Shown here piece after piece: positions 1 through 64,000 of a stretch of 64,000 nucleotides of DNA. Every line of letters begins with the position of its first letter. Position 1 is the stretch's first letter. Under the pieces are notes generated by a model. It was not told the DNA's origin, made no database searches, and saw nothing but the letters and a program-made list of their open reading frames with translations. The translations under genes were made by a program, and so were the position numbers. The DNA is from an uncultured bacterium (lineage in GTDB: Bacteria; Oederibacteriota; PGYV01; Palsa-1178), in NCBI GenBank assembly GCA_937889595.1, contig CALAOR010000076.1:69626-133625 (forward strand). The letters run 5' to 3'.

Positions 1-545
1 CGGGGCATTTGATCATAAGCATTGTTGCGGGAGTTACTGTGGAAAAAATCCAGGGATTGCTGGGCATAAAATGCCCGGTTGTCAGGGTCATGCCGAACAC
101 ACCGGCTTTGGTCGGCGAAGGTGCCGCCGGGTACGCTTTCAGCGGAGAGGTAAATGATGCGGATAAAAAAACAGCGGAAAACATACTTTCCACATTCTGT
201 AAAGTCATGGTTAATGTGAAGGAATCTGAGATCAATAAGATAACCGCCTTAAGCGGCAGCGGACCCGCGTATGTTTTTTATTTTGCCGAAGCCATGCTTG
301 AAGCGGCGGCGCGCATGGATTTTGACCCGGAAAAAGCAAAAAAACTTGTTGCCCAGACGTTTAAAGGCGCGGCCGAGCTTTTGGCGCAAAGCAAGGACAG
401 CCCGGCTGTTTTAAGGCAAAATGTCACATCCAAAGGCGGCACGACAGAGCGCGCGCTGGGTGTTATGGATTCCGCGGGATTAAAAGACAGCTTCATAAAG
501 GCGGTTATTTCCGCAAAAGAGAAGGCTGATGAGCTTGGGAAATAA
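1..545 (+). CDS. proC: pyrroline-5-carboxylate reductase, C-terminal part (5' end lies outside the window)
   Basis: The translation (PNTPALVGEGAAGYAFS...SGSGPAYVFYFAEAMLEAA) matches the ProC C-terminal dimerisation domain. The reading frame is open back to nucleotide 1. Confidence 0.8.
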   Translation, partial: GHLIISIVAGVTVEKIQGLLGIKCPVVRVMPNTPALVGEGAAGYAFSGEVNDADKKTAENILSTFCKVMVNVKESEINKITALSGSGPAYVFYFAEAMLEAAARMDFDPEKAKKLVAQTFKGAAELLAQSKDSPAVLRQNVTSKGGTTERALGVMDSAGLKDSFIKAVISAKEKADELGK

Positions 546-831
546 CATATACCGGCTTATAATCGACATCATACAGGGCTCGGCGACTTTGTACATGTTC
601 CTTATTTTGATAAGGTCGCTGATGACGTGGCTCAAGCAGGACGTCATAGTCAGGTTCTACGGATTTTTCAATGTTGTGGCAAAAATAACGGACCCATTTT
701 TAAATATGGTGAGGAAAATTTTTCCATCATACATGGGAAGGGTTGACCTGTCGCCGATTATTGCCCTTATGCTGGTGGAAGTCTTAAAGTACCTGCTTAT
801 ATACGGGGTAAAGTTATTTTACAAATTATGA
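529..831 (+). CDS. yggT: YggT family membrane protein
   Basis: A 100-aa hydrophobic protein carrying the YGGT-family motifs. It sits in the conserved proC-yggT context. Confidence 0.7.
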   Translation: MSLGNNIYRLIIDIIQGSATLYMFLILIRSLMTWLKQDVIVRFYGFFNVVAKITDPFLNMVRKIFPSYMGRVDLSPIIALMLVEVLKYLLIYGVKLFYKL

Positions 832-1124
832 TTTATAATCTGAAGGAAATTGGAGGAGCCGTGACTTTTGATGTTAAAGTCACGCCCGGTTCGTCAAAAA
901 ACGAGATAACAGGCGTAAAAGACGGCGTGCTTAAGGTGAAAATAACCGCGGCGCCGGACAGGGGAAAGGCAAACAGGGAACTGGCCGGATTTTTAAGCGA
1001 ATTTTTTGAGGTGAAAAAACCGGCGGTAACAATCATTAAAGGCGATAAATCCAGGAATAAAAGCATCAGGATATCAGGCATGACAAAAAAAGATTTTGAG
1101 ACAAAATGCGGAGGTGTAATGTGA
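828..1124 (+). CDS. DUF167 (YggU) family protein
   Basis: The sequence VTPGSSKNEI...KGKANRELAGFLSE...KPAVTIIKGDKSRNK is the DUF167 signature. It overlaps the yggT stop, indicating coupled translation. Confidence 0.75.
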   Translation: MIYNLKEIGGAVTFDVKVTPGSSKNEITGVKDGVLKVKITAAPDRGKANRELAGFLSEFFEVKKPAVTIIKGDKSRNKSIRISGMTKKDFETKCGGVM

Positions 1125-1951
1125 AAGATCTGAAGAAAAAGATACTCCAATCGGCTGCCGGGATAAGAAAGGAAGTTCCCGGTTTTAACCCTGAAATAGG
1201 CATCATATTGGGCACGGGTCTTGGGGCCCTGGCAGGGGAAATTAAAACCATAAAATCGATACCATATGGAAAAATACCGAACTTTCCGCTGTCGACGGTC
1301 GAATCCCACCATGGCCAGCTTGTCTGCGGCGAGATCGAAGGCAGGAAAGTTGTTGCCATGCAGGGAAGGTTCCACCGCTATGAAGGCTATACCATGCAGG
1401 AAGTGACCTTTCCGGTCCGTGTCATGAAGGAGCTGGGTATAAAGTATCTTATGATATCAAACGCCGCAGGCGGGTTGAACCCGAAATTCAAGGCGCCGTG
1501 CCTTGTATTAATTGAGGACCATATCAGCCTTTTAATGGGCGACAGTCCCTTAATCGGTCCCAATGATGATGAGGTGGGCCCGCGCTGGCCGGACATGGTT
1601 GAGCCTTATTCGAAGGAATTGATTGAAATCGCGGAAAAGGCGGCAAAAGATCTGAAAATAGAGCTGCACAAAGGGGTTTATATCGGTGTGCCGGGGCCGA
1701 ATTTTGAAACCCGCTCCGAGTACAGGTTCATTAATAAATTCGCAGACATGGTGGGCATGTCCACTGTGCCTGAAGTAATAGTGGCGGTTCACTGCGGTAT
1801 AAAGGTACTGGGTGTATCTGTAATTACCGACTTGTGTGACCCGGATAATCTGGAACCGGCGGATATCCCGAAAATTATACAGAACGCCACTATTGCCGAA
1901 CCAAAATTAACGGTACTGATGAAAGAAGTAATTAAAAGGATAAAGGGGTAA
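1121..1951 (+). CDS. purine nucleoside phosphorylase, family I (PunA/MTAP type)
   Basis: MQGRFHRYEGY...NAAGGLNP matches human PNP and PunA. The likely start is the GTG at 1121, 6 nt after GGAGG; the ORF track begins at an ATG at 1106. Its position next to mtnA suggests a role with MTA in methionine salvage. Confidence 0.8.
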   Translation: MKDLKKKILQSAAGIRKEVPGFNPEIGIILGTGLGALAGEIKTIKSIPYGKIPNFPLSTVESHHGQLVCGEIEGRKVVAMQGRFHRYEGYTMQEVTFPVRVMKELGIKYLMISNAAGGLNPKFKAPCLVLIEDHISLLMGDSPLIGPNDDEVGPRWPDMVEPYSKELIEIAEKAAKDLKIELHKGVYIGVPGPNFETRSEYRFINKFADMVGMSTVPEVIVAVHCGIKVLGVSVITDLCDPDNLEPADIPKIIQNATIAEPKLTVLMKEVIKRIKG

Positions 1952-1958
1952 TAATAAA

Positions 1959-3023
1959 ATGAAGGACTTCAGCCCTGTAGAATGGAAAAATAACCAGCTA
2001 ATAGTTCTTGACCAGTTATTGCTGCCGTTTGCGCAAAAGGAAATTATCTGCCGGACCTATAAGGATGTGGCCGCGGCCATAAAGGATATGAACCTGCGCG
2101 GCGCGCCTTTGATCGGCATAGCGGCGGCATTCGGGATGGCCATGGAAGTAAAGCGGTCAAAATCAACCAAGTACGATAAATTCAGCAATGAAATGATCAA
2201 GATCGGCGGAGAGCTGGTAAAGACAAGGCCGACAGCAGTCAACTTAAAATGGGCCGTTGACAGGATGCTTAAAGTAATGGAACAGAACAGGGAAAGGCGC
2301 ATACCGAGCTTAAAAGACCTTTTGATCGCGGAAGCCGTTAAAATTTACAGGGAAGACCTGGATAATAACAAGCTCATAGGAAAATTCGGCTCGGAGCTGA
2401 TCCGTGAAAAGGATACCGTGCTAACGCACTGCAACGCAGGCGCGCTTGCTACAGCCGGTTATGGAACGGCCCTGGGCGTGATCAGGGCAGCGCACGAAAA
2501 AAAGAAAAAGATAACGGTGTTTGTCGACGAGACAAGGCCGTATCTGCAGGGCGCGAGGCTCACTGCGTGGGAATTGGAACAGGAAAATATACCGCATTAC
2601 CTGATAACCGACAATATGGCGGGTTATTTCATGTCCATAGGCAGGATAAACGTGGTGGTAGTCGGGGCGGACAGGATAACCGCAAACGGGGATGTGGCAA
2701 ACAAGATAGGGACATATTCGGCTGCCGTGCTCGCGTATACGAACAACATACCTTTTTATGTGGCCGCGCCGTCTTCCACCATAGATTTCAGTCTGAAAAG
2801 TGGAAGCCAGATACCCATAGAGATGAGAAGCGAGGATGAGGTAAAGAAAATTTTTGGCAGGGACATAACCTGCAAAAAAACAAGGGCCCTTCATCCGGCT
2901 TTTGACGTAACACCTTCGAAATACATAACGGCGATAATAACTGAAAAAGGCGTCATAAGGGCCCCGTATGAACATAACCTTGAAAAAGTATTCTTAAACA
3001 AGGAAGTTGTGGCCGACTTGTGA
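1959..3023 (+). CDS. mtnA: S-methyl-5-thioribose-1-phosphate isomerase
   Basis: eIF-2B/MtnA family. The THCNAGALATAGYGTALGVIRAA motif is present. Confidence 0.85.
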   Translation: MKDFSPVEWKNNQLIVLDQLLLPFAQKEIICRTYKDVAAAIKDMNLRGAPLIGIAAAFGMAMEVKRSKSTKYDKFSNEMIKIGGELVKTRPTAVNLKWAVDRMLKVMEQNRERRIPSLKDLLIAEAVKIYREDLDNNKLIGKFGSELIREKDTVLTHCNAGALATAGYGTALGVIRAAHEKKKKITVFVDETRPYLQGARLTAWELEQENIPHYLITDNMAGYFMSIGRINVVVVGADRITANGDVANKIGTYSAAVLAYTNNIPFYVAAPSSTIDFSLKSGSQIPIEMRSEDEVKKIFGRDITCKKTRALHPAFDVTPSKYITAIITEKGVIRAPYEHNLEKVFLNKEVVADL

Positions 3024-3445
3024 CGCAGGGATGGGTTGACGACGGGTATTGTTTTGCCTGCGGCGAGAAAAATCCCATAGGCATGCACCTTCACTTTACG
3101 CTCACCGGAGACGGCGGTATAGAGGCAAAATACACATTTCCAAAGGAACTTCAGGGATATTCGGGGATCGTCCATGGAGGAATGATATCTTTACTTTTGG
3201 ACGAAGTTATGGTAAATTTACCGTGGCTTAAATTGAAACAACCGGCAGTTTCAGCTGATATCAGGATCAAGCTTAAACGTCCGTTGAAAATCGGAGAACC
3301 AGTTATAGCCAGGGCCTTTATAAACAAGCAGAAAAAGAAGATTTTTTGGGTAAAAGGCGTGCTTATCCGCGAGCGTGACGGCGTGGAAGTGGCTGAGGCA
3401 GAAGCTACCTGCGTGCAGGTGAGCCTTGACCAGATGAACGCGTAA
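3020..3445 (+). CDS. hotdog-fold acyl-CoA thioesterase (PaaI/YbgC-like)
   Basis: HGGMISLLLDEVM is a thioesterase-superfamily motif. The gene overlaps mtnA by 4 bp. Confidence 0.65.
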   Translation: MTQGWVDDGYCFACGEKNPIGMHLHFTLTGDGGIEAKYTFPKELQGYSGIVHGGMISLLLDEVMVNLPWLKLKQPAVSADIRIKLKRPLKIGEPVIARAFINKQKKKIFWVKGVLIRERDGVEVAEAEATCVQVSLDQMNA

Positions 3446-3546
3446 CTTAAGGAGTGCCGGATGCCGGATTTGCTGAAACGGTCAATCATGCGTCTATAAG
3501 AAATCAGCGTAAATAAAATACAACTTAAAAAACTCGGAGGTAACAG

Positions 3547-3639
3547 ATGGGAAGCGGAAAGAAAAGACACAAATGGAAAATCAAGACACACAAGAGAAAA
3601 AAACATAGAAGAGTGAACAGGTTTAAAGCGGGCAAATAG
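3547..3639 (+). CDS. unannotated 30-aa highly basic protein (MGSGKKRHKWKIKTHKRKKHRRVNRFKAGK); possible bS22-like ribosomal protein
   Basis: The ATG lies 6 nt after GGAGGT. The product is 50% K/R/H. It is below the 60-aa cutoff of the ORF track. Confidence 0.45.
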   Translation: MGSGKKRHKWKIKTHKRKKHRRVNRFKAGK

Positions 3640-3682
3640 CCGTAAATAGGAACCGTAATAAAAGAACAAAACGGAGGATTTC

Positions 3683-4435
3683 ATGTCAGGACACTCAAAA
3701 TGGGCGACAATTAAACGCAAGAAAGCCCTAACTGATTCAAAGAGGGGCGCTTCGTTTACCAAGATAATCAGGGAAATAATAGTCGCGGCCAAATCAGGCG
3801 GCGACGTAAATTCCAATGCCAGGTTAAGGACGGTTGTTGAAAAGGCCAAAGCCGTTAACATGCCTTCCGATAATATTAAAAAAGCAATACAGAAAGGCAC
3901 GGGCGAACTTCCAGGCGTCAATTACGAGGAAATAATGTATGAAGGTTACGGACCGGGCGGTGTTGCTTTGATAATCAACGTCACGACCGACAATAAGAAC
4001 AGATCAGCCGCGGATTTGCGGGCGATCCTCGCGAAGTGTAACGGTTCCATGGCTGCTCCGGGCGCGACAGCCTGGCAGTTTGACCAGAGAGGCTTTATTT
4101 CCGTGCCTAAGGAATCCATAGACGAAGACAGCCTGATGGAAGTCGCGCTTGATGCGGGCGCACAGGATATAAAAAATGAAGATGAGTCCTATGATATAGT
4201 AACCGCGGTTGCTGATTTCGAGAAGGTAAAAAAGGCGCTTGAGGCAAAAAGCGTCAAGTTTACCGTCGCTGAGATCACCATGGTGCCCAAGAACTATGTC
4301 AAGCTTGAAGGAAAAGACGCCGAACGGATGCTCAAACTCATGGAAGCACTTGAGGAGCACGAGGACACGTCAAATGTTTACGCAAATTTCGACATACCCA
4401 AGGAAGTAATGGATAAGATCAGTTTGGAAGGGTAA
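3683..4435 (+). CDS. yebC: YebC/PmpR family DNA-binding regulator
   Basis: The N-terminus MSGHSKWATIKRKKA is the YebC family signature. Confidence 0.9.
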   Translation: MSGHSKWATIKRKKALTDSKRGASFTKIIREIIVAAKSGGDVNSNARLRTVVEKAKAVNMPSDNIKKAIQKGTGELPGVNYEEIMYEGYGPGGVALIINVTTDNKNRSAADLRAILAKCNGSMAAPGATAWQFDQRGFISVPKESIDEDSLMEVALDAGAQDIKNEDESYDIVTAVADFEKVKKALEAKSVKFTVAEITMVPKNYVKLEGKDAERMLKLMEALEEHEDTSNVYANFDIPKEVMDKISLEG

Positions 4436-4448
4436 TTTAAACCTGTAA

Positions 4449-4490
4449 TAACAAAGGGGCGGAGTTTTTCCGCCCTTTTTTTTTAAGTCA
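4449..4490 (+). terminator. rho-independent terminator
   Basis: aggggcgga-gttttt-tccgcccct followed by a T9 run. Confidence 0.8.
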
Positions 4491-4618
4491 AAATATTCAG
4501 ATAGGTGAAAGTAGAAAGTAGAAGGGTGTGTCCCTGAACCATTCGCTGAAGCTCAGGTTCAGGGTAAAGTTGCTCTCATTATAATAGGGCAGTACACCGG
4601 AAAGAACGGGTAATTTGC

Positions 4619-5536
4619 ATGGAAGAACTGCCTTACAATTCGCTCAGGGAATATTACGCGGTTAAATACAGGGAAAGGGTCCAAAAAATAACAGTATCCC
4701 TGCCTTTTACATGCCCGCACATGGCTGAAGACGGCACCGGAGGATGTACTTACTGCCATAAGGGAAGCATACCTGATTTAAATGACCCGCAGCTGCCCAT
4801 GGCCATGCAGGTTGCCACAGGCATTGCTGCGGCCCAAAAACGGTATGGCCCGGACACAAAATTCATCATCTATTTCCAGACGTATACAAATACAAACGCC
4901 CCGCTGAAAACCTTGAAAAAAATCTATGATGAAGCTTTTAACCATATGAACGTGATAGGGATTGACATAGGCACAAGGCCTGATTGCGCGGGCGATGAAG
5001 TGCTGAAGCTTCTTGATTCATACTGTGACCTGGGATATGAAGTGTGGATAGAGTTCGGCCTGCAATCGGCGAATGACGATACTTTAAAGGCGGTAAACAG
5101 GGGGCATACGGCCCGGGATTTTATAGACGCCCTAAAGCGGGCCGGGAAAACGCGATTGAAAATCGCAACGCATATGATAGTGGGGCTGCCCGGAGAAACA
5201 AAAACAGATTACATGAAAACCGCGCGGTTGATAGCTTCCCTGGGCGCACACGCAATAAAGATACATCCTTTGTACGTTATGGAGGGAACCGCGCTCGGTG
5301 ACAGGTATAAAAAGAAGCCTTTCGGCATACTTAGCCTGGATGATTATATAGAAGTGCTGGCCGACATCATAGAAATACTGCCGCCCGGGATGATAGTGAT
5401 GCGGTATAGTTCGGAAGCCATAGAAAGCCATTTGCTGGCGCCCAATTACTGCAAGCCCGAATATAAAGCGATAATAAAGCAAATGCTTATCGCAGAATTA
5501 AAAAAAAGAGGCACGAGGCAGGGTTTTAGGGTATAA
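4619..5536 (+). CDS. TIGR01212-family radical SAM protein
   Basis: A cysteine cluster CPHMAEDGTGGCTYCHKG lies in a TIM-barrel-like context. The family is YhcC-like. Confidence 0.75.
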   Translation: MEELPYNSLREYYAVKYRERVQKITVSLPFTCPHMAEDGTGGCTYCHKGSIPDLNDPQLPMAMQVATGIAAAQKRYGPDTKFIIYFQTYTNTNAPLKTLKKIYDEAFNHMNVIGIDIGTRPDCAGDEVLKLLDSYCDLGYEVWIEFGLQSANDDTLKAVNRGHTARDFIDALKRAGKTRLKIATHMIVGLPGETKTDYMKTARLIASLGAHAIKIHPLYVMEGTALGDRYKKKPFGILSLDDYIEVLADIIEILPPGMIVMRYSSEAIESHLLAPNYCKPEYKAIIKQMLIAELKKRGTRQGFRV

Positions 5537-5615
5537 TTATATTTTCTGCATGGAACATGAAGCGGTTTGGAAACGTCTAAATATAAAAGTTCAATCAGGC
5601 ACAAAAGGCGGTTAT

Positions 5616-6905
5616 ATGGGAAAAAGAAGGATTCTTGTTTTGTTGGCAATACTCATGGCAATGCCTTTGCCGGCAATCGCCGGGGAAGTGACTTGGCAGG
5701 ACTGCGTTAAAGAGGCTTTGGCAGGCAATAATTCCCTGATTTCAGCCAGGGAAAAACTCAACCAGGCAAGGGCGCAAAGCTGGACAGCGGCCGCGGCGGC
5801 GCTCCCGCAGATATCCGCGTCGGCATCAGGTTCAAAAAACGGCAATGAAGCCGGGTTAAGCGACGTCCCTTATACGGGAAACGTACAGACCCAGAATTAT
5901 TCATACGGTTTAAGCGTACGGCAGCTGGTTTTTGACGGTTTTCAGAACACACAGGATATAATGAAAGCGTCGGAAGACGTGAAATCGGCTGAGTTTAATT
6001 ATAAGATTGCGTCCAGCCAGACCAGGTACAGCCTGAAATTGGATTACGCCGGGCTCATGAAGGCGCAGAGATTTTCCATTATTACGGCGCAGATCATGAA
6101 TTTAAGAAAGAAACAATTTGGGGACGTGACGCTCAGGTACAATGCCGGTAGGGAAGATAAGGGCGCCATGGATAATTCCAATGCTGATTACAAGGAATCT
6201 GTGTTTGAAGTTGATCAGTCAGTGCGCCAGATTGAACTGGCGAAACAAACCCTGTGTATTGCCCTGGGCAGGGAAATACACTCGGATATTTCCGTCAGGG
6301 AAGATTTTTCAATAACCGAGGATCTTTCCAAAGAACCCGATTTTGATGACCTGCTTAAAAACAACCTGAATTATCTGTTAGCCATATCACAGCGCAAATC
6401 TGCCGAGTTTTCATTCGGAGCATCTGTAAGTTCGTTTCTGCCTCAGGTATTCTTCAGCGGAAGCGTCGGCAGGGGTGCGGTTGCGCTCTGGCCCAGGGAT
6501 ACCAGCTGGTCATTGGGATTAAATATTTCTTTTTCCATATTTGACGGCGGCAAGTCCGAGGCCCAGTGTTCGGCGGCATTGGCGGCGCTGAACCAGGCAA
6601 AAGCCGATGAAAAGGCAGGCGCTGACAATACTTTGACGAGCCTGAAAACTGTCTGGTATGCCTTGAAAGATTCTTATACAAGCATGGGTGTGCAGCAATC
6701 GTACCTGGATGCAAGCGTCGAGCGCGCAAAAATAGCCGATGCTCAATATGCCACTGGCCTTATTGATTTTAATAACTGGACAATAATTCAAAACAGTCTT
6801 GTCAGTTCGCAGAAGGCCATTGTTTCGGCTCAGGCCGGATTATTGACCTCAGAAGCGGCCTGGATACAGGCAAAGGGAGGAACATTGGAAGATGAAACAA
6901 AATAA
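5616..6905 (+). CDS. TolC-family outer-membrane efflux protein
   Basis: A signal peptide (MGKRRILVLLAILMAMPLPAIA) is followed by two OEP repeats. The likely start is the ATG at 5616 after an AAGGCGG ribosome-binding site. Confidence 0.8.
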   Translation: MGKRRILVLLAILMAMPLPAIAGEVTWQDCVKEALAGNNSLISAREKLNQARAQSWTAAAAALPQISASASGSKNGNEAGLSDVPYTGNVQTQNYSYGLSVRQLVFDGFQNTQDIMKASEDVKSAEFNYKIASSQTRYSLKLDYAGLMKAQRFSIITAQIMNLRKKQFGDVTLRYNAGREDKGAMDNSNADYKESVFEVDQSVRQIELAKQTLCIALGREIHSDISVREDFSITEDLSKEPDFDDLLKNNLNYLLAISQRKSAEFSFGASVSSFLPQVFFSGSVGRGAVALWPRDTSWSLGLNISFSIFDGGKSEAQCSAALAALNQAKADEKAGADNTLTSLKTVWYALKDSYTSMGVQQSYLDASVERAKIADAQYATGLIDFNNWTIIQNSLVSSQKAIVSAQAGLLTSEAAWIQAKGGTLEDETK

Positions 6906-7863
6906 AATTTTATGGATATCGGGAATAGTTGTGGTTTTGATCGTGCTGGTTCTTGTTTTTTGGCCGAAAAAAGCCGCCAAAGTCACGGTGGAATATATTG
7001 TAAAGAAGGGTACTATAAAAATTGCGGTAACCACCACGGGAACCGTTTTGCCGCAGAACAGACTCGCAATAATGCCGCCTTTAGCCGGCAGGCTGGAAAG
7101 TATCCTTGTTGTGGAGGGCCAGCATGTTAAAAAGGGACAGACGCTTGCTTATATGAGCTCCTCGGACAGGGCGGCCCTGCTTGACGCGGCGCGCGCGCAG
7201 GGGGCAACCAGCCTGAAGGAATGGGAAAATGTTTACAAACCCATACCGCTTATAGCGCCTATCAACGGTGAAGTAATAGTAAGCGCCATGCAGCCGGGGC
7301 AAACAGTGTCGCCTACGGACGCTGTGCTGGTACTCTCTGACAGGCTTATTATACAGGCGCAGGTTGATGAAACCGACATTGGCAAGATAAAACTGGGGCA
7401 GAAGACCATGCTGGCCCTTGATGCCTATCCGGACCAGTCACTTGTTGGAAAAGTGGATCATATATATTATGAGTCAAAAACAGTCAACAATGTCACCATA
7501 TACAACGTTGATATTCTTCCCAGCAAGGTCCCTGAATATTTCCGTTCAGGCATGAGCGCAAATATAAGCGTAATCCAGCAGGAAAAGGATAATGTGCTGA
7601 TATTGCCGCTTGACGCTGTTAAAAAGATCAAGGACAAAAGCGTGGTTTTTGTAAAAATAGCAGGCAAGGAAAAACCTGATAAGCGGGAAGTTACGGCCGG
7701 TATTTCCGATGATGACAATATCGAGATAGTTTCCGGCGTCAATGAGAACGACACTGTCGTTGTATCAAAACAGACTTACGCGGGGCAGGCCAAATCCCAG
7801 GCAGTGAACCCGTTCATGCCCCAGCGGCCCGCAAGGACCAATGCGCGCGGCGGAGGACATTAA
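6892..7863 (+). CDS. macA: efflux periplasmic adaptor (MacA/HlyD family)
   Basis: One N-terminal transmembrane helix plus biotinyl-lipoyl and beta-barrel adaptor domains. It sits directly upstream of a macB-like gene. Confidence 0.8.
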   Translation: MKQNKILWISGIVVVLIVLVLVFWPKKAAKVTVEYIVKKGTIKIAVTTTGTVLPQNRLAIMPPLAGRLESILVVEGQHVKKGQTLAYMSSSDRAALLDAARAQGATSLKEWENVYKPIPLIAPINGEVIVSAMQPGQTVSPTDAVLVLSDRLIIQAQVDETDIGKIKLGQKTMLALDAYPDQSLVGKVDHIYYESKTVNNVTIYNVDILPSKVPEYFRSGMSANISVIQQEKDNVLILPLDAVKKIKDKSVVFVKIAGKEKPDKREVTAGISDDDNIEIVSGVNENDTVVVSKQTYAGQAKSQAVNPFMPQRPARTNARGGGH

Positions 7864-7903
7864 CATATCATAAATCGGATTGAAAATCTGTAAAGGATGA
7901 AAA

Positions 7904-9871
7904 ATGAAAATAATAAGTATAAGGAACCTCAGTAAAACATATAACACGGGAAAGATAAGTTTTAAGGCTTTAGATGATGTGTCTTTGGAGGTTGAACCGG
8001 GCGAATTCGTGGCTATCATGGGGCCGTCGGGTTCGGGAAAATCAACGCTCATGCACCTTATGGGGTTCTTGGATTCTCCCGATTCAGGTTCATATAATTT
8101 GAACGGCATAGAAACCGCAAAGCTTTCGGATGATGAGTACGCCCAGTTAAGGTCGGGCTTTATAGGTTTTGTGTTCCAGCAGTTCCATCTTCTTCCGAGG
8201 GAAAATACCGTGGAAAATGTGGAACTACCGTTAATATACGCGGGCAAACCTGAATCTCACGGAGAAGGTATAAAACTGCTTAAGGAAGTAGGGTTGATAT
8301 CAAAAGAACAGAATATGCCCAATGAACTTTCCGGCGGTGAACGCCAGAGGGTGGCTATCGCGAGGTCCCTGGTAAATAATCCGGAGGTAATACTTGCAGA
8401 CGAACCTACCGGCAACCTTGACTCAAAAAGCCAGACAGAAATCATGCAGCTTTTGGCGGGTTTGAATAAAAAAGGCAAGACAATAATAATGGTTACACAT
8501 GATGAAGAAGTCTCCGAATATGCCGGAAGAATTGTAAGAATAAGAGACGGGAAAATAGTATCTGACACTCAAAATAAAGGAAAGTTTTATGAAGCGCCGG
8601 ACGTTCTTATGGCAAACAGTGACGCGGGCAAATCCGCCGTCAAACCGCCGATGTCGAGGATAGAGTTTGTGGATTACATAAGGCAGGCATTTAATTCCAT
8701 TATGGGAAATAAACTGCGTTCAGTGCTTTCAATGCTTGGAATTTTGATAGGCGTCGCCGCGGTAATAGCCATGCTTGCGCTCGGCCAAGGAGCGAAAGAC
8801 GCCATACAAAAAAGTCTATCATCTCTCGGTACAAATCTCCTGACTGTTATCCCGGGTAATACAAGGATGGGCGGTGTCTCAATGGGCACCGGTACAGTCA
8901 CCCGTTTTACGCTTCAGGATGTGGATGCGTTGGCTAAATTAACTGAAGTAAAATATACCTCAGGGACGGTAAGCGGCAGGGGGCAGATAGTGTATCAGGA
9001 CAAGAATTGGAGCACCCGTGTGCAAGGGGTCGGAGAAAACTATCCGTTGATGAGGAACGCGGTCCCGGCTTTTGGGAATTTTTATACGGAAAACGACATG
9101 CAGACAAGGAATAGGGTTTGTATAATCGGGCAGACTGTAGCCACAAATCTTTTTGGGGATTCCGATCCTTTGGGGCAGCAGATAAAAATAAATAAAATCG
9201 CATTTAAGGTTATAGGGGTACTGCCTTCCAAGGGTTCAAGCGGGTGGCAGGACCAGGATGATGTGATAGTCATGCCTCTTACAACCGCTATGTTCAGGCT
9301 CCTGGGAAAGGAATATGTGGATTCAATTGACATTCAGGTCAAGGATTTTTCCATGATGCAGGACGCACAGGATTCCATAACAGCATTGCTGAGAAAAAGG
9401 CATAAAATTAACAATCCTGATGATACGAGTTTTCAGATAATGAACATGGCGGATATCCAGAAAACCATGTCAGATACAGCAAACTCCATGTCTCTGCTAT
9501 TGGGTTTTATCGCGGCCATATCCCTGGTAGTGGGCGGCGTGGGCATCATGAACATCATGCTTGTGTCTGTTACCGAGCGTACCAGGGAAATCGGATTGAG
9601 GAAAGCCATAGGGGCGAAAAGAAAAGATATCATGACGCAGTTTATAATCGAGTCGGTTCTGATGACGTTTATCGGGGGCGTGGCGGGAATTATATTCGGA
9701 TCTTGTGCAACTCTGCTTTTATCAGCGGTAGCAAAGTGGACAACGAGCATATCCATGGTTTCAGTGGTCGGGGTTACCCTGTTTTCAATCGGTGTCGGGG
9801 TGGTATTCGGCATTATGCCGGCCCAAAAAGCAGCCCAGCTGAACCCGATAGACGCGCTCCGTTACGAATAA
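7904..9871 (+). CDS. macB: MacB-type ABC transporter, fused ATPase and FtsX-like permease
   Basis: Walker A GPSGSGKST, signature LSGGERQRVAIARS, and a C-terminal 4-TM FtsX permease with a large periplasmic domain. Confidence 0.9.
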   Translation: MKIISIRNLSKTYNTGKISFKALDDVSLEVEPGEFVAIMGPSGSGKSTLMHLMGFLDSPDSGSYNLNGIETAKLSDDEYAQLRSGFIGFVFQQFHLLPRENTVENVELPLIYAGKPESHGEGIKLLKEVGLISKEQNMPNELSGGERQRVAIARSLVNNPEVILADEPTGNLDSKSQTEIMQLLAGLNKKGKTIIMVTHDEEVSEYAGRIVRIRDGKIVSDTQNKGKFYEAPDVLMANSDAGKSAVKPPMSRIEFVDYIRQAFNSIMGNKLRSVLSMLGILIGVAAVIAMLALGQGAKDAIQKSLSSLGTNLLTVIPGNTRMGGVSMGTGTVTRFTLQDVDALAKLTEVKYTSGTVSGRGQIVYQDKNWSTRVQGVGENYPLMRNAVPAFGNFYTENDMQTRNRVCIIGQTVATNLFGDSDPLGQQIKINKIAFKVIGVLPSKGSSGWQDQDDVIVMPLTTAMFRLLGKEYVDSIDIQVKDFSMMQDAQDSITALLRKRHKINNPDDTSFQIMNMADIQKTMSDTANSMSLLLGFIAAISLVVGGVGIMNIMLVSVTERTREIGLRKAIGAKRKDIMTQFIIESVLMTFIGGVAGIIFGSCATLLLSAVAKWTTSISMVSVVGVTLFSIGVGVVFGIMPAQKAAQLNPIDALRYE

Positions 9872-11272
9872 ATGCCGTCAAACCAACAATCAGACAAAAG
9901 AACCCAGACTGCGGCTTTGGTTGTTTCCATGCTCAGCGCCATATTCAATTCCATGGGAACCAGTTCTGTTAATGTGGCGCTTCCCGTCATAGGCAGGGAA
10001 TTTGCCCTTAATGCCTCTTTGCTCGGCTGGATAGCCACTTCTATGCTCCTTGCACAATCAGTATTTGTGGTGCCGTTCGGAAAGCTTGCGGATATATACG
10101 GCAGAAAAAAACTTATGATCATTGGCACCGCGGTTTATACGGCCGGGTCTGTAATGGCCGCTCTTGCGCAGGGGATATTTTTTCTGCTGTTTTCCAGGGT
10201 TGTCCAGGGTCTCGGGGCTTCCATGATATTCGGTACAAGCGTCGCAATACTCACTTCTGTTTTCCCTCCGGAAAAAAGGGGGTGGGCTTTGGGGTGGAAC
10301 GTATCGGCAGTTTACCTCGGCCTGACCGCCGGGCCGTTTGTCGGCGGCATTATGACATCATATCTTGGATGGCGCTCCATATTCTGGCTCAATGTGCCGC
10401 TTGGCCTGCTCTCCATGTTCTTCCTGTTCTTTATGCTAAAAGGGGAGTGGGCGGAATCCGAGGTGGAAAAGTTTGACTATACGGGGTCGCTTATACTGGC
10501 GGTTTTGATCACTTGTCTGATCTACGGACTTTCAAAAATGCCGTCCTATACCTCGGCCGGGCTTGTCGCCTTTGGGATAATCCTGACGTTCGCGTTCATA
10601 AAATACGAGGAAAAGCATATAAACCCCGTTATTAACATAAAACTTTTTGAGGACAACCAGGTATTTGCTTTTTCAAACCTGGCGACGCTTATACATTATT
10701 CATCCGCATCAGCCGTGGCCATAATGCTCAGCCTGTACCTTCAGTATATAAAGGGTTTTGACCCGCGCCATGCAGGCATGATAATTATGGCGCAGCCTGC
10801 TGTAATGATGATGCTTGCTCCCTGGGCCGGAAGAATATCCGACAAATACACTCCCGGGAGAGTTGCTTCCATTGGCATGGGTATGACCATGGTTGGCCTT
10901 ATACTTTTTTCGTTCCTGCAGCCTCAAACCCCGCTTATTTACATAATTTTTTGTCTTATCTTTATAGGCGCCGGTTTTGGCCTGTTTTCATCGCCGAATA
11001 CCAACGCTGTCATGTCATCGGTAGAGCGCAGGTATTATGGAGTGGCCTCAGGCATTGTAAGCACCATGAGGCAGGGCGGCCAGATGACGGGCCTGGCGAT
11101 TGCCACCATGATGCTCTCAATGTACGTTGGTAGATCCCAGATAACGCCGGACAAATACGGCGCTTTTATGATGTCGGTTAAGGTATCATTTATGGTTTTC
11201 TCGGCACTTTGTTTTTTCGGCATATTTGCATCACTGGTGAGAGGGAAGGCAAAGACCGTAAAAACACCTTGA
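9872..11272 (+). CDS. MFS drug efflux transporter (DHA2-like, 14 TM)
   Basis: Hydropathy and MFS motifs (e.g. GKLADIYGRKK). The start overlaps the macB stop. Confidence 0.8.
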   Translation: MPSNQQSDKRTQTAALVVSMLSAIFNSMGTSSVNVALPVIGREFALNASLLGWIATSMLLAQSVFVVPFGKLADIYGRKKLMIIGTAVYTAGSVMAALAQGIFFLLFSRVVQGLGASMIFGTSVAILTSVFPPEKRGWALGWNVSAVYLGLTAGPFVGGIMTSYLGWRSIFWLNVPLGLLSMFFLFFMLKGEWAESEVEKFDYTGSLILAVLITCLIYGLSKMPSYTSAGLVAFGIILTFAFIKYEEKHINPVINIKLFEDNQVFAFSNLATLIHYSSASAVAIMLSLYLQYIKGFDPRHAGMIIMAQPAVMMMLAPWAGRISDKYTPGRVASIGMGMTMVGLILFSFLQPQTPLIYIIFCLIFIGAGFGLFSSPNTNAVMSSVERRYYGVASGIVSTMRQGGQMTGLAIATMMLSMYVGRSQITPDKYGAFMMSVKVSFMVFSALCFFGIFASLVRGKAKTVKTP

Positions 11273-11311
11273 CACTTACGGGAAATGTAATAAAATCAAT
11301 AAGTTAAAAAC

Positions 11312-11421
11312 AAACGGAATCATCATGCCGGGCGCGTAGCTCAGTTGGTTAGAGTATTAGCTCGACAAGCTAAGGGTCACTGGTTCGATCCCAGTCGCGC
11401 CCACCATGATGATTCCGTTTT
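11312..11421. repeat. 15-bp perfect inverted repeat (aaacggaatcatcat / atgatgattccgttt) bracketing tRNA-Val
   Basis: Read directly at 11312-11326 and 11407-11421. Confidence 0.8.
11330..11406 (+). tRNA. tRNA-Val (anticodon GAC) with encoded CCA
   Basis: Manual cloverleaf: acceptor GGGCGCG/CGCGCCC, D-arm GCTC...GAGT, anticodon stem TTAGC/GCTAA, loop TCGACAA, T-arm ACTGG-TTCGATC-CCAGT, 3' ACCA. Confidence 0.85.
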
Positions 11422-11424
11422 CGT

Positions 11425-11438
11425 TTGCGCGTAGCTCA
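11425..11438 (+). other. 14-nt partial copy of the tRNA-Val 5' end (GCGCGTAGCTCAGT)
   Basis: Identical to tRNA positions 3-16 and located 19 nt downstream of the tRNA. Confidence 0.5.
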
Positions 11439-11626
11439 GTAGCTGGCCGCCCATCAGCATTATTATCTGGCGTATTCCTGTATTTAAGTGTATATCTGAT
11501 ATATAAGTATACTTTGAGATAAATCCATTCAGGGTAAAAACAATGCTTATATTTTCCTGGTTTTCAGGTTGTGGTTTGTAATACATGAGCTTAGTGTAAT
11601 TAATCAGGATTTGGGAAGAAGGTTCT

Positions 11627-13117
11627 ATGAAGATTTTGATGGTCGCGCCCGAATACCCAGCCACTTTCTGGAGCTTTAAATACGCATTGCCTTTTGTAAA
11701 CAGGAAAACCTCATTGCCGCCCCTTGGTCTGCTTACAGTATCCTCGATGCTGCCTGCACATTGGGAAAAAAGGCTTGTGGATATAAGCGCAGGCCAGCTG
11801 AAAGATGAGGATATATTATGGGCCGACTGGGTTTTTGTAAGCGCTATGATAGTACAGAAAAAATCCGCGCAGGAAGTCATAAATAGGGCAAAAGCTCTCG
11901 GCAAAAAAGTTGCCGCCGGTGGGCCTGTGTTCACAACCGGATACAGGGATTTTAACAATGTTGATACCTTTGTGATCAATGAAGGGGAATCCTCCATAAA
12001 AGAATTTGCGGCCGATCTGGAAGCCGGCAGGACAAGGCAGATATACTCATCAAATGAAAAGCCTGATATAACAAAAACACCCGTACCTGACTGGAGCCTT
12101 CTAAATATGAAGCATTATGCCTCCATGGCCATGCAGGTGTCGCGCGGCTGCCCTTTTGACTGCGAATTCTGCGATATAATAGTCATAAACGGCAGGGTGC
12201 CCAGAGTAAAAACCCCGGAGCAGGTAATAAGGGAATTTGATTCGCTCTATAACGCAGGCTGGCGCGGAAGCCTTTTTATAGTTGACGACAATTTTATCGG
12301 CAATAAGGCGAAGGTAAAAGAAATTCTCAGGTCCATAAAACAATGGATGGGGGAAAAGAAAAGGCCTTTTACGCTCTATACCGAGGCTTCTATTAATCTG
12401 GCGGACGACCAGGAACTTATGACGCTTATGCAGGAGGCGAATTTTAATTCGGTTTTTGTGGGAATTGAAACTCCGAGCCAGGAAGCGTTATTGTCGTGCG
12501 GCAAGGTCCAGAATGTTGGGAAAGATCTGAGTGAAAAAGTCAAGATACTGCAACGCAACGGGCTGCAGGTACAGGCCGGGTTTATCCTGGGTTTTGATTC
12601 GGATACGCACAGGATATTTGACGATATGATAGCGTTCGTGCAGAAAACAGGGATAGTAACGGCCATGGTGGGTATGCTTAACGCGCTGCCGGAAACAAGG
12701 CTGTATAAGCGGCTTGAAGAAGCCGGAAGGCTGCTGCAAAAACCTTCCGACGGGAACAATACTGATTTCAGCCTTAATTTCATACCTAAAATGGACCCAA
12801 AGCTCCTGGTGGAAGGTTATAAAAAGGTATTAAACTCTATTTTTGGGCCGGAAAAATATTACACCAGGATAATTACGTTCCTGAAAGAGTACAAGGCAAC
12901 CGCAAAGGAAACCAGGCATAATTTTATATCAAAAGTTAACGCAGTAATATCGGCCGTATGGAAACTCGGCATACTTGAAAAGGGAAAGAGGCATTTTTGG
13001 AGGCTGATGATATGGACGGTTTTTAAAAAACCGGCGTTATTGGCCGATGCAATAGCCCTCGCAATATGCGGTTTTCATTTCAGGGTAGTCCTGACAAACC
13101 AGGTTTCAGGTATTTAA
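11627..13117 (+). CDS. B12-binding-domain radical SAM protein (DUF4070-type C-terminus)
   Basis: An N-terminal cobalamin-binding Rossmann domain and the radical SAM cluster CPFDCEFC. Confidence 0.8.
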   Translation: MKILMVAPEYPATFWSFKYALPFVNRKTSLPPLGLLTVSSMLPAHWEKRLVDISAGQLKDEDILWADWVFVSAMIVQKKSAQEVINRAKALGKKVAAGGPVFTTGYRDFNNVDTFVINEGESSIKEFAADLEAGRTRQIYSSNEKPDITKTPVPDWSLLNMKHYASMAMQVSRGCPFDCEFCDIIVINGRVPRVKTPEQVIREFDSLYNAGWRGSLFIVDDNFIGNKAKVKEILRSIKQWMGEKKRPFTLYTEASINLADDQELMTLMQEANFNSVFVGIETPSQEALLSCGKVQNVGKDLSEKVKILQRNGLQVQAGFILGFDSDTHRIFDDMIAFVQKTGIVTAMVGMLNALPETRLYKRLEEAGRLLQKPSDGNNTDFSLNFIPKMDPKLLVEGYKKVLNSIFGPEKYYTRIITFLKEYKATAKETRHNFISKVNAVISAVWKLGILEKGKRHFWRLMIWTVFKKPALLADAIALAICGFHFRVVLTNQVSGI

Positions 13118-13178
13118 AGCATAAGAGATCCCTGCAGTTTTTTTTAAAAAAAACAGCGGTTTGTGATATAGTATCCTT

Positions 13179-14891
13179 ATGGAAAAAGATAATGTCGGCA
13201 ATAATAATGAGGGTAAAACAGGGTCCGCGTACGGTCTGATGTTTAAAGCCGTGATTTATATTTTTTTTGTTTTTATGATCTTCGTTTATATAAGAACTGC
13301 GGCGCCGGCTTTTTCGCTGAATGACTCACCTGAAACCGCGGCGGCCGCTGTAAGCCTGGGAATAGGGCACGCGCCTGCTTACCCGCTTTATATGCTTGCG
13401 GGCAAGGCGGCCCTGTTGTTTTTGCCCGGAAATCCAGCCTTTGCCTTATCTGTTTTTTCAACTGTCATGGCCGCTGCTGTCCTCGTGTTTGTTTTCGTTA
13501 TCGCAAAAAGATACAGCTCCCGCTTTGCCTTGTATGCGCCTGTTCTGCTCGCGTTTATTTCCACGTTTTGGGAACAGGCGTCTGACGCAAAAGGCGGCAT
13601 ATACATACTGAATCTTCTTCTGCTTTCCATGCAGCTGCTGGCCCTGGATACATTGATAAAAAAGTACGGTCAAAAATGTTTTCTCTTCATTATGTATACC
13701 TACGGTCTTTCCCTGGCAAACCACTGGCCAAGCGCGGCCATTATGGTTTTTATCCCGCTTGGCGCCATGGCCGCCGTCGCCGCGCGTAAAAAATACAGGC
13801 ATATGGCGGCAGGCGTTTTTTTTGTCCTGCTGGGATTGACGCCGTATATATATCTTCCAGTAAGGGCATTAGCCGGACCAGCTATGAATATGGAAAATCC
13901 TGCGGACATAGGTTCAATCCTCTCTGTGATTTTCAGGCGGGTTTATTCAAGTCCGCTGAATATTGATTTGAGTTCGGTTGTTTACCAGACAAAAGCCGTT
14001 TTTTTATTTTTTGCATCCTCACTTTCCGTTTTTGCCCTGATCCCGCTGGCTGCTTTGTTTAAAAAGTCTTCCGGCTCTCTCACGCTGCCGCCCATTCTGT
14101 TCATCACGGCGCTTGTGGATATAATTGCCATCGCAGTGTTTAACAGGACGTCTGCGATTTATGAGGACCTTATAGGCGTATTCCTGCTGCCTTCCTGTCT
14201 TACTTTATGCGCTCTTACCCCCGCCGGGATTGAAATGATCGCTGATAAAATTAAAGGCAGGCTGGCGGGCAGGCTTCTTATCGGCGCGCTCATTGTGATA
14301 GCACTGGCCATGGGTGCGGAAGCATATATTTCCTCTGACCGCGGTTCCGACTATCTTGGGTATGACATAGGTATGAATATTATAAAGACTGCGCCTTTGG
14401 GCGTAAATTTGATAGTCATAGGGGATTATAATGTATTTGCGGCGCAGTACCTGCAAATAGCCGCGGCAAAGAGGCCGGATTTGCGGATAAAACGCTGTGG
14501 AAACGCCGATTTTACCGGAAAAATAGGGCTGCCTGCTTACTCAACAATTTCGAATGAAAAAAACATTCAGGCATATGCGGGTGATTTTAAAGTCCGGCGT
14601 CAGGGCATACTTTTTGAGCTGTTAATGAAAACTTCACGGGAAATCGTCCCGGACGGGTATCAGTGGCTGATATATTCATACCGCGGCATGATCGGCGGGC
14701 TTTTGCCTAGGGACAGCATGGAGAATTTCCTGTTGTCATACTACTCATCCAGCATGCTGTTTCAGGCGGAAGAGTATGCCGGGGCGGGGATGACGGAAAA
14801 AGCAAAACGAATGCTGAACATGTCGCTGGCCATAAAGGGTTTTAAGTCTGCCGAGGCCATAAAAAGGTCGCGCGGTAAAATAGGGATTTAG
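13179..14891 (+). CDS. DUF2723 (TMEM260-like) polytopic membrane protein, putative glycosyl/mannosyl-transferase
   Basis: NDSPETAAAAVSLGIGHAPAYPLYMLAGK matches the DUF2723 DSGE...HPPGYPLY signature. The protein has many transmembrane helices. Confidence 0.65.
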   Translation: MEKDNVGNNNEGKTGSAYGLMFKAVIYIFFVFMIFVYIRTAAPAFSLNDSPETAAAAVSLGIGHAPAYPLYMLAGKAALLFLPGNPAFALSVFSTVMAAAVLVFVFVIAKRYSSRFALYAPVLLAFISTFWEQASDAKGGIYILNLLLLSMQLLALDTLIKKYGQKCFLFIMYTYGLSLANHWPSAAIMVFIPLGAMAAVAARKKYRHMAAGVFFVLLGLTPYIYLPVRALAGPAMNMENPADIGSILSVIFRRVYSSPLNIDLSSVVYQTKAVFLFFASSLSVFALIPLAALFKKSSGSLTLPPILFITALVDIIAIAVFNRTSAIYEDLIGVFLLPSCLTLCALTPAGIEMIADKIKGRLAGRLLIGALIVIALAMGAEAYISSDRGSDYLGYDIGMNIIKTAPLGVNLIVIGDYNVFAAQYLQIAAAKRPDLRIKRCGNADFTGKIGLPAYSTISNEKNIQAYAGDFKVRRQGILFELLMKTSREIVPDGYQWLIYSYRGMIGGLLPRDSMENFLLSYYSSSMLFQAEEYAGAGMTEKAKRMLNMSLAIKGFKSAEAIKRSRGKIGI

Positions 14892-14977
14892 AAATGCTTT
14901 CTGTATGCAGGCGGAAATATATGGGGCAAAAAAAAGCAAATGAATAGCGCAAGAGTGCCGGGAGAACCATTAAATTG

Positions 14978-15006
14978 TTGACATAAAAAAACCAATGGTA
15001 TAGAAT
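14978..15006 (+). promoter_or_regulatory. sigma70-like promoter: TTGACA, 17-nt spacer, TAGAAT
   Basis: Read directly from the sequence upstream of the 15067 and dedA genes. Confidence 0.5.
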
Positions 15007-15066
15007 TATTCAGGTTCTAACCGCTGCTTTCGCTTACCCGGGAGTAAAATATCAAAATTAAGGTGA

Positions 15067-15312
15067 ATGATGAAGAAAACAGGCAAAATTCCGGCAATTA
15101 TTATCCTGATCTCATTATTTGTCTGCTGTTTATGTTTTGATATTGACGGCTCCGGGTATGGAACCGAAGAACCATGGATGCTTCCGGTCAACCCTGCTGA
15201 TCTGATAAATATTAACGGCTCTTATTATATTTTGAAGCCGGTCCTTGCATTTATACCCGCTGTTATCTCATTTCCCCCGGAATATCCGCCGAAATCAGCC
15301 ATATTCATATAA
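15067..15312 (+). CDS. hypothetical small secreted or lipoprotein
   Basis: The ORF has a signal-like N-terminus. No homology was recognised. Confidence 0.35.
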   Translation: MMKKTGKIPAIIILISLFVCCLCFDIDGSGYGTEEPWMLPVNPADLININGSYYILKPVLAFIPAVISFPPEYPPKSAIFI

Positions 15313-15356
15313 GGAAGCCTGCTCTACTTTTTTATAAATTAAAACGGGAGAAATAT

Positions 15357-16025
15357 ATGGAAAACCTGATGCTTTTATTCGACTATATGGTTCATCTTGA
15401 CACACATCTGCTTGAATTGATAAAAAATCACGGCAATCTGATCTACCCGCTCATTTATACGATAATACTCTGCGAAACAGGGTTCATTGTGGCCGCTTTC
15501 CTCCCCGGCGACTCGCTTATATTCATAATCGGGACTTTGTGCGCCGGCGGGGAACTTAACATGCCGTTGATAGCAGCCGGGCTTTTTCTGGCCGCTGTGA
15601 CGGGCAACTGTATTAATTATGCCATAGGCGGGTTCATGGGCCCGAAGTTCTTCAAGGCCGGTCATAAGAATTTTTTCAGGGAAGAACAACTGGCACAGGC
15701 CCACTTATTCTATGAAAAACACGGGGGTAAAACAATTTTGATAGCGCGGTTCATCCCGGTGATAAGGTCATTCGCTCCTTTTATTGCGGGGATAGGATCG
15801 ATGAATTACGCAAAATTTTTCATATATAATATTATAGGAGCTTTTTTATGGGTGGGAATGTGCCTGTTTGCCGGTTATTTTTTCGGGAATATACCCATGG
15901 TTGAGGATAATTTCACAATGGTACTGCTTGTCATATTGTTGTTTTCGACGATACCGGTAGGGATAGGCTTACTATGGCAAAGTATGAAGAAAATGAAAAA
16001 AAATGGCGGGAACGAAAATGAATAA
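15357..16025 (+). CDS. dedA: DedA/VTT-domain membrane protein
   Basis: LIYPLIYTIILCETGFIVAAFLPGDSL is the DedA signature. Confidence 0.8.
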   Translation: MENLMLLFDYMVHLDTHLLELIKNHGNLIYPLIYTIILCETGFIVAAFLPGDSLIFIIGTLCAGGELNMPLIAAGLFLAAVTGNCINYAIGGFMGPKFFKAGHKNFFREEQLAQAHLFYEKHGGKTILIARFIPVIRSFAPFIAGIGSMNYAKFFIYNIIGAFLWVGMCLFAGYFFGNIPMVEDNFTMVLLVILLFSTIPVGIGLLWQSMKKMKKNGGNENE

Positions 16026-16037
16026 AGGGATGGACTT

Positions 16038-18587
16038 ATGGATATAAACGCCAAAGAACTAAAAGGGCTGTCCGAAGCACAGGCAGGGGCTTTGCTTAAA
16101 GCGGAGGGATATAATGAACTGCCTTCCTCCAAAAGAAAGGGCATATTACGCACAGCTTTTGAAGTGGTGAAAGAACCTATGTTCATCCTGCTCGTAGCCT
16201 GCGGCATAATCTACCTTTTTCTCGGCGACAGGCAGGAAGCCGTAATGTTATTAGGTTTTGTTTTTGTGGTAATGGGAATAACTTTTTATCAGGAAAGAAA
16301 AACTGAAAGGGCCCTTGAAGCCCTCAAAGACCTGTCCAGCCCCAGGGCGCTGGTTATAAGGGACGGCAATCAGCGCCGCATAGCGGGCAGGGAAGTCGTG
16401 CCCGGTGATATGGTCATACTGTCCGAAGGCGACAGGGTGCCGGCAGACGGGGCTGTAATATGGAACAATAACCTTTCCTGTGACGAGTCTTTGCTTACAG
16501 GCGAATCAGCGCCTGTCCGAAAATCAGCCGGAACCGGCAATACCATAATGGCCAGGCCGGGCGGAGACGGCACACCTTTTGTTTTCTCGGGTTCAATGGC
16601 CGTGCAGGGTCAGGCTGTGGTTGAAATAAAAACAACAGGCTTAAAAACAGAGATCGGGAAAATAGGCGTGGCGCTGCGTTCCATAGAGCAAAAAACCACG
16701 CGTCTCCAGAATGAAATCAACGATCTTGTAAAAAAGGTCGCTGTTATAGGGGCGGTACTCTGCATTTTGGTTTTTGTGATTTACGGCCTTTCAAGGACGG
16801 ACTGGCTTAAAGGTTTCCTGGCGGGATTAAGCCTTGCTATGGCAATGCTGCCCGAGGAATTTCCTGTAGTGCTTACCGTATTTTTTGCGCTTGGCGCATG
16901 GCGTATATCCAAAAAACGCGTTTTAACCCGCCGCATGCCTGTCATAGAAACCCTGGGTTCGGCAACTGTTCTTTGCGTGGACAAAACAGGAACGCTGACC
17001 ATGAATAAAATGACCATAGAAATGATATACGCGGGCAATAAATTCCATAACACATCCGATGGCCTGGATTTCAGGAAGTCTCCCGAAGTGGAAGATGTCG
17101 TGGAATCGGGGATAATGGCATGCCAAAAGGACCCTTTTGATCCTATGGAAAAGGCTTTTAAAGAGCTTGGAAAATCAGCGGGCTTAGACAGCGGCAATAT
17201 ATATGGAAGCATGGAGTTTGTCCGCGAATATCCTTTATCAAAGAAAATGCTGGCTTTATCGCACGTTTTCAGAAAACCTTCCACCGGCACTTATTTTGTG
17301 GCATGTAAAGGGGCGCCTGAAGCCATAATGGATATCTGCCACCTGGAAAAACACCGGATTGAAGAACTAATGATAAAAGTCAATGAAATGGCTTCCCAGG
17401 GATACCGTGTCCTGGGTGTCGCAAAGGCGGATTATAAATCGGAAAAGCTGCCTGACGACCAGCATGATTTTGTTTTCAGGTTCACAGGCTTAGTGGGACT
17501 TGCAGATCCGGTACGGCCGCAGGTAAAAAACGCCGTTGCTGAGTGTTATACAGCGGGGATCAGGGTAGTAATGATCACGGGTGATTATCCCGCCACGGCC
17601 GTAAATATTGCGCAACAGATAGGGTTGAAAAATGTTGATAAAGTAATTACGGGCGGGGAACTTGATTCCATGCAGGAAGCCCAAATAATTGAACGGATGA
17701 AAGAAACAAATATTTTTGCCAGGGTAGTGCCCGAACAAAAATTGAAGATAGTAAATATGTTCAAGTCGTCAGGCGAGGTTGTCGCCATGACGGGCGACGG
17801 GGTTAATGACGCCCCGGCCCTGAAAGCTGCGGACATAGGCATAGCTATGGGCGCGCGCGGTACCGACGTGGCCAGAGAAGCGTCATCGCTTGTTCTTCTT
17901 GATGACGATTTTGAGTCGATCGCGGCCGCGGTTAAAATGGGCAGACGCATCTTTGATAATATGAAAAAAGCGCTGTCCTATATCGTGGCCGTCCATGTGC
18001 CTATCGCGGGGTTATCACTGATACCGGTGCTTTTTAAGTGGCCGCTGATCATGATGCCTGTGCATATAGTATTCCTGGAGCTGATTATCGACCCCGCGTG
18101 TTCCATTGTTTTTGAAGCCGAGCCCGAGGAAAAAGACGTCATGAGAAGAAAACCTCGGGATAAAAATAAGGCGGTTTTCGGCATAAAACCGGTTGTTATC
18201 AGCCTGTTGCAGGGATTCGTGGTGCTGGGAGTTGTCATGGCGGTTTTCCTGCTTTCGGGTAAATTAAATACCGGCGAAAACGAGGCGAGAGCCATGGCTT
18301 TTGCGACGGTAGTCATATCAAACCTGTGCCTGATACTCACAAACCTTTCATGGACCAGGAGTGTTTTTGAGATCGTCCGCGATCCTAATCCGGCAATGTG
18401 GTGGGTCATAAGCGGGGCAATAGCGTTGATTACCGCAGTTCTTTATATACCGGGGTTAAGGCTGCTTTTTGGATTCGGTGTGCTGCATTTAAATGATATA
18501 CTGATATGCTTAGGCGCCGGGCTTTTCAGCGTGTTATGGTTTGAAATAGTGAAGGCAATGATGAAAAAGAAAACGATATTGGAATAG
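16038..18587 (+). CDS. cation-transporting P-type ATPase (Ca2+/Mg2+ type IIA/IIIB)
   Basis: DKTGTLT and TGDGVNDAPALKAADIGIAMG motifs with 10 transmembrane segments. Confidence 0.9.
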   Translation: MDINAKELKGLSEAQAGALLKAEGYNELPSSKRKGILRTAFEVVKEPMFILLVACGIIYLFLGDRQEAVMLLGFVFVVMGITFYQERKTERALEALKDLSSPRALVIRDGNQRRIAGREVVPGDMVILSEGDRVPADGAVIWNNNLSCDESLLTGESAPVRKSAGTGNTIMARPGGDGTPFVFSGSMAVQGQAVVEIKTTGLKTEIGKIGVALRSIEQKTTRLQNEINDLVKKVAVIGAVLCILVFVIYGLSRTDWLKGFLAGLSLAMAMLPEEFPVVLTVFFALGAWRISKKRVLTRRMPVIETLGSATVLCVDKTGTLTMNKMTIEMIYAGNKFHNTSDGLDFRKSPEVEDVVESGIMACQKDPFDPMEKAFKELGKSAGLDSGNIYGSMEFVREYPLSKKMLALSHVFRKPSTGTYFVACKGAPEAIMDICHLEKHRIEELMIKVNEMASQGYRVLGVAKADYKSEKLPDDQHDFVFRFTGLVGLADPVRPQVKNAVAECYTAGIRVVMITGDYPATAVNIAQQIGLKNVDKVITGGELDSMQEAQIIERMKETNIFARVVPEQKLKIVNMFKSSGEVVAMTGDGVNDAPALKAADIGIAMGARGTDVAREASSLVLLDDDFESIAAAVKMGRRIFDNMKKALSYIVAVHVPIAGLSLIPVLFKWPLIMMPVHIVFLELIIDPACSIVFEAEPEEKDVMRRKPRDKNKAVFGIKPVVISLLQGFVVLGVVMAVFLLSGKLNTGENEARAMAFATVVISNLCLILTNLSWTRSVFEIVRDPNPAMWWVISGAIALITAVLYIPGLRLLFGFGVLHLNDILICLGAGLFSVLWFEIVKAMMKKKTILE

Positions 18588-18618
18588 CGACCCGGTCCGG
18601 CATTTGTGTTTACGATTT

Positions 18619-18792
18619 AAATGATACTGCCGGAAAACCCTTAATAACCATCGTTGTGGGCCGAATAATCCTGTCAACACACTTTGTGTGTTGCCGGACT
18701 TCGTATTTGGTCCCTACAAATATTTGCCTTTATTTGTAGGGGTAGCATATCATGCTGCCCGCCCCTTGCGGGTTTTTCGGACAGTCTCAATA
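18619..18792. repeat. TIR-bounded repeat element, copy A (~170 bp; TIR GATACTGYCNGAAARCCC)
   Basis: Left TIR 18623-18640 and right TIR 18770-18788. The internal sequence is the reverse complement of copy B at about 90% identity. It contains hairpins and the palindrome CAACACAC-ttt-GTGTGTTG. Confidence 0.8.
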
Positions 18793-18800
18793 TACGCACC

Positions 18801-19007
18801 TATATACAACCACTATTGTAACTAAACACAATAGTTATAAACAAAACGATTTTCGTAGAGAAGGGGCTCGTCCCCTTCTCAATCTGGGCTGGGCGGATAA
18901 CTGGGGCCAGCATTTTAGAGGGGGACAAGCCCCCTCTCTACGAGTTCTAAAAAACACATATAAACATATTTGTTCTATTTGTAAAATCACAATAGTGGTT
19001 GTATATA
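18801..19007. repeat. 207-bp palindromic element with perfect 19-bp TIRs (TATATACAACCACTATTGT) and two internal G-rich hairpins
   Basis: Arms at 18801-18819 and 18989-19007 are exact reverse complements. Internal hairpins are GAGAAGGGG-ctcgt-CCCCTTCTC and AGAGGGGG-acaag-CCCCCTCT. Confidence 0.75.
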
Positions 19008-19057
19008 ACAACATAAACCGCCATGTACCATTCGTAGTAGCTTAAGGTACATGGCAT

Positions 19058-19086
19058 GCTTTTCTGACAGTATCCAAATAAGGTCC
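19058..19086. repeat. solo third copy of the element right-end motif (gcttttctgacagtatccaaataaggtcc)
   Basis: Near-identical to 27513-27545 (ttttcagacagtatccaaatacaggtcc). Confidence 0.6.
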
Positions 19087-19131
19087 GTTCCCCAAACAAT
19101 AAAATAACCGTTATTTTTATTAAAAATCCGC

Positions 19132-19160
19132 TTGACAATTAAACATACAAATCGTATACT
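19132..19160 (+). promoter_or_regulatory. strong sigma70-like promoter: TTGACA, 17-nt spacer, TATACT
   Basis: Perfect -35, 17-nt spacer and 5/6 -10. It is positioned to drive the DUF3276 and GH2 genes. Confidence 0.6.
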
Positions 19161-19252
19161 TATTTTATGATAAAACATACACTTGGTCAAGGATAAAAAA
19201 ACGCGGTTAGGTCCGCGTGTATTCCCGGTAAAAAAAATTCGGAGGGGTTTTT

Positions 19253-19519
19253 ATGAGCGAACAGGAAGCTGTTTTTTCAAAAGTTGTAAGCGCGGGCAAG
19301 AAAAAGTACTACATGGACGTGAGAAAGGCGAAGACGGGTAATTTGTACCTCTCAATCAAGGAGGTAACACTCGGCGACACCCAGGACAAAAGCGAATCCC
19401 GCAGGATACTTGTTTTTGACAACGCGATAAAAGATTTTGGGGAGGGCATGGATGAGATAAGAAAGTACATGCCCGGAAAAGAAAGGGTAAGATCTGAAGC
19501 TGAAAAAGTGGCGTTTTAA
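19253..19519 (+). CDS. DUF3276 (PUR-alpha-like) nucleic-acid-binding protein
   Basis: KKYYMDVRKAKTGNLYLSIKEV matches DUF3276. A GGAGGGG ribosome-binding site precedes the start. Confidence 0.6.
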   Translation: MSEQEAVFSKVVSAGKKKYYMDVRKAKTGNLYLSIKEVTLGDTQDKSESRRILVFDNAIKDFGEGMDEIRKYMPGKERVRSEAEKVAF

Positions 19520-19545
19520 ACGTATTTTACGAAGTTTTCACATAA

Positions 19546-19578
19546 AAAAGCGGCAGCCCGGGAACTGCCGCTTTTTTC
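19546..19578 (+). terminator. rho-independent terminator
   Basis: aagcggcag-cccgggaa-ctgccgctt followed by TTTTTT. Confidence 0.75.
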
Positions 19579-19716
19579 ATTAATTGCTTGTAAAAGAAGG
19601 TTATTTATAGTATAAATTAGTCATCAAAGGGAAGCGGCCCGAATGAAGGTTCATGCAACGAACCTTTAATGGCCGCTATTTTTTTATGTCAATTTGATTG
19701 ATGACAAGGAGCGCGT

Positions 19717-21831
19717 ATGAAAAAACAAACCAGTCTTAACGGCAGGTGGGATTTCAGCCATGCAGGAAGCAAAACATCCATAAAGGTGCCTTCCAACTGG
19801 TATTTGCAGGGGCATGATATATCGGGCAACGCTGACTACAGCAGGGTCTTCACGTTAAAAAAACAATCAAATAAAAAGTATTTCATGGTATTTAAGGGGG
19901 TTGACTATTTCTGTGAAGTCATCCTGAACGGAAAATTCATAGGGCGGCACGAGGGGTATTTCCAGAAATTCAGGTTTGATGTGACCTCTGCCATAAAGAA
20001 CGGCAAAAACAGCATAAAAGTTTATGTTAATTCGCCCAAAGAAAGCGAAACTATATGGCCAAATGCCAAATACCTCATTAAAGGAATATTCAACCATCAT
20101 GACGCGCGTCCCGGGTCATGGAGCAAGAGCCGCGGCCAGGAAATGAACACGGGCGGCATATGGAACGACGTGTATGTGGAGTCTGTCGACACCGTGGAAA
20201 TAGAAAGGGTAAAGATAACGCCGCTCTTAAAAGACGACGGCGTGTGGAACGTGGGCGCGGAGCTTATTATTAATAATTACACGGAGAAGATAATAGAATC
20301 AAAATTGAGCGGCGTAATCGAGCCTTACAATTTCAAGGGCAAGGCAAAAAATATTGAAAGAAACACAACCCTTTATCCCGGAAAAAATACTGTCAGGCTC
20401 TATACCGACATGCAAAACCCCGCTTTATGGTGGACCTGGGATTTTGGCAAGCCAAATCTTTATGAATTTACATATACTGTGAAAACAGGCGCGGCAAAGG
20501 ACACGTATACGGACATAAGCGGTATCAGGGAATTCAAACGCGCGGAAGACAGGGCTTGGTATTTAAATGGCAAGAAACTCTTCATAAGGGGCACGAACAT
20601 GATCCCCACGCAGATGCTTTCTGAATACACCCGGGAAAAGGCAAGAAAAGACATAAGCATGCTGGTTGGCGCGAATCTTAATATGGTCAGGATACACGCG
20701 CATGTCAACCGCAAGGAACTGTATTACGAGGCAGACAGGGCCGGGATCATGGTATGGCAGGATTTTGCGCTGCAGTGGGGATATGAAACCACGGATACAT
20801 TCATGGAAAATGCCGTGTCACAGATAAAGGACATGATAAACCATCACTATAACAGGCCGTCAATTACCTTTTGGTGCTGCCATAACGAGCCGTTTGTCAG
20901 CGAAAAACAGCTGGATCCGGTCTTATACATCAAGGCAAGGGAGGAGGATCCGGCGCGTTATATAGAAAAAGCGTCTGATTTTACCCAGCACTATTATCCG
21001 GGATGGTATTATGAAAATTCCCCGGAGAATTTTTATCTGGATACGGTCAACGCCGAAAAGCGATTCATCATTTCCGAGTACGGAGCGGAAGCGCTTCCAT
21101 GCAGGGAAACCATGGAAAAGATGATGAAGCCGGCCGACCTGTGGCCGCCGAACTGGAAAGAGTGGGAATATCATGATTTCCAGCCGGAACAGACATTTAA
21201 TACGGCCAGGATTAAAATGGGGGAATCACTTGATGAATTCATAGAAAATTCCCAGCAGTACCAGGCTCACATAATCAAGGCGCATACGGAAACATACAGG
21301 CTTGCCAGGTATAAAATTTTAAACGGCATACTGCATTTTATGTTCTGCGAATGCTGGCCTTCGATCACCTGGGCGGTAGTTGACTATTACAGGATACCTA
21401 AAAAAGGCTATTACGCGCTTAAGACAGCCATGCAGCCCGTATATCCCGGTTACCGCCTTGTAAGAAGCACCAAGTCAAAAGGCGAGCGTTTAAGCTGGGG
21501 GATTTTATGGGATCCGTTCTTTATAATAAATGACCTGCCGCGGGATTTAAATAACCTCAAAGCGGAGATAACCCTCACAGACGCCGCGGGAGTAATATAT
21601 AAGAAAGAATCAAGGAAGATAGTTGAAATAAAAGCCGATTCAATAACATATCCTTTTTCGGGACAGCAGCTTGAGGCATTTGAAAAAGACCCGTTTGAGA
21701 TACCTGAATCAGCGGCAACAGGCTGGGGAAAGGTAGAGCTTAAACTCCATGATTCCAAAGGCAGGTTGATGGCGGAGAATGATTATAAACTCGAGATAAC
21801 GGAACGGTTAAGCAGGCCGTTTGGGGAGTAG
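19717..21831 (+). CDS. glycoside hydrolase family 2-like (beta-mannosidase / beta-galactosidase / exo-glucosaminidase clan)
   Basis: An N-terminal sugar-binding domain (FKGVDYFCEVILNGKFIGRHEGYFQKFRFDVT) and a TIM-barrel with NMVRIHAHVN and WCCHNEP acid/base motifs. Confidence 0.65.
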   Translation: MKKQTSLNGRWDFSHAGSKTSIKVPSNWYLQGHDISGNADYSRVFTLKKQSNKKYFMVFKGVDYFCEVILNGKFIGRHEGYFQKFRFDVTSAIKNGKNSIKVYVNSPKESETIWPNAKYLIKGIFNHHDARPGSWSKSRGQEMNTGGIWNDVYVESVDTVEIERVKITPLLKDDGVWNVGAELIINNYTEKIIESKLSGVIEPYNFKGKAKNIERNTTLYPGKNTVRLYTDMQNPALWWTWDFGKPNLYEFTYTVKTGAAKDTYTDISGIREFKRAEDRAWYLNGKKLFIRGTNMIPTQMLSEYTREKARKDISMLVGANLNMVRIHAHVNRKELYYEADRAGIMVWQDFALQWGYETTDTFMENAVSQIKDMINHHYNRPSITFWCCHNEPFVSEKQLDPVLYIKAREEDPARYIEKASDFTQHYYPGWYYENSPENFYLDTVNAEKRFIISEYGAEALPCRETMEKMMKPADLWPPNWKEWEYHDFQPEQTFNTARIKMGESLDEFIENSQQYQAHIIKAHTETYRLARYKILNGILHFMFCECWPSITWAVVDYYRIPKKGYYALKTAMQPVYPGYRLVRSTKSKGERLSWGILWDPFFIINDLPRDLNNLKAEITLTDAAGVIYKKESRKIVEIKADSITYPFSGQQLEAFEKDPFEIPESAATGWGKVELKLHDSKGRLMAENDYKLEITERLSRPFGE

Positions 21832-21833
21832 CA

Positions 21834-21889
21834 GAAGTTCGGAATTCGGAATTCGGAATTCGGAGTTCGGAATTCGGAATTCGGAGTTG
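21834..21889. repeat. heptanucleotide tandem array (GGARTTC) of 8 units, self-complementary via GAATTC
   Basis: Begins 3 nt after the GH2 stop codon. Read directly from the sequence. Confidence 0.85.
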
Positions 21890-21930
21890 ACGGCCTAAAT
21901 AAGCAATAGAAATAATTATCGGAGGGCAAC

Positions 21931-23163
21931 ATGAAACCAAGTGCAACACCTGTGCCTGAAGAGACAAAGCGCGCGTTTCAGCTGATTATATTTTTCGGCT
22001 TTATCAGCCTTTTTGGCGATATTGTTTATGAAGGCGCAAGGGCGGTAAACGGTCCATATTTAAAGACGCTTGCCGTTAACGCGGCTATGGTCGGGTTAAT
22101 CGCCGGGTTTGGCGAATTTGCGGGTTATGCTTTGAGGCTTTTATCAGGTTACTATGCGGACAAAACAAAGGCATATTGGGTGTTTACCTTTGTCGGTTAC
22201 GGATTAATTATTGCCATACCTCTTTTATCCCTGACCGGCATATGGCAGATGGCCGCGGTTTTTATGGTTTTAGAAAGGATTGGCAAGGGCATCAGGGCGC
22301 CTGCCAAAGACTCCATAGTTTCAAGCGCGGCGAAACGGGTGGGGACCGGAAAGGGCTTTGCCATACAGGAAGTCATGGACCAGTTCGGGGCCCTGCTCGG
22401 GCCTTTAATATTTGCTGGTTACTTTGCGGTTACAGGCTCAGGCGTGAAAACATCTGTTGATTACAGGCATGCTTACGGGTTGTTCTGGATACCGTTTTTG
22501 CTCGTAATGATCTTCGCGGTTATTGCATATGTCAAAGTTCCCGACCCTTCCAAACTTGAACCGCCCCCAAAGGCCACCGACCCCGACAAAATAACGAAAT
22601 TATTCTGGATATATACGGTATTTTCTTTCACGACGGTTTTTGGTTTCATGAATTTTGCCGTTATAGGTTATCATTTTAAGGCCCAGAATGTCATAAGCGA
22701 CGTCTGGATACCCATTTATTACGCGATAGCCATGGGTGTTGACGGCGTTGCGGCATATGTCATGGGGACATGGTATGACAGGCTGAAGATAAAACTCAAC
22801 CATCACGGCGGCGGTCTTGCCGCGCTTATAGTGCTGCCCATACTCTCCGCATTTATACCGTTCTTTGCTTTTACAAAAAGTCCTGTCCTGGCTTTAGTAT
22901 CAGCCGTGCTTTGGGGCATAGTCATGGGCGGCCATGAAACCATAATGAAAGCGGCCATTGCGGATATAACGCCCCTGAAAAAGAGGGGGACAGGCTACGG
23001 CATATTTAACTTTTCTTACGGATTAGCCATGCTGGCCGGAGCGTACTTAACCGGACTGCTGTATGACATATCAATACCTGTTTTATGCTGGTCGGCAGTG
23101 GCTGTGCAGGCCATAGCTATTACGGTTTTTTTCATACTTAAGAAAGAAATACAGACAACATAA
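21931..23163 (+). CDS. MFS transporter (12 TM)
   Basis: Hydropathy profile and an MFS fold signature (GKGIRAPAKDS loop). Confidence 0.7.
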   Translation: MKPSATPVPEETKRAFQLIIFFGFISLFGDIVYEGARAVNGPYLKTLAVNAAMVGLIAGFGEFAGYALRLLSGYYADKTKAYWVFTFVGYGLIIAIPLLSLTGIWQMAAVFMVLERIGKGIRAPAKDSIVSSAAKRVGTGKGFAIQEVMDQFGALLGPLIFAGYFAVTGSGVKTSVDYRHAYGLFWIPFLLVMIFAVIAYVKVPDPSKLEPPPKATDPDKITKLFWIYTVFSFTTVFGFMNFAVIGYHFKAQNVISDVWIPIYYAIAMGVDGVAAYVMGTWYDRLKIKLNHHGGGLAALIVLPILSAFIPFFAFTKSPVLALVSAVLWGIVMGGHETIMKAAIADITPLKKRGTGYGIFNFSYGLAMLAGAYLTGLLYDISIPVLCWSAVAVQAIAITVFFILKKEIQTT

Positions 23164-23166
23164 GCC

Positions 23167-24432
23167 ATGACAACCCTACAAATGCAAAAAGCCATGAGGT
23201 CCGTGCTTGATGGAAGTACGTATGTCCTTGTCGGGAAGATCGGAGTTTTTGCTGACAAACAGGGTATTAAAGCCTGTATTGTCGGAGGCATGGTAAGGGA
23301 TATATTCCTGAAAAGAAAGACTGTTGATATAGATGTGGTTGTCCTGGGGGACGGAATGAAATTTGCGCGGCTTTTGGCTGACGAACTTCACGGCGCGTAT
23401 AAGGGATTTGAAAAGTTCAAAACCGCGAAAATATTCCTCAAAAACGGCCGTATAGACATATCCAGCGCCAGGTCGGAAACCTATGAAAAACCTGCGGCGC
23501 TTCCAAATGTTGTTTTAAGCGGGATTAACGAAGATTTATTCCGCAGGGATTTCACGATAAATTCCATGGCAGTATCAATCAATAGGGAGGATTTTGGCGA
23601 ACTTTTTGACCCGTTTGGCGGCGTGTCCGACCTGAAAAAGAAAATCCTGAAAACAATGCATGATAAGAGCTTTATTGACGACCCGACAAGGATACTAAGG
23701 GCGGTGAGGTTTGAAACAAGGCTTGGTTTTAAGATGGAAAAAAGAACGCTTAAGCTTATCCATGAAACTTTAAAACGCAATATATTTGACAATTTGTCCG
23801 GGGAGAGGATAAGGGAAGAATTGTTCATTATGTTTGGCGAGCCGTCTCCTTTAAAGGCAATGCTGCGGCTGGACAGCCTCGGCGTTCTAAAGAAACTCAG
23901 CCACGGCATCCGCATCGACGCGACGGCAATTCGTATGTTTAAAAATATCAGCGCGTCGCGCAGTATGATAGCCGGCTATGGGGCGGACGCAGCCTTGATA
24001 AACCTGATGGCGCTTCTTGGCGGCATAACATCGGGGGCGGCCGGCACCGTGGCGGCAAAGCTTAAGCTTAGTAATGAACAAAATACGGCAATAAAGCAGG
24101 CAAAAGAACTTCGGATGTTATCGGAGAAAGGCCTGGCTAAAACAGGCAAAAGCAGGAGCGATACATATTTTTTGTTTAAGGATCACGCAACAGAAGCGCT
24201 GTTATATCTGATGCTGATGCAGAAAGACAGGAAACAAGCGGCAAGGATCAGGCATTTTCTTGACAAATTGAAACACGTTAAGATTGAAATCAGCGGCAAA
24301 GATCTTAAAGAAATGGGAATTAAGGAAGGCCCGGAATATACGAGGATACTGTCAGCTGTGATGAAGGCAAAGCTGGACGGGAAGGCCAATACGAGGGAAG
24401 AACAGTTGAAATTGGTTAAAAGTTATTTTTGA
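23167..24432 (+). CDS. cca: tRNA nucleotidyltransferase / poly(A) polymerase family protein (CCA-adding enzyme-like)
   Basis: The head domain contains GGMVRDIFLKRKTVDIDVVV. Confidence 0.75.
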   Translation: MTTLQMQKAMRSVLDGSTYVLVGKIGVFADKQGIKACIVGGMVRDIFLKRKTVDIDVVVLGDGMKFARLLADELHGAYKGFEKFKTAKIFLKNGRIDISSARSETYEKPAALPNVVLSGINEDLFRRDFTINSMAVSINREDFGELFDPFGGVSDLKKKILKTMHDKSFIDDPTRILRAVRFETRLGFKMEKRTLKLIHETLKRNIFDNLSGERIREELFIMFGEPSPLKAMLRLDSLGVLKKLSHGIRIDATAIRMFKNISASRSMIAGYGADAALINLMALLGGITSGAAGTVAAKLKLSNEQNTAIKQAKELRMLSEKGLAKTGKSRSDTYFLFKDHATEALLYLMLMQKDRKQAARIRHFLDKLKHVKIEISGKDLKEMGIKEGPEYTRILSAVMKAKLDGKANTREEQLKLVKSYF

Positions 24433-24700
24433 TTTTGTAGAGAGGCTGCTTGCTGCCTCTCTGACGCAGGCCTTAAAATCGCAGGATCCGTTGTAAATGC
24501 CTGTGATGAGCGGCAGCAAGCAGCCGCTCTATAGCGTCGTTTTTTTGATTTTGTAAAGGGGATTGTTCCTAGCCCCTAAGGGGCAACAAACAGACACCAA
24601 AAGGTGTCGTTTTTTTGATTTTGTGTATGGTATTGCTCCTATCAAATGAAGGCCATACAAACCCAATAAATGATGGGTTATTATTTAAAAGGAGGGCATT
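24431..24700 (+). repeat. three tandem modules, each TTTTTTTGATTTTGT followed by a strong hairpin; module 2 ends in a canonical terminator (24593-24616)
   Basis: The GATTTTGT motif occurs at 24431, 24547 and 24617. Hairpins are at 24439-24462 and 24508-24529, and their loops are mutually complementary. Confidence 0.7.
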
Positions 24701-24705
24701 AAACA

Positions 24706-25199
24706 TGGATTTATTCGAAGCCATACACGGACGCCGCAGCGTCAGGAAGTACAAAAAAGAACCCATATCAAAAGAGACCCTTGAAAAAATCGCGGAAGCC
24801 GGCAAATGGGCCGCGAGCGCGCGTGCTGAATATCCGTGGAGGTTTGTTGTAATAACGGAACCAGAACGCCTGAAATCACTTGCTGCAATAGCGGGAACCC
24901 ACGGAAAATTCCTGGCGGATGCGGGCGCGGCAATTGTAGTGGCCTCTAAGGACGCTAAATATTATATAGAAGACGGGGCCGCGGCAACGCAGAATATGCT
25001 TCTGGCCGCTTATGCGCTGGGGGTAGGAACCTGCTGGGTTGCCGGGGATAAAAAAGATTATTGCCCGCAGGTGCTGGAATTTGTCAGGGCGCCGGCAGGA
25101 TACAGGCTTGTGAGCATAATATCATGCGGAATTCCCGGTGAAAAACCGGTTAAAATCAAGCCTGAAAACAGGGATGTTATAATTTGGGACACTTTTTAA
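24706..25199 (+). CDS. nitroreductase family protein
   Basis: RRSVRKY...ISKE...NAQPWRF-like motifs. The ATG follows AAAAGGAGGG; the ORF track gives a longer ORF starting at 24615. Confidence 0.8.
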
Positions 25200-25306
25200 A
25201 TCATTCGGGGCAAACAAGACCATGTAAAACAGCATTGATTTTGTTGACAATTAACACCGCGTGGAGTATATTGTAAGCATTCAATGAAAAAATACAAGGA
25301 GTTAAA

Positions 25307-26230
25307 ATGAAACAAATAACGCTGTTTTCAACCGCAGCCATGCTTATTTTGCTGCTTATTTCTTCGGGTTGTTCCAAAACAAAAAACCCGATCGAACCTG
25401 CGGCTGCCGTCATAACTGGGGTGACCGGAAAGATAGCTTTTGCAAGTTACCGCGACGGCAACTGGGAAGTTTATGTGATGAATGCCGACGGCAGCGGCCA
25501 GACAGACCTGACAAATAACCCGGCAAAGGAGGGTGGGGTTAGCTCATGGTCTCCGGATGGGAAAAAGCTGGTGTTTTCAAGCAACCGCGACAATAACGAT
25601 GAAATATATGTGATGAACTCTGACGGGAGCGGCCAGACAAACCTGACAAATAATTCCAATTCCGATGTGATTCCCGCATGGTCGCCGATTGGCGGGAAAA
25701 TAGCATTTGAAAGCCAGCGTGACGGAAATGGTTATTATGAGATATACTCAATGAATGAAGATGGGACCGATCCGACAAGACTGACTAATAATATCGCGAC
25801 AGATGAAAATCCTGCGTGGTCGCCAAACGGGAATACAATTGCTTTTGACAGCGACCGTGACGTTGCCGGTATTGAACAGATATACGTAATGAATGGCGAC
25901 GGAACCAGCCCGGTAAGGCTGACCAATGATTCTTCAAGGGATCAGTACCCCGTATGGTCACCGGATGGAACTAAAATAGCTTTCATGAGCGCCCGCACCG
26001 GGAATTTTGAGATATATGTGATGAATTCGGATGGAAGCGGCCAGACAAACCTGACAAACAGCAGCGCTATGGACGGCTTTCCAACATGGTCCCCCGACGG
26101 GCTAAAGCTGGCTTACGCAAGCAACCGCGACGGGAACATGGAAATATATATGATGAATGCGGATGGCAGCAACCAGGTAAGGCTGACATACAACACTGAG
26201 GATGATACATATCCATCGTGGCATAAGTAA
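25307..26230 (+). CDS. TolB-like beta-propeller lipoprotein (7 PD40/WD40-like repeats)
   Basis: Lipobox LISSGC. Repeats read (Y/V)MN(A/S)DGSGQTNLTNN...WSPDG; the DNA carries matching internal repeats. Confidence 0.75.
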   Translation: MKQITLFSTAAMLILLLISSGCSKTKNPIEPAAAVITGVTGKIAFASYRDGNWEVYVMNADGSGQTDLTNNPAKEGGVSSWSPDGKKLVFSSNRDNNDEIYVMNSDGSGQTNLTNNSNSDVIPAWSPIGGKIAFESQRDGNGYYEIYSMNEDGTDPTRLTNNIATDENPAWSPNGNTIAFDSDRDVAGIEQIYVMNGDGTSPVRLTNDSSRDQYPVWSPDGTKIAFMSARTGNFEIYVMNSDGSGQTNLTNSSAMDGFPTWSPDGLKLAYASNRDGNMEIYMMNADGSNQVRLTYNTEDDTYPSWHK

Positions 26231-26373
26231 GAAAGATAAAACAGCCATTCATTATTGGATTATATAACGCTTGACAAAAAAGCCTAATTATTATATTCTT
26301 TTATATCCTTTTGCCTGTAAAGGGCAATAGGAATTTTGTTTTTTCAATAGTTCACAGGAGGATTTTGAGAATT

Positions 26374-26820
26374 ATGAAGACATTTATGGCAAGACCGCAG
26401 GATCAGGTCAGGAAATGGTATATTGTTGACGCAACCAACGAAGTGCTTGGAAGGCTCTCGACAAGGATAGCCGATACATTAAGAGGAAAAAAGAAAGTTA
26501 CTTTTACGCCGCATGTTGATACGGGTGATTTTGTCATCGTCATTAACGCCGAAAAAGTAAGGCTTACCGGCAAGAAAACCGATAAAAAAGTATACCAGTC
26601 GCACAGTCTGTATCCGGGAGGATTCAAGGAAGTGGAATACATGCACCTTCTTAACACTCATCCGGAAAAAATCATCAAAGCAGCCGTGCGCGGAATGCTT
26701 CCGAAAACAAAACTCGGGGATCAGGTATTCAAAAAACTCAGGGTATATAAAGGCGCGACACACCCGCATACATCCGTGGTACTTGAACCATTAAAGGCAA
26801 TTTTCCAAGGAGGAAAGTAA
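26374..26820 (+). CDS. rplM: 50S ribosomal protein L13
   Basis: [30 protein letters not shown] matches E. coli L13. An AGGAGG ribosome-binding site precedes the start. Confidence 0.95.
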
Positions 26821-26821
26821 A

Positions 26822-27208
26822 TTGAGCACAAGTTACGGTACAGGCAGGAGAAAAAACGCCATAGCTAAAGTATGGGTAAAAACAGGGACCGGCACAATAA
26901 CAGTGAACAATAAGGATGTTAAGGAATATTTCCCGAGAGGCACGCACGTGGATCACCTGGTAGCGCCTCTTGAAGCCGTGGGCGTTATAGGCAAGTATGA
27001 CGTGAAAGTGACAACCATGGGAGGCGGAAAGACAGGACAGGCGGGCGCCATCAGGATGGGAATCTCCCGTGCTCTTGGCAAACTCGACGAAGTTATGAAA
27101 GCAACCCTGGCAAAGGGCGGATTCATGACAAGGGACGACAGAATGGTCGAAAGAAAGAAATACGGAAGGGCAAAAGCAAGAAGAAGCTTCCAGTTCTCAA
27201 AAAGATAA
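26822..27208 (+). CDS. rpsI: 30S ribosomal protein S9
   Basis: The C-terminus ...KYGRAKARRSFQFSKR is the S9 signature. The start is a TTG after GGAGGAAAG. Confidence 0.95.
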   Translation: MSTSYGTGRRKNAIAKVWVKTGTGTITVNNKDVKEYFPRGTHVDHLVAPLEAVGVIGKYDVKVTTMGGGKTGQAGAIRMGISRALGKLDEVMKATLAKGGFMTRDDRMVERKKYGRAKARRSFQFSKR

Positions 27209-27228
27209 TTTACAACAAAGACATATAC

Positions 27229-27262
27229 GCAAAGGCCGGGTTATCCCGGCCTTTGTTGTTTA
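27229..27262 (+). terminator. rho-independent terminator of the rplM-rpsI operon
   Basis: aaaggccggg-ttat-cccggccttt followed by a T-rich run. Confidence 0.8.
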
Positions 27263-27360
27263 AAGCAAAATATACAGAGCGTGGAAAGTTTGGGAGCAGA
27301 AGGCCGGGAATTAATAACAACAAGAGTGCGCTCGGGGCGTCAGCTGCCTGAATAAACCCC

Positions 27361-27536
27361 AAATGATACTGTCGGAAAGCCCGCAAGAGGCGGGCAGCAT
27401 GATATGCTGCCCCTACAAGTGCAGGCAGATATTTGTAGGGGCCGAATACGAAGTCCGGCAACACACAAAGTGTGTTGACAGGATTATTCGGCCCACAACG
27501 ATGGTTTTTATGGGTTTTCAGACAGTATCCAAATAC
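27361..27536. repeat. TIR-bounded repeat element, copy B (internal segment inverted relative to copy A)
   Basis: Left end aaatgatactgtcggaaagccc and right end gggttttcagacagtatcc. A 65-bp stretch is 100% identical to the reverse complement of copy A. Internal hairpins are GGGCAGCAT-gat-ATGCTGCCC and GGCCGAATA...TATTCGGCC. Confidence 0.8.
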
Positions 27537-27562
27537 AGGTCCAAAATGGATCGGAGACACAA

Positions 27563-30500
27563 GTGGCTAAACGGAAAAAACAGGTTCTTCCTTACCTTAA
27601 TACATCCCTTTCTTTCGAGGAACGGGTCAATGACCTTGTCTCCAGGATGACCCTGGAGGAAAAAACATCCCAGATGCTTCACTCGTCACCCGGAATAAAA
27701 CGCCTGGGTATACCAAAATATGACTGGTGGAACGAGTGCCTGCACGGTGTTGCCCGCGCGGGCATAGCTACCGTATTCCCGCAGGCTATAGGGCTTGCCG
27801 CCACTTTTAATGATGAACTTATAAATAAAGCGGCATGCGCAATATCAGACGAAGGCCGCGCAAAATACCATAAAGCCATAAATGAAGGTTTCAGGGAAAG
27901 ATATTTCGGGATAAATTTCTGGTCCCCGAACATTAATATATTCCGCGATCCACGCTGGGGCAGGGGCCAGGAAACTTACGGCGAGGACCCGTATCTTACG
28001 TCCCGCATGGGAGCCGCGTTCGTAAAAGGGATACAGGGTGATGACCCAAAATATATGAAAGCCGCGGCATGCGCCAAGCACTTTGCCGTGCACAGCGGGC
28101 CCGAAAATTTGAGGCATACGTTTGACGCGGTCGTGTCTGAAAAAGACCTGCGCGAGACTTACTTGCCCGCTTTTAAAGCCCTCGTAAGGCAGGCAAAAGT
28201 GGAATCTGTAATGGGCGCTTATAACAGGACCTTAGGGGAGCCTTGCTGCGCGAGCAAGAGACTTTTGACCGACATACTGCGCAATGAATGGGGTTTTTCC
28301 GGGCACGTGGTTTCCGACTGTCACGCTATTCACGATATATATTTAAACCACAAATATACAAAAACATCGGCTGAGGCTGCGGCATTATCGGTTAAAAACG
28401 GGTGCGATTTAAACTGCTGCGCAGGCGGGGACCAATGCGCGGAATCGGGCAAGGGGCTTCAAAAGGCCCTTGAATACGGGATACTCGGGCAGTCTTATAT
28501 AGACAGGTCGATCAAACGGCTATTATTGACGCGCTTTAAGCTCGGCATGTTCGACCCTGACAAGGATGTAAAGTATTCAAAAACACCTTACAGCGTGGTT
28601 GATTCGTTAAAACACAGGCAGCTCGCGCTTGAAACAGCCAGGCAGTCGCTGGTGCTTTTAAAGAACGACGGCATCCTGCCATTGAAAAAAATAAGATCAA
28701 TCGGCGTTACGGGTCCGAATGCCGACGACATAGAAGCCCTGCTCGGAAATTATAACGGGTCCCCGTCAAAATGGGTCACCCCGCTTGAGGGTATAAGGAA
28801 AATAGCCGGCAAAAAGGTGAAAGTAACTTATTTGAAGGGATGCAATATAAAGGATAAATACACGGACCATCTGAATGCATTAAAGGAAACTTTCAAAGAT
28901 GTTGATGTTATCACGGCGTTCCTCGGATTAAATCCGCTGATAGAAGGCGAAGAAGGCGCAGGGGACGGGGACAGGACCGACATATCGCTGCTGCCGGCGC
29001 AGGCTAAAGTGCTTGAAGTATTATGTTCAATCGGCAAGCCGGTCATTGTGGTGCTGTTAAACGGCGGCGCCATATCTTTAGATGCAAGCCAAAAGAATAT
29101 AAAAGCGGTGATTGAAGCATGGTATCCCGGCGAAGAAGGCGGGACAGCCATTGCCGAGGTCCTTTTCGGCAAATACAACCCGGCAGGCCGGCTGCCTGTT
29201 ACTTTTTACCGGTCCATTCAGGACCTTCCTGATTTCCGTGACTACAGGATGGAGAACAGGACGTACAAATATTTCAAGGGCGAACCGCTTTTTCCTTTCG
29301 GGTTTGGCCTGTCGTACACGAAGTTCAAATACTCTAAATTAAAACTTCAGAAAACCCTGGCGCCGGGAGAACCGTTAAAACTATCCGTGGAAGTCAAAAA
29401 TACGGGTTCAATGGACGGGGATGAGGTAGTGCAGGTCTATATAAAAGCTCCGGCAGCGGCTGAAGGCGCGCCTTTAAGATCATTGTGCGGGATGAAGCGG
29501 GTGAACCTCAAAAAGAAAACAAAAAAGAAACTGGAGTTCATCATCCATCCGGAACAGATAGGCGCGTACGCCGCAGACGGTTCATTCAGACAAATATCAG
29601 GCGTATACCGGATATTTGCCGGAGGCGTGCAGCCCGGCTATGAAAAAATGGCAGTTACAACAGGGATTGTAAAAGCAAGCGTAACCCTTGTTAATGCAAA
29701 GGACACAGCCGGGAAAACGGCAGCCGCGAAATATGAAGGGTTTAAAGTCGGCGGAAGGCACATATATGATCCAAACAACGAAAAATTCATAATTCGCGGG
29801 GTAAATAAGATGATAGTGTGGCTTGATCCGGACGGCATCCCGTCATTTTCGGAAATAGCGAAAACCGGAGCCAACTGCGTGCGCATAGTTTGGAGCGTCA
29901 AAGACGGCACTATGGAAGGGCTCGATACGGCCATACAAAACTGCATTAAGGAAAAGTTGGTGCCCGTAATAGAGTTGCACGACCACACGGGCAGCTGGGG
30001 CGACACGGTATTTGAAATGTCCAACAATTATTGGACCGACCCTAAAATGACGGGGATAATCAAAAAATATGAAAGATACCTGATAGTAAATTACGGCAAT
30101 GAATTGGGGGATAACACCGTAACAAATGAGCAGTTCAGGCTGCGATACAGCGATGCCGTGAATAAGATGAGAAAAGCGGGCATAAGGGTACCTATAATGA
30201 TAGACGCCGCAGCCTGGGGCACGGGAATGAATTACATAACGGATAACTGGGAATATTTGCGGAAACACGACCCGATGAATAACCTCATTTTCAGCATACA
30301 CATGTGGTGGAACGACGGCGATTCAAGGCGTGTTAAAGACGCCATAGAGAACGCCAAAACAGCGGGAATACCTCTTGTAGTCGGGGAGTTTGCGGTGGCA
30401 GGCATGGAAAACAAGGGCCTGATATGTTATGAAACCATAATATCCGAATGCCATAAAACAGAAATTGGCTGGCTTGCATGGGAATGGGGCCCGGGAAATC

Positions 30501-30628
30501 TGCACGGCAATCTCATGGACATGACAACAAACAACAAGTCCGAAACCCTGTGGGGCTGGGCCAAAGAAGTTTGTATAAGCAGCCCTTACAGCATAAAGAA
30601 CACGGCAATAAGGCCGGATATCTTTTAG
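27563..30628 (+). CDS. fused glycosidase: GH3 beta-glucosidase (BglX-like) N-terminal ~730 aa plus GH5-like (clan GH-A) C-terminal ~290 aa
   Basis: GH3 region: LTLEEKTSQM, a KHF motif, and GFSGHVVSDC with the nucleophile Asp. C-terminal region: NELG acid/base and VGEFA nucleophile motifs. GTG start. Confidence 0.8.
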   Translation: MAKRKKQVLPYLNTSLSFEERVNDLVSRMTLEEKTSQMLHSSPGIKRLGIPKYDWWNECLHGVARAGIATVFPQAIGLAATFNDELINKAACAISDEGRAKYHKAINEGFRERYFGINFWSPNINIFRDPRWGRGQETYGEDPYLTSRMGAAFVKGIQGDDPKYMKAAACAKHFAVHSGPENLRHTFDAVVSEKDLRETYLPAFKALVRQAKVESVMGAYNRTLGEPCCASKRLLTDILRNEWGFSGHVVSDCHAIHDIYLNHKYTKTSAEAAALSVKNGCDLNCCAGGDQCAESGKGLQKALEYGILGQSYIDRSIKRLLLTRFKLGMFDPDKDVKYSKTPYSVVDSLKHRQLALETARQSLVLLKNDGILPLKKIRSIGVTGPNADDIEALLGNYNGSPSKWVTPLEGIRKIAGKKVKVTYLKGCNIKDKYTDHLNALKETFKDVDVITAFLGLNPLIEGEEGAGDGDRTDISLLPAQAKVLEVLCSIGKPVIVVLLNGGAISLDASQKNIKAVIEAWYPGEEGGTAIAEVLFGKYNPAGRLPVTFYRSIQDLPDFRDYRMENRTYKYFKGEPLFPFGFGLSYTKFKYSKLKLQKTLAPGEPLKLSVEVKNTGSMDGDEVVQVYIKAPAAAEGAPLRSLCGMKRVNLKKKTKKKLEFIIHPEQIGAYAADGSFRQISGVYRIFAGGVQPGYEKMAVTTGIVKASVTLVNAKDTAGKTAAAKYEGFKVGGRHIYDPNNEKFIIRGVNKMIVWLDPDGIPSFSEIAKTGANCVRIVWSVKDGTMEGLDTAIQNCIKEKLVPVIELHDHTGSWGDTVFEMSNNYWTDPKMTGIIKKYERYLIVNYGNELGDNTVTNEQFRLRYSDAVNKMRKAGIRVPIMIDAAAWGTGMNYITDNWEYLRKHDPMNNLIFSIHMWWNDGDSRRVKDAIENAKTAGIPLVVGEFAVAGMENKGLICYETIISECHKTEIGWLAWEWGPGNLHGNLMDMTTNNKSETLWGWAKEVCISSPYSIKNTAIRPDIF

Positions 30629-30635
30629 GCGACTG

Positions 30636-30914
30636 ATGAAAAAAAAGAAGAACTGGTCTGTTTATATCGTGAGGTGCAGGGACGGTTCACTTTATACGGG
30701 TATTTCAAATGACGTCAAACGGCGTATGGAAATCCACAACACGGGGAAGGGCGCTAAATACATTACGCCCGCAAGAAGGCCGGTTAAGTTGTTATATGTA
30801 GAAGCGGGATTCTGTGTCGGAGCCGCGTTAAAAAGGGAAAACGCGATAAAACGTTCAGGCAAAGCAGCGAAAGAAACACTGGTAAAAACCAAAAAGAAAA
30901 GGAAAAAGCCGTGA
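30636..30914 (+). CDS. GIY-YIG nuclease-domain protein (UPF0213/YhbQ-like)
   Basis: WSVYIVRCRDGSLYTGISNDVKRRMEIHN matches the GIY-YIG motif. Confidence 0.75.
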   Translation: MKKKKNWSVYIVRCRDGSLYTGISNDVKRRMEIHNTGKGAKYITPARRPVKLLYVEAGFCVGAALKRENAIKRSGKAAKETLVKTKKKRKKP

Positions 30915-31276
30915 CCGACGAAGAAATATTTGAAAGAAAAAAAGAACTTTTCGAATGCGCCAAATGCGGCGCCTGCTGCAGCGTCCCGGGCTATGTGTTT
31001 CTGAACATCAAGGAAGCCCAGACCATTGCCAGGCTGCTCGGAATAAGTTACGGGGAGTTTTATGATAAAAATATCCGAAAAGCAGGCAACCAGCACATCC
31101 TAAAAACACCGTTTTCAGGCGGCTGCATTTTCTGGGAAGACAAAATGTGCACCATATACGAAGCCAGGCCAAGCCAGTGCCGAACGTTTCCCTACTGGAA
31201 GGAATTAACCGGGGACCACAAGGAGTGGAAAGAAATAGAAAAGTACTGTGAAGGCGCAAAGCGCATAAAGTTTTAA
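30911..31276 (+). CDS. YkgJ-family CxxCxxCC metal-cluster protein
   Basis: CAKCGACCSVPG motif. The gene overlaps the GIY-YIG gene by 4 bp. Confidence 0.7.
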   Translation: MTDEEIFERKKELFECAKCGACCSVPGYVFLNIKEAQTIARLLGISYGEFYDKNIRKAGNQHILKTPFSGGCIFWEDKMCTIYEARPSQCRTFPYWKELTGDHKEWKEIEKYCEGAKRIKF

Positions 31277-31412
31277 TCCGGGTATTATATTTTATGGCCG
31301 CGTAGTGCGGCAAGCAGTGCCGCCTCTATAAAGGTTTTCTTGCCGGTTTAGATCCATAAATACCTTTATACGGATTGGTTTTATGTTATAATTTTCATTC
31401 AGGAGGTTTTAA

Positions 31413-31823
31413 ATGAAAAAACAGCAAATCATAACCATAGTCGTGATTGCCCTCATTGCCGCCGGCATCTACGGCCTTAAAGTGCTGTCCAAATACCAAA
31501 CCAAATCCTATATTTTCGCGGTTGAACTTCAAAAGCAGGGCCTTGCCATCGACAAAATAACCATCGAAGGCGCCACAACCATTATTGACGTGGTTATAGC
31601 CACAGGCGGCGGATTAAGAATAAAAATCACGCATTATGGCAATGGTTTATTTTTTAAAAATGTGGCCGACAACCTCGAAAAAGATAAAAAGAACAAAACC
31701 AAGATTGCCGCCCAGCCCATTTACGTGGCGGGTGATATCATCATCGCGGTTTACCAGGAACCGGTATTGGGCCGGGTAAAAGCGGCTGTGGCAAAACTGT
31801 ATCCGGGGATGACGGAATATTAA
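31413..31823 (+). CDS. hypothetical membrane-anchored periplasmic protein
   Basis: An N-terminal transmembrane helix. Upstream are an extended -10 (TGtTATAAT) and an AGGAGG ribosome-binding site. Confidence 0.45.
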   Translation: MKKQQIITIVVIALIAAGIYGLKVLSKYQTKSYIFAVELQKQGLAIDKITIEGATTIIDVVIATGGGLRIKITHYGNGLFFKNVADNLEKDKKNKTKIAAQPIYVAGDIIIAVYQEPVLGRVKAAVAKLYPGMTEY

Positions 31824-31841
31824 CTTAATAATGGAGGATAA

Positions 31842-31982
31842 ATGAATAGAAAACTGTTGTATTTCCTGATCCTGATATTTTTGGCCGCGGTGATTGTGTT
31901 TAATATATTCCTTAAACAGCCGCCTTCAATCTTTAAAACAGGCATGAACATCACGGTAAAAGCGGGCGGGGTGGCGGCTTGA
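31842..31982 (+). CDS. unannotated 46-aa single-TM peptide, translationally coupled to the ABC ATPase
   Basis: A GGAGGA ribosome-binding site precedes it. Its TGA stop overlaps the TTG start of the next gene. Confidence 0.4.
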   Translation: MNRKLLYFLILIFLAAVIVFNIFLKQPPSIFKTGMNITVKAGGVAA

Positions 31983-32902
31983 TACAACTTAATAATGTTT
32001 CTGTGTATTTTGACAATCTGTTTAAGAGCACCAGGGTTAAGGCCCTGGAGGATGTAAGCCTTACCATAAACCGCGGCGACTGTTTTGCCATGATAGGGCA
32101 GAACGGGGCGGGTAAGTCCACGGCTATGTACTGCCTGCTCGGGCTTATAAAGCCGCAGAAAGGTTCGGTTACCATAGACGGCATGGAATTTGAGCTGGGG
32201 TCTTCCATGTATAATAATATCGGGTATTTGCCTGAGGAACCGCACTACCATGACTTCCTGACAATTGATGAGGCGCTATATTTTTATTCCGGGCTTTACA
32301 ATAAGACGGTCACAAAACAGCAAAGGGATGAGATCCTGGGTGAAATGGGGCTTTTTGACCAGCGATATACCAGGATAAAAAAGTGCTCAAAAGGGATGAA
32401 GCAAAAACTCGGCATTGCGCAGGCCATTATCACCGAACCGGATATTTTATTCCTTGACGAGCCCACACGCGGGCTTGACCCGATAATAAGCAGGTATTTC
32501 AAGCAGCGGCTCATTAATATGAAACAAAAGGGCTCTACTATAATAATAAACTCGCATGTGCTCTCTGAAGTTGAATCGCTGGCCAACAGGGCTGTGATAA
32601 TCGACAAGGGCAGGGTTGTTCTGCAGGATGAACTGATCAATATAACAAACAGCGGCGAGGGCAGGTATCAGGTGGAGTACGAAGGGAAGGATGTAAAACG
32701 GCCGGCGTACCTTAAAAACAGCAGGACTACGGGCGCCCTGGTTACGGGTAGCATACCGGAAGACGAATTTCATGAATTCATGATGTTCCTGAATAAGAAC
32801 AAACTAAAACTGCATAAATGCCTTTTGAACAGGATGACGCTTGAGGATTCTTTTTTCAATATCATAAAGGGGGACAGCAATGAACCGTCAACTGAGGCTT
32901 AA
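31979..32902 (+). CDS. ABC transporter ATP-binding protein
   Basis: Walker A GQNGAGKST, signature motif, and Walker B LFLDEPTRGLD. Confidence 0.85.
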   Translation: MIQLNNVSVYFDNLFKSTRVKALEDVSLTINRGDCFAMIGQNGAGKSTAMYCLLGLIKPQKGSVTIDGMEFELGSSMYNNIGYLPEEPHYHDFLTIDEALYFYSGLYNKTVTKQQRDEILGEMGLFDQRYTRIKKCSKGMKQKLGIAQAIITEPDILFLDEPTRGLDPIISRYFKQRLINMKQKGSTIIINSHVLSEVESLANRAVIIDKGRVVLQDELINITNSGEGRYQVEYEGKDVKRPAYLKNSRTTGALVTGSIPEDEFHEFMMFLNKNKLKLHKCLLNRMTLEDSFFNIIKGDSNEPSTEA

Positions 32903-33659
32903 TATATGGCTTAACCTGGTATACCTGGGCAGAAATTACCTTATAATGGCCGTGCTTGGCATTATGGCTCTGCTGTTTATTGTCATTTTGTCCATGTTCA
33001 GTTCGGGCGGCCGCGGGGCGGCTGGCATGTTCATTCAACTGCATTCTTTGGTGTCAGCGGCTGCTTTTTTGGCGGCTGTCATGATAGTTCACAACCCGAT
33101 CAAGGACAGGACCGTAAAAATGATAATCACAAAACCGTGCCTGCCCGATGAGTGGGCCGCGGCTTCCTTCCTTACCGTCAACCTCATATCAATTGTCCTG
33201 CACCTTATCATACTGGTCTTTGCTGTTATTATGTTTGCCGCAAGACCTGACGCAATGGGCATGGATCCCTCAACATATATTTATATATGGATCAGCAGCG
33301 TCATGGCCGTGATGGTTTTTTCCTCTTTGCTCCTTTTTCTCACGTTTTTTATGCCGCCGGTGCCGGCGGTGGCCATGATGATCCTGCTGAATAATGTTGT
33401 CATTGCCCGTATCATGGATTACTGTTTTAACTATACGGGCGGCATGATTATGGGAATATTCTATAAAATTATCGGCGCTGTGTTTTACATTATATACCTG
33501 GTAGTGCCCTACTTTTCCATGGAAAACATAATGCAGGCCGGGCAGAGTGCGGATAAGGACTGGCCGCATCTCGCGGTTTTTACTGCATACGGGTTTGTCA
33601 CGCTGGGGTTCTATTATTTTATGAGCGTTTACGTGGTTAAAAAGCGGAACCTTATATGA
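32880..33659 (+). CDS. ABC-2-type transporter permease (6 TM), hypothetical
   Basis: Hydropathy profile. The gene overlaps the ATPase gene. Confidence 0.55.
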   Translation: MNRQLRLNIWLNLVYLGRNYLIMAVLGIMALLFIVILSMFSSGGRGAAGMFIQLHSLVSAAAFLAAVMIVHNPIKDRTVKMIITKPCLPDEWAAASFLTVNLISIVLHLIILVFAVIMFAARPDAMGMDPSTYIYIWISSVMAVMVFSSLLLFLTFFMPPVPAVAMMILLNNVVIARIMDYCFNYTGGMIMGIFYKIIGAVFYIIYLVVPYFSMENIMQAGQSADKDWPHLAVFTAYGFVTLGFYYFMSVYVVKKRNLI

Positions 33660-33760
33660 GTTTATGCTGTTGAAAACCGTCAACAAATGGTGTAAACTTT
33701 TTTAGATGCCAAGGCGTCTAATGAACAAGTGAAATAAAAAATGAAACAGGAGGAGCATTC

Positions 33761-34930
33761 ATGAAAAAAAGTTTTTTTGCGGTTTTAGCGGTTTTAATAC
33801 TGCTGTTTTCGGCAACAGCGCAGGCTTTACAGGTTAATTTCAAGGTAAACGCTTCGGGCATTCACGCGGGTATTAATGCGGGGGTAAGTGTAGGGGGAGG
33901 CAATGAATATTTTACGGCCATAGGGCGTTACCAGGGAGTTGCGGATAAGGATGTTTTATTCATCCAGAAACGCGGAATACCGGATGAACAGATACCCGTT
34001 GTGATGTTCATAGCTTCAAGGGCGAATGTCAGGCCCGAGGTGATCATGGATTTAAGAAGACAAGGCAGGTCATGGGCCGATATAGCTTTGAACTTTGGCC
34101 TGGGCGCGGACGCTTTTTATGTGCAGGTAGACGGACCTGTTTACGGCCGCGTATATGGAAGGCTCTACAGCTACTTTAACAGGCCCCTGAACATGTGGAA
34201 CCAGATACGGCTCAGCGACGACGATATTGCTAATTTTGTGAATTTAAGGTTCATGTCCGACCATTACGGTTACAGGCCTGATGAAGTTATAAGGCTGCGC
34301 GAAACAGGGAAATCTTTCACGGACATAAACAGGGAATACTACATGGACAAAGACAGACGCGCGCACGGTTGGAGGGATAAAAATAATGTCTGGCATGACA
34401 GGGCCGCGAACTTCAGGCCAACGGACAAGAACTGGAACCAGAGGGATAATTATTGGAAAATGAACGACAACCGCTGGCACGGGAACGGCGACAAGGCCTG
34501 GCAGCAGCAGCAGAAAGAGAAGAATTATAACGACAATAAACGCTGGCACGGAAAAGCCAAAGAAGAGGATTATAACGATAACCGTTCCCAGGAAAACCGC
34601 CAGCAGGACAAAAACTACAAGGACTCCGGCAATAGGGACAACCGTGATAACGGAAGAACCTACGACAATAAAGACAACCGTGATAATGGGAGAAATTACG
34701 ATAATAAAGACAACGGCAGGCAGGACCGGAAAGAAAACGGCAAAGACGGTGGAAGATCCAATAACAAAGGCAACAATAAGCGCGATAAAAAAGGAAATGG
34801 TAATGACCAGGCGGCCCAGGAACCCACTCAGGCGCCGGATGATAATGGCAACAAACAGAATTCCAGATCCGGCCATGATAACGGCAAAGGAAATGATAAC
34901 CAGAATAACGGCAGAGGAAATAATCAATAA
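33761..34930 (+). CDS. secreted protein: ~180-aa N-terminal domain plus a W-periodic, N/D/R/K/G-rich disordered tail
   Basis: Signal peptide, followed by repeats of the type RDNRDNGR(T/N)YDNKDN and W-x7-10-W spacing. Confidence 0.5.
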   Translation: MKKSFFAVLAVLILLFSATAQALQVNFKVNASGIHAGINAGVSVGGGNEYFTAIGRYQGVADKDVLFIQKRGIPDEQIPVVMFIASRANVRPEVIMDLRRQGRSWADIALNFGLGADAFYVQVDGPVYGRVYGRLYSYFNRPLNMWNQIRLSDDDIANFVNLRFMSDHYGYRPDEVIRLRETGKSFTDINREYYMDKDRRAHGWRDKNNVWHDRAANFRPTDKNWNQRDNYWKMNDNRWHGNGDKAWQQQQKEKNYNDNKRWHGKAKEEDYNDNRSQENRQQDKNYKDSGNRDNRDNGRTYDNKDNRDNGRNYDNKDNGRQDRKENGKDGGRSNNKGNNKRDKKGNGNDQAAQEPTQAPDDNGNKQNSRSGHDNGKGNDNQNNGRGNNQ

Positions 34931-35153
34931 AGCAGGATACAATAAATCACCCCGCAGCCAGCTGCGGGGTGATTTTCGACTGCGCGTCCGGATGGCTACT
35001 TAAAGATTTTGTTTGATTTTCTATTGAAATTTGTCTAACATTGATTGGTCTTGAATAAAAAATAAAATTTTAAGCATAAAAATATAAATAAGGCGATGAT
35101 TTGACCGTGATAAAGATTAAATCTTCTGTTCCGCTGATTATCGGGTTTTTTTA

Positions 35154-35957
35154 ATGCGGCAAAAAGTATCTTTTTTTATTCTAACCCTCAATGAAGAAAA
35201 GAATATTGAGGCCTGCCTGAAAAGTATTGCCTGGGCGGACGAAATTGTGATCGGGGATACCGGGAGCACGGACAATACGCTGAAAATTGCCCGTAAATAT
35301 ACTAAAAAGATTTATAGGATCCCTTTCCTGGGCCATGCAAAATCAAAGGAAATGTTATCCAAAAAGACCACAAACGAATGGGTATTCTCCTTTGACGCCG
35401 ATGAACGGGTAACGGAATTATTGAAAAAGGAAATAATTGATTTTTTGCAAAATGACCCGAAGACGGGCGCTTATGAAGGGATGCGGGTATTACGATGGAA
35501 TTATTTCTGGGGAAAACCAATGCATTGCTGGCACCCTGATTATCAGATGCGTTTTTACCGCAAATCCAGGGGGAAATGGAATTCGGCCAATATCCATTGC
35601 GGGGTGATGCTTCAGGGCAAAACCATCAGTTCGGAAAATTATTTTGAGCACTATACCGACCCGGACCTTTTTCAGTTCTTAAGAAAAATGAATCCATATA
35701 CCACTTCTGATGCCGTGGATCTAACTGCAAACCCCGAAAAAATGAAAAAAGTCGGCGTCGGCGCGGCATATTTGCGGGGAATTGCGACTTTTTGCAAGTT
35801 CTATATCGCGCGCAGGGGGTTTATGGACGGTAAGGCGGGATTCGTATTGAGCTTTTATCTTGCGATCCACAATATTACAAGATACCTTAAAGCATACGAA
35901 TTTAAAACCGGTATATCCAAGGTTCCGCCGCTTGAAAAAATGAAAAGCATATTTTGA
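35154..35957 (+). CDS. GT2 glycosyltransferase (WaaE/KdtX-like LPS core type)
   Basis: VSFFILTLNEEKNIEACLKSIAWADEIVIGDTGSTDNT motif. Confidence 0.75.
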   Translation: MRQKVSFFILTLNEEKNIEACLKSIAWADEIVIGDTGSTDNTLKIARKYTKKIYRIPFLGHAKSKEMLSKKTTNEWVFSFDADERVTELLKKEIIDFLQNDPKTGAYEGMRVLRWNYFWGKPMHCWHPDYQMRFYRKSRGKWNSANIHCGVMLQGKTISSENYFEHYTDPDLFQFLRKMNPYTTSDAVDLTANPEKMKKVGVGAAYLRGIATFCKFYIARRGFMDGKAGFVLSFYLAIHNITRYLKAYEFKTGISKVPPLEKMKSIF

Positions 35958-36081
35958 AACAAATTAAGCCGGCATTTTTTATAAAATTTCCCTTGAAAAA
36001 ACCCCTTAAATTACATATAATCTTCTGGTGTCAAAAACGCATTTCATAACCGCTAAACTTTACAAGGAGGACTAAGGGAAG

Positions 36082-37230
36082 ATGGCAGAGAAACCTTTCG
36101 TAAGCATTATCAGTCCGGTAAGAAACGCTGAAAGGACCATAGATACCACCATACAGTATCTTTTAAACGTGGATTACCCGCGCGATAGGATGGAAATTGT
36201 TTTTGCTGACGGCGGTTCTACGGACAAAACATTGGAAATCATAAAAAAGTGGCAGGAGCAATACAAATTCATAAGCCTGGTGCCTGTGCCGGATTCCAAA
36301 TCGCCGGGACACGCGAGGAACGCGGCTCTTAAGGTCGTGAAAGGCGAGATCATCCTCTTCACTGACGGAGACTGCGCCCCGCACAAGGACTGGGTGGACA
36401 AAATGGTCGAGCCTTTCATAAAGGACCCGCAGGTGGGCATGGTAGGCGGGGAAGTTTTCACATTAAGGACAGACGCGAATAATGACACCGAGACATATTG
36501 TGAAGCGACGGGGTTTTTATCCATTGGCGACAGGGTCGGGATGAAAAACGGCGGCTACTATCCTGAGATTAAAAAGGACCTGCCGAGTGAAATTAACGGC
36601 TCGCAGACCTGCCCGTTCTTTGCGACGGCTAATGCCGCGGTTTCCAAAAAGGCGGCAATGGCGATAGGCAACGAGTTCTGGCATGACCCCACGGGCGAAG
36701 ATGTGGATTTTAACCTGCGCGTATTAAAGAAAGGCTTTAAGCTTTTTTTCCAGCCTTCGGCCATAGTCGACCACATGCACAGGGCGACCCCGCAGATGTT
36801 TTATAAACAGCTTTACGGTTACGGTTACGGCCACCCGTTACTGCTGAAAATGCACGCGAAAAAAGTGCTTGAGTTCTTTTTCGCGTTCGGAAAAGGTTTT
36901 TCGTTTTCGGTGCCGTTCCCGGCGCCGGGGATCATATATTTCGGGGATTTTTTATTCATGAATGTTTTTACAATTTCAACCGTGGTTACAATAGTCGTGA
37001 ACCTGTTGATGGGCGGAGTTTCGGGAATTGTCGGGAATTTTATAGGCTGGGGAACCCAGCTTGCGCTCGCGGTGATATTCGGGCTCAGGTTCTTCGCCCC
37101 GGTATTTAAGATAAAACCGGGAAACAAGCTCCTGACATGGATGACGATCGCTTATTTTTCAAAATGGAATTTCATCAAGGGCGGCCTTGACGGACAGAAA
37201 AAATTCGGCACCATTAATATCGAAGGCTAA
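36082..37230 (+). CDS. GT2 glycosyltransferase with C-terminal transmembrane region
   Basis: VSIISPVRNAERTID...FADGGSTDKT and a DGD-like motif, plus 3-4 C-terminal transmembrane helices. Confidence 0.75.
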   Translation: MAEKPFVSIISPVRNAERTIDTTIQYLLNVDYPRDRMEIVFADGGSTDKTLEIIKKWQEQYKFISLVPVPDSKSPGHARNAALKVVKGEIILFTDGDCAPHKDWVDKMVEPFIKDPQVGMVGGEVFTLRTDANNDTETYCEATGFLSIGDRVGMKNGGYYPEIKKDLPSEINGSQTCPFFATANAAVSKKAAMAIGNEFWHDPTGEDVDFNLRVLKKGFKLFFQPSAIVDHMHRATPQMFYKQLYGYGYGHPLLLKMHAKKVLEFFFAFGKGFSFSVPFPAPGIIYFGDFLFMNVFTISTVVTIVVNLLMGGVSGIVGNFIGWGTQLALAVIFGLRFFAPVFKIKPGNKLLTWMTIAYFSKWNFIKGGLDGQKKFGTINIEG

Positions 37231-37247
37231 GGTGCAAAAATAATGGC

Positions 37248-37289
37248 AAAAACGCCGCGTCGCCGAAAGGTAACGCGGTTTTTTTTTTG
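37248..37289 (+). terminator. rho-independent terminator
   Basis: ccgcgt-cgccgaaaggta-acgcgg followed by a T9 run. Confidence 0.75.
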
Positions 37290-37494
37290 ATGACTGTTTG
37301 CTTTGAGGAGCCTGCGCGACGAAAAGCAATTACAGTCATCAATCCCCGGTCAAGTCCCAGCCTACTGGCTGGGACGAGCGGGATAACTTAACATGCTCCA
37401 AGTAATTAACGGCTTTTTTGTATTAAAATGTAGGGTAGTGAATAGCAGAATAACTGGTATTCAACGTGAAAAAATATATTAACCGGAGGTTTTG

Positions 37495-38235
37495 ATGAAG
37501 GATTCTGAAATACTTGCACAACTTGTAAAACTTCAGGAAATTGACGCCGAGATTATCGGCATTGAGGACAGCAAAAAGGAATTTGTCGCAAGGGTTAACG
37601 GGATCAAGGCGCAGATTGCGGCCAATTCCGCCGAGTTTAACGGAAAAAAGTCCAAACTTGATGAAGCCAGAAGGAAAAAGGCTGCTATTGACGTCGAGAT
37701 CAAGTCAAAGGAAACTGAAATTACCAATAGGGAGGCCCAGTCAGGTGCGGTAAAGACAAATGACGCTTTCAAGGCCATGCAGAATGAGATAGACAATATG
37801 AAAAAGGACATCAAAAAGTTTGAGGACCAGCAGATCGTGCTCATGGAGGAGGAAGACGCGGCGCATATATGGGTTAAGTCGCAGGAAAAGTCCATGAAAG
37901 AAAAAGAAGTTGCAATGCTTGACGACATAAAAAAGCTGGGGGCGGAAGCCGCAACAAAAGATTCCCTTATCGCGGAAGCCCTGAAGAAAAGGGCGGAGGA
38001 AGTAAAAAACGTCAATAAACTATGGTATGAAAGATATGAAAAAATAAGGAAGAGCAAGGGCCTTGCCCTGTCTCCCATCATTGAAGGCAGGAACGGTAGC
38101 GGTGTCTGCGGCGGCTGCAAGTTTGATGTAAGGCCGCAGGTTATTATCGAACTGAAAAAAGGCGGTGAAATAAAGACCTGTTCTAATTGCGCGAGAATAT
38201 GGTACCTTAAGGCAAAAGAGGAAGCTTCCAGGTGA
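37495..38235 (+). CDS. COG1579/DUF164 coiled-coil zinc-ribbon protein
   Basis: A long coiled coil followed by C-terminal CGGC...CSNC. The ATG is at 37495 after a GGAGG ribosome-binding site. Confidence 0.7.
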   Translation: MKDSEILAQLVKLQEIDAEIIGIEDSKKEFVARVNGIKAQIAANSAEFNGKKSKLDEARRKKAAIDVEIKSKETEITNREAQSGAVKTNDAFKAMQNEIDNMKKDIKKFEDQQIVLMEEEDAAHIWVKSQEKSMKEKEVAMLDDIKKLGAEAATKDSLIAEALKKRAEEVKNVNKLWYERYEKIRKSKGLALSPIIEGRNGSGVCGGCKFDVRPQVIIELKKGGEIKTCSNCARIWYLKAKEEASR

Positions 38236-39194
38236 ACCTCAAAAAAGAACTGAAAAAAGTCCTGGACATAGAAGCGGCTGCCATATTAAAAACCAAATCC
38301 AGGATAGACAACGATTTTGAGAAGGCTGTGGGATACATGCTGGCATGTAAAGGCAAAATAGTCATATCAGGGATAGGTAAATCCGGTTTGATAGGCCAGA
38401 AAATCGCGGCCACGATGTCATCCACGGGAACGCCTGCCATATTTTTGCATTCCACGGAAGCGGCTCACGGCGACCTGGGAATGGTTTCAAAAGATGATGT
38501 GGCCCTTATTATTTCCCAGAGCGGCGAGACGGATGAAGTCATAGGCGTCCTGCCGGCTGTAAAGAGGTTCAACATACCCCTGATCGCGATTACGGGGAAA
38601 AAAACATCTTCTCTCGCCAAGAACAGCGACTGTGTCCTGGATTCATCCGTGAAGGAGGAAGCCTGCCCCATGGGTCTGGCGCCTACGGCGTCCACCACGG
38701 TGCAGCTGGCCATAGGCGACGCGCTGGCTGTTGTGCTGTTAAAGCTAAAGAAATTTAAAAAAGAGGATTTTGCAATGTTCCATCCCGCCGGCGCGCTGGG
38801 CAAAAAATTGATGCTGACAGTCGCCGATATAATGCACACAGGCGACAGGATCCCTGTAATTAACGGCGGAATGCCGCTGCAAAAAGGCCTTCTTGAAATT
38901 ACAAAAAAAAGGATGGGCTGCACGGCGGTTGTTAACAGCAAAGGCGTTATGACCGGGATATTCACCGACGGGGACCTGCGCAGGCTTTTGGAAAAAAATG
39001 CAAATCCTTACCCGCTTAAAATGAACGGTATTATGACCGTAAACCCGAAAACCATCAAAGCCTCCGATCTGGCTGTAAAAGCGCTGGGTATTATGGAAAA
39101 ACACTCGATCACCGTGCTTATCGCTGTTGACAAAAATAAAAAACCGGACGGCGTAATACACCTGCATGATATATTAAAATCAGGTGTTGTATAA
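38232..39194 (+). CDS. kdsD: arabinose-5-phosphate isomerase (KpsF/KdsD; SIS plus tandem CBS domains)
   Basis: GIGKSGLIGQKIAATMSSTGTP in the SIS domain, plus a CBS pair. Confidence 0.85.
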   Translation: MNLKKELKKVLDIEAAAILKTKSRIDNDFEKAVGYMLACKGKIVISGIGKSGLIGQKIAATMSSTGTPAIFLHSTEAAHGDLGMVSKDDVALIISQSGETDEVIGVLPAVKRFNIPLIAITGKKTSSLAKNSDCVLDSSVKEEACPMGLAPTASTTVQLAIGDALAVVLLKLKKFKKEDFAMFHPAGALGKKLMLTVADIMHTGDRIPVINGGMPLQKGLLEITKKRMGCTAVVNSKGVMTGIFTDGDLRRLLEKNANPYPLKMNGIMTVNPKTIKASDLAVKALGIMEKHSITVLIAVDKNKKPDGVIHLHDILKSGVV

Positions 39195-39740
39195 ATGCGC
39201 GCTAAATTCCATGCAAAACTGAAAAAAATAAAGTTTTTTGTGCTCGATGTGGACGGGGTTTTAACCGACGGCGGTATAATAATCGGGAGCGACGGGACCG
39301 AGTACAAGAAATTTGACGTTAAAGACGGGTCGGGTATCGCACTGGCGCGGCACGTGGGAATAAAATTCGCCATACTTAGCGGCAGGTTCTCGAAAGTTAT
39401 AGAACTGCGCGCGGCCGAACTGAAAATCGACGCGGTTTATCAGAATATACTTGTTAAAATGGAAGCATATGACGATCTGAAAAACAAATTCTGCCTTAAA
39501 GACGAGGAAATATGTTTTGTCGGCGATGAAATAATAGACATACCTGTCATGGAAAAATGCGGTTTTGCGTCGGCCCCGGCTGATGCCGTGGCTGAAACAA
39601 GGAAAACAGCCGATTATGTATGCAAATCAAAGGGCGGCAGGGGCTGTGTGAGGGAAACTGTTGAAATGGTGCTTAAAGCCCAGGGGTTATGGCAAAAAGC
39701 CATCGCAAGGTACTTAAGGTATGAAAAACCCGTTTTTTAA
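39195..39740 (+). CDS. kdsC: KDO-8-phosphate phosphatase (HAD, YrbI family)
   Basis: FVLDVDGVLTDG motif. It occupies the conserved position after kdsD. Confidence 0.85.
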   Translation: MRAKFHAKLKKIKFFVLDVDGVLTDGGIIIGSDGTEYKKFDVKDGSGIALARHVGIKFAILSGRFSKVIELRAAELKIDAVYQNILVKMEAYDDLKNKFCLKDEEICFVGDEIIDIPVMEKCGFASAPADAVAETRKTADYVCKSKGGRGCVRETVEMVLKAQGLWQKAIARYLRYEKPVF

Positions 39741-40632
39741 GAAAATCAGGAATTCTTTTCTTTACGCGTTTATTGTGCTGCTTAAGTGCATAATATTTTT
39801 TATACCATGGCCGGCGGGCCGGAATATAGGCGGATTTATAGGGTTTGTTTTTTACATTTTTGCGCCAAAAGAAAGGAATAAAATATTCAGGAACCTGGAT
39901 ATAGTTTACGGCAAAGGCGCCATGAACACGGAAGAGAAGGTCCTTTTCGCAAAAAAGGTCTGCGGGAACCTGGGTATCGGAGTTTTTGAATTCGCAAAAT
40001 TTTCCATGTGGACACCGGAAAAAATATCGTCACTGGTTAAGGAAGTACAGGGCATTGAGTACCTGGAAAAAGCGGTTAAGGAGGGCAGGTCCTACATATC
40101 CATAACGCCGCACTTGGCAAACTGGGAACTGGTTCCTATTTACGCCAAATGTAAATTCGGCTGGCCCAGGGTCGGGGCCATAGGCAAAAAAATATTTGAC
40201 CCACGGCTTGAAAGAATAGTTCATGCCACAAGGGTTAATTCGGGATATGAAATATTTGACAAGGACAATATTTCCCGGGAAATGATAAAAGGCCTCAAAA
40301 GCGGTTTAATGGCGCTGGGCGTGCTGGTTGACCAGGATACTTCCGTAGAAAGCATGATCATACCTTTTCTCGGGATCCCAGCCAAAACGCCGGTCGCGCC
40401 GGCGATACTCGCGAAAAAATATTCAACGTACATAGGCACCGTGTTCATAATAAGGCGGGACGACGGATATTATAAGATGGTGGTTAATAAGCCGTTTATC
40501 CCGGATATAAATGATTCTGTCAAATCAATTGCTTTAAGATATAATGATGAAATAAGCGCGATGATCAGAAAATACCCGCATCAGTGGGTCTGGATACATG
40601 AAAGATGGAAAAGCACAATAAACGCAATCTGA
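39721..40632 (+). CDS. lipid A biosynthesis late acyltransferase (LpxL/HtrB family)
   Basis: ITPHLANWE acyltransferase motif and an N-terminal transmembrane helix. Confidence 0.7.
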   Translation: MKNPFFKKIRNSFLYAFIVLLKCIIFFIPWPAGRNIGGFIGFVFYIFAPKERNKIFRNLDIVYGKGAMNTEEKVLFAKKVCGNLGIGVFEFAKFSMWTPEKISSLVKEVQGIEYLEKAVKEGRSYISITPHLANWELVPIYAKCKFGWPRVGAIGKKIFDPRLERIVHATRVNSGYEIFDKDNISREMIKGLKSGLMALGVLVDQDTSVESMIIPFLGIPAKTPVAPAILAKKYSTYIGTVFIIRRDDGYYKMVVNKPFIPDINDSVKSIALRYNDEISAMIRKYPHQWVWIHERWKSTINAI

Positions 40633-40647
40633 ATTTTAAAGGTGAAA

Positions 40648-41208
40648 ATGAAAAAGACCATTTTAATATCAGTTGTCATGGCGGTTTTAGCGTTGACCCA
40701 GGGGTGCGGCGGTGAAAAAAAATTACAGCCGAGCCTGCCGGTCGGTAATAAGGCCGAGGATATACCCAACTATGTCATAGAGGGGTTTAAGCTCATGTCC
40801 ACAGACAAGGGGAAAAAAGATTGGGAGATAGAAGGAAAGAACGCCCAGGTTTTTGAAATGAAAAAAAGGATATTTGTACAGAATTTTACAATGAAAACTT
40901 TTGAGAAATCAGGGGTTTATTCCACCACTACGGGCAAAAGGGCCGTAATACAGACGGACACAAATTTTATGGAAATAGATGATAATGTCGTGTATACGGC
41001 CTACAACGGTATGGTTTTAAAAACAGAGAAACTTTTCTGGGATAACGCGCATAAAAAAATATATTCCGATGAACAGGTTATAATAATCAAGGAACAGTCG
41101 GTCCTAAAAGGAATAGGATTTGAATCGGACGCGTCCATGCAGAACATGGTAATTAAAAAGCAGGTCAGGCTGACGGCAAAAGACATGCAGGAGGCGGGCA
41201 AGCAATGA
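40648..41208 (+). CDS. lptC: LPS export protein LptC-like
   Basis: N-terminal anchor plus an OstA-like fold, in the position between kdsC and lptA. An AGGTGA ribosome-binding site precedes it. Confidence 0.6.
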   Translation: MKKTILISVVMAVLALTQGCGGEKKLQPSLPVGNKAEDIPNYVIEGFKLMSTDKGKKDWEIEGKNAQVFEMKKRIFVQNFTMKTFEKSGVYSTTTGKRAVIQTDTNFMEIDDNVVYTAYNGMVLKTEKLFWDNAHKKIYSDEQVIIIKEQSVLKGIGFESDASMQNMVIKKQVRLTAKDMQEAGKQ

Positions 41209-42071
41209 AAGCCGCCGTCGGAATCCTGCTTGCGGCTCTGTTTGTATTCCTGCAGTCCTGTGCTGCCCCGGAAACAATAAAAAAGACAGATGCCGCAGTG
41301 AACCTGAAGCCGGCGGCTTTTGCCGGGTCTGTGACAAAGACCGCGGCGGGCGCGTCTCCCGTGGCTGATAAAACGCCGGCTCCTGCGGCCCCGGCCCGGA
41401 AAGATAAATTCAGGATAAAACAGCTTATCATAAATTCAGACACAATGAATTACAACAAGGAGACTTCCGAAGCGGTTTTCCACGGGCATGTGGAAGCTGA
41501 AGCTTCCAACGTGATGATAAAAGCGGATCAGCTCACAAGCAAGGATTACAGGAAAAGCGCGCAGGCCGTGGGCCATGTAAGCGCGTTTTATAAGGACCAG
41601 GGAGTTACCATAGACTGCGGCAGGCTGGATTATAAGGATAAACTCTCGCTTGTATACGCTTATGACGATGTCACGGCGCACAAGACACTGGCAAACGGGG
41701 ATACAGTCGTCCTCAAGGCCGAAGAGCTGAGTTTTAACGCCGCGGATAATGTCCTCACGGCTAAAAAGGTAAAAAAGAGGATAAGGATAACCATGAAAGA
41801 TATAATAGCCTTTTCAGATGAAGTGAGATACAATGACGCAACAAGGGAAATGCTTTTAACGGGATTTCCGCTGGTAAAGAAGGCAAAAAGCATAATGCTG
41901 GCGGAAAGCATTATGATGAACGTTGACAAAAAATCCATGAAGCTGACGCAGAATATATGGACCAAGTTATTCTACAAGGATTTTGAAACCGCCCAAAAGG
42001 AGGTGAAAGTTGAGACAGATAAAAACGGAGCATCTGGTAAAGATGTACAACAAAAAGCGGGTAGTAAATGA
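41205..42071 (+). CDS. lptA: LPS transport periplasmic protein LptA-like (OstA_N domain)
   Basis: Signal peptide and an OstA-like beta-jellyroll, located upstream of lptB. Confidence 0.6.
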
Positions 42072-42756
42072 CGTAAATATAGAAGTAAATGAAGGCGAGA
42101 TAGTGGGCCTGCTTGGCCCTAATGGCGCTGGGAAAACCACGACTTTTTATATGATCCTGGGCATAATACAGCCTGATATGGGCAAGATATACCTGGAAGA
42201 GGGCGATAAGAAAGACAGGAAAATAACAGATATAACCGATATGGCCATGTTCAAAAGGGCAAGGCTTGGTATGTCTTATCTGGCCCAGGAACCTTCCATA
42301 TTCAGGCAATTAACTGTTGAAGAGAACATAAAGGCCGTGCTTGAATTCATGGATATTACACAGGCTGAGCGCGACAAAAAACTGGAACACCTGCTTGAAG
42401 AATTTAAAATATCGCATTTAAGGAAGCAAAAAGCTTACACATTATCAGGCGGAGAGCGCCGCAGGACCGAGATAGCCAGGGCGCTGGTATTGTCCCCTAA
42501 GTTCATACTTTTGGACGAGCCTTTTGTGGGCATAGACCCGATAGCAGTCAATGATATACAGAATATAATAAGGGACCTGAAAAAAAAGGGGATAGGTATA
42601 CTTATCACCGACCATAATGTCAGGGAAACACTGTCAATAACCGACAGGGCTTATATCCTCTACGAAGGCAAAATATTGCTTCACGGCACGGCGGCCAAGC
42701 TTAGCAAGGACAAAAAAGCAAGGGAAATATATCTGGGAGAAAAATTTACCCTATGA
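42010..42756 (+). CDS. lptB: LPS export ABC transporter ATP-binding protein LptB
   Basis: [26 protein letters not shown] matches E. coli LptB. TTG start. Confidence 0.85.
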
Positions 42757-44780
42757 CAAGGCTGAATGGCGCGGGTTTGACAGCCGCGGCGCTGGTCTTT
42801 GTCATGACACCCTCTTTTGCGTCCGCATCAGCCGTGGAAAAATACTACTCCGATCCCGTTGAAAATTCCATATCTGATTTTTCCCGTGAAGCGTCTTCAG
42901 ACAGCCTTAATAAAATGAAACAATTTGAGCTGGCCTCCGTCCTCAAGGAATTCGGGCGTAATAAGGAGGCGCTTGACGCGTACAAACAGATCATAGGCAC
43001 CGTTGAAAATGAAAACAGGGCGCGGTTTGAAATGGCAAAAACATATTATTTCACCGGAGATTACGCGCAAGCCGAAGAGGAAATTAAAAATCTTGTTTTC
43101 AAGAATATAGTCAACTGGGAAGTCTACTACTGGTGGGGCTGCATTCTTCTGGAATCGGGAAAACTGCCGGAGGCCGAGGAAAAGTTCAACAAGGCCGTTG
43201 AGACGGACCCGGAAAAAAATATCACATACATAAAACTCGGGCAGCTTTTTGAAAAAACCGGGGACTTAAGCAGGGCAATCCTCAATTACAAGCTTGGGAT
43301 CAAACACGATAAAACATACACGGAACTTAACAGGAAAATAGCGCAGCTTTACGAGCTTAAAAATGAAAATGTAAACGCCTACAGTTACTGGCGCAAAGTC
43401 GGCGACATAGACGCTGCGGACAAGATGGCGATACAAAAGACAAACGGATTCATGGCAAACATACCTTTCCTGCGGCTAAAAGCAAAAGAGTACGAGGAAT
43501 TAAAAAAAGTCCAGCGGGCGCAGATAATCCCGCCGGATAAAGCACTGGTGTCCAACAACGGCGGTATCGCCCTGATAAAAGTGGGGCTCATGGAAGGGGC
43601 CGCTTCCATCAGTTTTAAATGCGGGAGCGATTTTGATTTTGTAAATGACCGCTCTGAATCAATTTTCAAAGGCTATAAACTGGCTGAATATTTTTTTGAA
43701 TATGACAGGATGAAAAAAGAGCCGTATTTTTCCGACGGAAAGGAAAAGATCTACTTCAAGCGCGATATGTATGTCTCACGGTACAATCCAGAGGCGTCAA
43801 CGACCGTGTATAATGTCCAGTATGCCGAAGGGTTTTACTGGTCGGAGAAAAAAGATACAACTTACAGTGGCGATTTTTTGGTCAGGTTCCAGGACAATGG
43901 ATTTACGCTGATAAATATAGTGAATATGGAAGAATACCTTTACGGCGTGGTCCCGTCCGAAATGCCGCCGTCATGGCCGCAGGAAGCCTTAAAAGCCCAG
44001 GCGGTGGCGGCCCGCACATATACTTTCCAGCACATGGACAGGCACCGCAAAAAAGGCTATGATGTATGCAGCCAGCAGCATTGCGCTGTTTATACGGGTT
44101 TAAACGGCGAGGATAAAAATTCAAACAGAGCCGTGGATGATACCAGAGGGCAGATACTTTACGGTTCAAATTATAAGATACTCGATACATTTTATTCGCA
44201 CGACTGCGGCGGCCACACCCAGGACGTAAACGAGGTTTGGGGCCTGAAAAAAGTCGCGTCATTAGCGGGTATTTATGACGGCAAGAACAGGCAGTGGGAT
44301 TTCCCGCTTTCGCCTTTTTATCTTGAAGAATACGTGCGCACAAAACCCGATGTCTATTGCAAGGCGGGGGGCGCGATAGAAACAAGTTTCAGGTGGATCA
44401 GGTATCTTGACGCAGCCTCGCTTTCATATTATATTGATAAAAATAACGAATTAGGCAGGATAAGGGAAATAAAACCGGTGCGGCGGGCAAAAGGCGGCGC
44501 GCTGACAAAGGTTTATGTTGCCGGCGATAAAGGCAGTAAAACATACGGTTTTGATTCCATGAGGACGGCCTTGGGAAAGATCAGGTCAAATGTCATAAAA
44601 TGGGAATACATAAGCGATGAAAACGGCTACATAAAGGAAATATACATATATGGCGCGGGCTGGGGTCACGGGGTCGGCATGTGCCAGCGGGGTTTAAAGG
44701 GCATGGCAGATGATAACCAGCATTATGAAGGTATGCTTTACCATTATTTCCCGGGTTCATACATAAAAAACAAATATTGA
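42753..44780 (+). CDS. TPR-repeat plus SpoIID/LytB-domain protein
   Basis: N-terminal TPRs and a C-terminal [17 protein letters not shown] SpoIID signature. Confidence 0.75.
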
Positions 44781-44891
44781 TTCATAAGTAAAATTATATT
44801 ATTATACGATACAGCGGTAGGGGCGGACCTGTGTGTCCGCCCGCTGCGGGCTTTATGACTACTGCGAATGGTACATGGCCTTAATGATAGG

Positions 44892-44995
44892 TCGTGTCCG
44901 GCGCGGATGAAATTTTTCTATGGATTGTGCGCTTGTATTATAAGGGTTTTAGTGGCGCACAGGCCATAGAAAAATTTCATCCGCGCCGGACACGA
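44892..44995. repeat. 104-bp palindromic element: perfect 32-bp inverted repeat around a 40-nt loop containing GTATTATAAG
   Basis: 44892-44923 is the exact reverse complement of 44964-44995. A nested GTGCGC/GCGCAC stem lies in the loop. Confidence 0.85.
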
Positions 44996-45126
44996 TAAAG
45001 AATTTCATGGTTTTATAGGGTTTTCCGACAGTAAGATATAGGCTGTGAAAAAAAATTGGCGGTCCAAGCACCGTTCTTACGAAGTCGCGCAAGCTGGTTT
45101 GAAAACACTGGAAAAGAGGTTTTATT

Positions 45127-46107
45127 ATGGAATTTCAGCCATATCCATTGACGGTTAAGCCGATCTTAAAGGAAAAAGTGTGGGGCGGCAGGAACCTGTC
45201 CGCCTATGTCAGCATAAAAAGCAAAAAAACAGGCGAGGCGTGGATGCTTGCTGACCGGGATGAAAACAACTCGGTTATTACCTCGGGGTCATTAAAAGGA
45301 ATGACCATAGGCAAAGCCGTTGAAAAATACCCCGAGCAGATCATGGGGCCGGCCCTTATTAAAAAGTACGGTAAAAAATTCCCGCTGTTATTTAAGTACC
45401 TTGACACCAATGACAGGATATCAGTGCAGGTACACCCCGATGATTCATACGCCAGGCGCCGCGGTTTTCCCGCGGGCAAGACTGAAATGTGGTATGTGCT
45501 GGCCAATAGGCCGGGTGCAAAGATACTTGCCGGTTTTAAGGGCAGGCAAACAAGGAAAACTTTTGCCAGGGCCGTCAAGAACGGGACCCTTGCCGATAAA
45601 CTTAAAAGTTACCGCACCGCCAAAAACGACTGTTTTTTTATCCCGGCCGGCACGGTCCATGCCATAGGCAAAGGCAACGTGATATTTGAGATACAGCAGA
45701 ATTCGGATATAACCTACAGGATTTATGACTGGGGAAGATCCGACTTAAAAGGGGACCGCGGCCTTAATATTATTGACGCTATAAACTCGGTAAAGTTCGG
45801 TTCAAAAGGCGGAAAAGTCATATCAAAGGAGAAAATAATTCCCGGCAAAATACGCGTCCGGCAGCTGGCAAGGTGCGGATATTTTTACTGCGACGAGATA
45901 ATAATCGGGAAAAACACGGCATATTGGTATGATGAGAACAAGGCTTTGGTATTAACGGTAATTGAAGGGGATATCAGTATCGCGGCCGATAATGGAAAAA
46001 CTTACAGTTATGTCAAAGGCGACCTTGTTTTTTTTCCCTATAGCCTGACGGGACTGCTGATTTCCGCGGCAAAAAACAGTCGTTTAATCATCACGGAGGC
46101 AAAATAA
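45127..46107 (+). CDS. manA: mannose-6-phosphate isomerase, class I
   Basis: Type I PMI cupin motifs (QVHPDDSYA, GKTEMWYVL). Confidence 0.8.
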   Translation: MEFQPYPLTVKPILKEKVWGGRNLSAYVSIKSKKTGEAWMLADRDENNSVITSGSLKGMTIGKAVEKYPEQIMGPALIKKYGKKFPLLFKYLDTNDRISVQVHPDDSYARRRGFPAGKTEMWYVLANRPGAKILAGFKGRQTRKTFARAVKNGTLADKLKSYRTAKNDCFFIPAGTVHAIGKGNVIFEIQQNSDITYRIYDWGRSDLKGDRGLNIIDAINSVKFGSKGGKVISKEKIIPGKIRVRQLARCGYFYCDEIIIGKNTAYWYDENKALVLTVIEGDISIAADNGKTYSYVKGDLVFFPYSLTGLLISAAKNSRLIITEAK

Positions 46108-46245
46108 AGGTTAAAAGACAGGAAAATATCCATAACCCTCTCAAAAAAAGCAGAAGACTTTCTTGTGGAAAAAGGATATGATGAAGTGTATGGCACAAGG
46201 CCGTTAAAGCGGGCAATGCAAAAATATATAGAAAAGGATAAAATC
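46108..46245 (+). pseudogene. in-frame remnant of a Clp/Hsp100 AAA+ ATPase C-terminus (…LSKKAEDFLVEKGYDEVYGTRPLKRAMQKYIE)
   Basis: Matches the ClpB/ClpA C-terminal GYDPVYGARPLKRAIQ motif. It begins directly after the manA stop codon with no upstream body. Confidence 0.55.
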
Positions 46246-48933
46246 ATGATGAAAAGCAATAAATGGACGGTGGTACTGTTTACGCTGGCCTTAATAACCG
46301 TGATGAGGGTGGGCATAATGGCGAAGGATGACATTTTAAGGGAAAAACTTGACAACGGGCTGACTGTCATAATAAAGGAAAACCACGCGGCGCCCGTAGT
46401 TGCCGTGAATTTCTGGGTTAAAACCGGGGCTGCTTTTGAAAATGACGGCGAAAAAGGCCTGTCGCACTTTATTGAACACATGATGTTCAAAGGCACTGAA
46501 AAAAGGAAGGTCGGCGACATAGACAGGGAAATAAAATCACTGGGGGGCTATAATAACGCTTTTACTTCGTATGACGCCACGAATTATGTCTTAGTCCTTC
46601 CATCGGAACAGGTTGAAAAAGCGCTTGATATAGAGTACGACGCCCTGACGTCGTCGGTATTTGACGAGGCTGAGATGAACAAGGAGCGTGAGGTCATTAT
46701 AGCCGAACTTAACCGCGGGCTTGATAATCCCGATGCCTTCCTCTGGCAGAAGTTCATGAGCCTGGCTTTTGACAGGTATTATAAGGACCCCATCATAGGT
46801 TATGCGGGATCGCTTAAGGATTATACCCGGAACCAGCTGTATGATTACTATAAAAAATATTACACGGTTGACAACCTGATAATCGTGGTCAGCGGGGACG
46901 TCGATAAAAACAAGGTGCTGGGCAGTATTAAGAAAACCTTCGGGGCCTTAAAACCGGCTGAACCCAGGAGGCAGGCTGATATATCGCCCATACAGGGCCC
47001 GGAAAAACAGGAACTGCGTTATAAAACTTACAGCGGCCAGATCGAAGGCCGTTACCTTGCGGTCGGGTTTATGATACCTGACGCGCTCTCCGCCGATATC
47101 CCCAAACTGGAGATACTGGCAAAAGCGCTCGGCGGCTCGGAGAGTTCGCCTTTGTACAGGGTGATCAAGGAAGAGAAACAGCTTGTGGACGACATAGACT
47201 GCGACATATTTTCCGGAAAATTCGGCGGGCTTTTTGTTATAGCCGCGAATGTTCGCGAAGGCAAATACGCGGAAGTCATGCAGGAAATTTTTGTCCAGCT
47301 TGATAAGTTAAGGCTGGAAGGCATAAAGAACGAGGAAATAATGCGGGTAAAGGCCGATATAGCAAGGGAAGAGTCAAAGGATAACATGCAGGTGGAAAGC
47401 GCCGCAATTAATCTCGGCCATTATGAACTCCTGGGCGACTACAACCTGTATTATAAATACAATGACGCCGTAAAAAGGGTGCTGGACACGGATTTAAAGG
47501 AAGTCATGGCCCGGTATTTAAATCCCCAGTCCGCAAGCATAGTGCTCTATTACCCGGAGAAAAAAGAGGCTGAGTTTAAGAAATACAAGTCCGCGGATGA
47601 TATTAAGAAATACGTTAATTATACAAGCCCTGAAAAAGTATCGGAAGAGGGCAAAGTGACAAAGACCGTGCTGCCAAACGGGATCACGCTCATACATAAA
47701 AAGCTTACCAATGCCGGCATAGTGGACATAAAAGCCGAGTACCGCGGCGGCATCGTGTATGAAAGCGCGGACCAGGGTTATTACAAGGGCATTACCAACC
47801 TGATGCTGTCATCCATGATGAAGGGAACCAAGACAATGGATTACAGCGAGATAGCAAGGCGGCTGGATGATCTGGGCGCGGTGCTGGGCCGTGACATAAA
47901 ACGGGATGCTTTTGGATGGACGGCCGAGGTGGTGCCCGCAAACCTCGCGGAATTCATGGATATTTTTTCGGATATTAACATAAACCCTTCCTTTCCCGTG
48001 GAAGAGGTAAAAAAAGAAAAAGAGGATGTTTTAAACCAGATAAAACAGATAAAAGACAGCCCCGCCTCATACCTGAATAAGATCTTTAATGAACTTTTCT
48101 TTGAGTGGCACCCCTATGGGTATCCTATGATGGGTGAACCTGATACGATAAAAAGGATAACGGTGAACAAACTGAAAGACTGGCACGACAGGTATATGAC
48201 GGCTGATAACCTGATAATATCCGTGGTAGGCGATGTGGATGCGGACTATATAAAATCCCTGTTAAAAGAGAAGTTTGCGGGTTTAAAAAACGGCAAGGAA
48301 TCGCGGCCCAAACTGCCGGTGAAAATAACCACCGAAAAAAAGATGTTGAGGGAAGTCATCGACAAGAACCAGTCGCACATCATGATAGGTTTTCTCGGCC
48401 CCAAAACAAACAGCAGTGATTATTTCCCGATGCGGGTGCTGGACAACATATTAAGCGGCGGCATGTCCTCGAGGCTTTTCACGGAAATAAGGGAAAAGAG
48501 GAACCTGTGTTACACGGTTTATTCGACATTTGACAGGAACATAGAAAACGGCGCGTTCAGGATATATACGGCCACTTCCCCTGAAAATGAGAAAAAAGCT
48601 GTTGATGAGATATTTGACGTATTACGGGAACTGACGGACAAGGGAGTGACCGACGAGGAAGTTAAAAGCGCCAAAAGTTATATAAGCGGCATGTTCAAGG
48701 TAGGCCTCCAGGATTACATGGCCCAGGCCGATTCTTACCTGTCCTATGAGCTCTGGGGCATGGGTTACAAAAAGGTCGATGAGTTCCTTACTGAGATCAA
48801 CAAGGTGACAAAGGCGGATGTAAACGCCGCCGTTAAAAAGTTCATTAAACTCAATAACTACACGCAGGTCATAGTGGGGCCGGCGGAAAAGAAAGGAAAA
48901 AAAGATGATAAAAATCCAAAATCTGAGCAGTAA
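46246..48933 (+). CDS. secreted tandem M16 (pitrilysin/insulinase-family) zinc peptidase
   Basis: HFIEHMMFKG inverted zinc motif, with a second inactive half. The signal peptide begins at MMKSNKW. Confidence 0.85.
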   Translation: MMKSNKWTVVLFTLALITVMRVGIMAKDDILREKLDNGLTVIIKENHAAPVVAVNFWVKTGAAFENDGEKGLSHFIEHMMFKGTEKRKVGDIDREIKSLGGYNNAFTSYDATNYVLVLPSEQVEKALDIEYDALTSSVFDEAEMNKEREVIIAELNRGLDNPDAFLWQKFMSLAFDRYYKDPIIGYAGSLKDYTRNQLYDYYKKYYTVDNLIIVVSGDVDKNKVLGSIKKTFGALKPAEPRRQADISPIQGPEKQELRYKTYSGQIEGRYLAVGFMIPDALSADIPKLEILAKALGGSESSPLYRVIKEEKQLVDDIDCDIFSGKFGGLFVIAANVREGKYAEVMQEIFVQLDKLRLEGIKNEEIMRVKADIAREESKDNMQVESAAINLGHYELLGDYNLYYKYNDAVKRVLDTDLKEVMARYLNPQSASIVLYYPEKKEAEFKKYKSADDIKKYVNYTSPEKVSEEGKVTKTVLPNGITLIHKKLTNAGIVDIKAEYRGGIVYESADQGYYKGITNLMLSSMMKGTKTMDYSEIARRLDDLGAVLGRDIKRDAFGWTAEVVPANLAEFMDIFSDININPSFPVEEVKKEKEDVLNQIKQIKDSPASYLNKIFNELFFEWHPYGYPMMGEPDTIKRITVNKLKDWHDRYMTADNLIISVVGDVDADYIKSLLKEKFAGLKNGKESRPKLPVKITTEKKMLREVIDKNQSHIMIGFLGPKTNSSDYFPMRVLDNILSGGMSSRLFTEIREKRNLCYTVYSTFDRNIENGAFRIYTATSPENEKKAVDEIFDVLRELTDKGVTDEEVKSAKSYISGMFKVGLQDYMAQADSYLSYELWGMGYKKVDEFLTEINKVTKADVNAAVKKFIKLNNYTQVIVGPAEKKGKKDDKNPKSEQ

Positions 48934-49318
48934 AACGTTCTCTAAATTCGGGCTGGTGCTGGAACAGGCGGACAAAAAAAAGGTTTTCTCGGTCTTAACC
49001 GGGGACAAGACGGCTAAAGGCTGGAGGATAGGATACCTTATATTTCATCCCGCGCCCGTGGACTCCCTGGAGAGGCACCCTGGATCCATGGAAACTTTTG
49101 AACCGGTGTCTGGCGCCACTGTTATCCTTGTGGCGGAGCAGGGAAGCCCGGACAAGATAGAAGCGTTTTTGCTGGATAAGCCGGTATGCGTCGCAAAGAA
49201 CGTATGGCACGGCGTCAGGGTATTGTCTGAAAAAGCAGAGATCAAGATAACCGAAAATTACGAAGTGGAATCCGTCATCCATAAGCTGAAAAAACCCATA
49301 GACGCGGTTTTTGTTTAG
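48905..49318 (+). CDS. small cupin protein, ureidoglycolate-lyase-like
   Basis: LERHPGSMETFEPVSG resembles the AllA ERHP motif. Confidence 0.5.
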   Translation: MIKIQNLSSKTFSKFGLVLEQADKKKVFSVLTGDKTAKGWRIGYLIFHPAPVDSLERHPGSMETFEPVSGATVILVAEQGSPDKIEAFLLDKPVCVAKNVWHGVRVLSEKAEIKITENYEVESVIHKLKKPIDAVFV

Positions 49319-49344
49319 CGTTTCCGGGCGGAAACGGGAGGCAT

Positions 49345-50766
49345 ATGAATAAACAACTCAAAAAAATAACGGTCTATATAGTTGTTTTGGCTTTATTAAC
49401 CGTGGTATTCAGGGTTTTCAACCTGGATATTGCGGTGCAAAAATTATTTTTTGATTTTCCACGCAATGCCTGGAAATACGCGGATAATGCCTTTGTCATA
49501 TGGCTCTATAAATACGGGACATATCCGGCCATAATCCTGGCCGCGGCCGCGGTCGTGGTATTTACCATGGGATTTGTTTATGAGGGGATGAAAAAACACA
49601 GGAAAGCGGCGCTGCTTATCATATTGACCATGTTCATAGGTCCGGGGCTTGTGACCAACGTGATCCTGAAAAATTACGCCGGCAGGCCAAGGCCGAGGGA
49701 TGTGAAGGAATTCAACGGCGGGATGGATTTTAAGCAGCCGTTTGAGCCGGGGAACCCGGGCAGGGGCTTTTCTTTTCCCTGCGGACACTGCACCATGGGG
49801 TTCTTTTTTTATGCCGTTTATCTTATACTCAGGAAAAAAAATAAGCGTGCGTCATATGCCGTGCTGTCCGGTTCGGTCTTATACGGCACTGCCATGGGGA
49901 TAGGGCGCATGGCACAGGGCGGGCATTTTGCTTCGGACGTTTTTTGGGCGGCCGGCATAACTGTTTTAACGGCGGAGACACTCCATACTTTTGTGATCAA
50001 GACGGATGAGACTGGAAGCATACTCGATCATATTAAGGTCAAAAATAAGGCCCTTGCGTATATTGCCTCGCTTTTATTACTGGCTGTTACCGCGTTTGTG
50101 TTTTTGAACGCAACGCCTTTCAACAGGCACAGAAAATACGCGATCGGATATTACCCGGGCGCCGAAATAATCGGCAGCAGGGCCGACATCACTGTCGGGG
50201 ACCGTCCAAATAAGGACGGCTCAATTGAGTTTAAGGCCGCCGGATTCGCGCCGCCATGGTCCGACTATGAAGATTTCATCAATACGGACGGAACCCTAAT
50301 TTACATGGCGACCGCCCGCGGCGCATTTTCCGAATTAAATGCGGGCATTAATGTCGTTTTTGCGGCAGGAAGAGAGCGGTCAGTTACCATAACTGCAGGA
50401 GAGGGAAACATAGATTATTATTCCGACGCCCAGTGCGGCTCCATATACTTAAATTCAGGAAAAGGCAATATAGAGTTCAAGCCTTTGTATGCGCATGAAA
50501 TAAAAAATATTGTTATTAATGCCGCGAACGGCGATGTTATACTTAAACTGGCGAAAACCATGAGGTTTTTCGCGGACGCCAAGATTGACATTAAAGCGCC
50601 GGGTGGGTCCGTGCTGATACAAAACAGCAGTATTTACTTCCAGGATATGAATAAATCAGCCTCAAAACTTTCGGGTTCAAAGGAACTGCAGTTTAAAACT
50701 CTTGTCAAGGGCGGACCGCAGCTGAATGCGTCGGCTAAAACCATAAATATTGAAGCTGTCAAATAA
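49345..50766 (+). CDS. PAP2-family membrane phosphatase with C-terminal beta-rich (adhesin/DUF4097-like) domain
   Basis: KNYAGRPRP, PCGH and GRMAQGGHFASD correspond to PAP2 motifs I-III. Confidence 0.7.
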   Translation: MNKQLKKITVYIVVLALLTVVFRVFNLDIAVQKLFFDFPRNAWKYADNAFVIWLYKYGTYPAIILAAAAVVVFTMGFVYEGMKKHRKAALLIILTMFIGPGLVTNVILKNYAGRPRPRDVKEFNGGMDFKQPFEPGNPGRGFSFPCGHCTMGFFFYAVYLILRKKNKRASYAVLSGSVLYGTAMGIGRMAQGGHFASDVFWAAGITVLTAETLHTFVIKTDETGSILDHIKVKNKALAYIASLLLLAVTAFVFLNATPFNRHRKYAIGYYPGAEIIGSRADITVGDRPNKDGSIEFKAAGFAPPWSDYEDFINTDGTLIYMATARGAFSELNAGINVVFAAGRERSVTITAGEGNIDYYSDAQCGSIYLNSGKGNIEFKPLYAHEIKNIVINAANGDVILKLAKTMRFFADAKIDIKAPGGSVLIQNSSIYFQDMNKSASKLSGSKELQFKTLVKGGPQLNASAKTINIEAVK

Positions 50767-50806
50767 ACATGGAAAATGCCTTAAATATTTTTTACAGGAG
50801 GATTGC

Positions 50807-51802
50807 ATGAAAAAACATGTTCTATTCCTTATTGCTGCCGCATCACTGCTGTTGTCCTGCGCCACTGTAAAGCAACCCATCGACACACAATACTGGGAAT
50901 TTCATAAAATTGAGAAAATCATTCCTGAGGAACTTTACTCGTCTGACGAAGATGTAAAGGCAAAATCAGCCGCTGTGTTTGGCGGTTTGACTGACGAATC
51001 AAAAAGACAGGTAATGACATACCTTGCCTATACGCTGTCTGACGAAAAAGACCCCGTTGTACGGGCAAAAATATTCGCCGCTTTGACGGAATTTAACGCG
51101 GGCGCGTATGTGGTGGCGCCGCTTATAGAGTCAGCCAGGGCAAATAGTTCCGCCGTGATATTCAGGGAAGTCAAGGCTTTCACATCAAGGTTTAAGCCGT
51201 CCGAACTTGAACTGGCGCCGCTTGTAAAATTCCTGAAGGACCCCGACTGGAACGTAAAATTAACGGCCGCGAAAATAATAGGCTTGATGTCCCAAAAAGC
51301 CCGGACCGCCCTGCCTGAGATGTTTGACGCAATGCGCTCCGTCAATGACAATTCAGACAGATACGCCGAGATCTACAACGCGGCTTCCATGATAAACCCG
51401 AGGATCGCCATACTGCAGGTTATAGTCGACATGCACAGCAAGGATAAGAATATAAGCAGAAATTCCATAAATACGCTTTTTGAGCTTTATATGTTCTTAA
51501 ACAAGGACTCAAATACCGGGAGGGAGATTCTGCCGGCTTTGGTCAGGCTTATGTACAGCGAGGATGAAACCCTTTCAAAAACAAGCCATGAGATGATAGC
51601 GTCCATAGGCGATGAAGATTCTGTAAAAGCCGTGAAATCCTATATAGCCTTCAGCAAAATTGCCCTGAAAAGCATGGCAAATATGGCCGGCCAAAAACTG
51701 CAGGATAAGTTCAAACAGCAGGAAGATGATATTGTAGATGAGATCGCGGTGTATTATAAGATGATAGGCAGGGAAGACGCGTTAAACGGGGTAAAAAAGT
51801 AG
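50807..51802 (+). CDS. HEAT-repeat lipoprotein
   Basis: The ATG follows an AGGAGG ribosome-binding site, with lipobox LLSC and repeated DPxVRxxAxxAL HEAT units. Confidence 0.6.
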   Translation: MKKHVLFLIAAASLLLSCATVKQPIDTQYWEFHKIEKIIPEELYSSDEDVKAKSAAVFGGLTDESKRQVMTYLAYTLSDEKDPVVRAKIFAALTEFNAGAYVVAPLIESARANSSAVIFREVKAFTSRFKPSELELAPLVKFLKDPDWNVKLTAAKIIGLMSQKARTALPEMFDAMRSVNDNSDRYAEIYNAASMINPRIAILQVIVDMHSKDKNISRNSINTLFELYMFLNKDSNTGREILPALVRLMYSEDETLSKTSHEMIASIGDEDSVKAVKSYIAFSKIALKSMANMAGQKLQDKFKQQEDDIVDEIAVYYKMIGREDALNGVKK

Positions 51803-51803
51803 T

Positions 51804-51974
51804 ATGTCCGGAAAATTATTGATATTGCTGGCTGCTTTAAGCATGTTTTTTATCGGAGCCTGCGCGGCCGCTGAAAAACATAAGGAAAAGGACGGCCTGC
51901 ACGGCTATGGTTATCACGGGACGCTTAATAGCGGCGGACAATGCATGGACGGCAATATCGGCAACACAGCCTGA
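51804..51974 (+). CDS. unannotated 56-aa small lipoprotein
   Basis: FIGAC lipobox. The ORF abuts the upstream stop codon. Confidence 0.35.
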   Translation: MSGKLLILLAALSMFFIGACAAAEKHKEKDGLHGYGYHGTLNSGGQCMDGNIGNTA

Positions 51975-52168
51975 CGCAGCAGGCACATCTTCGGGAACTG
52001 CCGCACGGACGCCCAAGGCGGCGGACCCGGAAGGTAAAAATCTTTTTTTTCAGGAAGGAGGGATATAAGCCTTAAAAGCAGGGTAAAGAAGCGGGTATGC
52101 GCGAAGCGTTCCCGGACGGCATTTAATGTCCGGGGTAAATTAGAAATCAAAAAAAACCGAGGTGAAAA

Positions 52169-52453
52169 ATGAAAAAGACATCATTTGTGCTATTTATTGC
52201 GTTTTTACTGATACTGTCAGCAGCCTTATCCTATGCATCCCCGAGCCGCAATGTCAGCTCAAAAAGACACCCCAACATAGCCGCGGCACAGAAATTAGTC
52301 CGCCAGGCTTTTGAAAAAATAAAAATTGCCCAGGATAAGAATGAATTTGACATGGACGGACACGCGCAAAAAGCAAAGGAACTGCTCGATCAGGCCAATA
52401 ACGAATTAAAGCAGGCGGCTGAAGCGGCCAATGATCACCACGGCAAAAGATAA
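52169..52453 (+). CDS. small secreted helical protein, hypothetical
   Basis: Signal peptide and a ribosome-binding site (GAGGTGA). Confidence 0.45.
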   Translation: MKKTSFVLFIAFLLILSAALSYASPSRNVSSKRHPNIAAAQKLVRQAFEKIKIAQDKNEFDMDGHAQKAKELLDQANNELKQAAEAANDHHGKR

Positions 52454-52477
52454 ATATAAATAGCAGTCGGGACTTAA

Positions 52478-52520
52478 GTCCGGGCGGGATTACAGTGCAA
52501 TCCCGCCCGGTCTTTTTTAT
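52478..52520 (+). terminator. rho-independent terminator (12-bp GC stem)
   Basis: ccgggcgggatt-acagtgc-aatcccgcccgg followed by tctttttt. Confidence 0.85.
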
Positions 52521-52730
52521 AAAACAAAGCTCCATGCAGCGGCCGAATGTAATCCGGCCATCCGCCGGTTCTGCCGGATCACGGGCGGCGGAACGATATT
52601 CCGCCGCTACAAGTGCCGATATTATCCGCATAACAACCGGCCTTATTAAGCAAATTTAACTCTTGCCTGAAAGAACGGAAAGGGTTATTATTATAAATAG
52701 AAATAAGGTTAAAACCTGTCAGGAGCGCAT

Positions 52731-53780
52731 ATGAAAAAAATGATAATTTTGTTTATTGCTGTTTTAAGCGTTGTTTTATTTGCATCATGCACGGTTTATG
52801 TTGATAAACCGGATGTTTATACTTACTCCCAAAGCGCGCCTGATTTCTATGTTATGAGGATATATGACAACCGGTATGTCTTTTACAACGCTGACGAGCC
52901 CGTGGCAACCTGGATATTTAATGACGACGGGACCGTAATAAAGGAAGGCGTTGTCATAACCGGGCCTGTCAGGGTTTATTATGACTCCGGTGTCCTTTTT
53001 ACCGAAGCGTACTACAGGGGCGGCATACGCGAAGGCATATACAGGAATTATTATCCCGACGGAACACTGATGATGACGGGCAATTATAACGCGGGCTTCA
53101 GGAACGGCATGTGGACATCATACGTCTCAGGCGGCGGTGTGTACGGGTCTTTCGATTTCAGCGTGCGCGGCTCCCAGGCGCCGCAGGCATTCAACCCGCA
53201 GATGGACGACAGGGCGCGCGCAGGCGTGGATATGATGGCCGTGGAAGAACATTCCGCAGGCAGGCAGGTCATATCAAGGCAATTCAACAGGAACGACGCG
53301 GCCCCCAAGAATTTTGGAAAAACATTCGGCGCCCAGGCGCCGCAGTCTGGCAATAAAACAGCGCAGGGAATTCCCCCGCAAAATAAGAATAACGGCGTAC
53401 CGGTAAATCAGGGAAAAATCCAGCAGCCCCGGGCAAATACCGCGAATACGCCCGCAGTTAACACCCAGGCAGTTATAGCTCCATCCCAAAATGGCCAAAT
53501 GAAAGGGAGCAAAGCGGCAGGACAGAATAAAAAAGGAAAACCCGGAGCAATAAATCCTGCTAACATGCAAATGCCCGGGCAAAACGCGGTGAATGCGGCA
53601 GCGGCCAATAAACCGGCAAATAAACAGCCAGGCAAAAAGGGCGCGATGAAAAAGCAAGGCGCGCCAAAACAGGGAATTAAGAATAATCCGGGGCCAAAAC
53701 CGGTTACAGATGATAAAAAGGCAACCCCCGACATTAAAAAAAATCCGGATAAAGAAAACAGGAACCAGACCGCCCAATAA
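52731..53780 (+). CDS. lipoprotein with MORN/YwqK-like repeats and a Q/N/P/A/K-rich disordered C-terminus
   Basis: Lipobox FASC, followed by repeats YYDSGVLFTEAYYRGGIREGIYRNYYPDGTL. Confidence 0.55.
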   Translation: MKKMIILFIAVLSVVLFASCTVYVDKPDVYTYSQSAPDFYVMRIYDNRYVFYNADEPVATWIFNDDGTVIKEGVVITGPVRVYYDSGVLFTEAYYRGGIREGIYRNYYPDGTLMMTGNYNAGFRNGMWTSYVSGGGVYGSFDFSVRGSQAPQAFNPQMDDRARAGVDMMAVEEHSAGRQVISRQFNRNDAAPKNFGKTFGAQAPQSGNKTAQGIPPQNKNNGVPVNQGKIQQPRANTANTPAVNTQAVIAPSQNGQMKGSKAAGQNKKGKPGAINPANMQMPGQNAVNAAAANKPANKQPGKKGAMKKQGAPKQGIKNNPGPKPVTDDKKATPDIKKNPDKENRNQTAQ

Positions 53781-53813
53781 AATCCCGGGCAAAGTTTTGC
53801 TCCTGTCTTGCTA

Positions 53814-53850
53814 AAAATCACCGGGCCATGAAGGCCCGGTGATTTTGTGA
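53814..53850 (+). terminator. rho-independent terminator
   Basis: atcaccgggcc-atga-aggcccggtgat followed by TTTT. Confidence 0.8.
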
Positions 53851-53871
53851 AATAATGATTTGAACCCAACC

Positions 53872-53932
53872 TGCAAAAAAAACACTCTGCAAAAAAAACA
53901 CTCTTGACAAATCCCAGGATTTTTAATATCAT
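53872..53932 (+). promoter_or_regulatory. flp promoter region: 16-bp tandem direct repeat (TGCAAAAAAAACACTC x2) abutting TTGACA, 17-nt spacer, TATCAT
   Basis: Read directly from the sequence. It precedes a ~155-nt structured 5' UTR. Confidence 0.55.
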
Positions 53933-54088
53933 ACGTCCGTAAAATATAGAGGGCAATTACGGGCTAATCATTTATTCCGGCAGCATGTTATTTTTATGCG
54001 TATTTTTGCATAATTAGCCGTTTTTTTATCCGCATGTTCATTTCATGCGGGCGGCGCCCGGAAACTTAAATAAAACAGGCGGGTACTT

Positions 54089-54253
54089 ATGAAAAAACTG
54101 TCAGGCAGCCGCAGGGGCCAGGCGCTTACCGAATATGTACTCATCCTCTGTCTTGTTGCCATAACCTGTATTGCGGGCATAAGGATATTTTCAAGAGTTA
54201 TCTGCGGATATTACTCGAATATAACCGCAGTCTATACTGTTCCAATACCTTAA
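54089..54253 (+). CDS. flp: Flp/Fap-family type IVb pilin (54 aa), unannotated
   Basis: The product is MKKLSGSRRGQALTEYVLILCLVAI.... The G/xxxxEY prepilin processing motif is followed by a hydrophobic helix. Confidence 0.8.
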   Translation: MKKLSGSRRGQALTEYVLILCLVAITCIAGIRIFSRVICGYYSNITAVYTVPIP

Positions 54254-54266
54254 AAGGAGGGGTTAC

Positions 54267-54437
54267 ATGAAAAAGTTGTTGAAGGGAAAGAAAGGGCAGG
54301 GCATGACCGAGTACATACTCATCATAGCGCTGATCGCCATCCTTGTTTTAGGCGCTGTAAAAATGTTCGGAGGCAAGGTAAAGGCGGGTTTTAACAAGGC
54401 GTCGGATAAAGTGGGAGAAGTAAATGACGGCATGTAG
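54267..54437 (+). CDS. flp: Flp-family type IVb pilin, second paralog (56 aa), unannotated
   Basis: The product is MKKLLKGKKGQGMTEYILIIALIAI.... A GGAGGGG ribosome-binding site precedes it. Confidence 0.8.
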   Translation: MKKLLKGKKGQGMTEYILIIALIAILVLGAVKMFGGKVKAGFNKASDKVGEVNDGM

Positions 54438-54537
54438 GGCCATATAAAAGAGATACCTTTCCCCGCGGAGCGGCCTGTCCCCTTATACACACCCATAACA
54501 CGGCCGCTCCGCATCCATTTAAAAAAAAGGCGGCAAT

Positions 54538-55089
54538 GTGAGAAAATTAAGCTCGCAAAAAGGGCAGAGCGCGGCGGAGTTTGCGGTAATACTGCCGGTT
54601 TTTATCATTACATCGCTCGGGCTGATACAGCTCGGGCTTATCTACATAAATGCAATGATGCTCAAATACACGGCATACATGACCGCGCGCGTGGCATCGG
54701 TATATGCGGAAGGGGAAATAAGGAATAATACCGCACAAAAGGCCCAGATTATAATGCGGATAATTCAGGCAACAGCGGACAAGTATGACAGTAACTTGTT
54801 TTCCAATGCCCTGGACGGGCTATTGGATACGGCCAAAGACGCTGCGGCTTCTTATATTCAGGGAGATGAACTAACTATTGAAAAGGAGGAATTTGAAAAG
54901 GCAAAAGGGGACTACATAAAGGTCACCGTCACCTATAATATGCCGCTGAAAATCCCTTTTGTTAATAAAATATTCGGGATGTTCCAGAATAAAAATGATT
55001 TGGATATATTAAACGCGAGGACAGCCGCGGCATATATGGGGCTGCCGTATTACACGCTGAGATCATCGTCGATAATGAGGGTGCAATGA
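54538..55089 (+). CDS. tadE: TadE-like pseudopilin
   Basis: GQSAAEFAVILPVFIITSLGLIQLG is the TadE N-terminal motif. Confidence 0.75.
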   Translation: MRKLSSQKGQSAAEFAVILPVFIITSLGLIQLGLIYINAMMLKYTAYMTARVASVYAEGEIRNNTAQKAQIIMRIIQATADKYDSNLFSNALDGLLDTAKDAAASYIQGDELTIEKEEFEKAKGDYIKVTVTYNMPLKIPFVNKIFGMFQNKNDLDILNARTAAAYMGLPYYTLRSSSIMRVQ

Positions 55090-56201
55090 GAAGGCTGATA
55101 AAAGGTAAAAAGGGGCAGGTGCTGGTTATATCAATAGCGGTAATTTTCATAATTTTCATTTTTGTCATTGCTGCGGTTGAAATAGGGAACCTGATGTATG
55201 AAAAAACCCATATTCAGAACATAGCGGATTCCGGCGCCATGGAAGGCGGGATGTGGTACGCGCGCGGCATGAACATACTCTCTCTGTCAAATAAGGTGCT
55301 TGCGATAACAGGCGTCGCGGGTTTAATAGCGGCCTTAACAGGGGTTGGAGAAGCGGGAATCGATGCTATTAAGTTTGTGCAGAAGGCGCAGGATTTGATA
55401 GCGGGAACAGGGGACATGGAAAAAAGCGGGATAAAACCCATGCCGTTATTATGCGCCGCCGCAGTTGTTTTGAATGGCTCCGATAACAAGGTCTTTTCAC
55501 TGCCGCTATGCAACCTGGCGGATTTTGACCGGGGCAAATGGCTGCCTTCTTTTAATGTAAAAAGACGGTATGTAAGCGACATTGCGGACTCACAAAACGA
55601 AAGCAACGATGAAAATGGAAACAGCAGCGACAGCAATAATGATATATACTATTATACGAACGGAAAGACCGGTGAAAAAGTGTACGTGGATAAAAACAGC
55701 GTGCAATATAATCCCAATATTAAAAATAGGGCCGGCTGGAAAGACCAGATAATGACAAAAAATGACCCCATACACGGGACAAAGTTCCTAAAAAGGGAAC
55801 CGGGGGATGAAAAAGGCTTTGTCCCCCTCGACATAGTTGAAAGCTCAAGGGAACATTCCATGCTTGTGGTTTCTATAAAAGGCGGCGACCGGTTAAATCC
55901 TGTTACAGGCGCGAAGTTCTTTAAAAATAAAAACGGGGAACAGATTAAACCGGCTTTTTTGGCGGGTTTTTCTTTTGTGCGCATATCCGGGGGAAAACTT
56001 GGAATATTTGAACTGGACGGGGCAAATTACGAGCCAAAACTGGAACACATAGAATTCCCAAAGATCGGAGATACACAGGGTCTTACGGATTCCATAGGCC
56101 GGGCCGCGGAACAGGCGCAAAGCAGCGGGAATATCGGCAAAATGGGGGAATATTTGAACAGCTCGATTGACATACTGAACAGCGGAATATTGCTGCATTG
56201 A
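55086..56201 (+). CDS. tadG: TadG-like pilus assembly protein
   Basis: An N-terminal pseudopilin-like helix (GQVLVISIAVIFIIFIFVIAAVEIG) plus a large extracellular domain. Confidence 0.6.
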   Translation: MRRLIKGKKGQVLVISIAVIFIIFIFVIAAVEIGNLMYEKTHIQNIADSGAMEGGMWYARGMNILSLSNKVLAITGVAGLIAALTGVGEAGIDAIKFVQKAQDLIAGTGDMEKSGIKPMPLLCAAAVVLNGSDNKVFSLPLCNLADFDRGKWLPSFNVKRRYVSDIADSQNESNDENGNSSDSNNDIYYYTNGKTGEKVYVDKNSVQYNPNIKNRAGWKDQIMTKNDPIHGTKFLKREPGDEKGFVPLDIVESSREHSMLVVSIKGGDRLNPVTGAKFFKNKNGEQIKPAFLAGFSFVRISGGKLGIFELDGANYEPKLEHIEFPKIGDTQGLTDSIGRAAEQAQSSGNIGKMGEYLNSSIDILNSGILLH

Positions 56202-56208
56202 GGATGAA

Positions 56209-56712
56209 ATGAAAATAATAAAAGATAACCGGGCGCAGGCAATGACGGAATTTGTGATAATGTTGCCCATATTCATCCTTCTGCTGGCCGGGTTATGCCA
56301 GATGTCCATCCTCATGATAAGGCGCATAGAGCTTGCCATGGTGGAGCGCGAGGTCATGCGGTATCTCACCGCGGACGCTGAAGAAAAAGACAGGGACAAA
56401 ACTGAGGAGTTTATAAAGGAATACGCGGGCAAGATAGGCTTGGATCGGGAGAAAATAACTTACGAGCCCCATGCCAGGCTGGGCGGCACGGATAAAGGAA
56501 TGGACAAGATGGGCCTGCTTGAGAATGTGTCGGGCATAACCATTGATCTTTCATATGACGAAAAACTGACAAGGCTGTTCGCGGTCATAATGAATAAAGA
56601 TACATTAACCTTAAAAACAACGTTGTCTACCGCGGCAGGCTCATGCCTGAAGTTTAAGATAGCGGAAAAAGCCAAGGAAGTATGGGGCAACGTAACAAAT
56701 GGCGGCATATAA
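56209..56712 (+). CDS. TadE/TadF-like pseudopilin
   Basis: AQAMTEFVIMLPIFILLLAGL motif. Confidence 0.7.
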   Translation: MKIIKDNRAQAMTEFVIMLPIFILLLAGLCQMSILMIRRIELAMVEREVMRYLTADAEEKDRDKTEEFIKEYAGKIGLDREKITYEPHARLGGTDKGMDKMGLLENVSGITIDLSYDEKLTRLFAVIMNKDTLTLKTTLSTAAGSCLKFKIAEKAKEVWGNVTNGGI

Positions 56713-57503
56713 TGGGTTCAATAAATATTCACAGTAGAGCGGCTGCTCGCTGCCGCTCACCAAAGGCTCTATTATTCGCGGCGGTCTTTGTTATTTTGTC
56801 CGTGTTCTCAAACGGCGCCGTATTTGATCTAAAAAGTGTTTCATCAGGTTTATTCGCGCCTGACATGACAGCCGCAAAGCAGGGAATATTATCAGCCAGG
56901 ATAAACGGGGAACCTGTAAAGATAGAGTCATATACAACGGGAAAAAGCGCCGATGAGATCATGCGGTATTATGCCGATGACGCGCAGAAACACGGTTATG
57001 AACTTATAAATGGAAAAGAATTGGCGCGTCTGGGCGCCTTCCTGATAAACATGGGCATGGCTGAAAGCCCGGACAACTGGTACTACCTGTGTTACAAACT
57101 GCCCGGCGGAGATATGTCCATAATAACGGCCGGTGAGTTCGGCCGTAATACTAGAATTGTAACCGCAAAAGCAGGCAAAACAAACGGGGTCCATAGTAAG
57201 CCGGGCTTTGATGACCGTATAAGGCATTATCCCGGCCTTGAAAAAGTCCTGAGCATTGAAATTTTATCGGGGAATAACGTTATTGGTTTCGCTAATTTTT
57301 ACAAAAATGAGGGCGCGGACATGTATTCCATGAAAGCATATTACGAGGATTATCTGCCGAAAAACAAGTGGACAATACAAAGGCAGTATACGGCCGCGGA
57401 TACGGACATGTTCCTGATAGAAAAGAAAGGCAGGGGATATATGCTGAATATTTATCCATCGGACAATAATGAAAAATGGGTAATGGTGATGGGACAGCGA
57501 TAG
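56711..57503 (+). CDS. hypothetical secreted protein in the tad cluster
   Basis: Signal peptide. No homology was recognised. Confidence 0.45.
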
Positions 57504-57694
57504 TTTGGCGGGAATTTAATTCCGGCAAATCCATTGACTTCAGCCGGTGGAGGGGCGTGGTTCTTGTAGGTCACCAACAGGACTCCCTCTCCCTTTATGG
57601 GAGAGGGTCAGGGAGAGGGTGAAGTAGCGGCAGGCCAGCCCGCCGGGTCACCCGCACGCAGGTTTTTGATAACGTATATATAAACGGAGGCACT

Positions 57695-58504
57695 ATGAAC
57701 AAACTGTTTGAAAAGTTTAAAACCATGAAAATGGAAAACAGGCTCTTATTGCTGGCGCTTGTATGCGGGCTTCTGGCTGCAATTACGGGTTATGCTTTTA
57801 TCACCCTAAAAGAAGCGGCTCTGATGAAATCCATGGAACCTGTTAAGGTCCTCGTGGCGGCGAAGTACATAACGCCGAAAACCCAGATCAATGAGGATAT
57901 GGTCAGGGAGGCGCAGATACCGGCAAAATTTGTCACCTCCGCGCATGTAAAGGATTTTAAAAAATTAAAGGGCCGTATGACCATGGTACCCTTCATAGAA
58001 GGCGAGCCCATACTTTTGAACAAGGTAAGCGAAAAAGCCGGCGAATTATCAGCCGCGGTTCCCACGGGCCTGCGGGCCGTTGCCGTCAGCGTGGATGAGG
58101 AATCAAGCGTTGGTTACATGATCAAACCGGGCGACAATGTCGACGCGTTTTTGACATACGCGCAGGGCGAGGGAAAATTGGTGCATAATGTCACGGCAAT
58201 CTTCCTGCAATCGGCCCAGGTTGTGGCCGTAGGCACGGAATTCGCGGGCAGCGACGCGGCGAAAAAATACAATACCATAACGCTCGCAATAACCCCCGAG
58301 GAAGCGGAACTTCTGGTCTTTGCCGGCTCCCGCGGCAGGATATCTTTTGCCTTAAGGCCGATGGGCGAGACGATAAAAGAAAAAATAAAAGTAACGGCAT
58401 TTGACGACCTGTTAAGGCAGATAAAAACAAATGAAAAAGCAGGTGAAGATGCCGTAAGGACACCGGATAAACCCGCGGATAGCGTGGAGAAAAGGGCGGA
58501 ATAA
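57695..58504 (+). CDS. cpaB: Flp pilus assembly protein CpaB/RcpC
   Basis: N-terminal transmembrane anchor plus SAF and RcpC beta-domains. Confidence 0.7.
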   Translation: MNKLFEKFKTMKMENRLLLLALVCGLLAAITGYAFITLKEAALMKSMEPVKVLVAAKYITPKTQINEDMVREAQIPAKFVTSAHVKDFKKLKGRMTMVPFIEGEPILLNKVSEKAGELSAAVPTGLRAVAVSVDEESSVGYMIKPGDNVDAFLTYAQGEGKLVHNVTAIFLQSAQVVAVGTEFAGSDAAKKYNTITLAITPEEAELLVFAGSRGRISFALRPMGETIKEKIKVTAFDDLLRQIKTNEKAGEDAVRTPDKPADSVEKRAE

Positions 58505-58643
58505 GGATAAAATTAATATTAAGTTTTAATTCACGCCTAAATCCTACGAAAATGCTTGACATTTGTTTTTTTTTGTATAAGATAATAAAATATTTTGTTA
58601 TAGTGTGTTGTTCATTTAATTAAATAAAACCAAAGGCTAAAAT

Positions 58644-59615
58644 ATGCTTGAAGACAAGGCGATACAGAGCAGGGTAAATGCCATAAACAGGCAGATCGCC
58701 CTGATACATGACACTAAAAGCAAAAGTATCCGGAGTATTTTTAAAAATATACCGCTGACCTCAGGCAAGAGGTTGCGCGGGCTGCTTGTTCTTCTTACTG
58801 CCGAGGCCTGCGGGGCTCGGGTCAATACGGGGCTCTTAAATATTGCGGCTTCCCTGGAAATACTTCACCACGCCACATTGATACATGACGATATTGTGGA
58901 CGGCGCCGGGCATAGGCGCGGAAATACGGCTCTTAATAAGAAGATCGGCGAGACGCTGTCGGTTTTGACCGGGGACTATCTTTTTTCGGGCGCTATGGAG
59001 GCCATGCTGAAGAACAGGGACTTTGGACTGCTCGGTATGTTTGCCGGGGCCGTCAAGGATGTTTGCGAAGGCGAGATAGAAGAAGTCTTTTATAAACATA
59101 ACGCGGGGATTTCATCGCATGAATGCCTGGAAATAATAAGGAAGAAAACAGCCTCGCTTATCAAGGCAAGCGTTAAATCAGGGGCCCATGCGGCCGGATG
59201 CCCGGGCAGCGACTTAAAACACCTTGAAGTTTACGGCGAGCACTTAGGCATGGCTTTTCAGATAAAAGATGATTTACTTGACATTACGTCAAAAACAAGT
59301 AAAATAGGAAAATCCGCGGGAACGGACATCCGCGAAGGAAAAGCCACGCTGCCTCTCATACTTGCCATGAAATGCGCGCCAAAGAATGAATGCAGCCGGA
59401 TTAAGAAACTCTTTGAGAAAAACACGGACGGGAAAAACACGAAAAAGATAATTGATTTTATTTTCAAATACGACGGCACAGAGCTTGCCGGGCTTATGGC
59501 CCTGAGTTATTCAGGCGATGCGAAAGCCGCGCTGGATAAAACGAAACTTAAGAACGCGGTTGTAAAGGAAGTTTTAAGCGACCTGGCGGATTATGTCATA
59601 GAGCGGGAGTATTAA
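58644..59615 (+). CDS. polyprenyl diphosphate synthase (IspB-like trans-prenyltransferase)
   Basis: First aspartate-rich motif LIHDDIVD and second FQIKDDLLD. Confidence 0.8.
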   Translation: MLEDKAIQSRVNAINRQIALIHDTKSKSIRSIFKNIPLTSGKRLRGLLVLLTAEACGARVNTGLLNIAASLEILHHATLIHDDIVDGAGHRRGNTALNKKIGETLSVLTGDYLFSGAMEAMLKNRDFGLLGMFAGAVKDVCEGEIEEVFYKHNAGISSHECLEIIRKKTASLIKASVKSGAHAAGCPGSDLKHLEVYGEHLGMAFQIKDDLLDITSKTSKIGKSAGTDIREGKATLPLILAMKCAPKNECSRIKKLFEKNTDGKNTKKIIDFIFKYDGTELAGLMALSYSGDAKAALDKTKLKNAVVKEVLSDLADYVIEREY

Positions 59616-59650
59616 AGCCCGCTTGTAATGAAAATACACCTGGAGGAACG

Positions 59651-60004
59651 ATGGCTTACGGGACATTTTTAGTATTTGTGGGATTTGCCTTTGTGTTTGT
59701 CATAGGCGGTGTGGTGGTTAACTACCTCCTCATGCCTTATAAACCAAGCAAGGGGAAATATACCACATACGAATGCGGCATAGACCCTATCGGCAGTGCG
59801 CAGATACGCTACTCCATGAGGTTTTATGTTTTTGCGCTTATGTACGTGGTATTTGCGGTTGAGGCCGTGTTCCTGCTTCCCTGGGCGGTTGTATATAAAA
59901 GAATGTCAGGGCTTATGCCTTTGATCGAGGTTCTTATATTCATATTTATACTCGTTTTAGGGCTGGCTTTCGCGTGGAAGAAAGGGGAGCTCAAATGGGA
60001 TTAA
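59651..60004 (+). CDS. nuoA: NADH-quinone oxidoreductase subunit A
   Basis: Three transmembrane helices and the YECGIDP motif. Confidence 0.9.
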
Positions 60005-60513
60005 TGAACGGTGTTGATGAAGCCCTCATAAAAAAAATACCCGGCCTTCCTCTGGTCATGACGACCGCGGAGTGGGCGATCAATGCGGGGCGCTCCAATT
60101 CGATCTGGACCCTGACTTTCGGCCTGCGCTGCTGCGCCATGGAAATGATGGCAACGGGCGCGCCAAAATACGACTGGGCCAGGTTCGGGCTTGAAGTGCC
60201 TTCCGCCTCGCCGAGAAGGGCAGACATGATGATAGTAGCAGGTACTGTGACGAAAAAAATGGAGCCGGTCATAATAAGGTTATATGAGCAGATGGCGGAA
60301 CCAAAGTATGTCATAGCCATGGGCGCCTGCGCCATATCTGGCGGGCCTTTCATATATGATTCGTATTCGGTCATAAAGGGCGCTGACAAGATAATCCCAG
60401 TGGACATATACATCCCGGGCTGCCCGCCGCGCCCCGAAGCATTGCTTGACGGCATTATAAAACTCCAGAAAAAGATCATGAAACAGAAGTTTAGGATTGT
60501 AAAATCGGCATAA
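59995..60513 (+). CDS. nuoB: NADH-quinone oxidoreductase subunit B
   Basis: CCAMEMM...GxCxxxGG...PGCPP N2-cluster motifs. The start overlaps the nuoA stop. Confidence 0.9.
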
Positions 60514-60537
60514 GATAACCTGAGCCGATAAAGCCGG

Positions 60538-60581
60538 CATAAGATAATCTAACACAGCACAAAACGCTGTGTAAGATTATC
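60538..60581 (+). other. intra-operon stem-loop (17-bp stem with 1 mismatch) between nuoB and nuoC
   Basis: agataatctaacacagc-acaaaac-gctgtgtaagattatct, immediately followed by an AAGGAG ribosome-binding site. Confidence 0.6.
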
Positions 60582-60593
60582 TAAGGAGTATAA

Positions 60594-61052
60594 ATGAATT
60601 TTACGGAAATTTTGGATAAATTAAAAGCAGGGCACGAAGTGCTTGAATCGAAAGAAGATCTGGGAGTGCTTAATGCCTGGGTTGCGCCAAAGAAGATCAG
60701 GGATGTTATCGGGTTCCTGAAAGACGATATGCATTTTAATCAGCTCAGTTTTGTTACGGCCGTTGACCTGCCGATAACCAATAATATCGAAGTTGTTTAC
60801 AGGCTGTTCTCATATGAAACAAAAGATAACGTGGTAATAAAAGTTAAGCTTGACAGGGTAAAACCCGAGATAGAGACCATAACCGGCATATTTGCAACTG
60901 CCAACTGGCACGAACGGGAAACCGCCGAGATGTTCGGCATGAAGTTCATAAACCATCCGGACCCGAACAAGCTGCTCCTGCCGGACGGTATTGAAGCGCC
61001 GCTGCGCAAGGATTTTACATGCGCGGACATGGTGCCGCTGCCAAAGGCATAA
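60594..61052 (+). CDS. nuoC: NADH-quinone oxidoreductase subunit C (30 kDa)
   Basis: NuoC family, with the ERE...FG motif present. Confidence 0.85.
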   Translation: MNFTEILDKLKAGHEVLESKEDLGVLNAWVAPKKIRDVIGFLKDDMHFNQLSFVTAVDLPITNNIEVVYRLFSYETKDNVVIKVKLDRVKPEIETITGIFATANWHERETAEMFGMKFINHPDPNKLLLPDGIEAPLRKDFTCADMVPLPKA

Positions 61053-61137
61053 TTTTTTGAACTATTGATTGCGTAGGGGCGCCTCGCTGGGGCGCCCGCC
61101 GTGGTTGTAGAATCAAAATAAGGCCGCAGTAGTTTTA

Positions 61138-61237
61138 TACTTAGGCAGCATGTTTGCTTTTTTTCGAATCGGCCGGCCGGTATTATAAGTAGATGGGTGC
61201 CGCCGGGTCGAAAAAAAGCAAACACGCTGCCTAAGTA
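61138..61237. repeat. second 100-bp palindromic element: 30-bp inverted repeat (1 mismatch) around a 40-nt loop containing GTATTATAAG
   Basis: Arms at 61138-61167 and 61208-61237. Architecture and loop core match the element at 44892. Confidence 0.8.
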
Positions 61238-61340
61238 TTGTGGTTGTCAGGGTTTGAGGCTGAATTAAACGGCAACCGGTATGAAAGCAAAAAAAGTTGT
61301 GAAAGATCAAAAGACAAACAAAAAGGAAAAAACGGAAAAC

Positions 61341-62468
61341 ATGACGATCAAAGCGCCATTTGAACTCGAAAAGCTGTCAAACGACGAATACATACTGAAC
61401 ATGGGGCCGCAGCATCCGTCCACGCACGGGGTTTTGCGCATCATTTTAAAACTTGACGGCGAAGTGGTAAAAGACCTTTACGCCGACGTCGGATACATAC
61501 ACTCAAGCGTTGAGAAGATGTGCGAGAACAAAAAATATGAAATGATCATGCCGTATACGGACAGGCTGGATTATTTGTCCGCCGTCAATTATAACTGGGC
61601 ATATGCACTGGCCGTTGAAAAGCTCATGGGTATTACCATACCGGAACGCGCTGAATACATCCGCGTCATGCTGGCCGAATTAAACAGGATCATGAGCCAT
61701 CTGCTCTGGTACTCGGCTTACGGCATGGATGTCGGCGCTTTGACCCCCATTATGTACGCTTTCCGCGAGAGGGAAGAGGTAATAGATATGATAGAGGGCA
61801 TGACAGGCGGAAGGCTGACGCATAACGCTTTCAGGTTCGGCGGGTTTAAGAACGACCTTCAAAAGGGTTTTATGGATTCTCTTAAGAAATTTATCGGGCA
61901 CTTTAATGACAAAATAGACGAATATGAAGCCTTACTAATTAACAATGTAATCCTGACAGCCAGGACAAAAGGCGTGGGAATTTTAAGCAAAGAAACGGCC
62001 ATGAGCTACGGCGTCACGGGCCCGTCGCTCAGGGGGTCTGACTGCGCAATTGACCTGAGAAAAACAGCCCCTTACTCCATATATGACAAGTTTGACTTCA
62101 AAGTATGCACGGGCAAGAACGGCGACACATGGGACCGGTTAAAGGTCAGGATGGACGAGATGAGGGAAAGCACAAAGATATTAAAGCAGGCCATGGAAGG
62201 CATACCCGCGGGCGACATCATGGCAAAAGTGCCCAAGATAATCAAACCCGCGCCCGGCGAAGTTTACACAAAAGTGGAAAGCGCCAGGGGGGAGTTCGGG
62301 GTATATATAATAAGCGACGGAACCGACAAGCCGTACAGGATAAAGTTCAGGAGCCCGTCGTTCTCGAATTTGAGCGTGCTTAAGGAAATAGCAATAGGCT
62401 CGAAGATCGCTGACGTGGTAGCGATCATGGGAAGCCTGGACCTGGTAATACCGGAGATAGACAGGTAG
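61341..62468 (+). CDS. nuoD: NADH-quinone oxidoreductase subunit D (49 kDa)
   Basis: NMGPQHPSTHGVLR motif. An alternative upstream start at 61281 would add a lysine-rich 20-aa extension. Confidence 0.9.
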   Translation: MTIKAPFELEKLSNDEYILNMGPQHPSTHGVLRIILKLDGEVVKDLYADVGYIHSSVEKMCENKKYEMIMPYTDRLDYLSAVNYNWAYALAVEKLMGITIPERAEYIRVMLAELNRIMSHLLWYSAYGMDVGALTPIMYAFREREEVIDMIEGMTGGRLTHNAFRFGGFKNDLQKGFMDSLKKFIGHFNDKIDEYEALLINNVILTARTKGVGILSKETAMSYGVTGPSLRGSDCAIDLRKTAPYSIYDKFDFKVCTGKNGDTWDRLKVRMDEMRESTKILKQAMEGIPAGDIMAKVPKIIKPAPGEVYTKVESARGEFGVYIISDGTDKPYRIKFRSPSFSNLSVLKEIAIGSKIADVVAIMGSLDLVIPEIDR

Positions 62469-62483
62469 TTAGACCGCATAATT

Positions 62484-62562
62484 TGGAGTTCGGGATTCGG
62501 AGTTCGGAGTTCGGAATTATTAATACAGAACAGAGAACAGAGAACACAGAACACAGAACACA
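62484..62562. repeat. two adjacent heptamer arrays: (GGARTTC) x5 then (SAGAACA) x6
   Basis: Begins ~15 nt after the nuoD stop and ends ~20 nt before the nuoH start. Confidence 0.85.
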
Positions 62563-62584
62563 GAACAAACATTGAAGGAGCTAT

Positions 62585-63640
62585 ATGGAACTGATCAAGG
62601 AATTGTTTTACAACAGCGGCAAGCCACTGGGCGAGCTTTATACCTGGGCGCACGGCATTTGGGCCGGATGGGGCGCTCCTCCGTTCTTGCTTGACCTTAT
62701 ATTCCAGATCATCATAGGCGTGGCTGTGGCTTTGGTCGTGGTTTTAAACGCGCTTTGGATAATATATTATGACAGGAAATTATCCGCGCTTATGCAGATA
62801 AGGAAGGGCCCGAACAGGGTGGGGCCGCTGGGGCTTTTGCAGACCATTGCGGACACTGTGAAGCTCATGATTAAGGAAGACATCAACCCAAAGGCTATTG
62901 ACGTGCTTTCCTTCTGGGTTGCGCCGCTTATCATATTTGTCCCGACCTTTGCCGTATTCCTTGTGTTGCCGTTCGGAAAAGGGCTCATACCCGCGGATTT
63001 AAATATCGGGATATTATATGTGATAGCCATAACCGGGTTGACCGTCATCGGCATACTTGCCGCGGGCTGGGGCTCAAATAACAAGTATTCACTCATCGGC
63101 GGACTGCGCTCGGCAGCGCAGATAGTATCATATGAGATACCCATGATGCTTGTCATCCTGTCGGTGGTGCTGTTGTCCGGCTCCATGAAGATGAGCGACA
63201 TAGTGGCTGCGCAGGCCAATTACAAGTGGTTTGTAATACCGCAGATAATCGGTTTTATAGTATTCCTTATAGTAGGCAACGCGGAGATAAACAGGGCGCC
63301 TTTTGACCTGCCTGAGGCGGAGTCCGAGCTTGTAGCCGGGTTTAACACCGAGTACTCGGCCATGAAATTCGCTTTCTTTTATCTTGCGGAATACACGAAC
63401 TTATTTTTAACATCAGCAATAGGCGCCACGCTTTTTCTGGGAGGATGGGAAGGGCCGTTCTTGCCGCCGATAGTCTGGTTCTTTATCAAGACATATTTTG
63501 TGGTAACCATACTGATGTGGATCAGGTGGACATTCCCGAGGATCAGGGTGGATCATCTCATGGAATTCTCGTGGAAATATATGCTCCCGATCGCGTTGTT
63601 GAACCTGGTTATAACGGCAATTGTAATAAAATTAGTTTAA
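62585..63640 (+). CDS. nuoH: NADH-quinone oxidoreductase subunit H
   Basis: Eight transmembrane helices and the NuoH/ND1 signature. Confidence 0.9.
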   Translation: MELIKELFYNSGKPLGELYTWAHGIWAGWGAPPFLLDLIFQIIIGVAVALVVVLNALWIIYYDRKLSALMQIRKGPNRVGPLGLLQTIADTVKLMIKEDINPKAIDVLSFWVAPLIIFVPTFAVFLVLPFGKGLIPADLNIGILYVIAITGLTVIGILAAGWGSNNKYSLIGGLRSAAQIVSYEIPMMLVILSVVLLSGSMKMSDIVAAQANYKWFVIPQIIGFIVFLIVGNAEINRAPFDLPEAESELVAGFNTEYSAMKFAFFYLAEYTNLFLTSAIGATLFLGGWEGPFLPPIVWFFIKTYFVVTILMWIRWTFPRIRVDHLMEFSWKYMLPIALLNLVITAIVIKLV

Positions 63641-63661
63641 AATTATTTTAAGGAGCTTGAC

Positions 63662-64000
63662 TTGATAAAGTACATAGCGGATATAATTAAAGGCATCATA
63701 AGCCTTATGGAAGGGCTTATGGTAACACTCAAGCATGTTTTCAGGAAGCCCATTACTTTGCAGTATCCCGAGCAGCGGCCCGACATATCCCTGCGTTTCC
63801 GCGGCAGGCTGGTCATGCCCGTAGACCCGGCGACAACGAATAACAGGTGCACGGCATGCATGTTATGCATCAGGGCCTGTCCAAACCATTCGATCGACTG
63901 TGAGAAATTAATAGGCGAAGACGGCAAACCAAAACCAAAGGCTGTATCGTATACATATAATATGGGCAGTTGCATATACTGCAACTTGTGCGTGGAATCC
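63662..64000 (+). CDS. nuoI: NADH-quinone oxidoreductase subunit I (2x[4Fe-4S]), 3' end truncated by the window
   Basis: TTG start. CTACMLCIRACP and CIYCNLCVE ferredoxin motifs. It is absent from the ORF track because no stop codon falls within the window. Confidence 0.8.
   Translation, partial: MIKYIADIIKGIISLMEGLMVTLKHVFRKPITLQYPEQRPDISLRFRGRLVMPVDPATTNNRCTACMLCIRACPNHSIDCEKLIGEDGKPKPKAVSYTYNMGSCIYCNLCVES

Follow-up and report, generated by a model that had tools for sequence, protein, structure and literature searches.

The MITEs described in bacteria include the ERIC/IRU elements of enterobacteria, the Correia/NEMIS elements of Neisseria and the RUP elements of Streptococcus pneumoniae. 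Two repeats, copies A and B, were found in a 64,000-nucleotide stretch of DNA (the window) from an uncultured Gram-negative bacterium; among named lineages, Candidatus Goldbacteria MAGs are its nearest relatives. Like ERIC, Correia and RUP, they belong to the ~100–170 bp, non-coding, intergenic elements that carry terminal inverted repeats (TIRs) and a target-site duplication (TSD) and occur in either orientation. The likeness extends to a strong fold when transcribed and to a frequent location in gene leaders or 3' ends. In contrast, there is no sequence similarity between A/B and these elements, and A and B come from an uncultured lineage close to the candidate phylum Goldbacteria. The TSD of Correia and RUP is TA, while that of A/B is 5 bp and A/T-rich.

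The Tn3-derived TIMEs are also non-autonomous and share with A and B the possession of TIRs and a 5-bp A/T-rich TSD. The ends of the Tn3 family are ~38 bp long and start with GGGG; a Tn3-derived TIME was ruled out by ends of ~18 nt that start with GATACTG. REPINs are short intergenic hairpin-forming repeats, as are A and B, and their arms stay complementary between copies, as do those of a sister family described below (family 2). They are mobilized by RAYT (Y1) transposases, produce no TSD and go with a RAYT gene. The 5-bp TSD, the distinct terminal repeats and the absence of Y1_Tnp from the window ruled out a REPIN/RAYT system. Invertible promoters (invertons), known from gut Bacteroidales and other bacteria, likewise consist of short inverted repeats around a 100–200 bp segment upstream of a gene. 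Unlike invertons, A and B have no promoter or nearby invertase in the window, are dispersed with TSDs, and show one orientation per locus in the assemblies. We conclude that A and B are very probably MITEs of a previously undescribed family (family 1), which are non-coding, ~165 bp long with 18-bp TIRs, and landed in opposite directions.

Structure and target sites of copies A and B

The elements and their associated features are as follows.
18623–18788, minus strand: copy A, family-1 MITE (166 bp; reverse complement of copy B over the full length, ~91% identity)
27365–27529, plus strand: copy B, family-1 MITE (165 bp; TIRs GATACTGTCGGAAAGCCC and GGGTTTTCAGACAGTATC)
27392–27412, 27410–27441 and 27439–27494, plus strand: three internal hairpins within copy B
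27360–27364: left TSD of copy B, CAAAT (perfect 5-bp direct repeat)
27530–27534: right TSD of copy B, CAAAT (perfect 5-bp direct repeat)

Copies A and B are mutually inverted over 157–167 nt with 90–92% identity (BLAST E ~1e-54). The preliminary description had placed the inversion in the ~130-bp interiors only. The inversion is real, but the entire element is flipped, subterminal sequence included; because the TIRs mirror each other, a flip of the whole element appears as identical ends around an inverted interior. Their longest stretch of full identity measures 62 nt (27445–27506) rather than the 65 bp given previously. Ends of 18 nt matching GATACTGYCNGAAARCCC occur six times in the window against 0.1 expected, and the two 18-nt TIRs of copy B are 89% complementary to each other. 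The TIR consensus, GATACTGTCGGAAAACCC, is common to ~26 ends over the loci examined. It extends over ~18 nt, up to ~30 nt on one side, with GATACTG as the first bases. Both copies contain only spurious ORFs, whose frames have no relation to those of the genes on either side. The TTGACA hexamer is indeed on the plus strand in B (27476–27481) and on the minus strand in A.

The plus strand of copy B has a computed folding energy of −86.6 kcal/mol (z = −10), and the opposite strand is also computed to fold strongly (z = −7.6). Rfam searches of both loci at gathering and permissive thresholds yielded no family and only noise. The stem differences between the copies, taken previously for compensatory changes, are transitions on one side of the stem only, and in copy A every one of them is C-to-T on the plus strand. 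Such one-sided transitions rule out compensatory evolution in family 1.

The AAAT extension at the left side of both copies, which had been read as weakly favoring an inverton, is part of the 5-bp TSD CAAAT present on both sides of copy B. A 94% identical family-1 copy on another contig (L011:1820–1985) has CAAAC on either side, again as a perfect 5-bp direct repeat, and family-2 copies with perfect 5-bp flanks were observed in L006 (TATAT), L007 (ATATT) and L010 (TATAT). When both families are pooled, five of the eight complete elements have a perfect 5-bp TSD and two more match at 4 of 5 bases. The chance of at least five perfect TSDs among eight is ~9e-13, and 2e-9 if an AT-rich background is assumed. 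Copy A alone has no clean TSD (TAAAT / AATAT, 3 of 5 bases), while the flanks of the 452-bp nest of repeats around it match at 4 of 5 bases (TAAAT / CAAAT). Since TSDs together with copies in unrelated contexts are a signature of transposition, the opposite orientations of A and B are explained without flipping.

Other copies, the sister family and the putative mobilizing enzyme

Two further family-1 copies, 94–95% identical, are present in L011, an unrelated metagenome contig, where they flank a gene that is likewise unrelated and again face opposite ways. Four family-1 copies were thus seen, two in ~82 kb of the source organism and two in L011; an ~18 kb extension of the source contig contained no more. 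Family 2 is represented by seven copies, which have the same 18-bp ends as family 1, and 5-bp TSDs occur in this family too. The same ends were also found on deletion derivatives 86 and 110 bp long. One family-2 copy is in the window.
44862–45035, minus strand: truncated family-2 copy (same terminal repeat at 45018–45035; 41-bp central hairpin at 44892–44995)

The 38-bp stem of family 2 retains 35–38 Watson-Crick pairs out of 38 in six of the seven copies. The stem sequences are just 66–72% identical between copies, and the mismatches are symmetric between the strands. Small size without coding capacity, TIRs, a TSD of fixed length, dispersed copies and presence or absence between species, which are features of a MITE, were observed. 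A MITE inserted in both orientations was one of the two readings in the preliminary description, and it is supported by the TSDs, the copies in unrelated contexts, the sister family, and the shorter, element-free intergenic regions at syntenic loci.

Insertion would proceed by a cut-and-paste or copy-in pathway, through a transposase supplied in trans that cuts A/T-rich target sites with a 5-bp stagger. A DDE-type enzyme is the putative mobilizer. As stated in the preliminary description, the window encodes no recombinase or transposase; none was detected by Pfam scans of its ORFs or among the Pfam labels of L001 (9253–29519). A parent insertion sequence was sought as pairs of ends 0.7–4 kb apart at all loci examined, and none of the pairs encloses a transposase ORF. 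A weak Y1_Tnp ORF is present in L021, in a lineage with a different repeat. Viral contigs scanned with the shared 26-nt end and the paired-end pattern gave no match, nor did BLAST searches of plasmid and phage collections with copy B. An invariant interior 20-mer gave two chance matches in a genome collection (a Spirochaetales MAG and Spirosoma) with no further similarity, so that the source species is apparently absent from the GTDB representatives. Exact searches with the RpsI protein and with protein P0001 matched no record. The literature search returned nothing relevant on the end 12-mers and, among the results listed, no paper linking Goldbacteria with MITEs.

The two insertion sites

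The features of the intergenic region between the P-type ATPase and DUF3276 genes (locus A) and of the GH3-GH5 leader (locus B) are listed below.
18623–19074: repeat nest of 452 bp, from the left end of copy A to the solo end
18618–18622 and 19075–19079: TAAAT and CAAAT, the flanks adjoining the nest
18801–19007: palindromic repeat X, with ends TATATACAACCACTATTGT (an unrelated repeat nested inside the block)
19009–19074, plus strand: module M, consisting of a hairpin (19020–19055) and a terminal repeat (19057–19074, the solo end)
19132–19160, plus strand: conserved promoter of the DUF3276 gene (TTGACA-17-TATACT), 3' of the whole inserted block
27230–27255, plus strand: rpsI terminator hairpin (kept in 4 of 4 species)
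27553–27556, plus strand: ribosome-binding site (RBS) of the GH3-GH5 gene, GGAG, 3' of the right TSD
27563, plus strand: GTG start of the GH3-GH5 gene, with copy B 33 nt upstream

At locus A, the ATPase stop codon precedes copy A by 35 nt, and the DUF3276 gene follows it after 464 nt. The solo end noted earlier beside copy A is present as the terminal repeat of module M, which was also found in L011, in L009 and at 44859–44879 of the window. Two ENA contigs end within repeat X. The GH2 gene starts ~930 nt downstream of copy A. The preliminary description had each copy directly upstream of a glycoside hydrolase gene; this is correct for B (GH3-GH5), but the DUF3276 gene comes first after A. A link to glycoside hydrolase regulation holds, by position, for copy B only. 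The repeat nest, located upstream of the intact DUF3276 promoter, probably has no effect or serves as a 3' structure.

At locus B, the placement of copy B between the rpsI terminator and the GH3-GH5 start was confirmed. The conserved terminator shows GH3-GH5 to be transcribed as a unit of its own, with copy B in its leader. A promoter scan of 27150–27650 detected no sigma-70-like site, and in the orthologous GH3-GH5 leaders such scans revealed no canonical promoter within the leader. Where the native promoter lies is consequently inferred from the GTATATAAT block, which is conserved in three relatives and diverged in the window. Since copy B sits between this presumed promoter region and the RBS, it is probably co-transcribed as a leader structure predicted to be very stable (−87 kcal/mol). 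By analogy with ERIC and Correia elements, this structure could alter mRNA stability or translation. In the sister lineages L020 and L021, a different palindromic repeat occupies the same position in the GH3-GH5 leader.

Comparison with a related species (L022, 77% identity in GH3-GH5) indicated that neither insertion is present at the syntenic locus. The intergenic region between rpsI and GH3 is 168 nt long in L022 against 354 nt in the window, and that between the ATPase and DUF3276 genes is 211 nt against 665 nt (454–455 bp shorter). The differences approximate the inserted lengths at both loci. This comparison is one of length and content without a base-precise empty site, because the species are too diverged to align across the insertions. 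The related-species loci L020–L023 contained no convincing ends of this type. Gene order and orientation between the positions of the two copies are the same in L021 and L022, which lack the element, as in the window.

Alternative explanations and implications

In an inverton, the 18-bp repeats would be crossover sites of a recombinase, and the ~130-bp promoter-bearing interior would flip to switch the hydrolase genes ON or OFF. The short segment with TTGACA between inverted repeats, the GH3-GH5 start codon 33 nt from copy B and the existence of both orientations, though at different loci, are compatible with such a switch. However, the hexamer lacks a properly spaced −10 and no sigma-70-like site accompanies it, while copy A has just 9-of-12 promoter matches, in about the number that shuffled sequence gives. 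Copy A is remote from the next gene, which keeps its own conserved promoter. Pfam scans of the window revealed no serine or tyrosine recombinase, and orientation agrees among assemblies (B in the window, L001 and L002; A in the window and L001), which is weak evidence in itself. The 5-bp direct repeats immediately outside both ends and the copies in unrelated contexts also argue against a switch, and we regard it as very improbable. The earlier lean towards an inverton, slight as it was, has thus lost any specific support, given the missing promoter in B, the missing recombinase, the constant orientation and the identity of AAAT as part of the TSD. The 165-bp inverted repeats also bound 18789–27364, and could in principle be the arms of an invertible or recombining 8.6-kb segment, or represent a static duplicated regulatory region. 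Both are extremely improbable: gene order and orientation match those of the element-free relatives, all genes are on the plus strand, and copies elsewhere have their own TSDs. The large invertible segment was rejected on the unchanged synteny with relatives.

Another explanation accepts copy B as a former MITE and proposes that selection has kept it as an RNA in the GH3-GH5 5'-leader, where it would act as a stabilizer, an RNase site or a modulator of translation. The strong plus-strand fold, the location between the rpsI terminator and the RBS, the divergence in the window of the GTATATAAT block conserved in three relatives, and the different palindrome that L020 and L021 carry at this point of the leader are consistent with this proposal. 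Inverted-repeat elements, however, inherently fold strongly, and here the other strand does so too. Selection on one strand left no sign, and the few stem substitutions, C-to-T on the plus strand, fit a mutational bias. We consider such recruitment quite unlikely. A broader idea, that elements with these ends need DNA hairpins to propagate, or alternatively that B was recruited as the GH3-GH5 leader or promoter, is also unlikely, if slightly less so. The dependence on hairpins is suggested by the stems of family 2, and could mean that fold-back copying remakes the palindrome whenever the element transposes, or that gene conversion homogenizes its arms; either way, the maintenance of a MITE would join TIRs and a TSD with REPIN-like hairpin conservation.

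Under the MITE interpretation, a TIR element inserted in two orientations mimics an inverton when just two loci are compared, and is a tempting false positive. The 5-bp flanking duplication provides a quick discriminator between the two. The effect of the insertions on neighboring genes would be passive. Repeats of this kind cause breaks in metagenome assemblies and may disturb the expression of adjacent carbohydrate-active enzyme genes. Families 1 and 2 would represent a modular MITE superfamily, not described before and apparently active in recent times, in an uncultured lineage that degrades polysaccharides.

Structure of the two copies

The repeat finder paired 18623-18779 with 27373-27529 as an inverted match of 157 nt with 91% complementarity, and BLAST stretched the match between the two elements, copies A and B, to 167 nt (90.4%, E ~1e-54 to 1e-61). 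In alignments, the reverse complement of A is similar to B without a break from end to end, whereas A in the forward orientation matches B at the termini alone; the entire element is therefore inverted, subterminal sequence included. The preliminary description of common termini around an inverted interior was right in its essentials but not in the extent of the inversion, and this appearance arises because the two ends are mutual inverted repeats. The longest identical run is 62 nt (27445-27506) rather than 65 bp. A motif search located the 18-nt end motif six times in the window (0.1 expected), and the solo end described previously is among these sites.

End motifs in the window
18623-18788, minus strand: copy A (family 1), one motif at each end
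27365-27529, plus strand: copy B (family 1), one motif at each end
19057-19074: solo end
45018-45035: end motif

On the plus strand, copy B forms three hairpins enclosed by a terminal-repeat stem (-86.6 kcal/mol, z = -10.3), and the opposite strand likewise folds well (z = -7.6). The mean column identity of the four family-1 copies is 94%. Compensatory stem changes had been proposed, but each stem difference in family 1 affects one side only, and the three in A are C-to-T changes on the plus strand, a pattern that fits mutational bias rather than compensation.

Dispersal, flanking duplications and a sister family

A metagenome scan for the two ends alone, spaced as in a MITE, returned 14 loci, six of which contain eight elements that are clear relatives. 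Two are additional family-1 copies in locus L011 (contig OCZT010000006.1), 94-95% identical to B and also in mutually opposite orientations, flanking an unrelated minus-strand gene. A sister family (family 2), with the same ends and a different interior, comprises six further elements and a truncated one in the window. Derivatives of 86 and 110 bp with internal deletions were also found. DNA similarity between the metagenome contigs bearing relatives and the window is confined to the repeats.

Family-2 copies
Window 44862-45035, minus strand, truncated
L006:5120-5292
L007:10177-10351
L010:5383-5555
L011:6921-7095
L009:671-845
L016:4174-4348

Perfect 5-bp direct repeats lie just outside the ends of B (CAAAT/CAAAT), L011:1820-1985 (CAAAC) and the elements in L006 (TATAT), L007 (ATATT) and L010 (TATAT), and flanks match at four of five positions at L011:6921 and L009:671. 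With background frequencies taken from the same loci, five perfect duplications among eight correspond to P ~9e-13 against 0.17%, or 2e-9 against 0.8% for AT-rich 5-mers. These repeats are target-site duplications. Further copies and flanking duplications, which the preliminary description had proposed to look for, thus both exist, and the AAAT extension it had read as a hint of an inverton belongs to the duplication CAAAT.

In all but one of the seven copies, the central stem of family 2 (38 bp) retains 35-38 Watson-Crick pairs, with only 66-72% stem identity between copies and 20 of 38 pairs altered on both sides. None of 500 shuffles attained the observed values, and slid controls pair at 35-44%. 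Mismatches are balanced (7 G·T versus 5 A·C), so the constraint bears equally on the two strands, at the level of DNA. Such arm conservation resembles that described for REPINs, from which family-2 elements differ in having terminal repeats and a duplication.

Insertion loci A and B

The same organism is represented in three other assemblies (L001-L003, 99.9-100% identity), and orientation is identical in every one that spans a given locus. Related species retain synteny and orthologues of the GH3-GH5 fusion protein (84, 82 and 77% identity), and no convincing end motif was found in their loci L020-L023 (~59 kb). In the 77% relative (L022, GCA_964536475.1), the rpsI-GH3 spacer is 168 nt versus 354 nt in the window, and the ATPase-DUF3276 spacer 211 nt versus 665 nt. 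The latter difference, 454 nt, approximates block 18623-19074 (452 bp) with or without a 5-bp duplication, and removing the block leaves 213 nt. The spacers have diverged too far between species for an empty site to be placed to the base, and absence of the insertions is therefore argued from spacer length and content.

The repeats at locus A form a nest. Copy A by itself has mismatched flanks (TAAAT/AATAT), and the flanks become TAAAT/CAAAT when the left end of A is combined with the solo end (to 19074). An unrelated palindromic repeat, X (18801-19007), separates copy A from the solo end, and the nest also holds a hairpin module, M (GCCATGTACC...GGTACATGGC). M occurs at 19009-19074 and 44859-44879 in the window, L011:7169-7218 and L009:856-912, beside terminal repeats, so the repeat superfamily is modular, or mosaic. 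X measures 207 bp with ends TATATACAACCACTATTGT; independent ENA contigs L002 and L003 break within it (at 18866 and 18900), a sign that X probably has several copies in the genome. The near-consensus DUF3276 promoter (19132-19160, TTGACA-17-TATACT), conserved in L021 and L022, lies 3' of the whole nest, and the GH2 gene starts ~930 nt downstream of copy A, with a LUD-domain gene between DUF3276 and GH2 in relatives. Copy A is therefore not directly upstream of a glycoside hydrolase, as had been stated, and the association is coincidental.

At locus B, all four species keep the terminator hairpin of rpsI (27230-27255). Copy B lies 3' of it, 23 nt from the ribosome-binding site GGAG (27553-27556) and 33 nt from the GTG start, and is thus inserted within the GH3-GH5 leader. 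A GTATATAAT block ~50 nt past the terminator, common to three relatives and diverged in the window, may be the native GH3-GH5 promoter; the promoter scan of the relatives gave no call there. Locus L021 carries a weak Y1_Tnp ORF (14662-15192).

Other features of the window include a GC-rich hairpin repeat (GAGCGGCAGCAAGCAGCCGCTC) in intergenic regions (24438-24531, 56718-56767), a 63-nt tandem duplication (24509-24641) and heptamer arrays GGAATTC/GGAGTTC directly 3' of the GH2 (21824-21899) and nuoD (62468-62543) stops. A PD40/WD40-like beta-propeller gene (25307-26230) with internal DNA repeats of ~135 nt is the source of direct-repeat families D1 and D2 in the local scan, which the whole-window scan numbers D1 and D3. 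Essentially every real gene over the 64 kb and ~18 kb past both ends is on the plus strand, an unusually strong bias given that the genome is Gram-negative and carries LPS genes.

Identity of the element and its host

We define copies A and B as a MITE mobilised in trans on the grounds of small size, terminal inverted repeats, a duplication fixed at 5 bp, copies dispersed in either orientation, derivatives with deletions, nested insertion and the lack of copies at orthologous sites, which bears out one of the two readings first offered. The other was a recombinase-flipped promoter switch; the TTGACA hexamer noted in copy B has no -10 element at suitable spacing, and a consensus scan of 27150-27650 found no sigma-70-like promoter. 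In agreement with the preliminary description, no transposase or recombinase was found in the window (Pfam on 39 ORFs and precomputed labels for 9253-29519); the genes seen by Pfam are all housekeeping (LPS assembly, Nuo, Tad pilus, ribosomal proteins). The inverton reading lacks each of its testable hallmarks and is unnecessary; a promoter switch is not supported and is very unlikely.

In none of the loci retrieved does a transposase ORF lie between two ends spaced as in an insertion sequence. Rfam, plasmid and phage BLAST and viral-contig scans gave no match, and the end sequence turned up nothing relevant in the literature. A duplication of 5 bp would be consistent with several transposase families (IS1380, IS701, ISH3, the IS2 group of IS3, some IS21 members and Tn3); the ends here are unlike Tn3-type ends.

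Among named relatives, NuoD is closest to Candidatus Goldbacteria/Goldiibacteriota MAGs (68-75% identity), and this one marker would place the host in that lineage, which is known for cellulose degradation (PMC7031533). The feature is real and of an ordinary kind, a new MITE family. The GH3-GH5 leader seems to tolerate or attract insertions, since at the position of copy B the 84% and 82% relatives bear another palindromic repeat (GTCATTGCGAGGAGC...GCTCCTCGCAATGAC; L020:3850-4090 and L021:9740-9960). The effect of copy B is most likely passive: it would lend this leader a highly stable structure.

Follow-up and report, generated by a model that had tools for sequence, protein, structure and literature searches.

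We analysed two long hairpins, E1 and E2, in a 64,000-nt stretch of DNA from an uncultured soil bacterium (the window). Judged from sequence comparison, both very probably belong to a small non-coding MITE whose copies are dispersed over intergenic regions of this bacterium and its relatives. The family is previously undescribed and belongs to a well-known kind of element. This reading follows from the presence of multiple copies at different loci, terminal repeats, 5-bp duplications and empty sites in relatives. Using the MITE criteria given in PMC10969869, we found nearly the whole expected set of properties: a length of less than 500 bp, the absence of coding sequence, terminal inverted repeats, duplications, multiple copies at different loci that differ in presence or absence between genomes, AT-rich intergenic targets and predicted stable stem-loops in transcripts; the one exception is the parent insertion sequence, which was not found in ~490 kb of DNA. 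The original prediction had argued against a classic MITE; this argument is not supported, as E1 shares its arms with copies at other loci, the hairpin lies within a larger element with terminal repeats and duplications, and comparable sites in relatives are empty.

Structure and setting of E1 and E2

The core of E1 (44892..44995, + strand), a member of subfamily A, has mismatch-free outer arms of 32 nt and a GC-rich inner stem of 7–8 bp. A repeat search extended the arms to 44892–44932 and 44955–44995 (41 nt, 95% complementary). Exactly 40 nt separate the outer arms, and this interior holds the nested stem TGTGCGC/GCGCACA, a T.G + A.G internal loop and the apical loop TTGTATTATAAGGGTTTTAGTG. 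The covariance model score of the E1 core is 133.8 bits. The core of E2 (61137..61238, + strand), a divergent member delimited by repeat search, folding and covariance model, has arms at 61137–61173 and 61202–61238 (37 nt, 92% complementary; arm sequence TTAGGCAGCATGTTTGC). Its outer arms comprise 31 nt with one A/C mismatch and again enclose 40 nt, and both hairpins carry the nested GC stem. The shared architecture and 40-nt loop that had been predicted were thus recovered in arms, spacing and nested stem, while the description of the inverted repeats as perfect is correct for the outer 32 nt of E1 and slightly overstated for E2.

A conserved 10-mer at a fixed loop position had also been proposed, and we found that GTATTATAAG starts 43 nt past the first base in both E1 and E2. 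Exact matches to this 10-mer number four in the window, against 0.14 expected; the remaining two (46776 and 51751) lie in coding sequence, where they read Tyr-Tyr-Lys, and are therefore unrelated to the hairpins. At matching positions, E1 and E2 also have a T5-7C run, a 2×2 internal loop and the GC inner stem in common. Over the outer 30 nt they are 50% identical, so the claim that the arms are unrelated holds roughly for this pair, but not for the family, as the arms of E1 are common to many copies at other loci.

On both strands, E1 and E2 fold far more stably than shuffled sequence (z-scores from −9 to −17), and the folding energies of the copies range from −57 to −83 kcal/mol. Pfam assignments of the surrounding genes agree with the predicted labels, with SpoIID and PMI_typeI_cat (manA) around E1, and Complex1_30kDa (nuoC) and Complex1_49kDa (nuoD) around E2. 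In a search of the window against Rfam at the gathering threshold, only the tRNA passed, and an E-value-based search with the E1 and E2 regions returned only generic miRNA-precursor hairpin matches, far below threshold.

Copies, terminal repeats and empty sites

In total, the window and related metagenomic contigs yielded 20 copies of the hairpin core, and a covariance model, R1, recovers every one of these copies (20/20). A metagenome pattern scan with the arm termini and the T-run as query returned 13 true copies, most of them from assembly OCZT01, and one chance match; further copies were found in the loci of relatives. E1 is 97% identical over 167–175 bp to the copies in L028 and L021, which are unrelated loci, and such near-identity at different positions suggests that some insertions are young. 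All copies are intergenic, and the functions of the genes flanking different copies are unrelated. The relatives are all represented by metagenome assemblies, which are sometimes broken or N-gapped at the hairpin; two same-strain assemblies terminate within E1, as expected of a repeat, and in others the hairpin is interrupted by N-gaps. Breaks and gaps at these hairpins are thus a feature of the metagenome assemblies of these organisms.

In most copies, the hairpin core (~104 nt) is embedded in a non-coding element of 170–230 bp bounded by a terminal inverted repeat with the consensus GATACTGYCGGAAAA, which extends to ~30 nt. A direct search for terminal repeats found GATACTGYCGGAAAA and TTTTCCGRCAGTATC at the two ends of most copies. 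The family alignment with flanks shows, on the left, the terminal repeat (T)GATACTGYCGGAAAAGCC followed by TTAATGATAGG and the hairpin core, and, on the right, the core followed by TAAAGAATTTCATGGTTTTATAGGG and the terminal repeat TTTTCCGRCAGTATC(A). With ~170 bp for a typical copy and 228 bp for the E1 element, the copies are by far too short for a transposase gene.

The full E1 element (44808..45035, + strand, ~228 bp) was delimited using the limit of homology with locus L036, the terminal-repeat search and the family alignment. Its left end, GATACAGCGG, is a terminal-repeat remnant, which is followed by a GC hairpin insert, a CTGCGAATGGTACATGG module, the subterminal CTTAATGATAGG, the core and TAAAGAATTTCATGGTTTTATAGGG; the right terminal repeat, TTTTCCGACAGTAAG (45021–45035), matches the consensus at 13 of 15 positions. 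The insert in the left part is a GC-rich, REP-like hairpin module, GTAGGGGCGG...CCGCCC (44817..44846, + strand). The 9-mer at the start of this GC hairpin, GTAGGGGCG, has two exact matches in the window, there and at 61073, each ~100 nt upstream of a loop 10-mer. Modules of this kind are optional: a GTAGGGGC...GCCC hairpin lies on the left side in E1 and on the right side in L029 and L032, some copies contain tandem ATGTACC...GGTACAT units, and the second L028 copy has a 36-nt hairpin inserted inside its loop.

The same terminal repeats also enclose entirely different cores. A composite element at 18623..19074 (+ strand), flanked by the 5-mers TAAAT and CAAAT, contains other internal hairpins and includes a complete unit at 18623–18788. 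A second element with an alternative core, at 27365..27529 (− strand), is oriented opposite to that unit and is 90% identical to 18623–18789. A wider group of elements therefore appears, by sequence, to share these terminal repeats, and annotation of this uncultured soil/peat lineage gains both a MITE family and the wider terminal-repeat group.

Perfect 5-bp duplications were found at six elements, namely those in L027 and L022 (ATTTA in each), L028 (AAGAT), L030 (ATATA) and L010 (TAAAT), and the window element at 27365–27529 (CAAAT). The duplication matches at 4 of 5 bases in L024 and in the window element at 18623–19074, and is ambiguous for E1 (TATAC/TATAG), where a 1-nt indel is required; at the element ends in L029, L032, L033 and L020, no clean duplication was seen. 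The duplicated 5-mers are AT-rich.

We next compared the insertion sites with those of relatives. NuoC homologues with 82%, 77% and 74% identity came from uncultured bacteria of soil and peat metagenomes. The nuoC–nuoD spacer, which measures ~288 bp in the window up to a conserved ATGACG start, is 28 bp long in the 74% relative (L015) and 111–123 bp in L013 and L010. The hairpin is absent from this spacer in L015, L013 and L010, indicating that E2 is a lineage-specific insertion. E1-like hairpins do occur elsewhere in these relatives, with two in L013 and one at the Tad/TadE junction of L010 (L010:1844–1947), where a 187-bp family copy lies between duplicated TAAAT. Comparison with L010 identifies the corresponding window site (56201..56209, + strand) as empty, with the Tad and TadE genes 7 bp apart. 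At the E1 site, the SpoIID–manA spacer of L037 is 55 bp long, and the homology between the window and L036 ends at ATTATTATA, one base before GATACAGCGG (44808). All three comparable sites (nuoC–nuoD, Tad–TadE and SpoIID–manA) are thus empty in relatives, and none of the three showed conservation at the orthologous site between species. The contigs L001 and L002, from the same strain, do not differ from the window and are hence uninformative for this comparison. On comparative evidence, the mobility of the family is well supported. The insertions explain the oddly long spacers in the nuo operon and upstream of manA.

The membership of E2 was assessed with a covariance model built from 16 copies, with E2 left out. 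E2 scored 55.8 bits on the + strand and 41.9 bits on the − strand, and besides family members no other hairpin in the window matched; a model that had not seen E2 thus detects it, and together with the 20 copies this bears out the prediction of a real family. The lead of the + strand by 14 bits reflects the match to the loop motif and to the asymmetric internal loop. Although the arms of E2 are only 40–57% identical to those of other copies, they are 97% self-complementary, and E2 keeps the T-run, the AU/GG internal loop and the loop motif of the family. The alignment of the E2 and E1 flanks scored no better than shuffles, so that it is the core by which E2 is assigned. Comparison of the nuoC–nuoD spacers places the E2 insertion at approximately 61053..61290 (+ strand), with insecure ends; this interval includes the GC hairpin at 61073–61102 and a possible decayed right end, GGGTTTGAGGCTGAAT (61250–61265). 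No recognisable terminal repeats and no target-site duplication were found for E2. On the sequence of its core, we regard E2 as a divergent family member, representing either a copy from an unsampled subfamily or an old insertion in which the stem was kept paired in place.

Under the MITE reading, a transposase encoded elsewhere would recognise the terminal repeats and insert the element into AT-rich intergenic 5-mers (TAAAT-like), with 5 bp being duplicated. The central hairpin would then be a cargo or an accessory part of the element and not the end recognised by the transposase. Neither a transposase nor an autonomous insertion sequence with these terminal repeats was found when ~490 kb of loci were compared with themselves and their terminal repeats were paired; these loci contained no repeat longer than ~700 bp and no paired ends 1–3 kb apart.

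Drifting arms, conserved asymmetry and alternative readings

Arm complementarity within each copy is 83–100%, compared with a left-arm identity of 40–87% between copies. Between subfamilies A to D, L010, L013a and E2, the differences in the arms come in blocks. RNAalifold revealed double compensatory changes at 17 of 40 pairs, and the same T-A to C-G switch was found in L020 (within A) and in L026 (within B), subfamilies which are otherwise near-identical. Covariation had been named as a check of the original prediction, and these compensatory changes in both arms agree with its suggestion that structure is kept beyond arm sequence and that the arms evolve in concert. Pairing may be upheld by quasi-palindrome correction (arm-to-arm copying during replication), by selection on the single-stranded fold, or by both. 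The family offers a clean natural example of palindrome arms evolving in concert beside a preserved asymmetric mismatch, and could help to tell mutational quasi-palindrome correction apart from structural selection.

In contrast to the arms, several features are invariant. The T-run/A-run and the T.G + A.G 2×2 internal loop below the GC inner stem are found in all copies, a TATTATA-type loop motif is present in all copies except L013a, in which the loop is deleted, and ATTATA/TATAAT is kept in 18 of 20 loops. Moreover, 19 of 20 copies are co-oriented with neighbouring genes (18 of 19, plus L036). Such asymmetry is unexpected of a purely passive palindrome and suggests a role for one of the two strands, in the form of either RNA or single-stranded DNA. 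On the basis of the invariant internal loop, the TATTATA motif and the co-orientation, the core would most plausibly function as an RNA hairpin formed within transcripts that read through the element, and RNase III might cleave it, as happens in Correia elements.

The orientation bias and the strictly kept asymmetric loop are not expected of a simple double-strand cut-and-paste element and are among the points against a plain MITE. They lead to a reading that we consider rather unlikely, in which the core is a strand-specific functional module under structural selection, serving either its own single-stranded spread or host transcripts, for example as a portable processing site or an antisense-promoter module. 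Arguments for such a module would come from the freely co-varying arms, from the invariant internal loop (U.G + A.G) and apical motif (UAUUAUA), and from the 19/20 copies that lie in sense orientation. If this were true, the family would be a class of MITEs whose defining property is the fold rather than the sequence.

The same observations could also be accounted for by a structured RNA or cis-regulatory hairpin that serves the host, as an RNase III site, mRNA stabiliser or attenuator, with mobility being secondary or absent. Compensatory changes at 17/40 pairs, an internal loop and loop motif that persist even in E2, the co-orientation of 19/20 copies with flanking genes and the location of copies within operons (nuoC–nuoD and, in L010, Tad–TadE) all align with this view. 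However, relatives are empty at the three comparable orthologous sites, insertion is evident from the terminal repeats and the 5-bp duplications, the flanking genes have no common function, and Rfam provides only generic hairpin matches far below threshold. In addition, uncompensated mismatches occur in single copies (for example, L029 versus L032). Taken together, we consider a host-serving RNA improbable.

Movement as single-stranded DNA, by a RAYT or an IS200/IS605-type HUH transposase reading the hairpin, would make the elements REPIN-like. In favour of this, the long hairpin is imperfect and keeps an asymmetric mismatch, the copies show a strong bias in orientation, and GTAG-type GC hairpins (REP-like) occur in and around the elements, with REPIN-like doublets elsewhere in the window. 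HUH single-strand transposition generates no target duplication and does not need terminal inverted repeats, whereas here, in six elements, clear terminal repeats are bordered by perfect 5-bp duplications. Furthermore, the hairpin ends are TCGTG...CACGA, without GTAG, such an enzyme would have to read arms that vary freely in sequence, and no RAYT gene was noticed in the sequence at hand, which comprises ~84 kb of this genome. The core arms begin with TCGTG (TCGCG in L036 and ATACT in E2), and the GTAG hairpins are separate modules. Single-strand movement of this kind is therefore highly improbable.

The mini-inverton that had been put forward, in which a recombinase flips the 22–40-nt loop and thereby moves a TATAAT −10 element between strands, is hardly credible. 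Inverted repeats do surround a short AT-rich segment, ATTATA/TATAAT is kept in 18/20 loops, and one promoter-like match was found, on the E2 minus strand; yet, measured against the asymmetric flanks, the loop points the same way in 16/16 aligned copies with flanks, and it has a single orientation in three assemblies of the same strain. No recombinase Pfam family was found in genes within 10 kb of E2 or downstream of E1, known invertible promoters are far longer than this segment, no −35 partner was found for E1, and the minus-strand TATAAT showed no consistent −35 partner.

Several other candidates were rejected. Using the GTAGGGGCG-hairpin together with GTATTATAAG as a family signature, a scan of genome contigs returned 7 matches in unrelated phyla (Oscillospiraceae, cyanobacteria, Chloroflexota and others), none with a long hairpin, which indicates chance pairing of a widespread GTAG-type GC hairpin with the 10-mer. 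A scan of viral contigs with the arm-terminus pattern found 2 GC-rich chance palindromes. A tiny ORF that would start at the conserved left-flank ATG is not kept consistently from copy to copy, and in E2 the triplet reads ATA. An integron attC site is contradicted by the arm ends, which have no GTTRRRY-type core sites, and by the lack of a cassette context. For an intrinsic terminator, no U-run directly follows the long stem on either strand, and the internal T-run is preceded only by weak sub-hairpins of 3–6 bp.

Relation to known repeat families

These findings reveal no new kind of genetic system, and the family, read as a MITE, can be compared with three known groups. Like the Correia repeat-enclosed elements, which are MITEs of Neisseria, the copies are non-coding, palindromic, ~100–200 bp long, multi-copy and located in intergenic regions as well as within operons; their transcripts are predicted to fold into long hairpins, as those of Correia elements do, and they contain internal −10-like sequences. 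Correia elements are documented to be cleaved by RNase III and to have promoter activity (PMC10969869). In contrast, Correia elements duplicate TA, while the present family duplicates 5 bp (TAAAT-like), and the Correia hairpin is formed by the terminal repeats, whereas here it is an internal core apart from them. There is no sequence similarity between the two, and the host belongs to an unrelated uncultured lineage.

With the RAYT-associated REPINs, REP and BIME, the family shares long hairpins formed from two inverted halves, sequence subfamilies, a mosaic of small GC-hairpin modules and extragenic clustering. REPINs differ in having no terminal inverted repeats or target duplication and in beginning with the GTAG that is read by the RAYT, while the present core ends in TCGTG/CACGA and is enclosed in an element that has terminal repeats and a duplication at its borders.

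The enterobacterial ERIC (IRU) elements, of 127 bp, are likewise imperfect palindromes of ~100–130 bp that are transcribed with neighbouring genes, and their effect on mRNA fate reportedly depends on orientation relative to transcription (PMC10969869). ERIC sequences are conserved across genera and evidence for their mobility is poor, whereas the insertions described here are specific to a lineage, have variable arms and show clear duplications.

Elements sharing the terminal repeats, and variation in the hairpin arms

The terminal repeats GATACTGYCGGAAAA of the hairpin family also enclose two elements in the window, at 18623-19074 and 27365-27529, whose multi-hairpin cores are unlike that of the family; at the latter, the CAAAT duplication is perfect. 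Since other cores lie inside the same repeats, these repeats mark out a grouping broader than the hairpin family itself.

Within the family, an alignment of the copies revealed one variable CG dinucleotide within GCGC in each arm (alignment columns 16-17 and 111-112), corresponding to window positions 44902-44903 and 44984-44985 in the copy between SpoIID and manA. The variants CG, CA, TG and TA occur at this dinucleotide, compensated in some cases and uncompensated in others, which is the pattern expected of 5-methylcytosine deamination at a putative GCGC methylation site. In one related metagenomic contig (L036:9725-10001), a different element occupies the spacer between SpoIID and manA, with GTCATTGCGAGGAG...CTCCTCGCAATGAC as the inverted repeat at its ends; another repeat family has also struck this intergenic site.

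Assembly breaks at hairpins

Hairpin elements of this kind break up metagenome assemblies of the source lineage. Among the loci of related contigs, N-gaps or collapse in mid-hairpin, or contig ends inside the hairpin, were found at L011:1782-1906, L012:3833-3910 and the starts of L034 and L035. Two further contigs, compared over L029:211-897 and L032:1-688, share 97% identity from the hairpin onwards and are unrelated to its left, as a result either of rearrangement with its breakpoint at the element or of chimaeric assembly.

REP-like GC-rich hairpins

Two pairs of GTAGAGA-type GC hairpins, the members of each in inverted arrangement, at window 18853-18943 and 24438-24531, look like REPIN doublets, and 14-bp direct repeats, TTTTTGATTTTGTA, lie either side of the second pair (about 24426-24439 and 24542-24555). 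Hairpins of the form GTAGGGGCG-N-CGCCC start at window 44817 and 61073 and were matched in contigs of unrelated phyla (L003-L009), with Oscillospiraceae, Ruminococcus, Nostoc, Calothrix, Chloroflexia and Anaerolineae as host genomes. This hairpin appears to be a REP-type motif of very wide occurrence, common to several phyla.

Genes and strand

In the region 11312-11447 of the window, tRNA-Val (11330-11406) carries 17 additional leader and trailer bases, with which its acceptor stem grows to an inverted repeat of 25 nt, and the tRNA 5' end is partially duplicated (GCGCGTAGCTCAGT) after the gene, at about 11427. The mechanically called NuoD ORF starts at 61281 and encodes 395 amino acids, against 375 in homologues, whose conserved start region AAAGGAAAAACATGACG aligns at about window 61341; the later ATG is probably the true start. 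Across the window (1-64000), all sizeable genes examined are + strand genes, and the GC skew stays positive (0.08-0.16) over the whole length, so that orientation with respect to genes is indistinguishable here from orientation with respect to replication.
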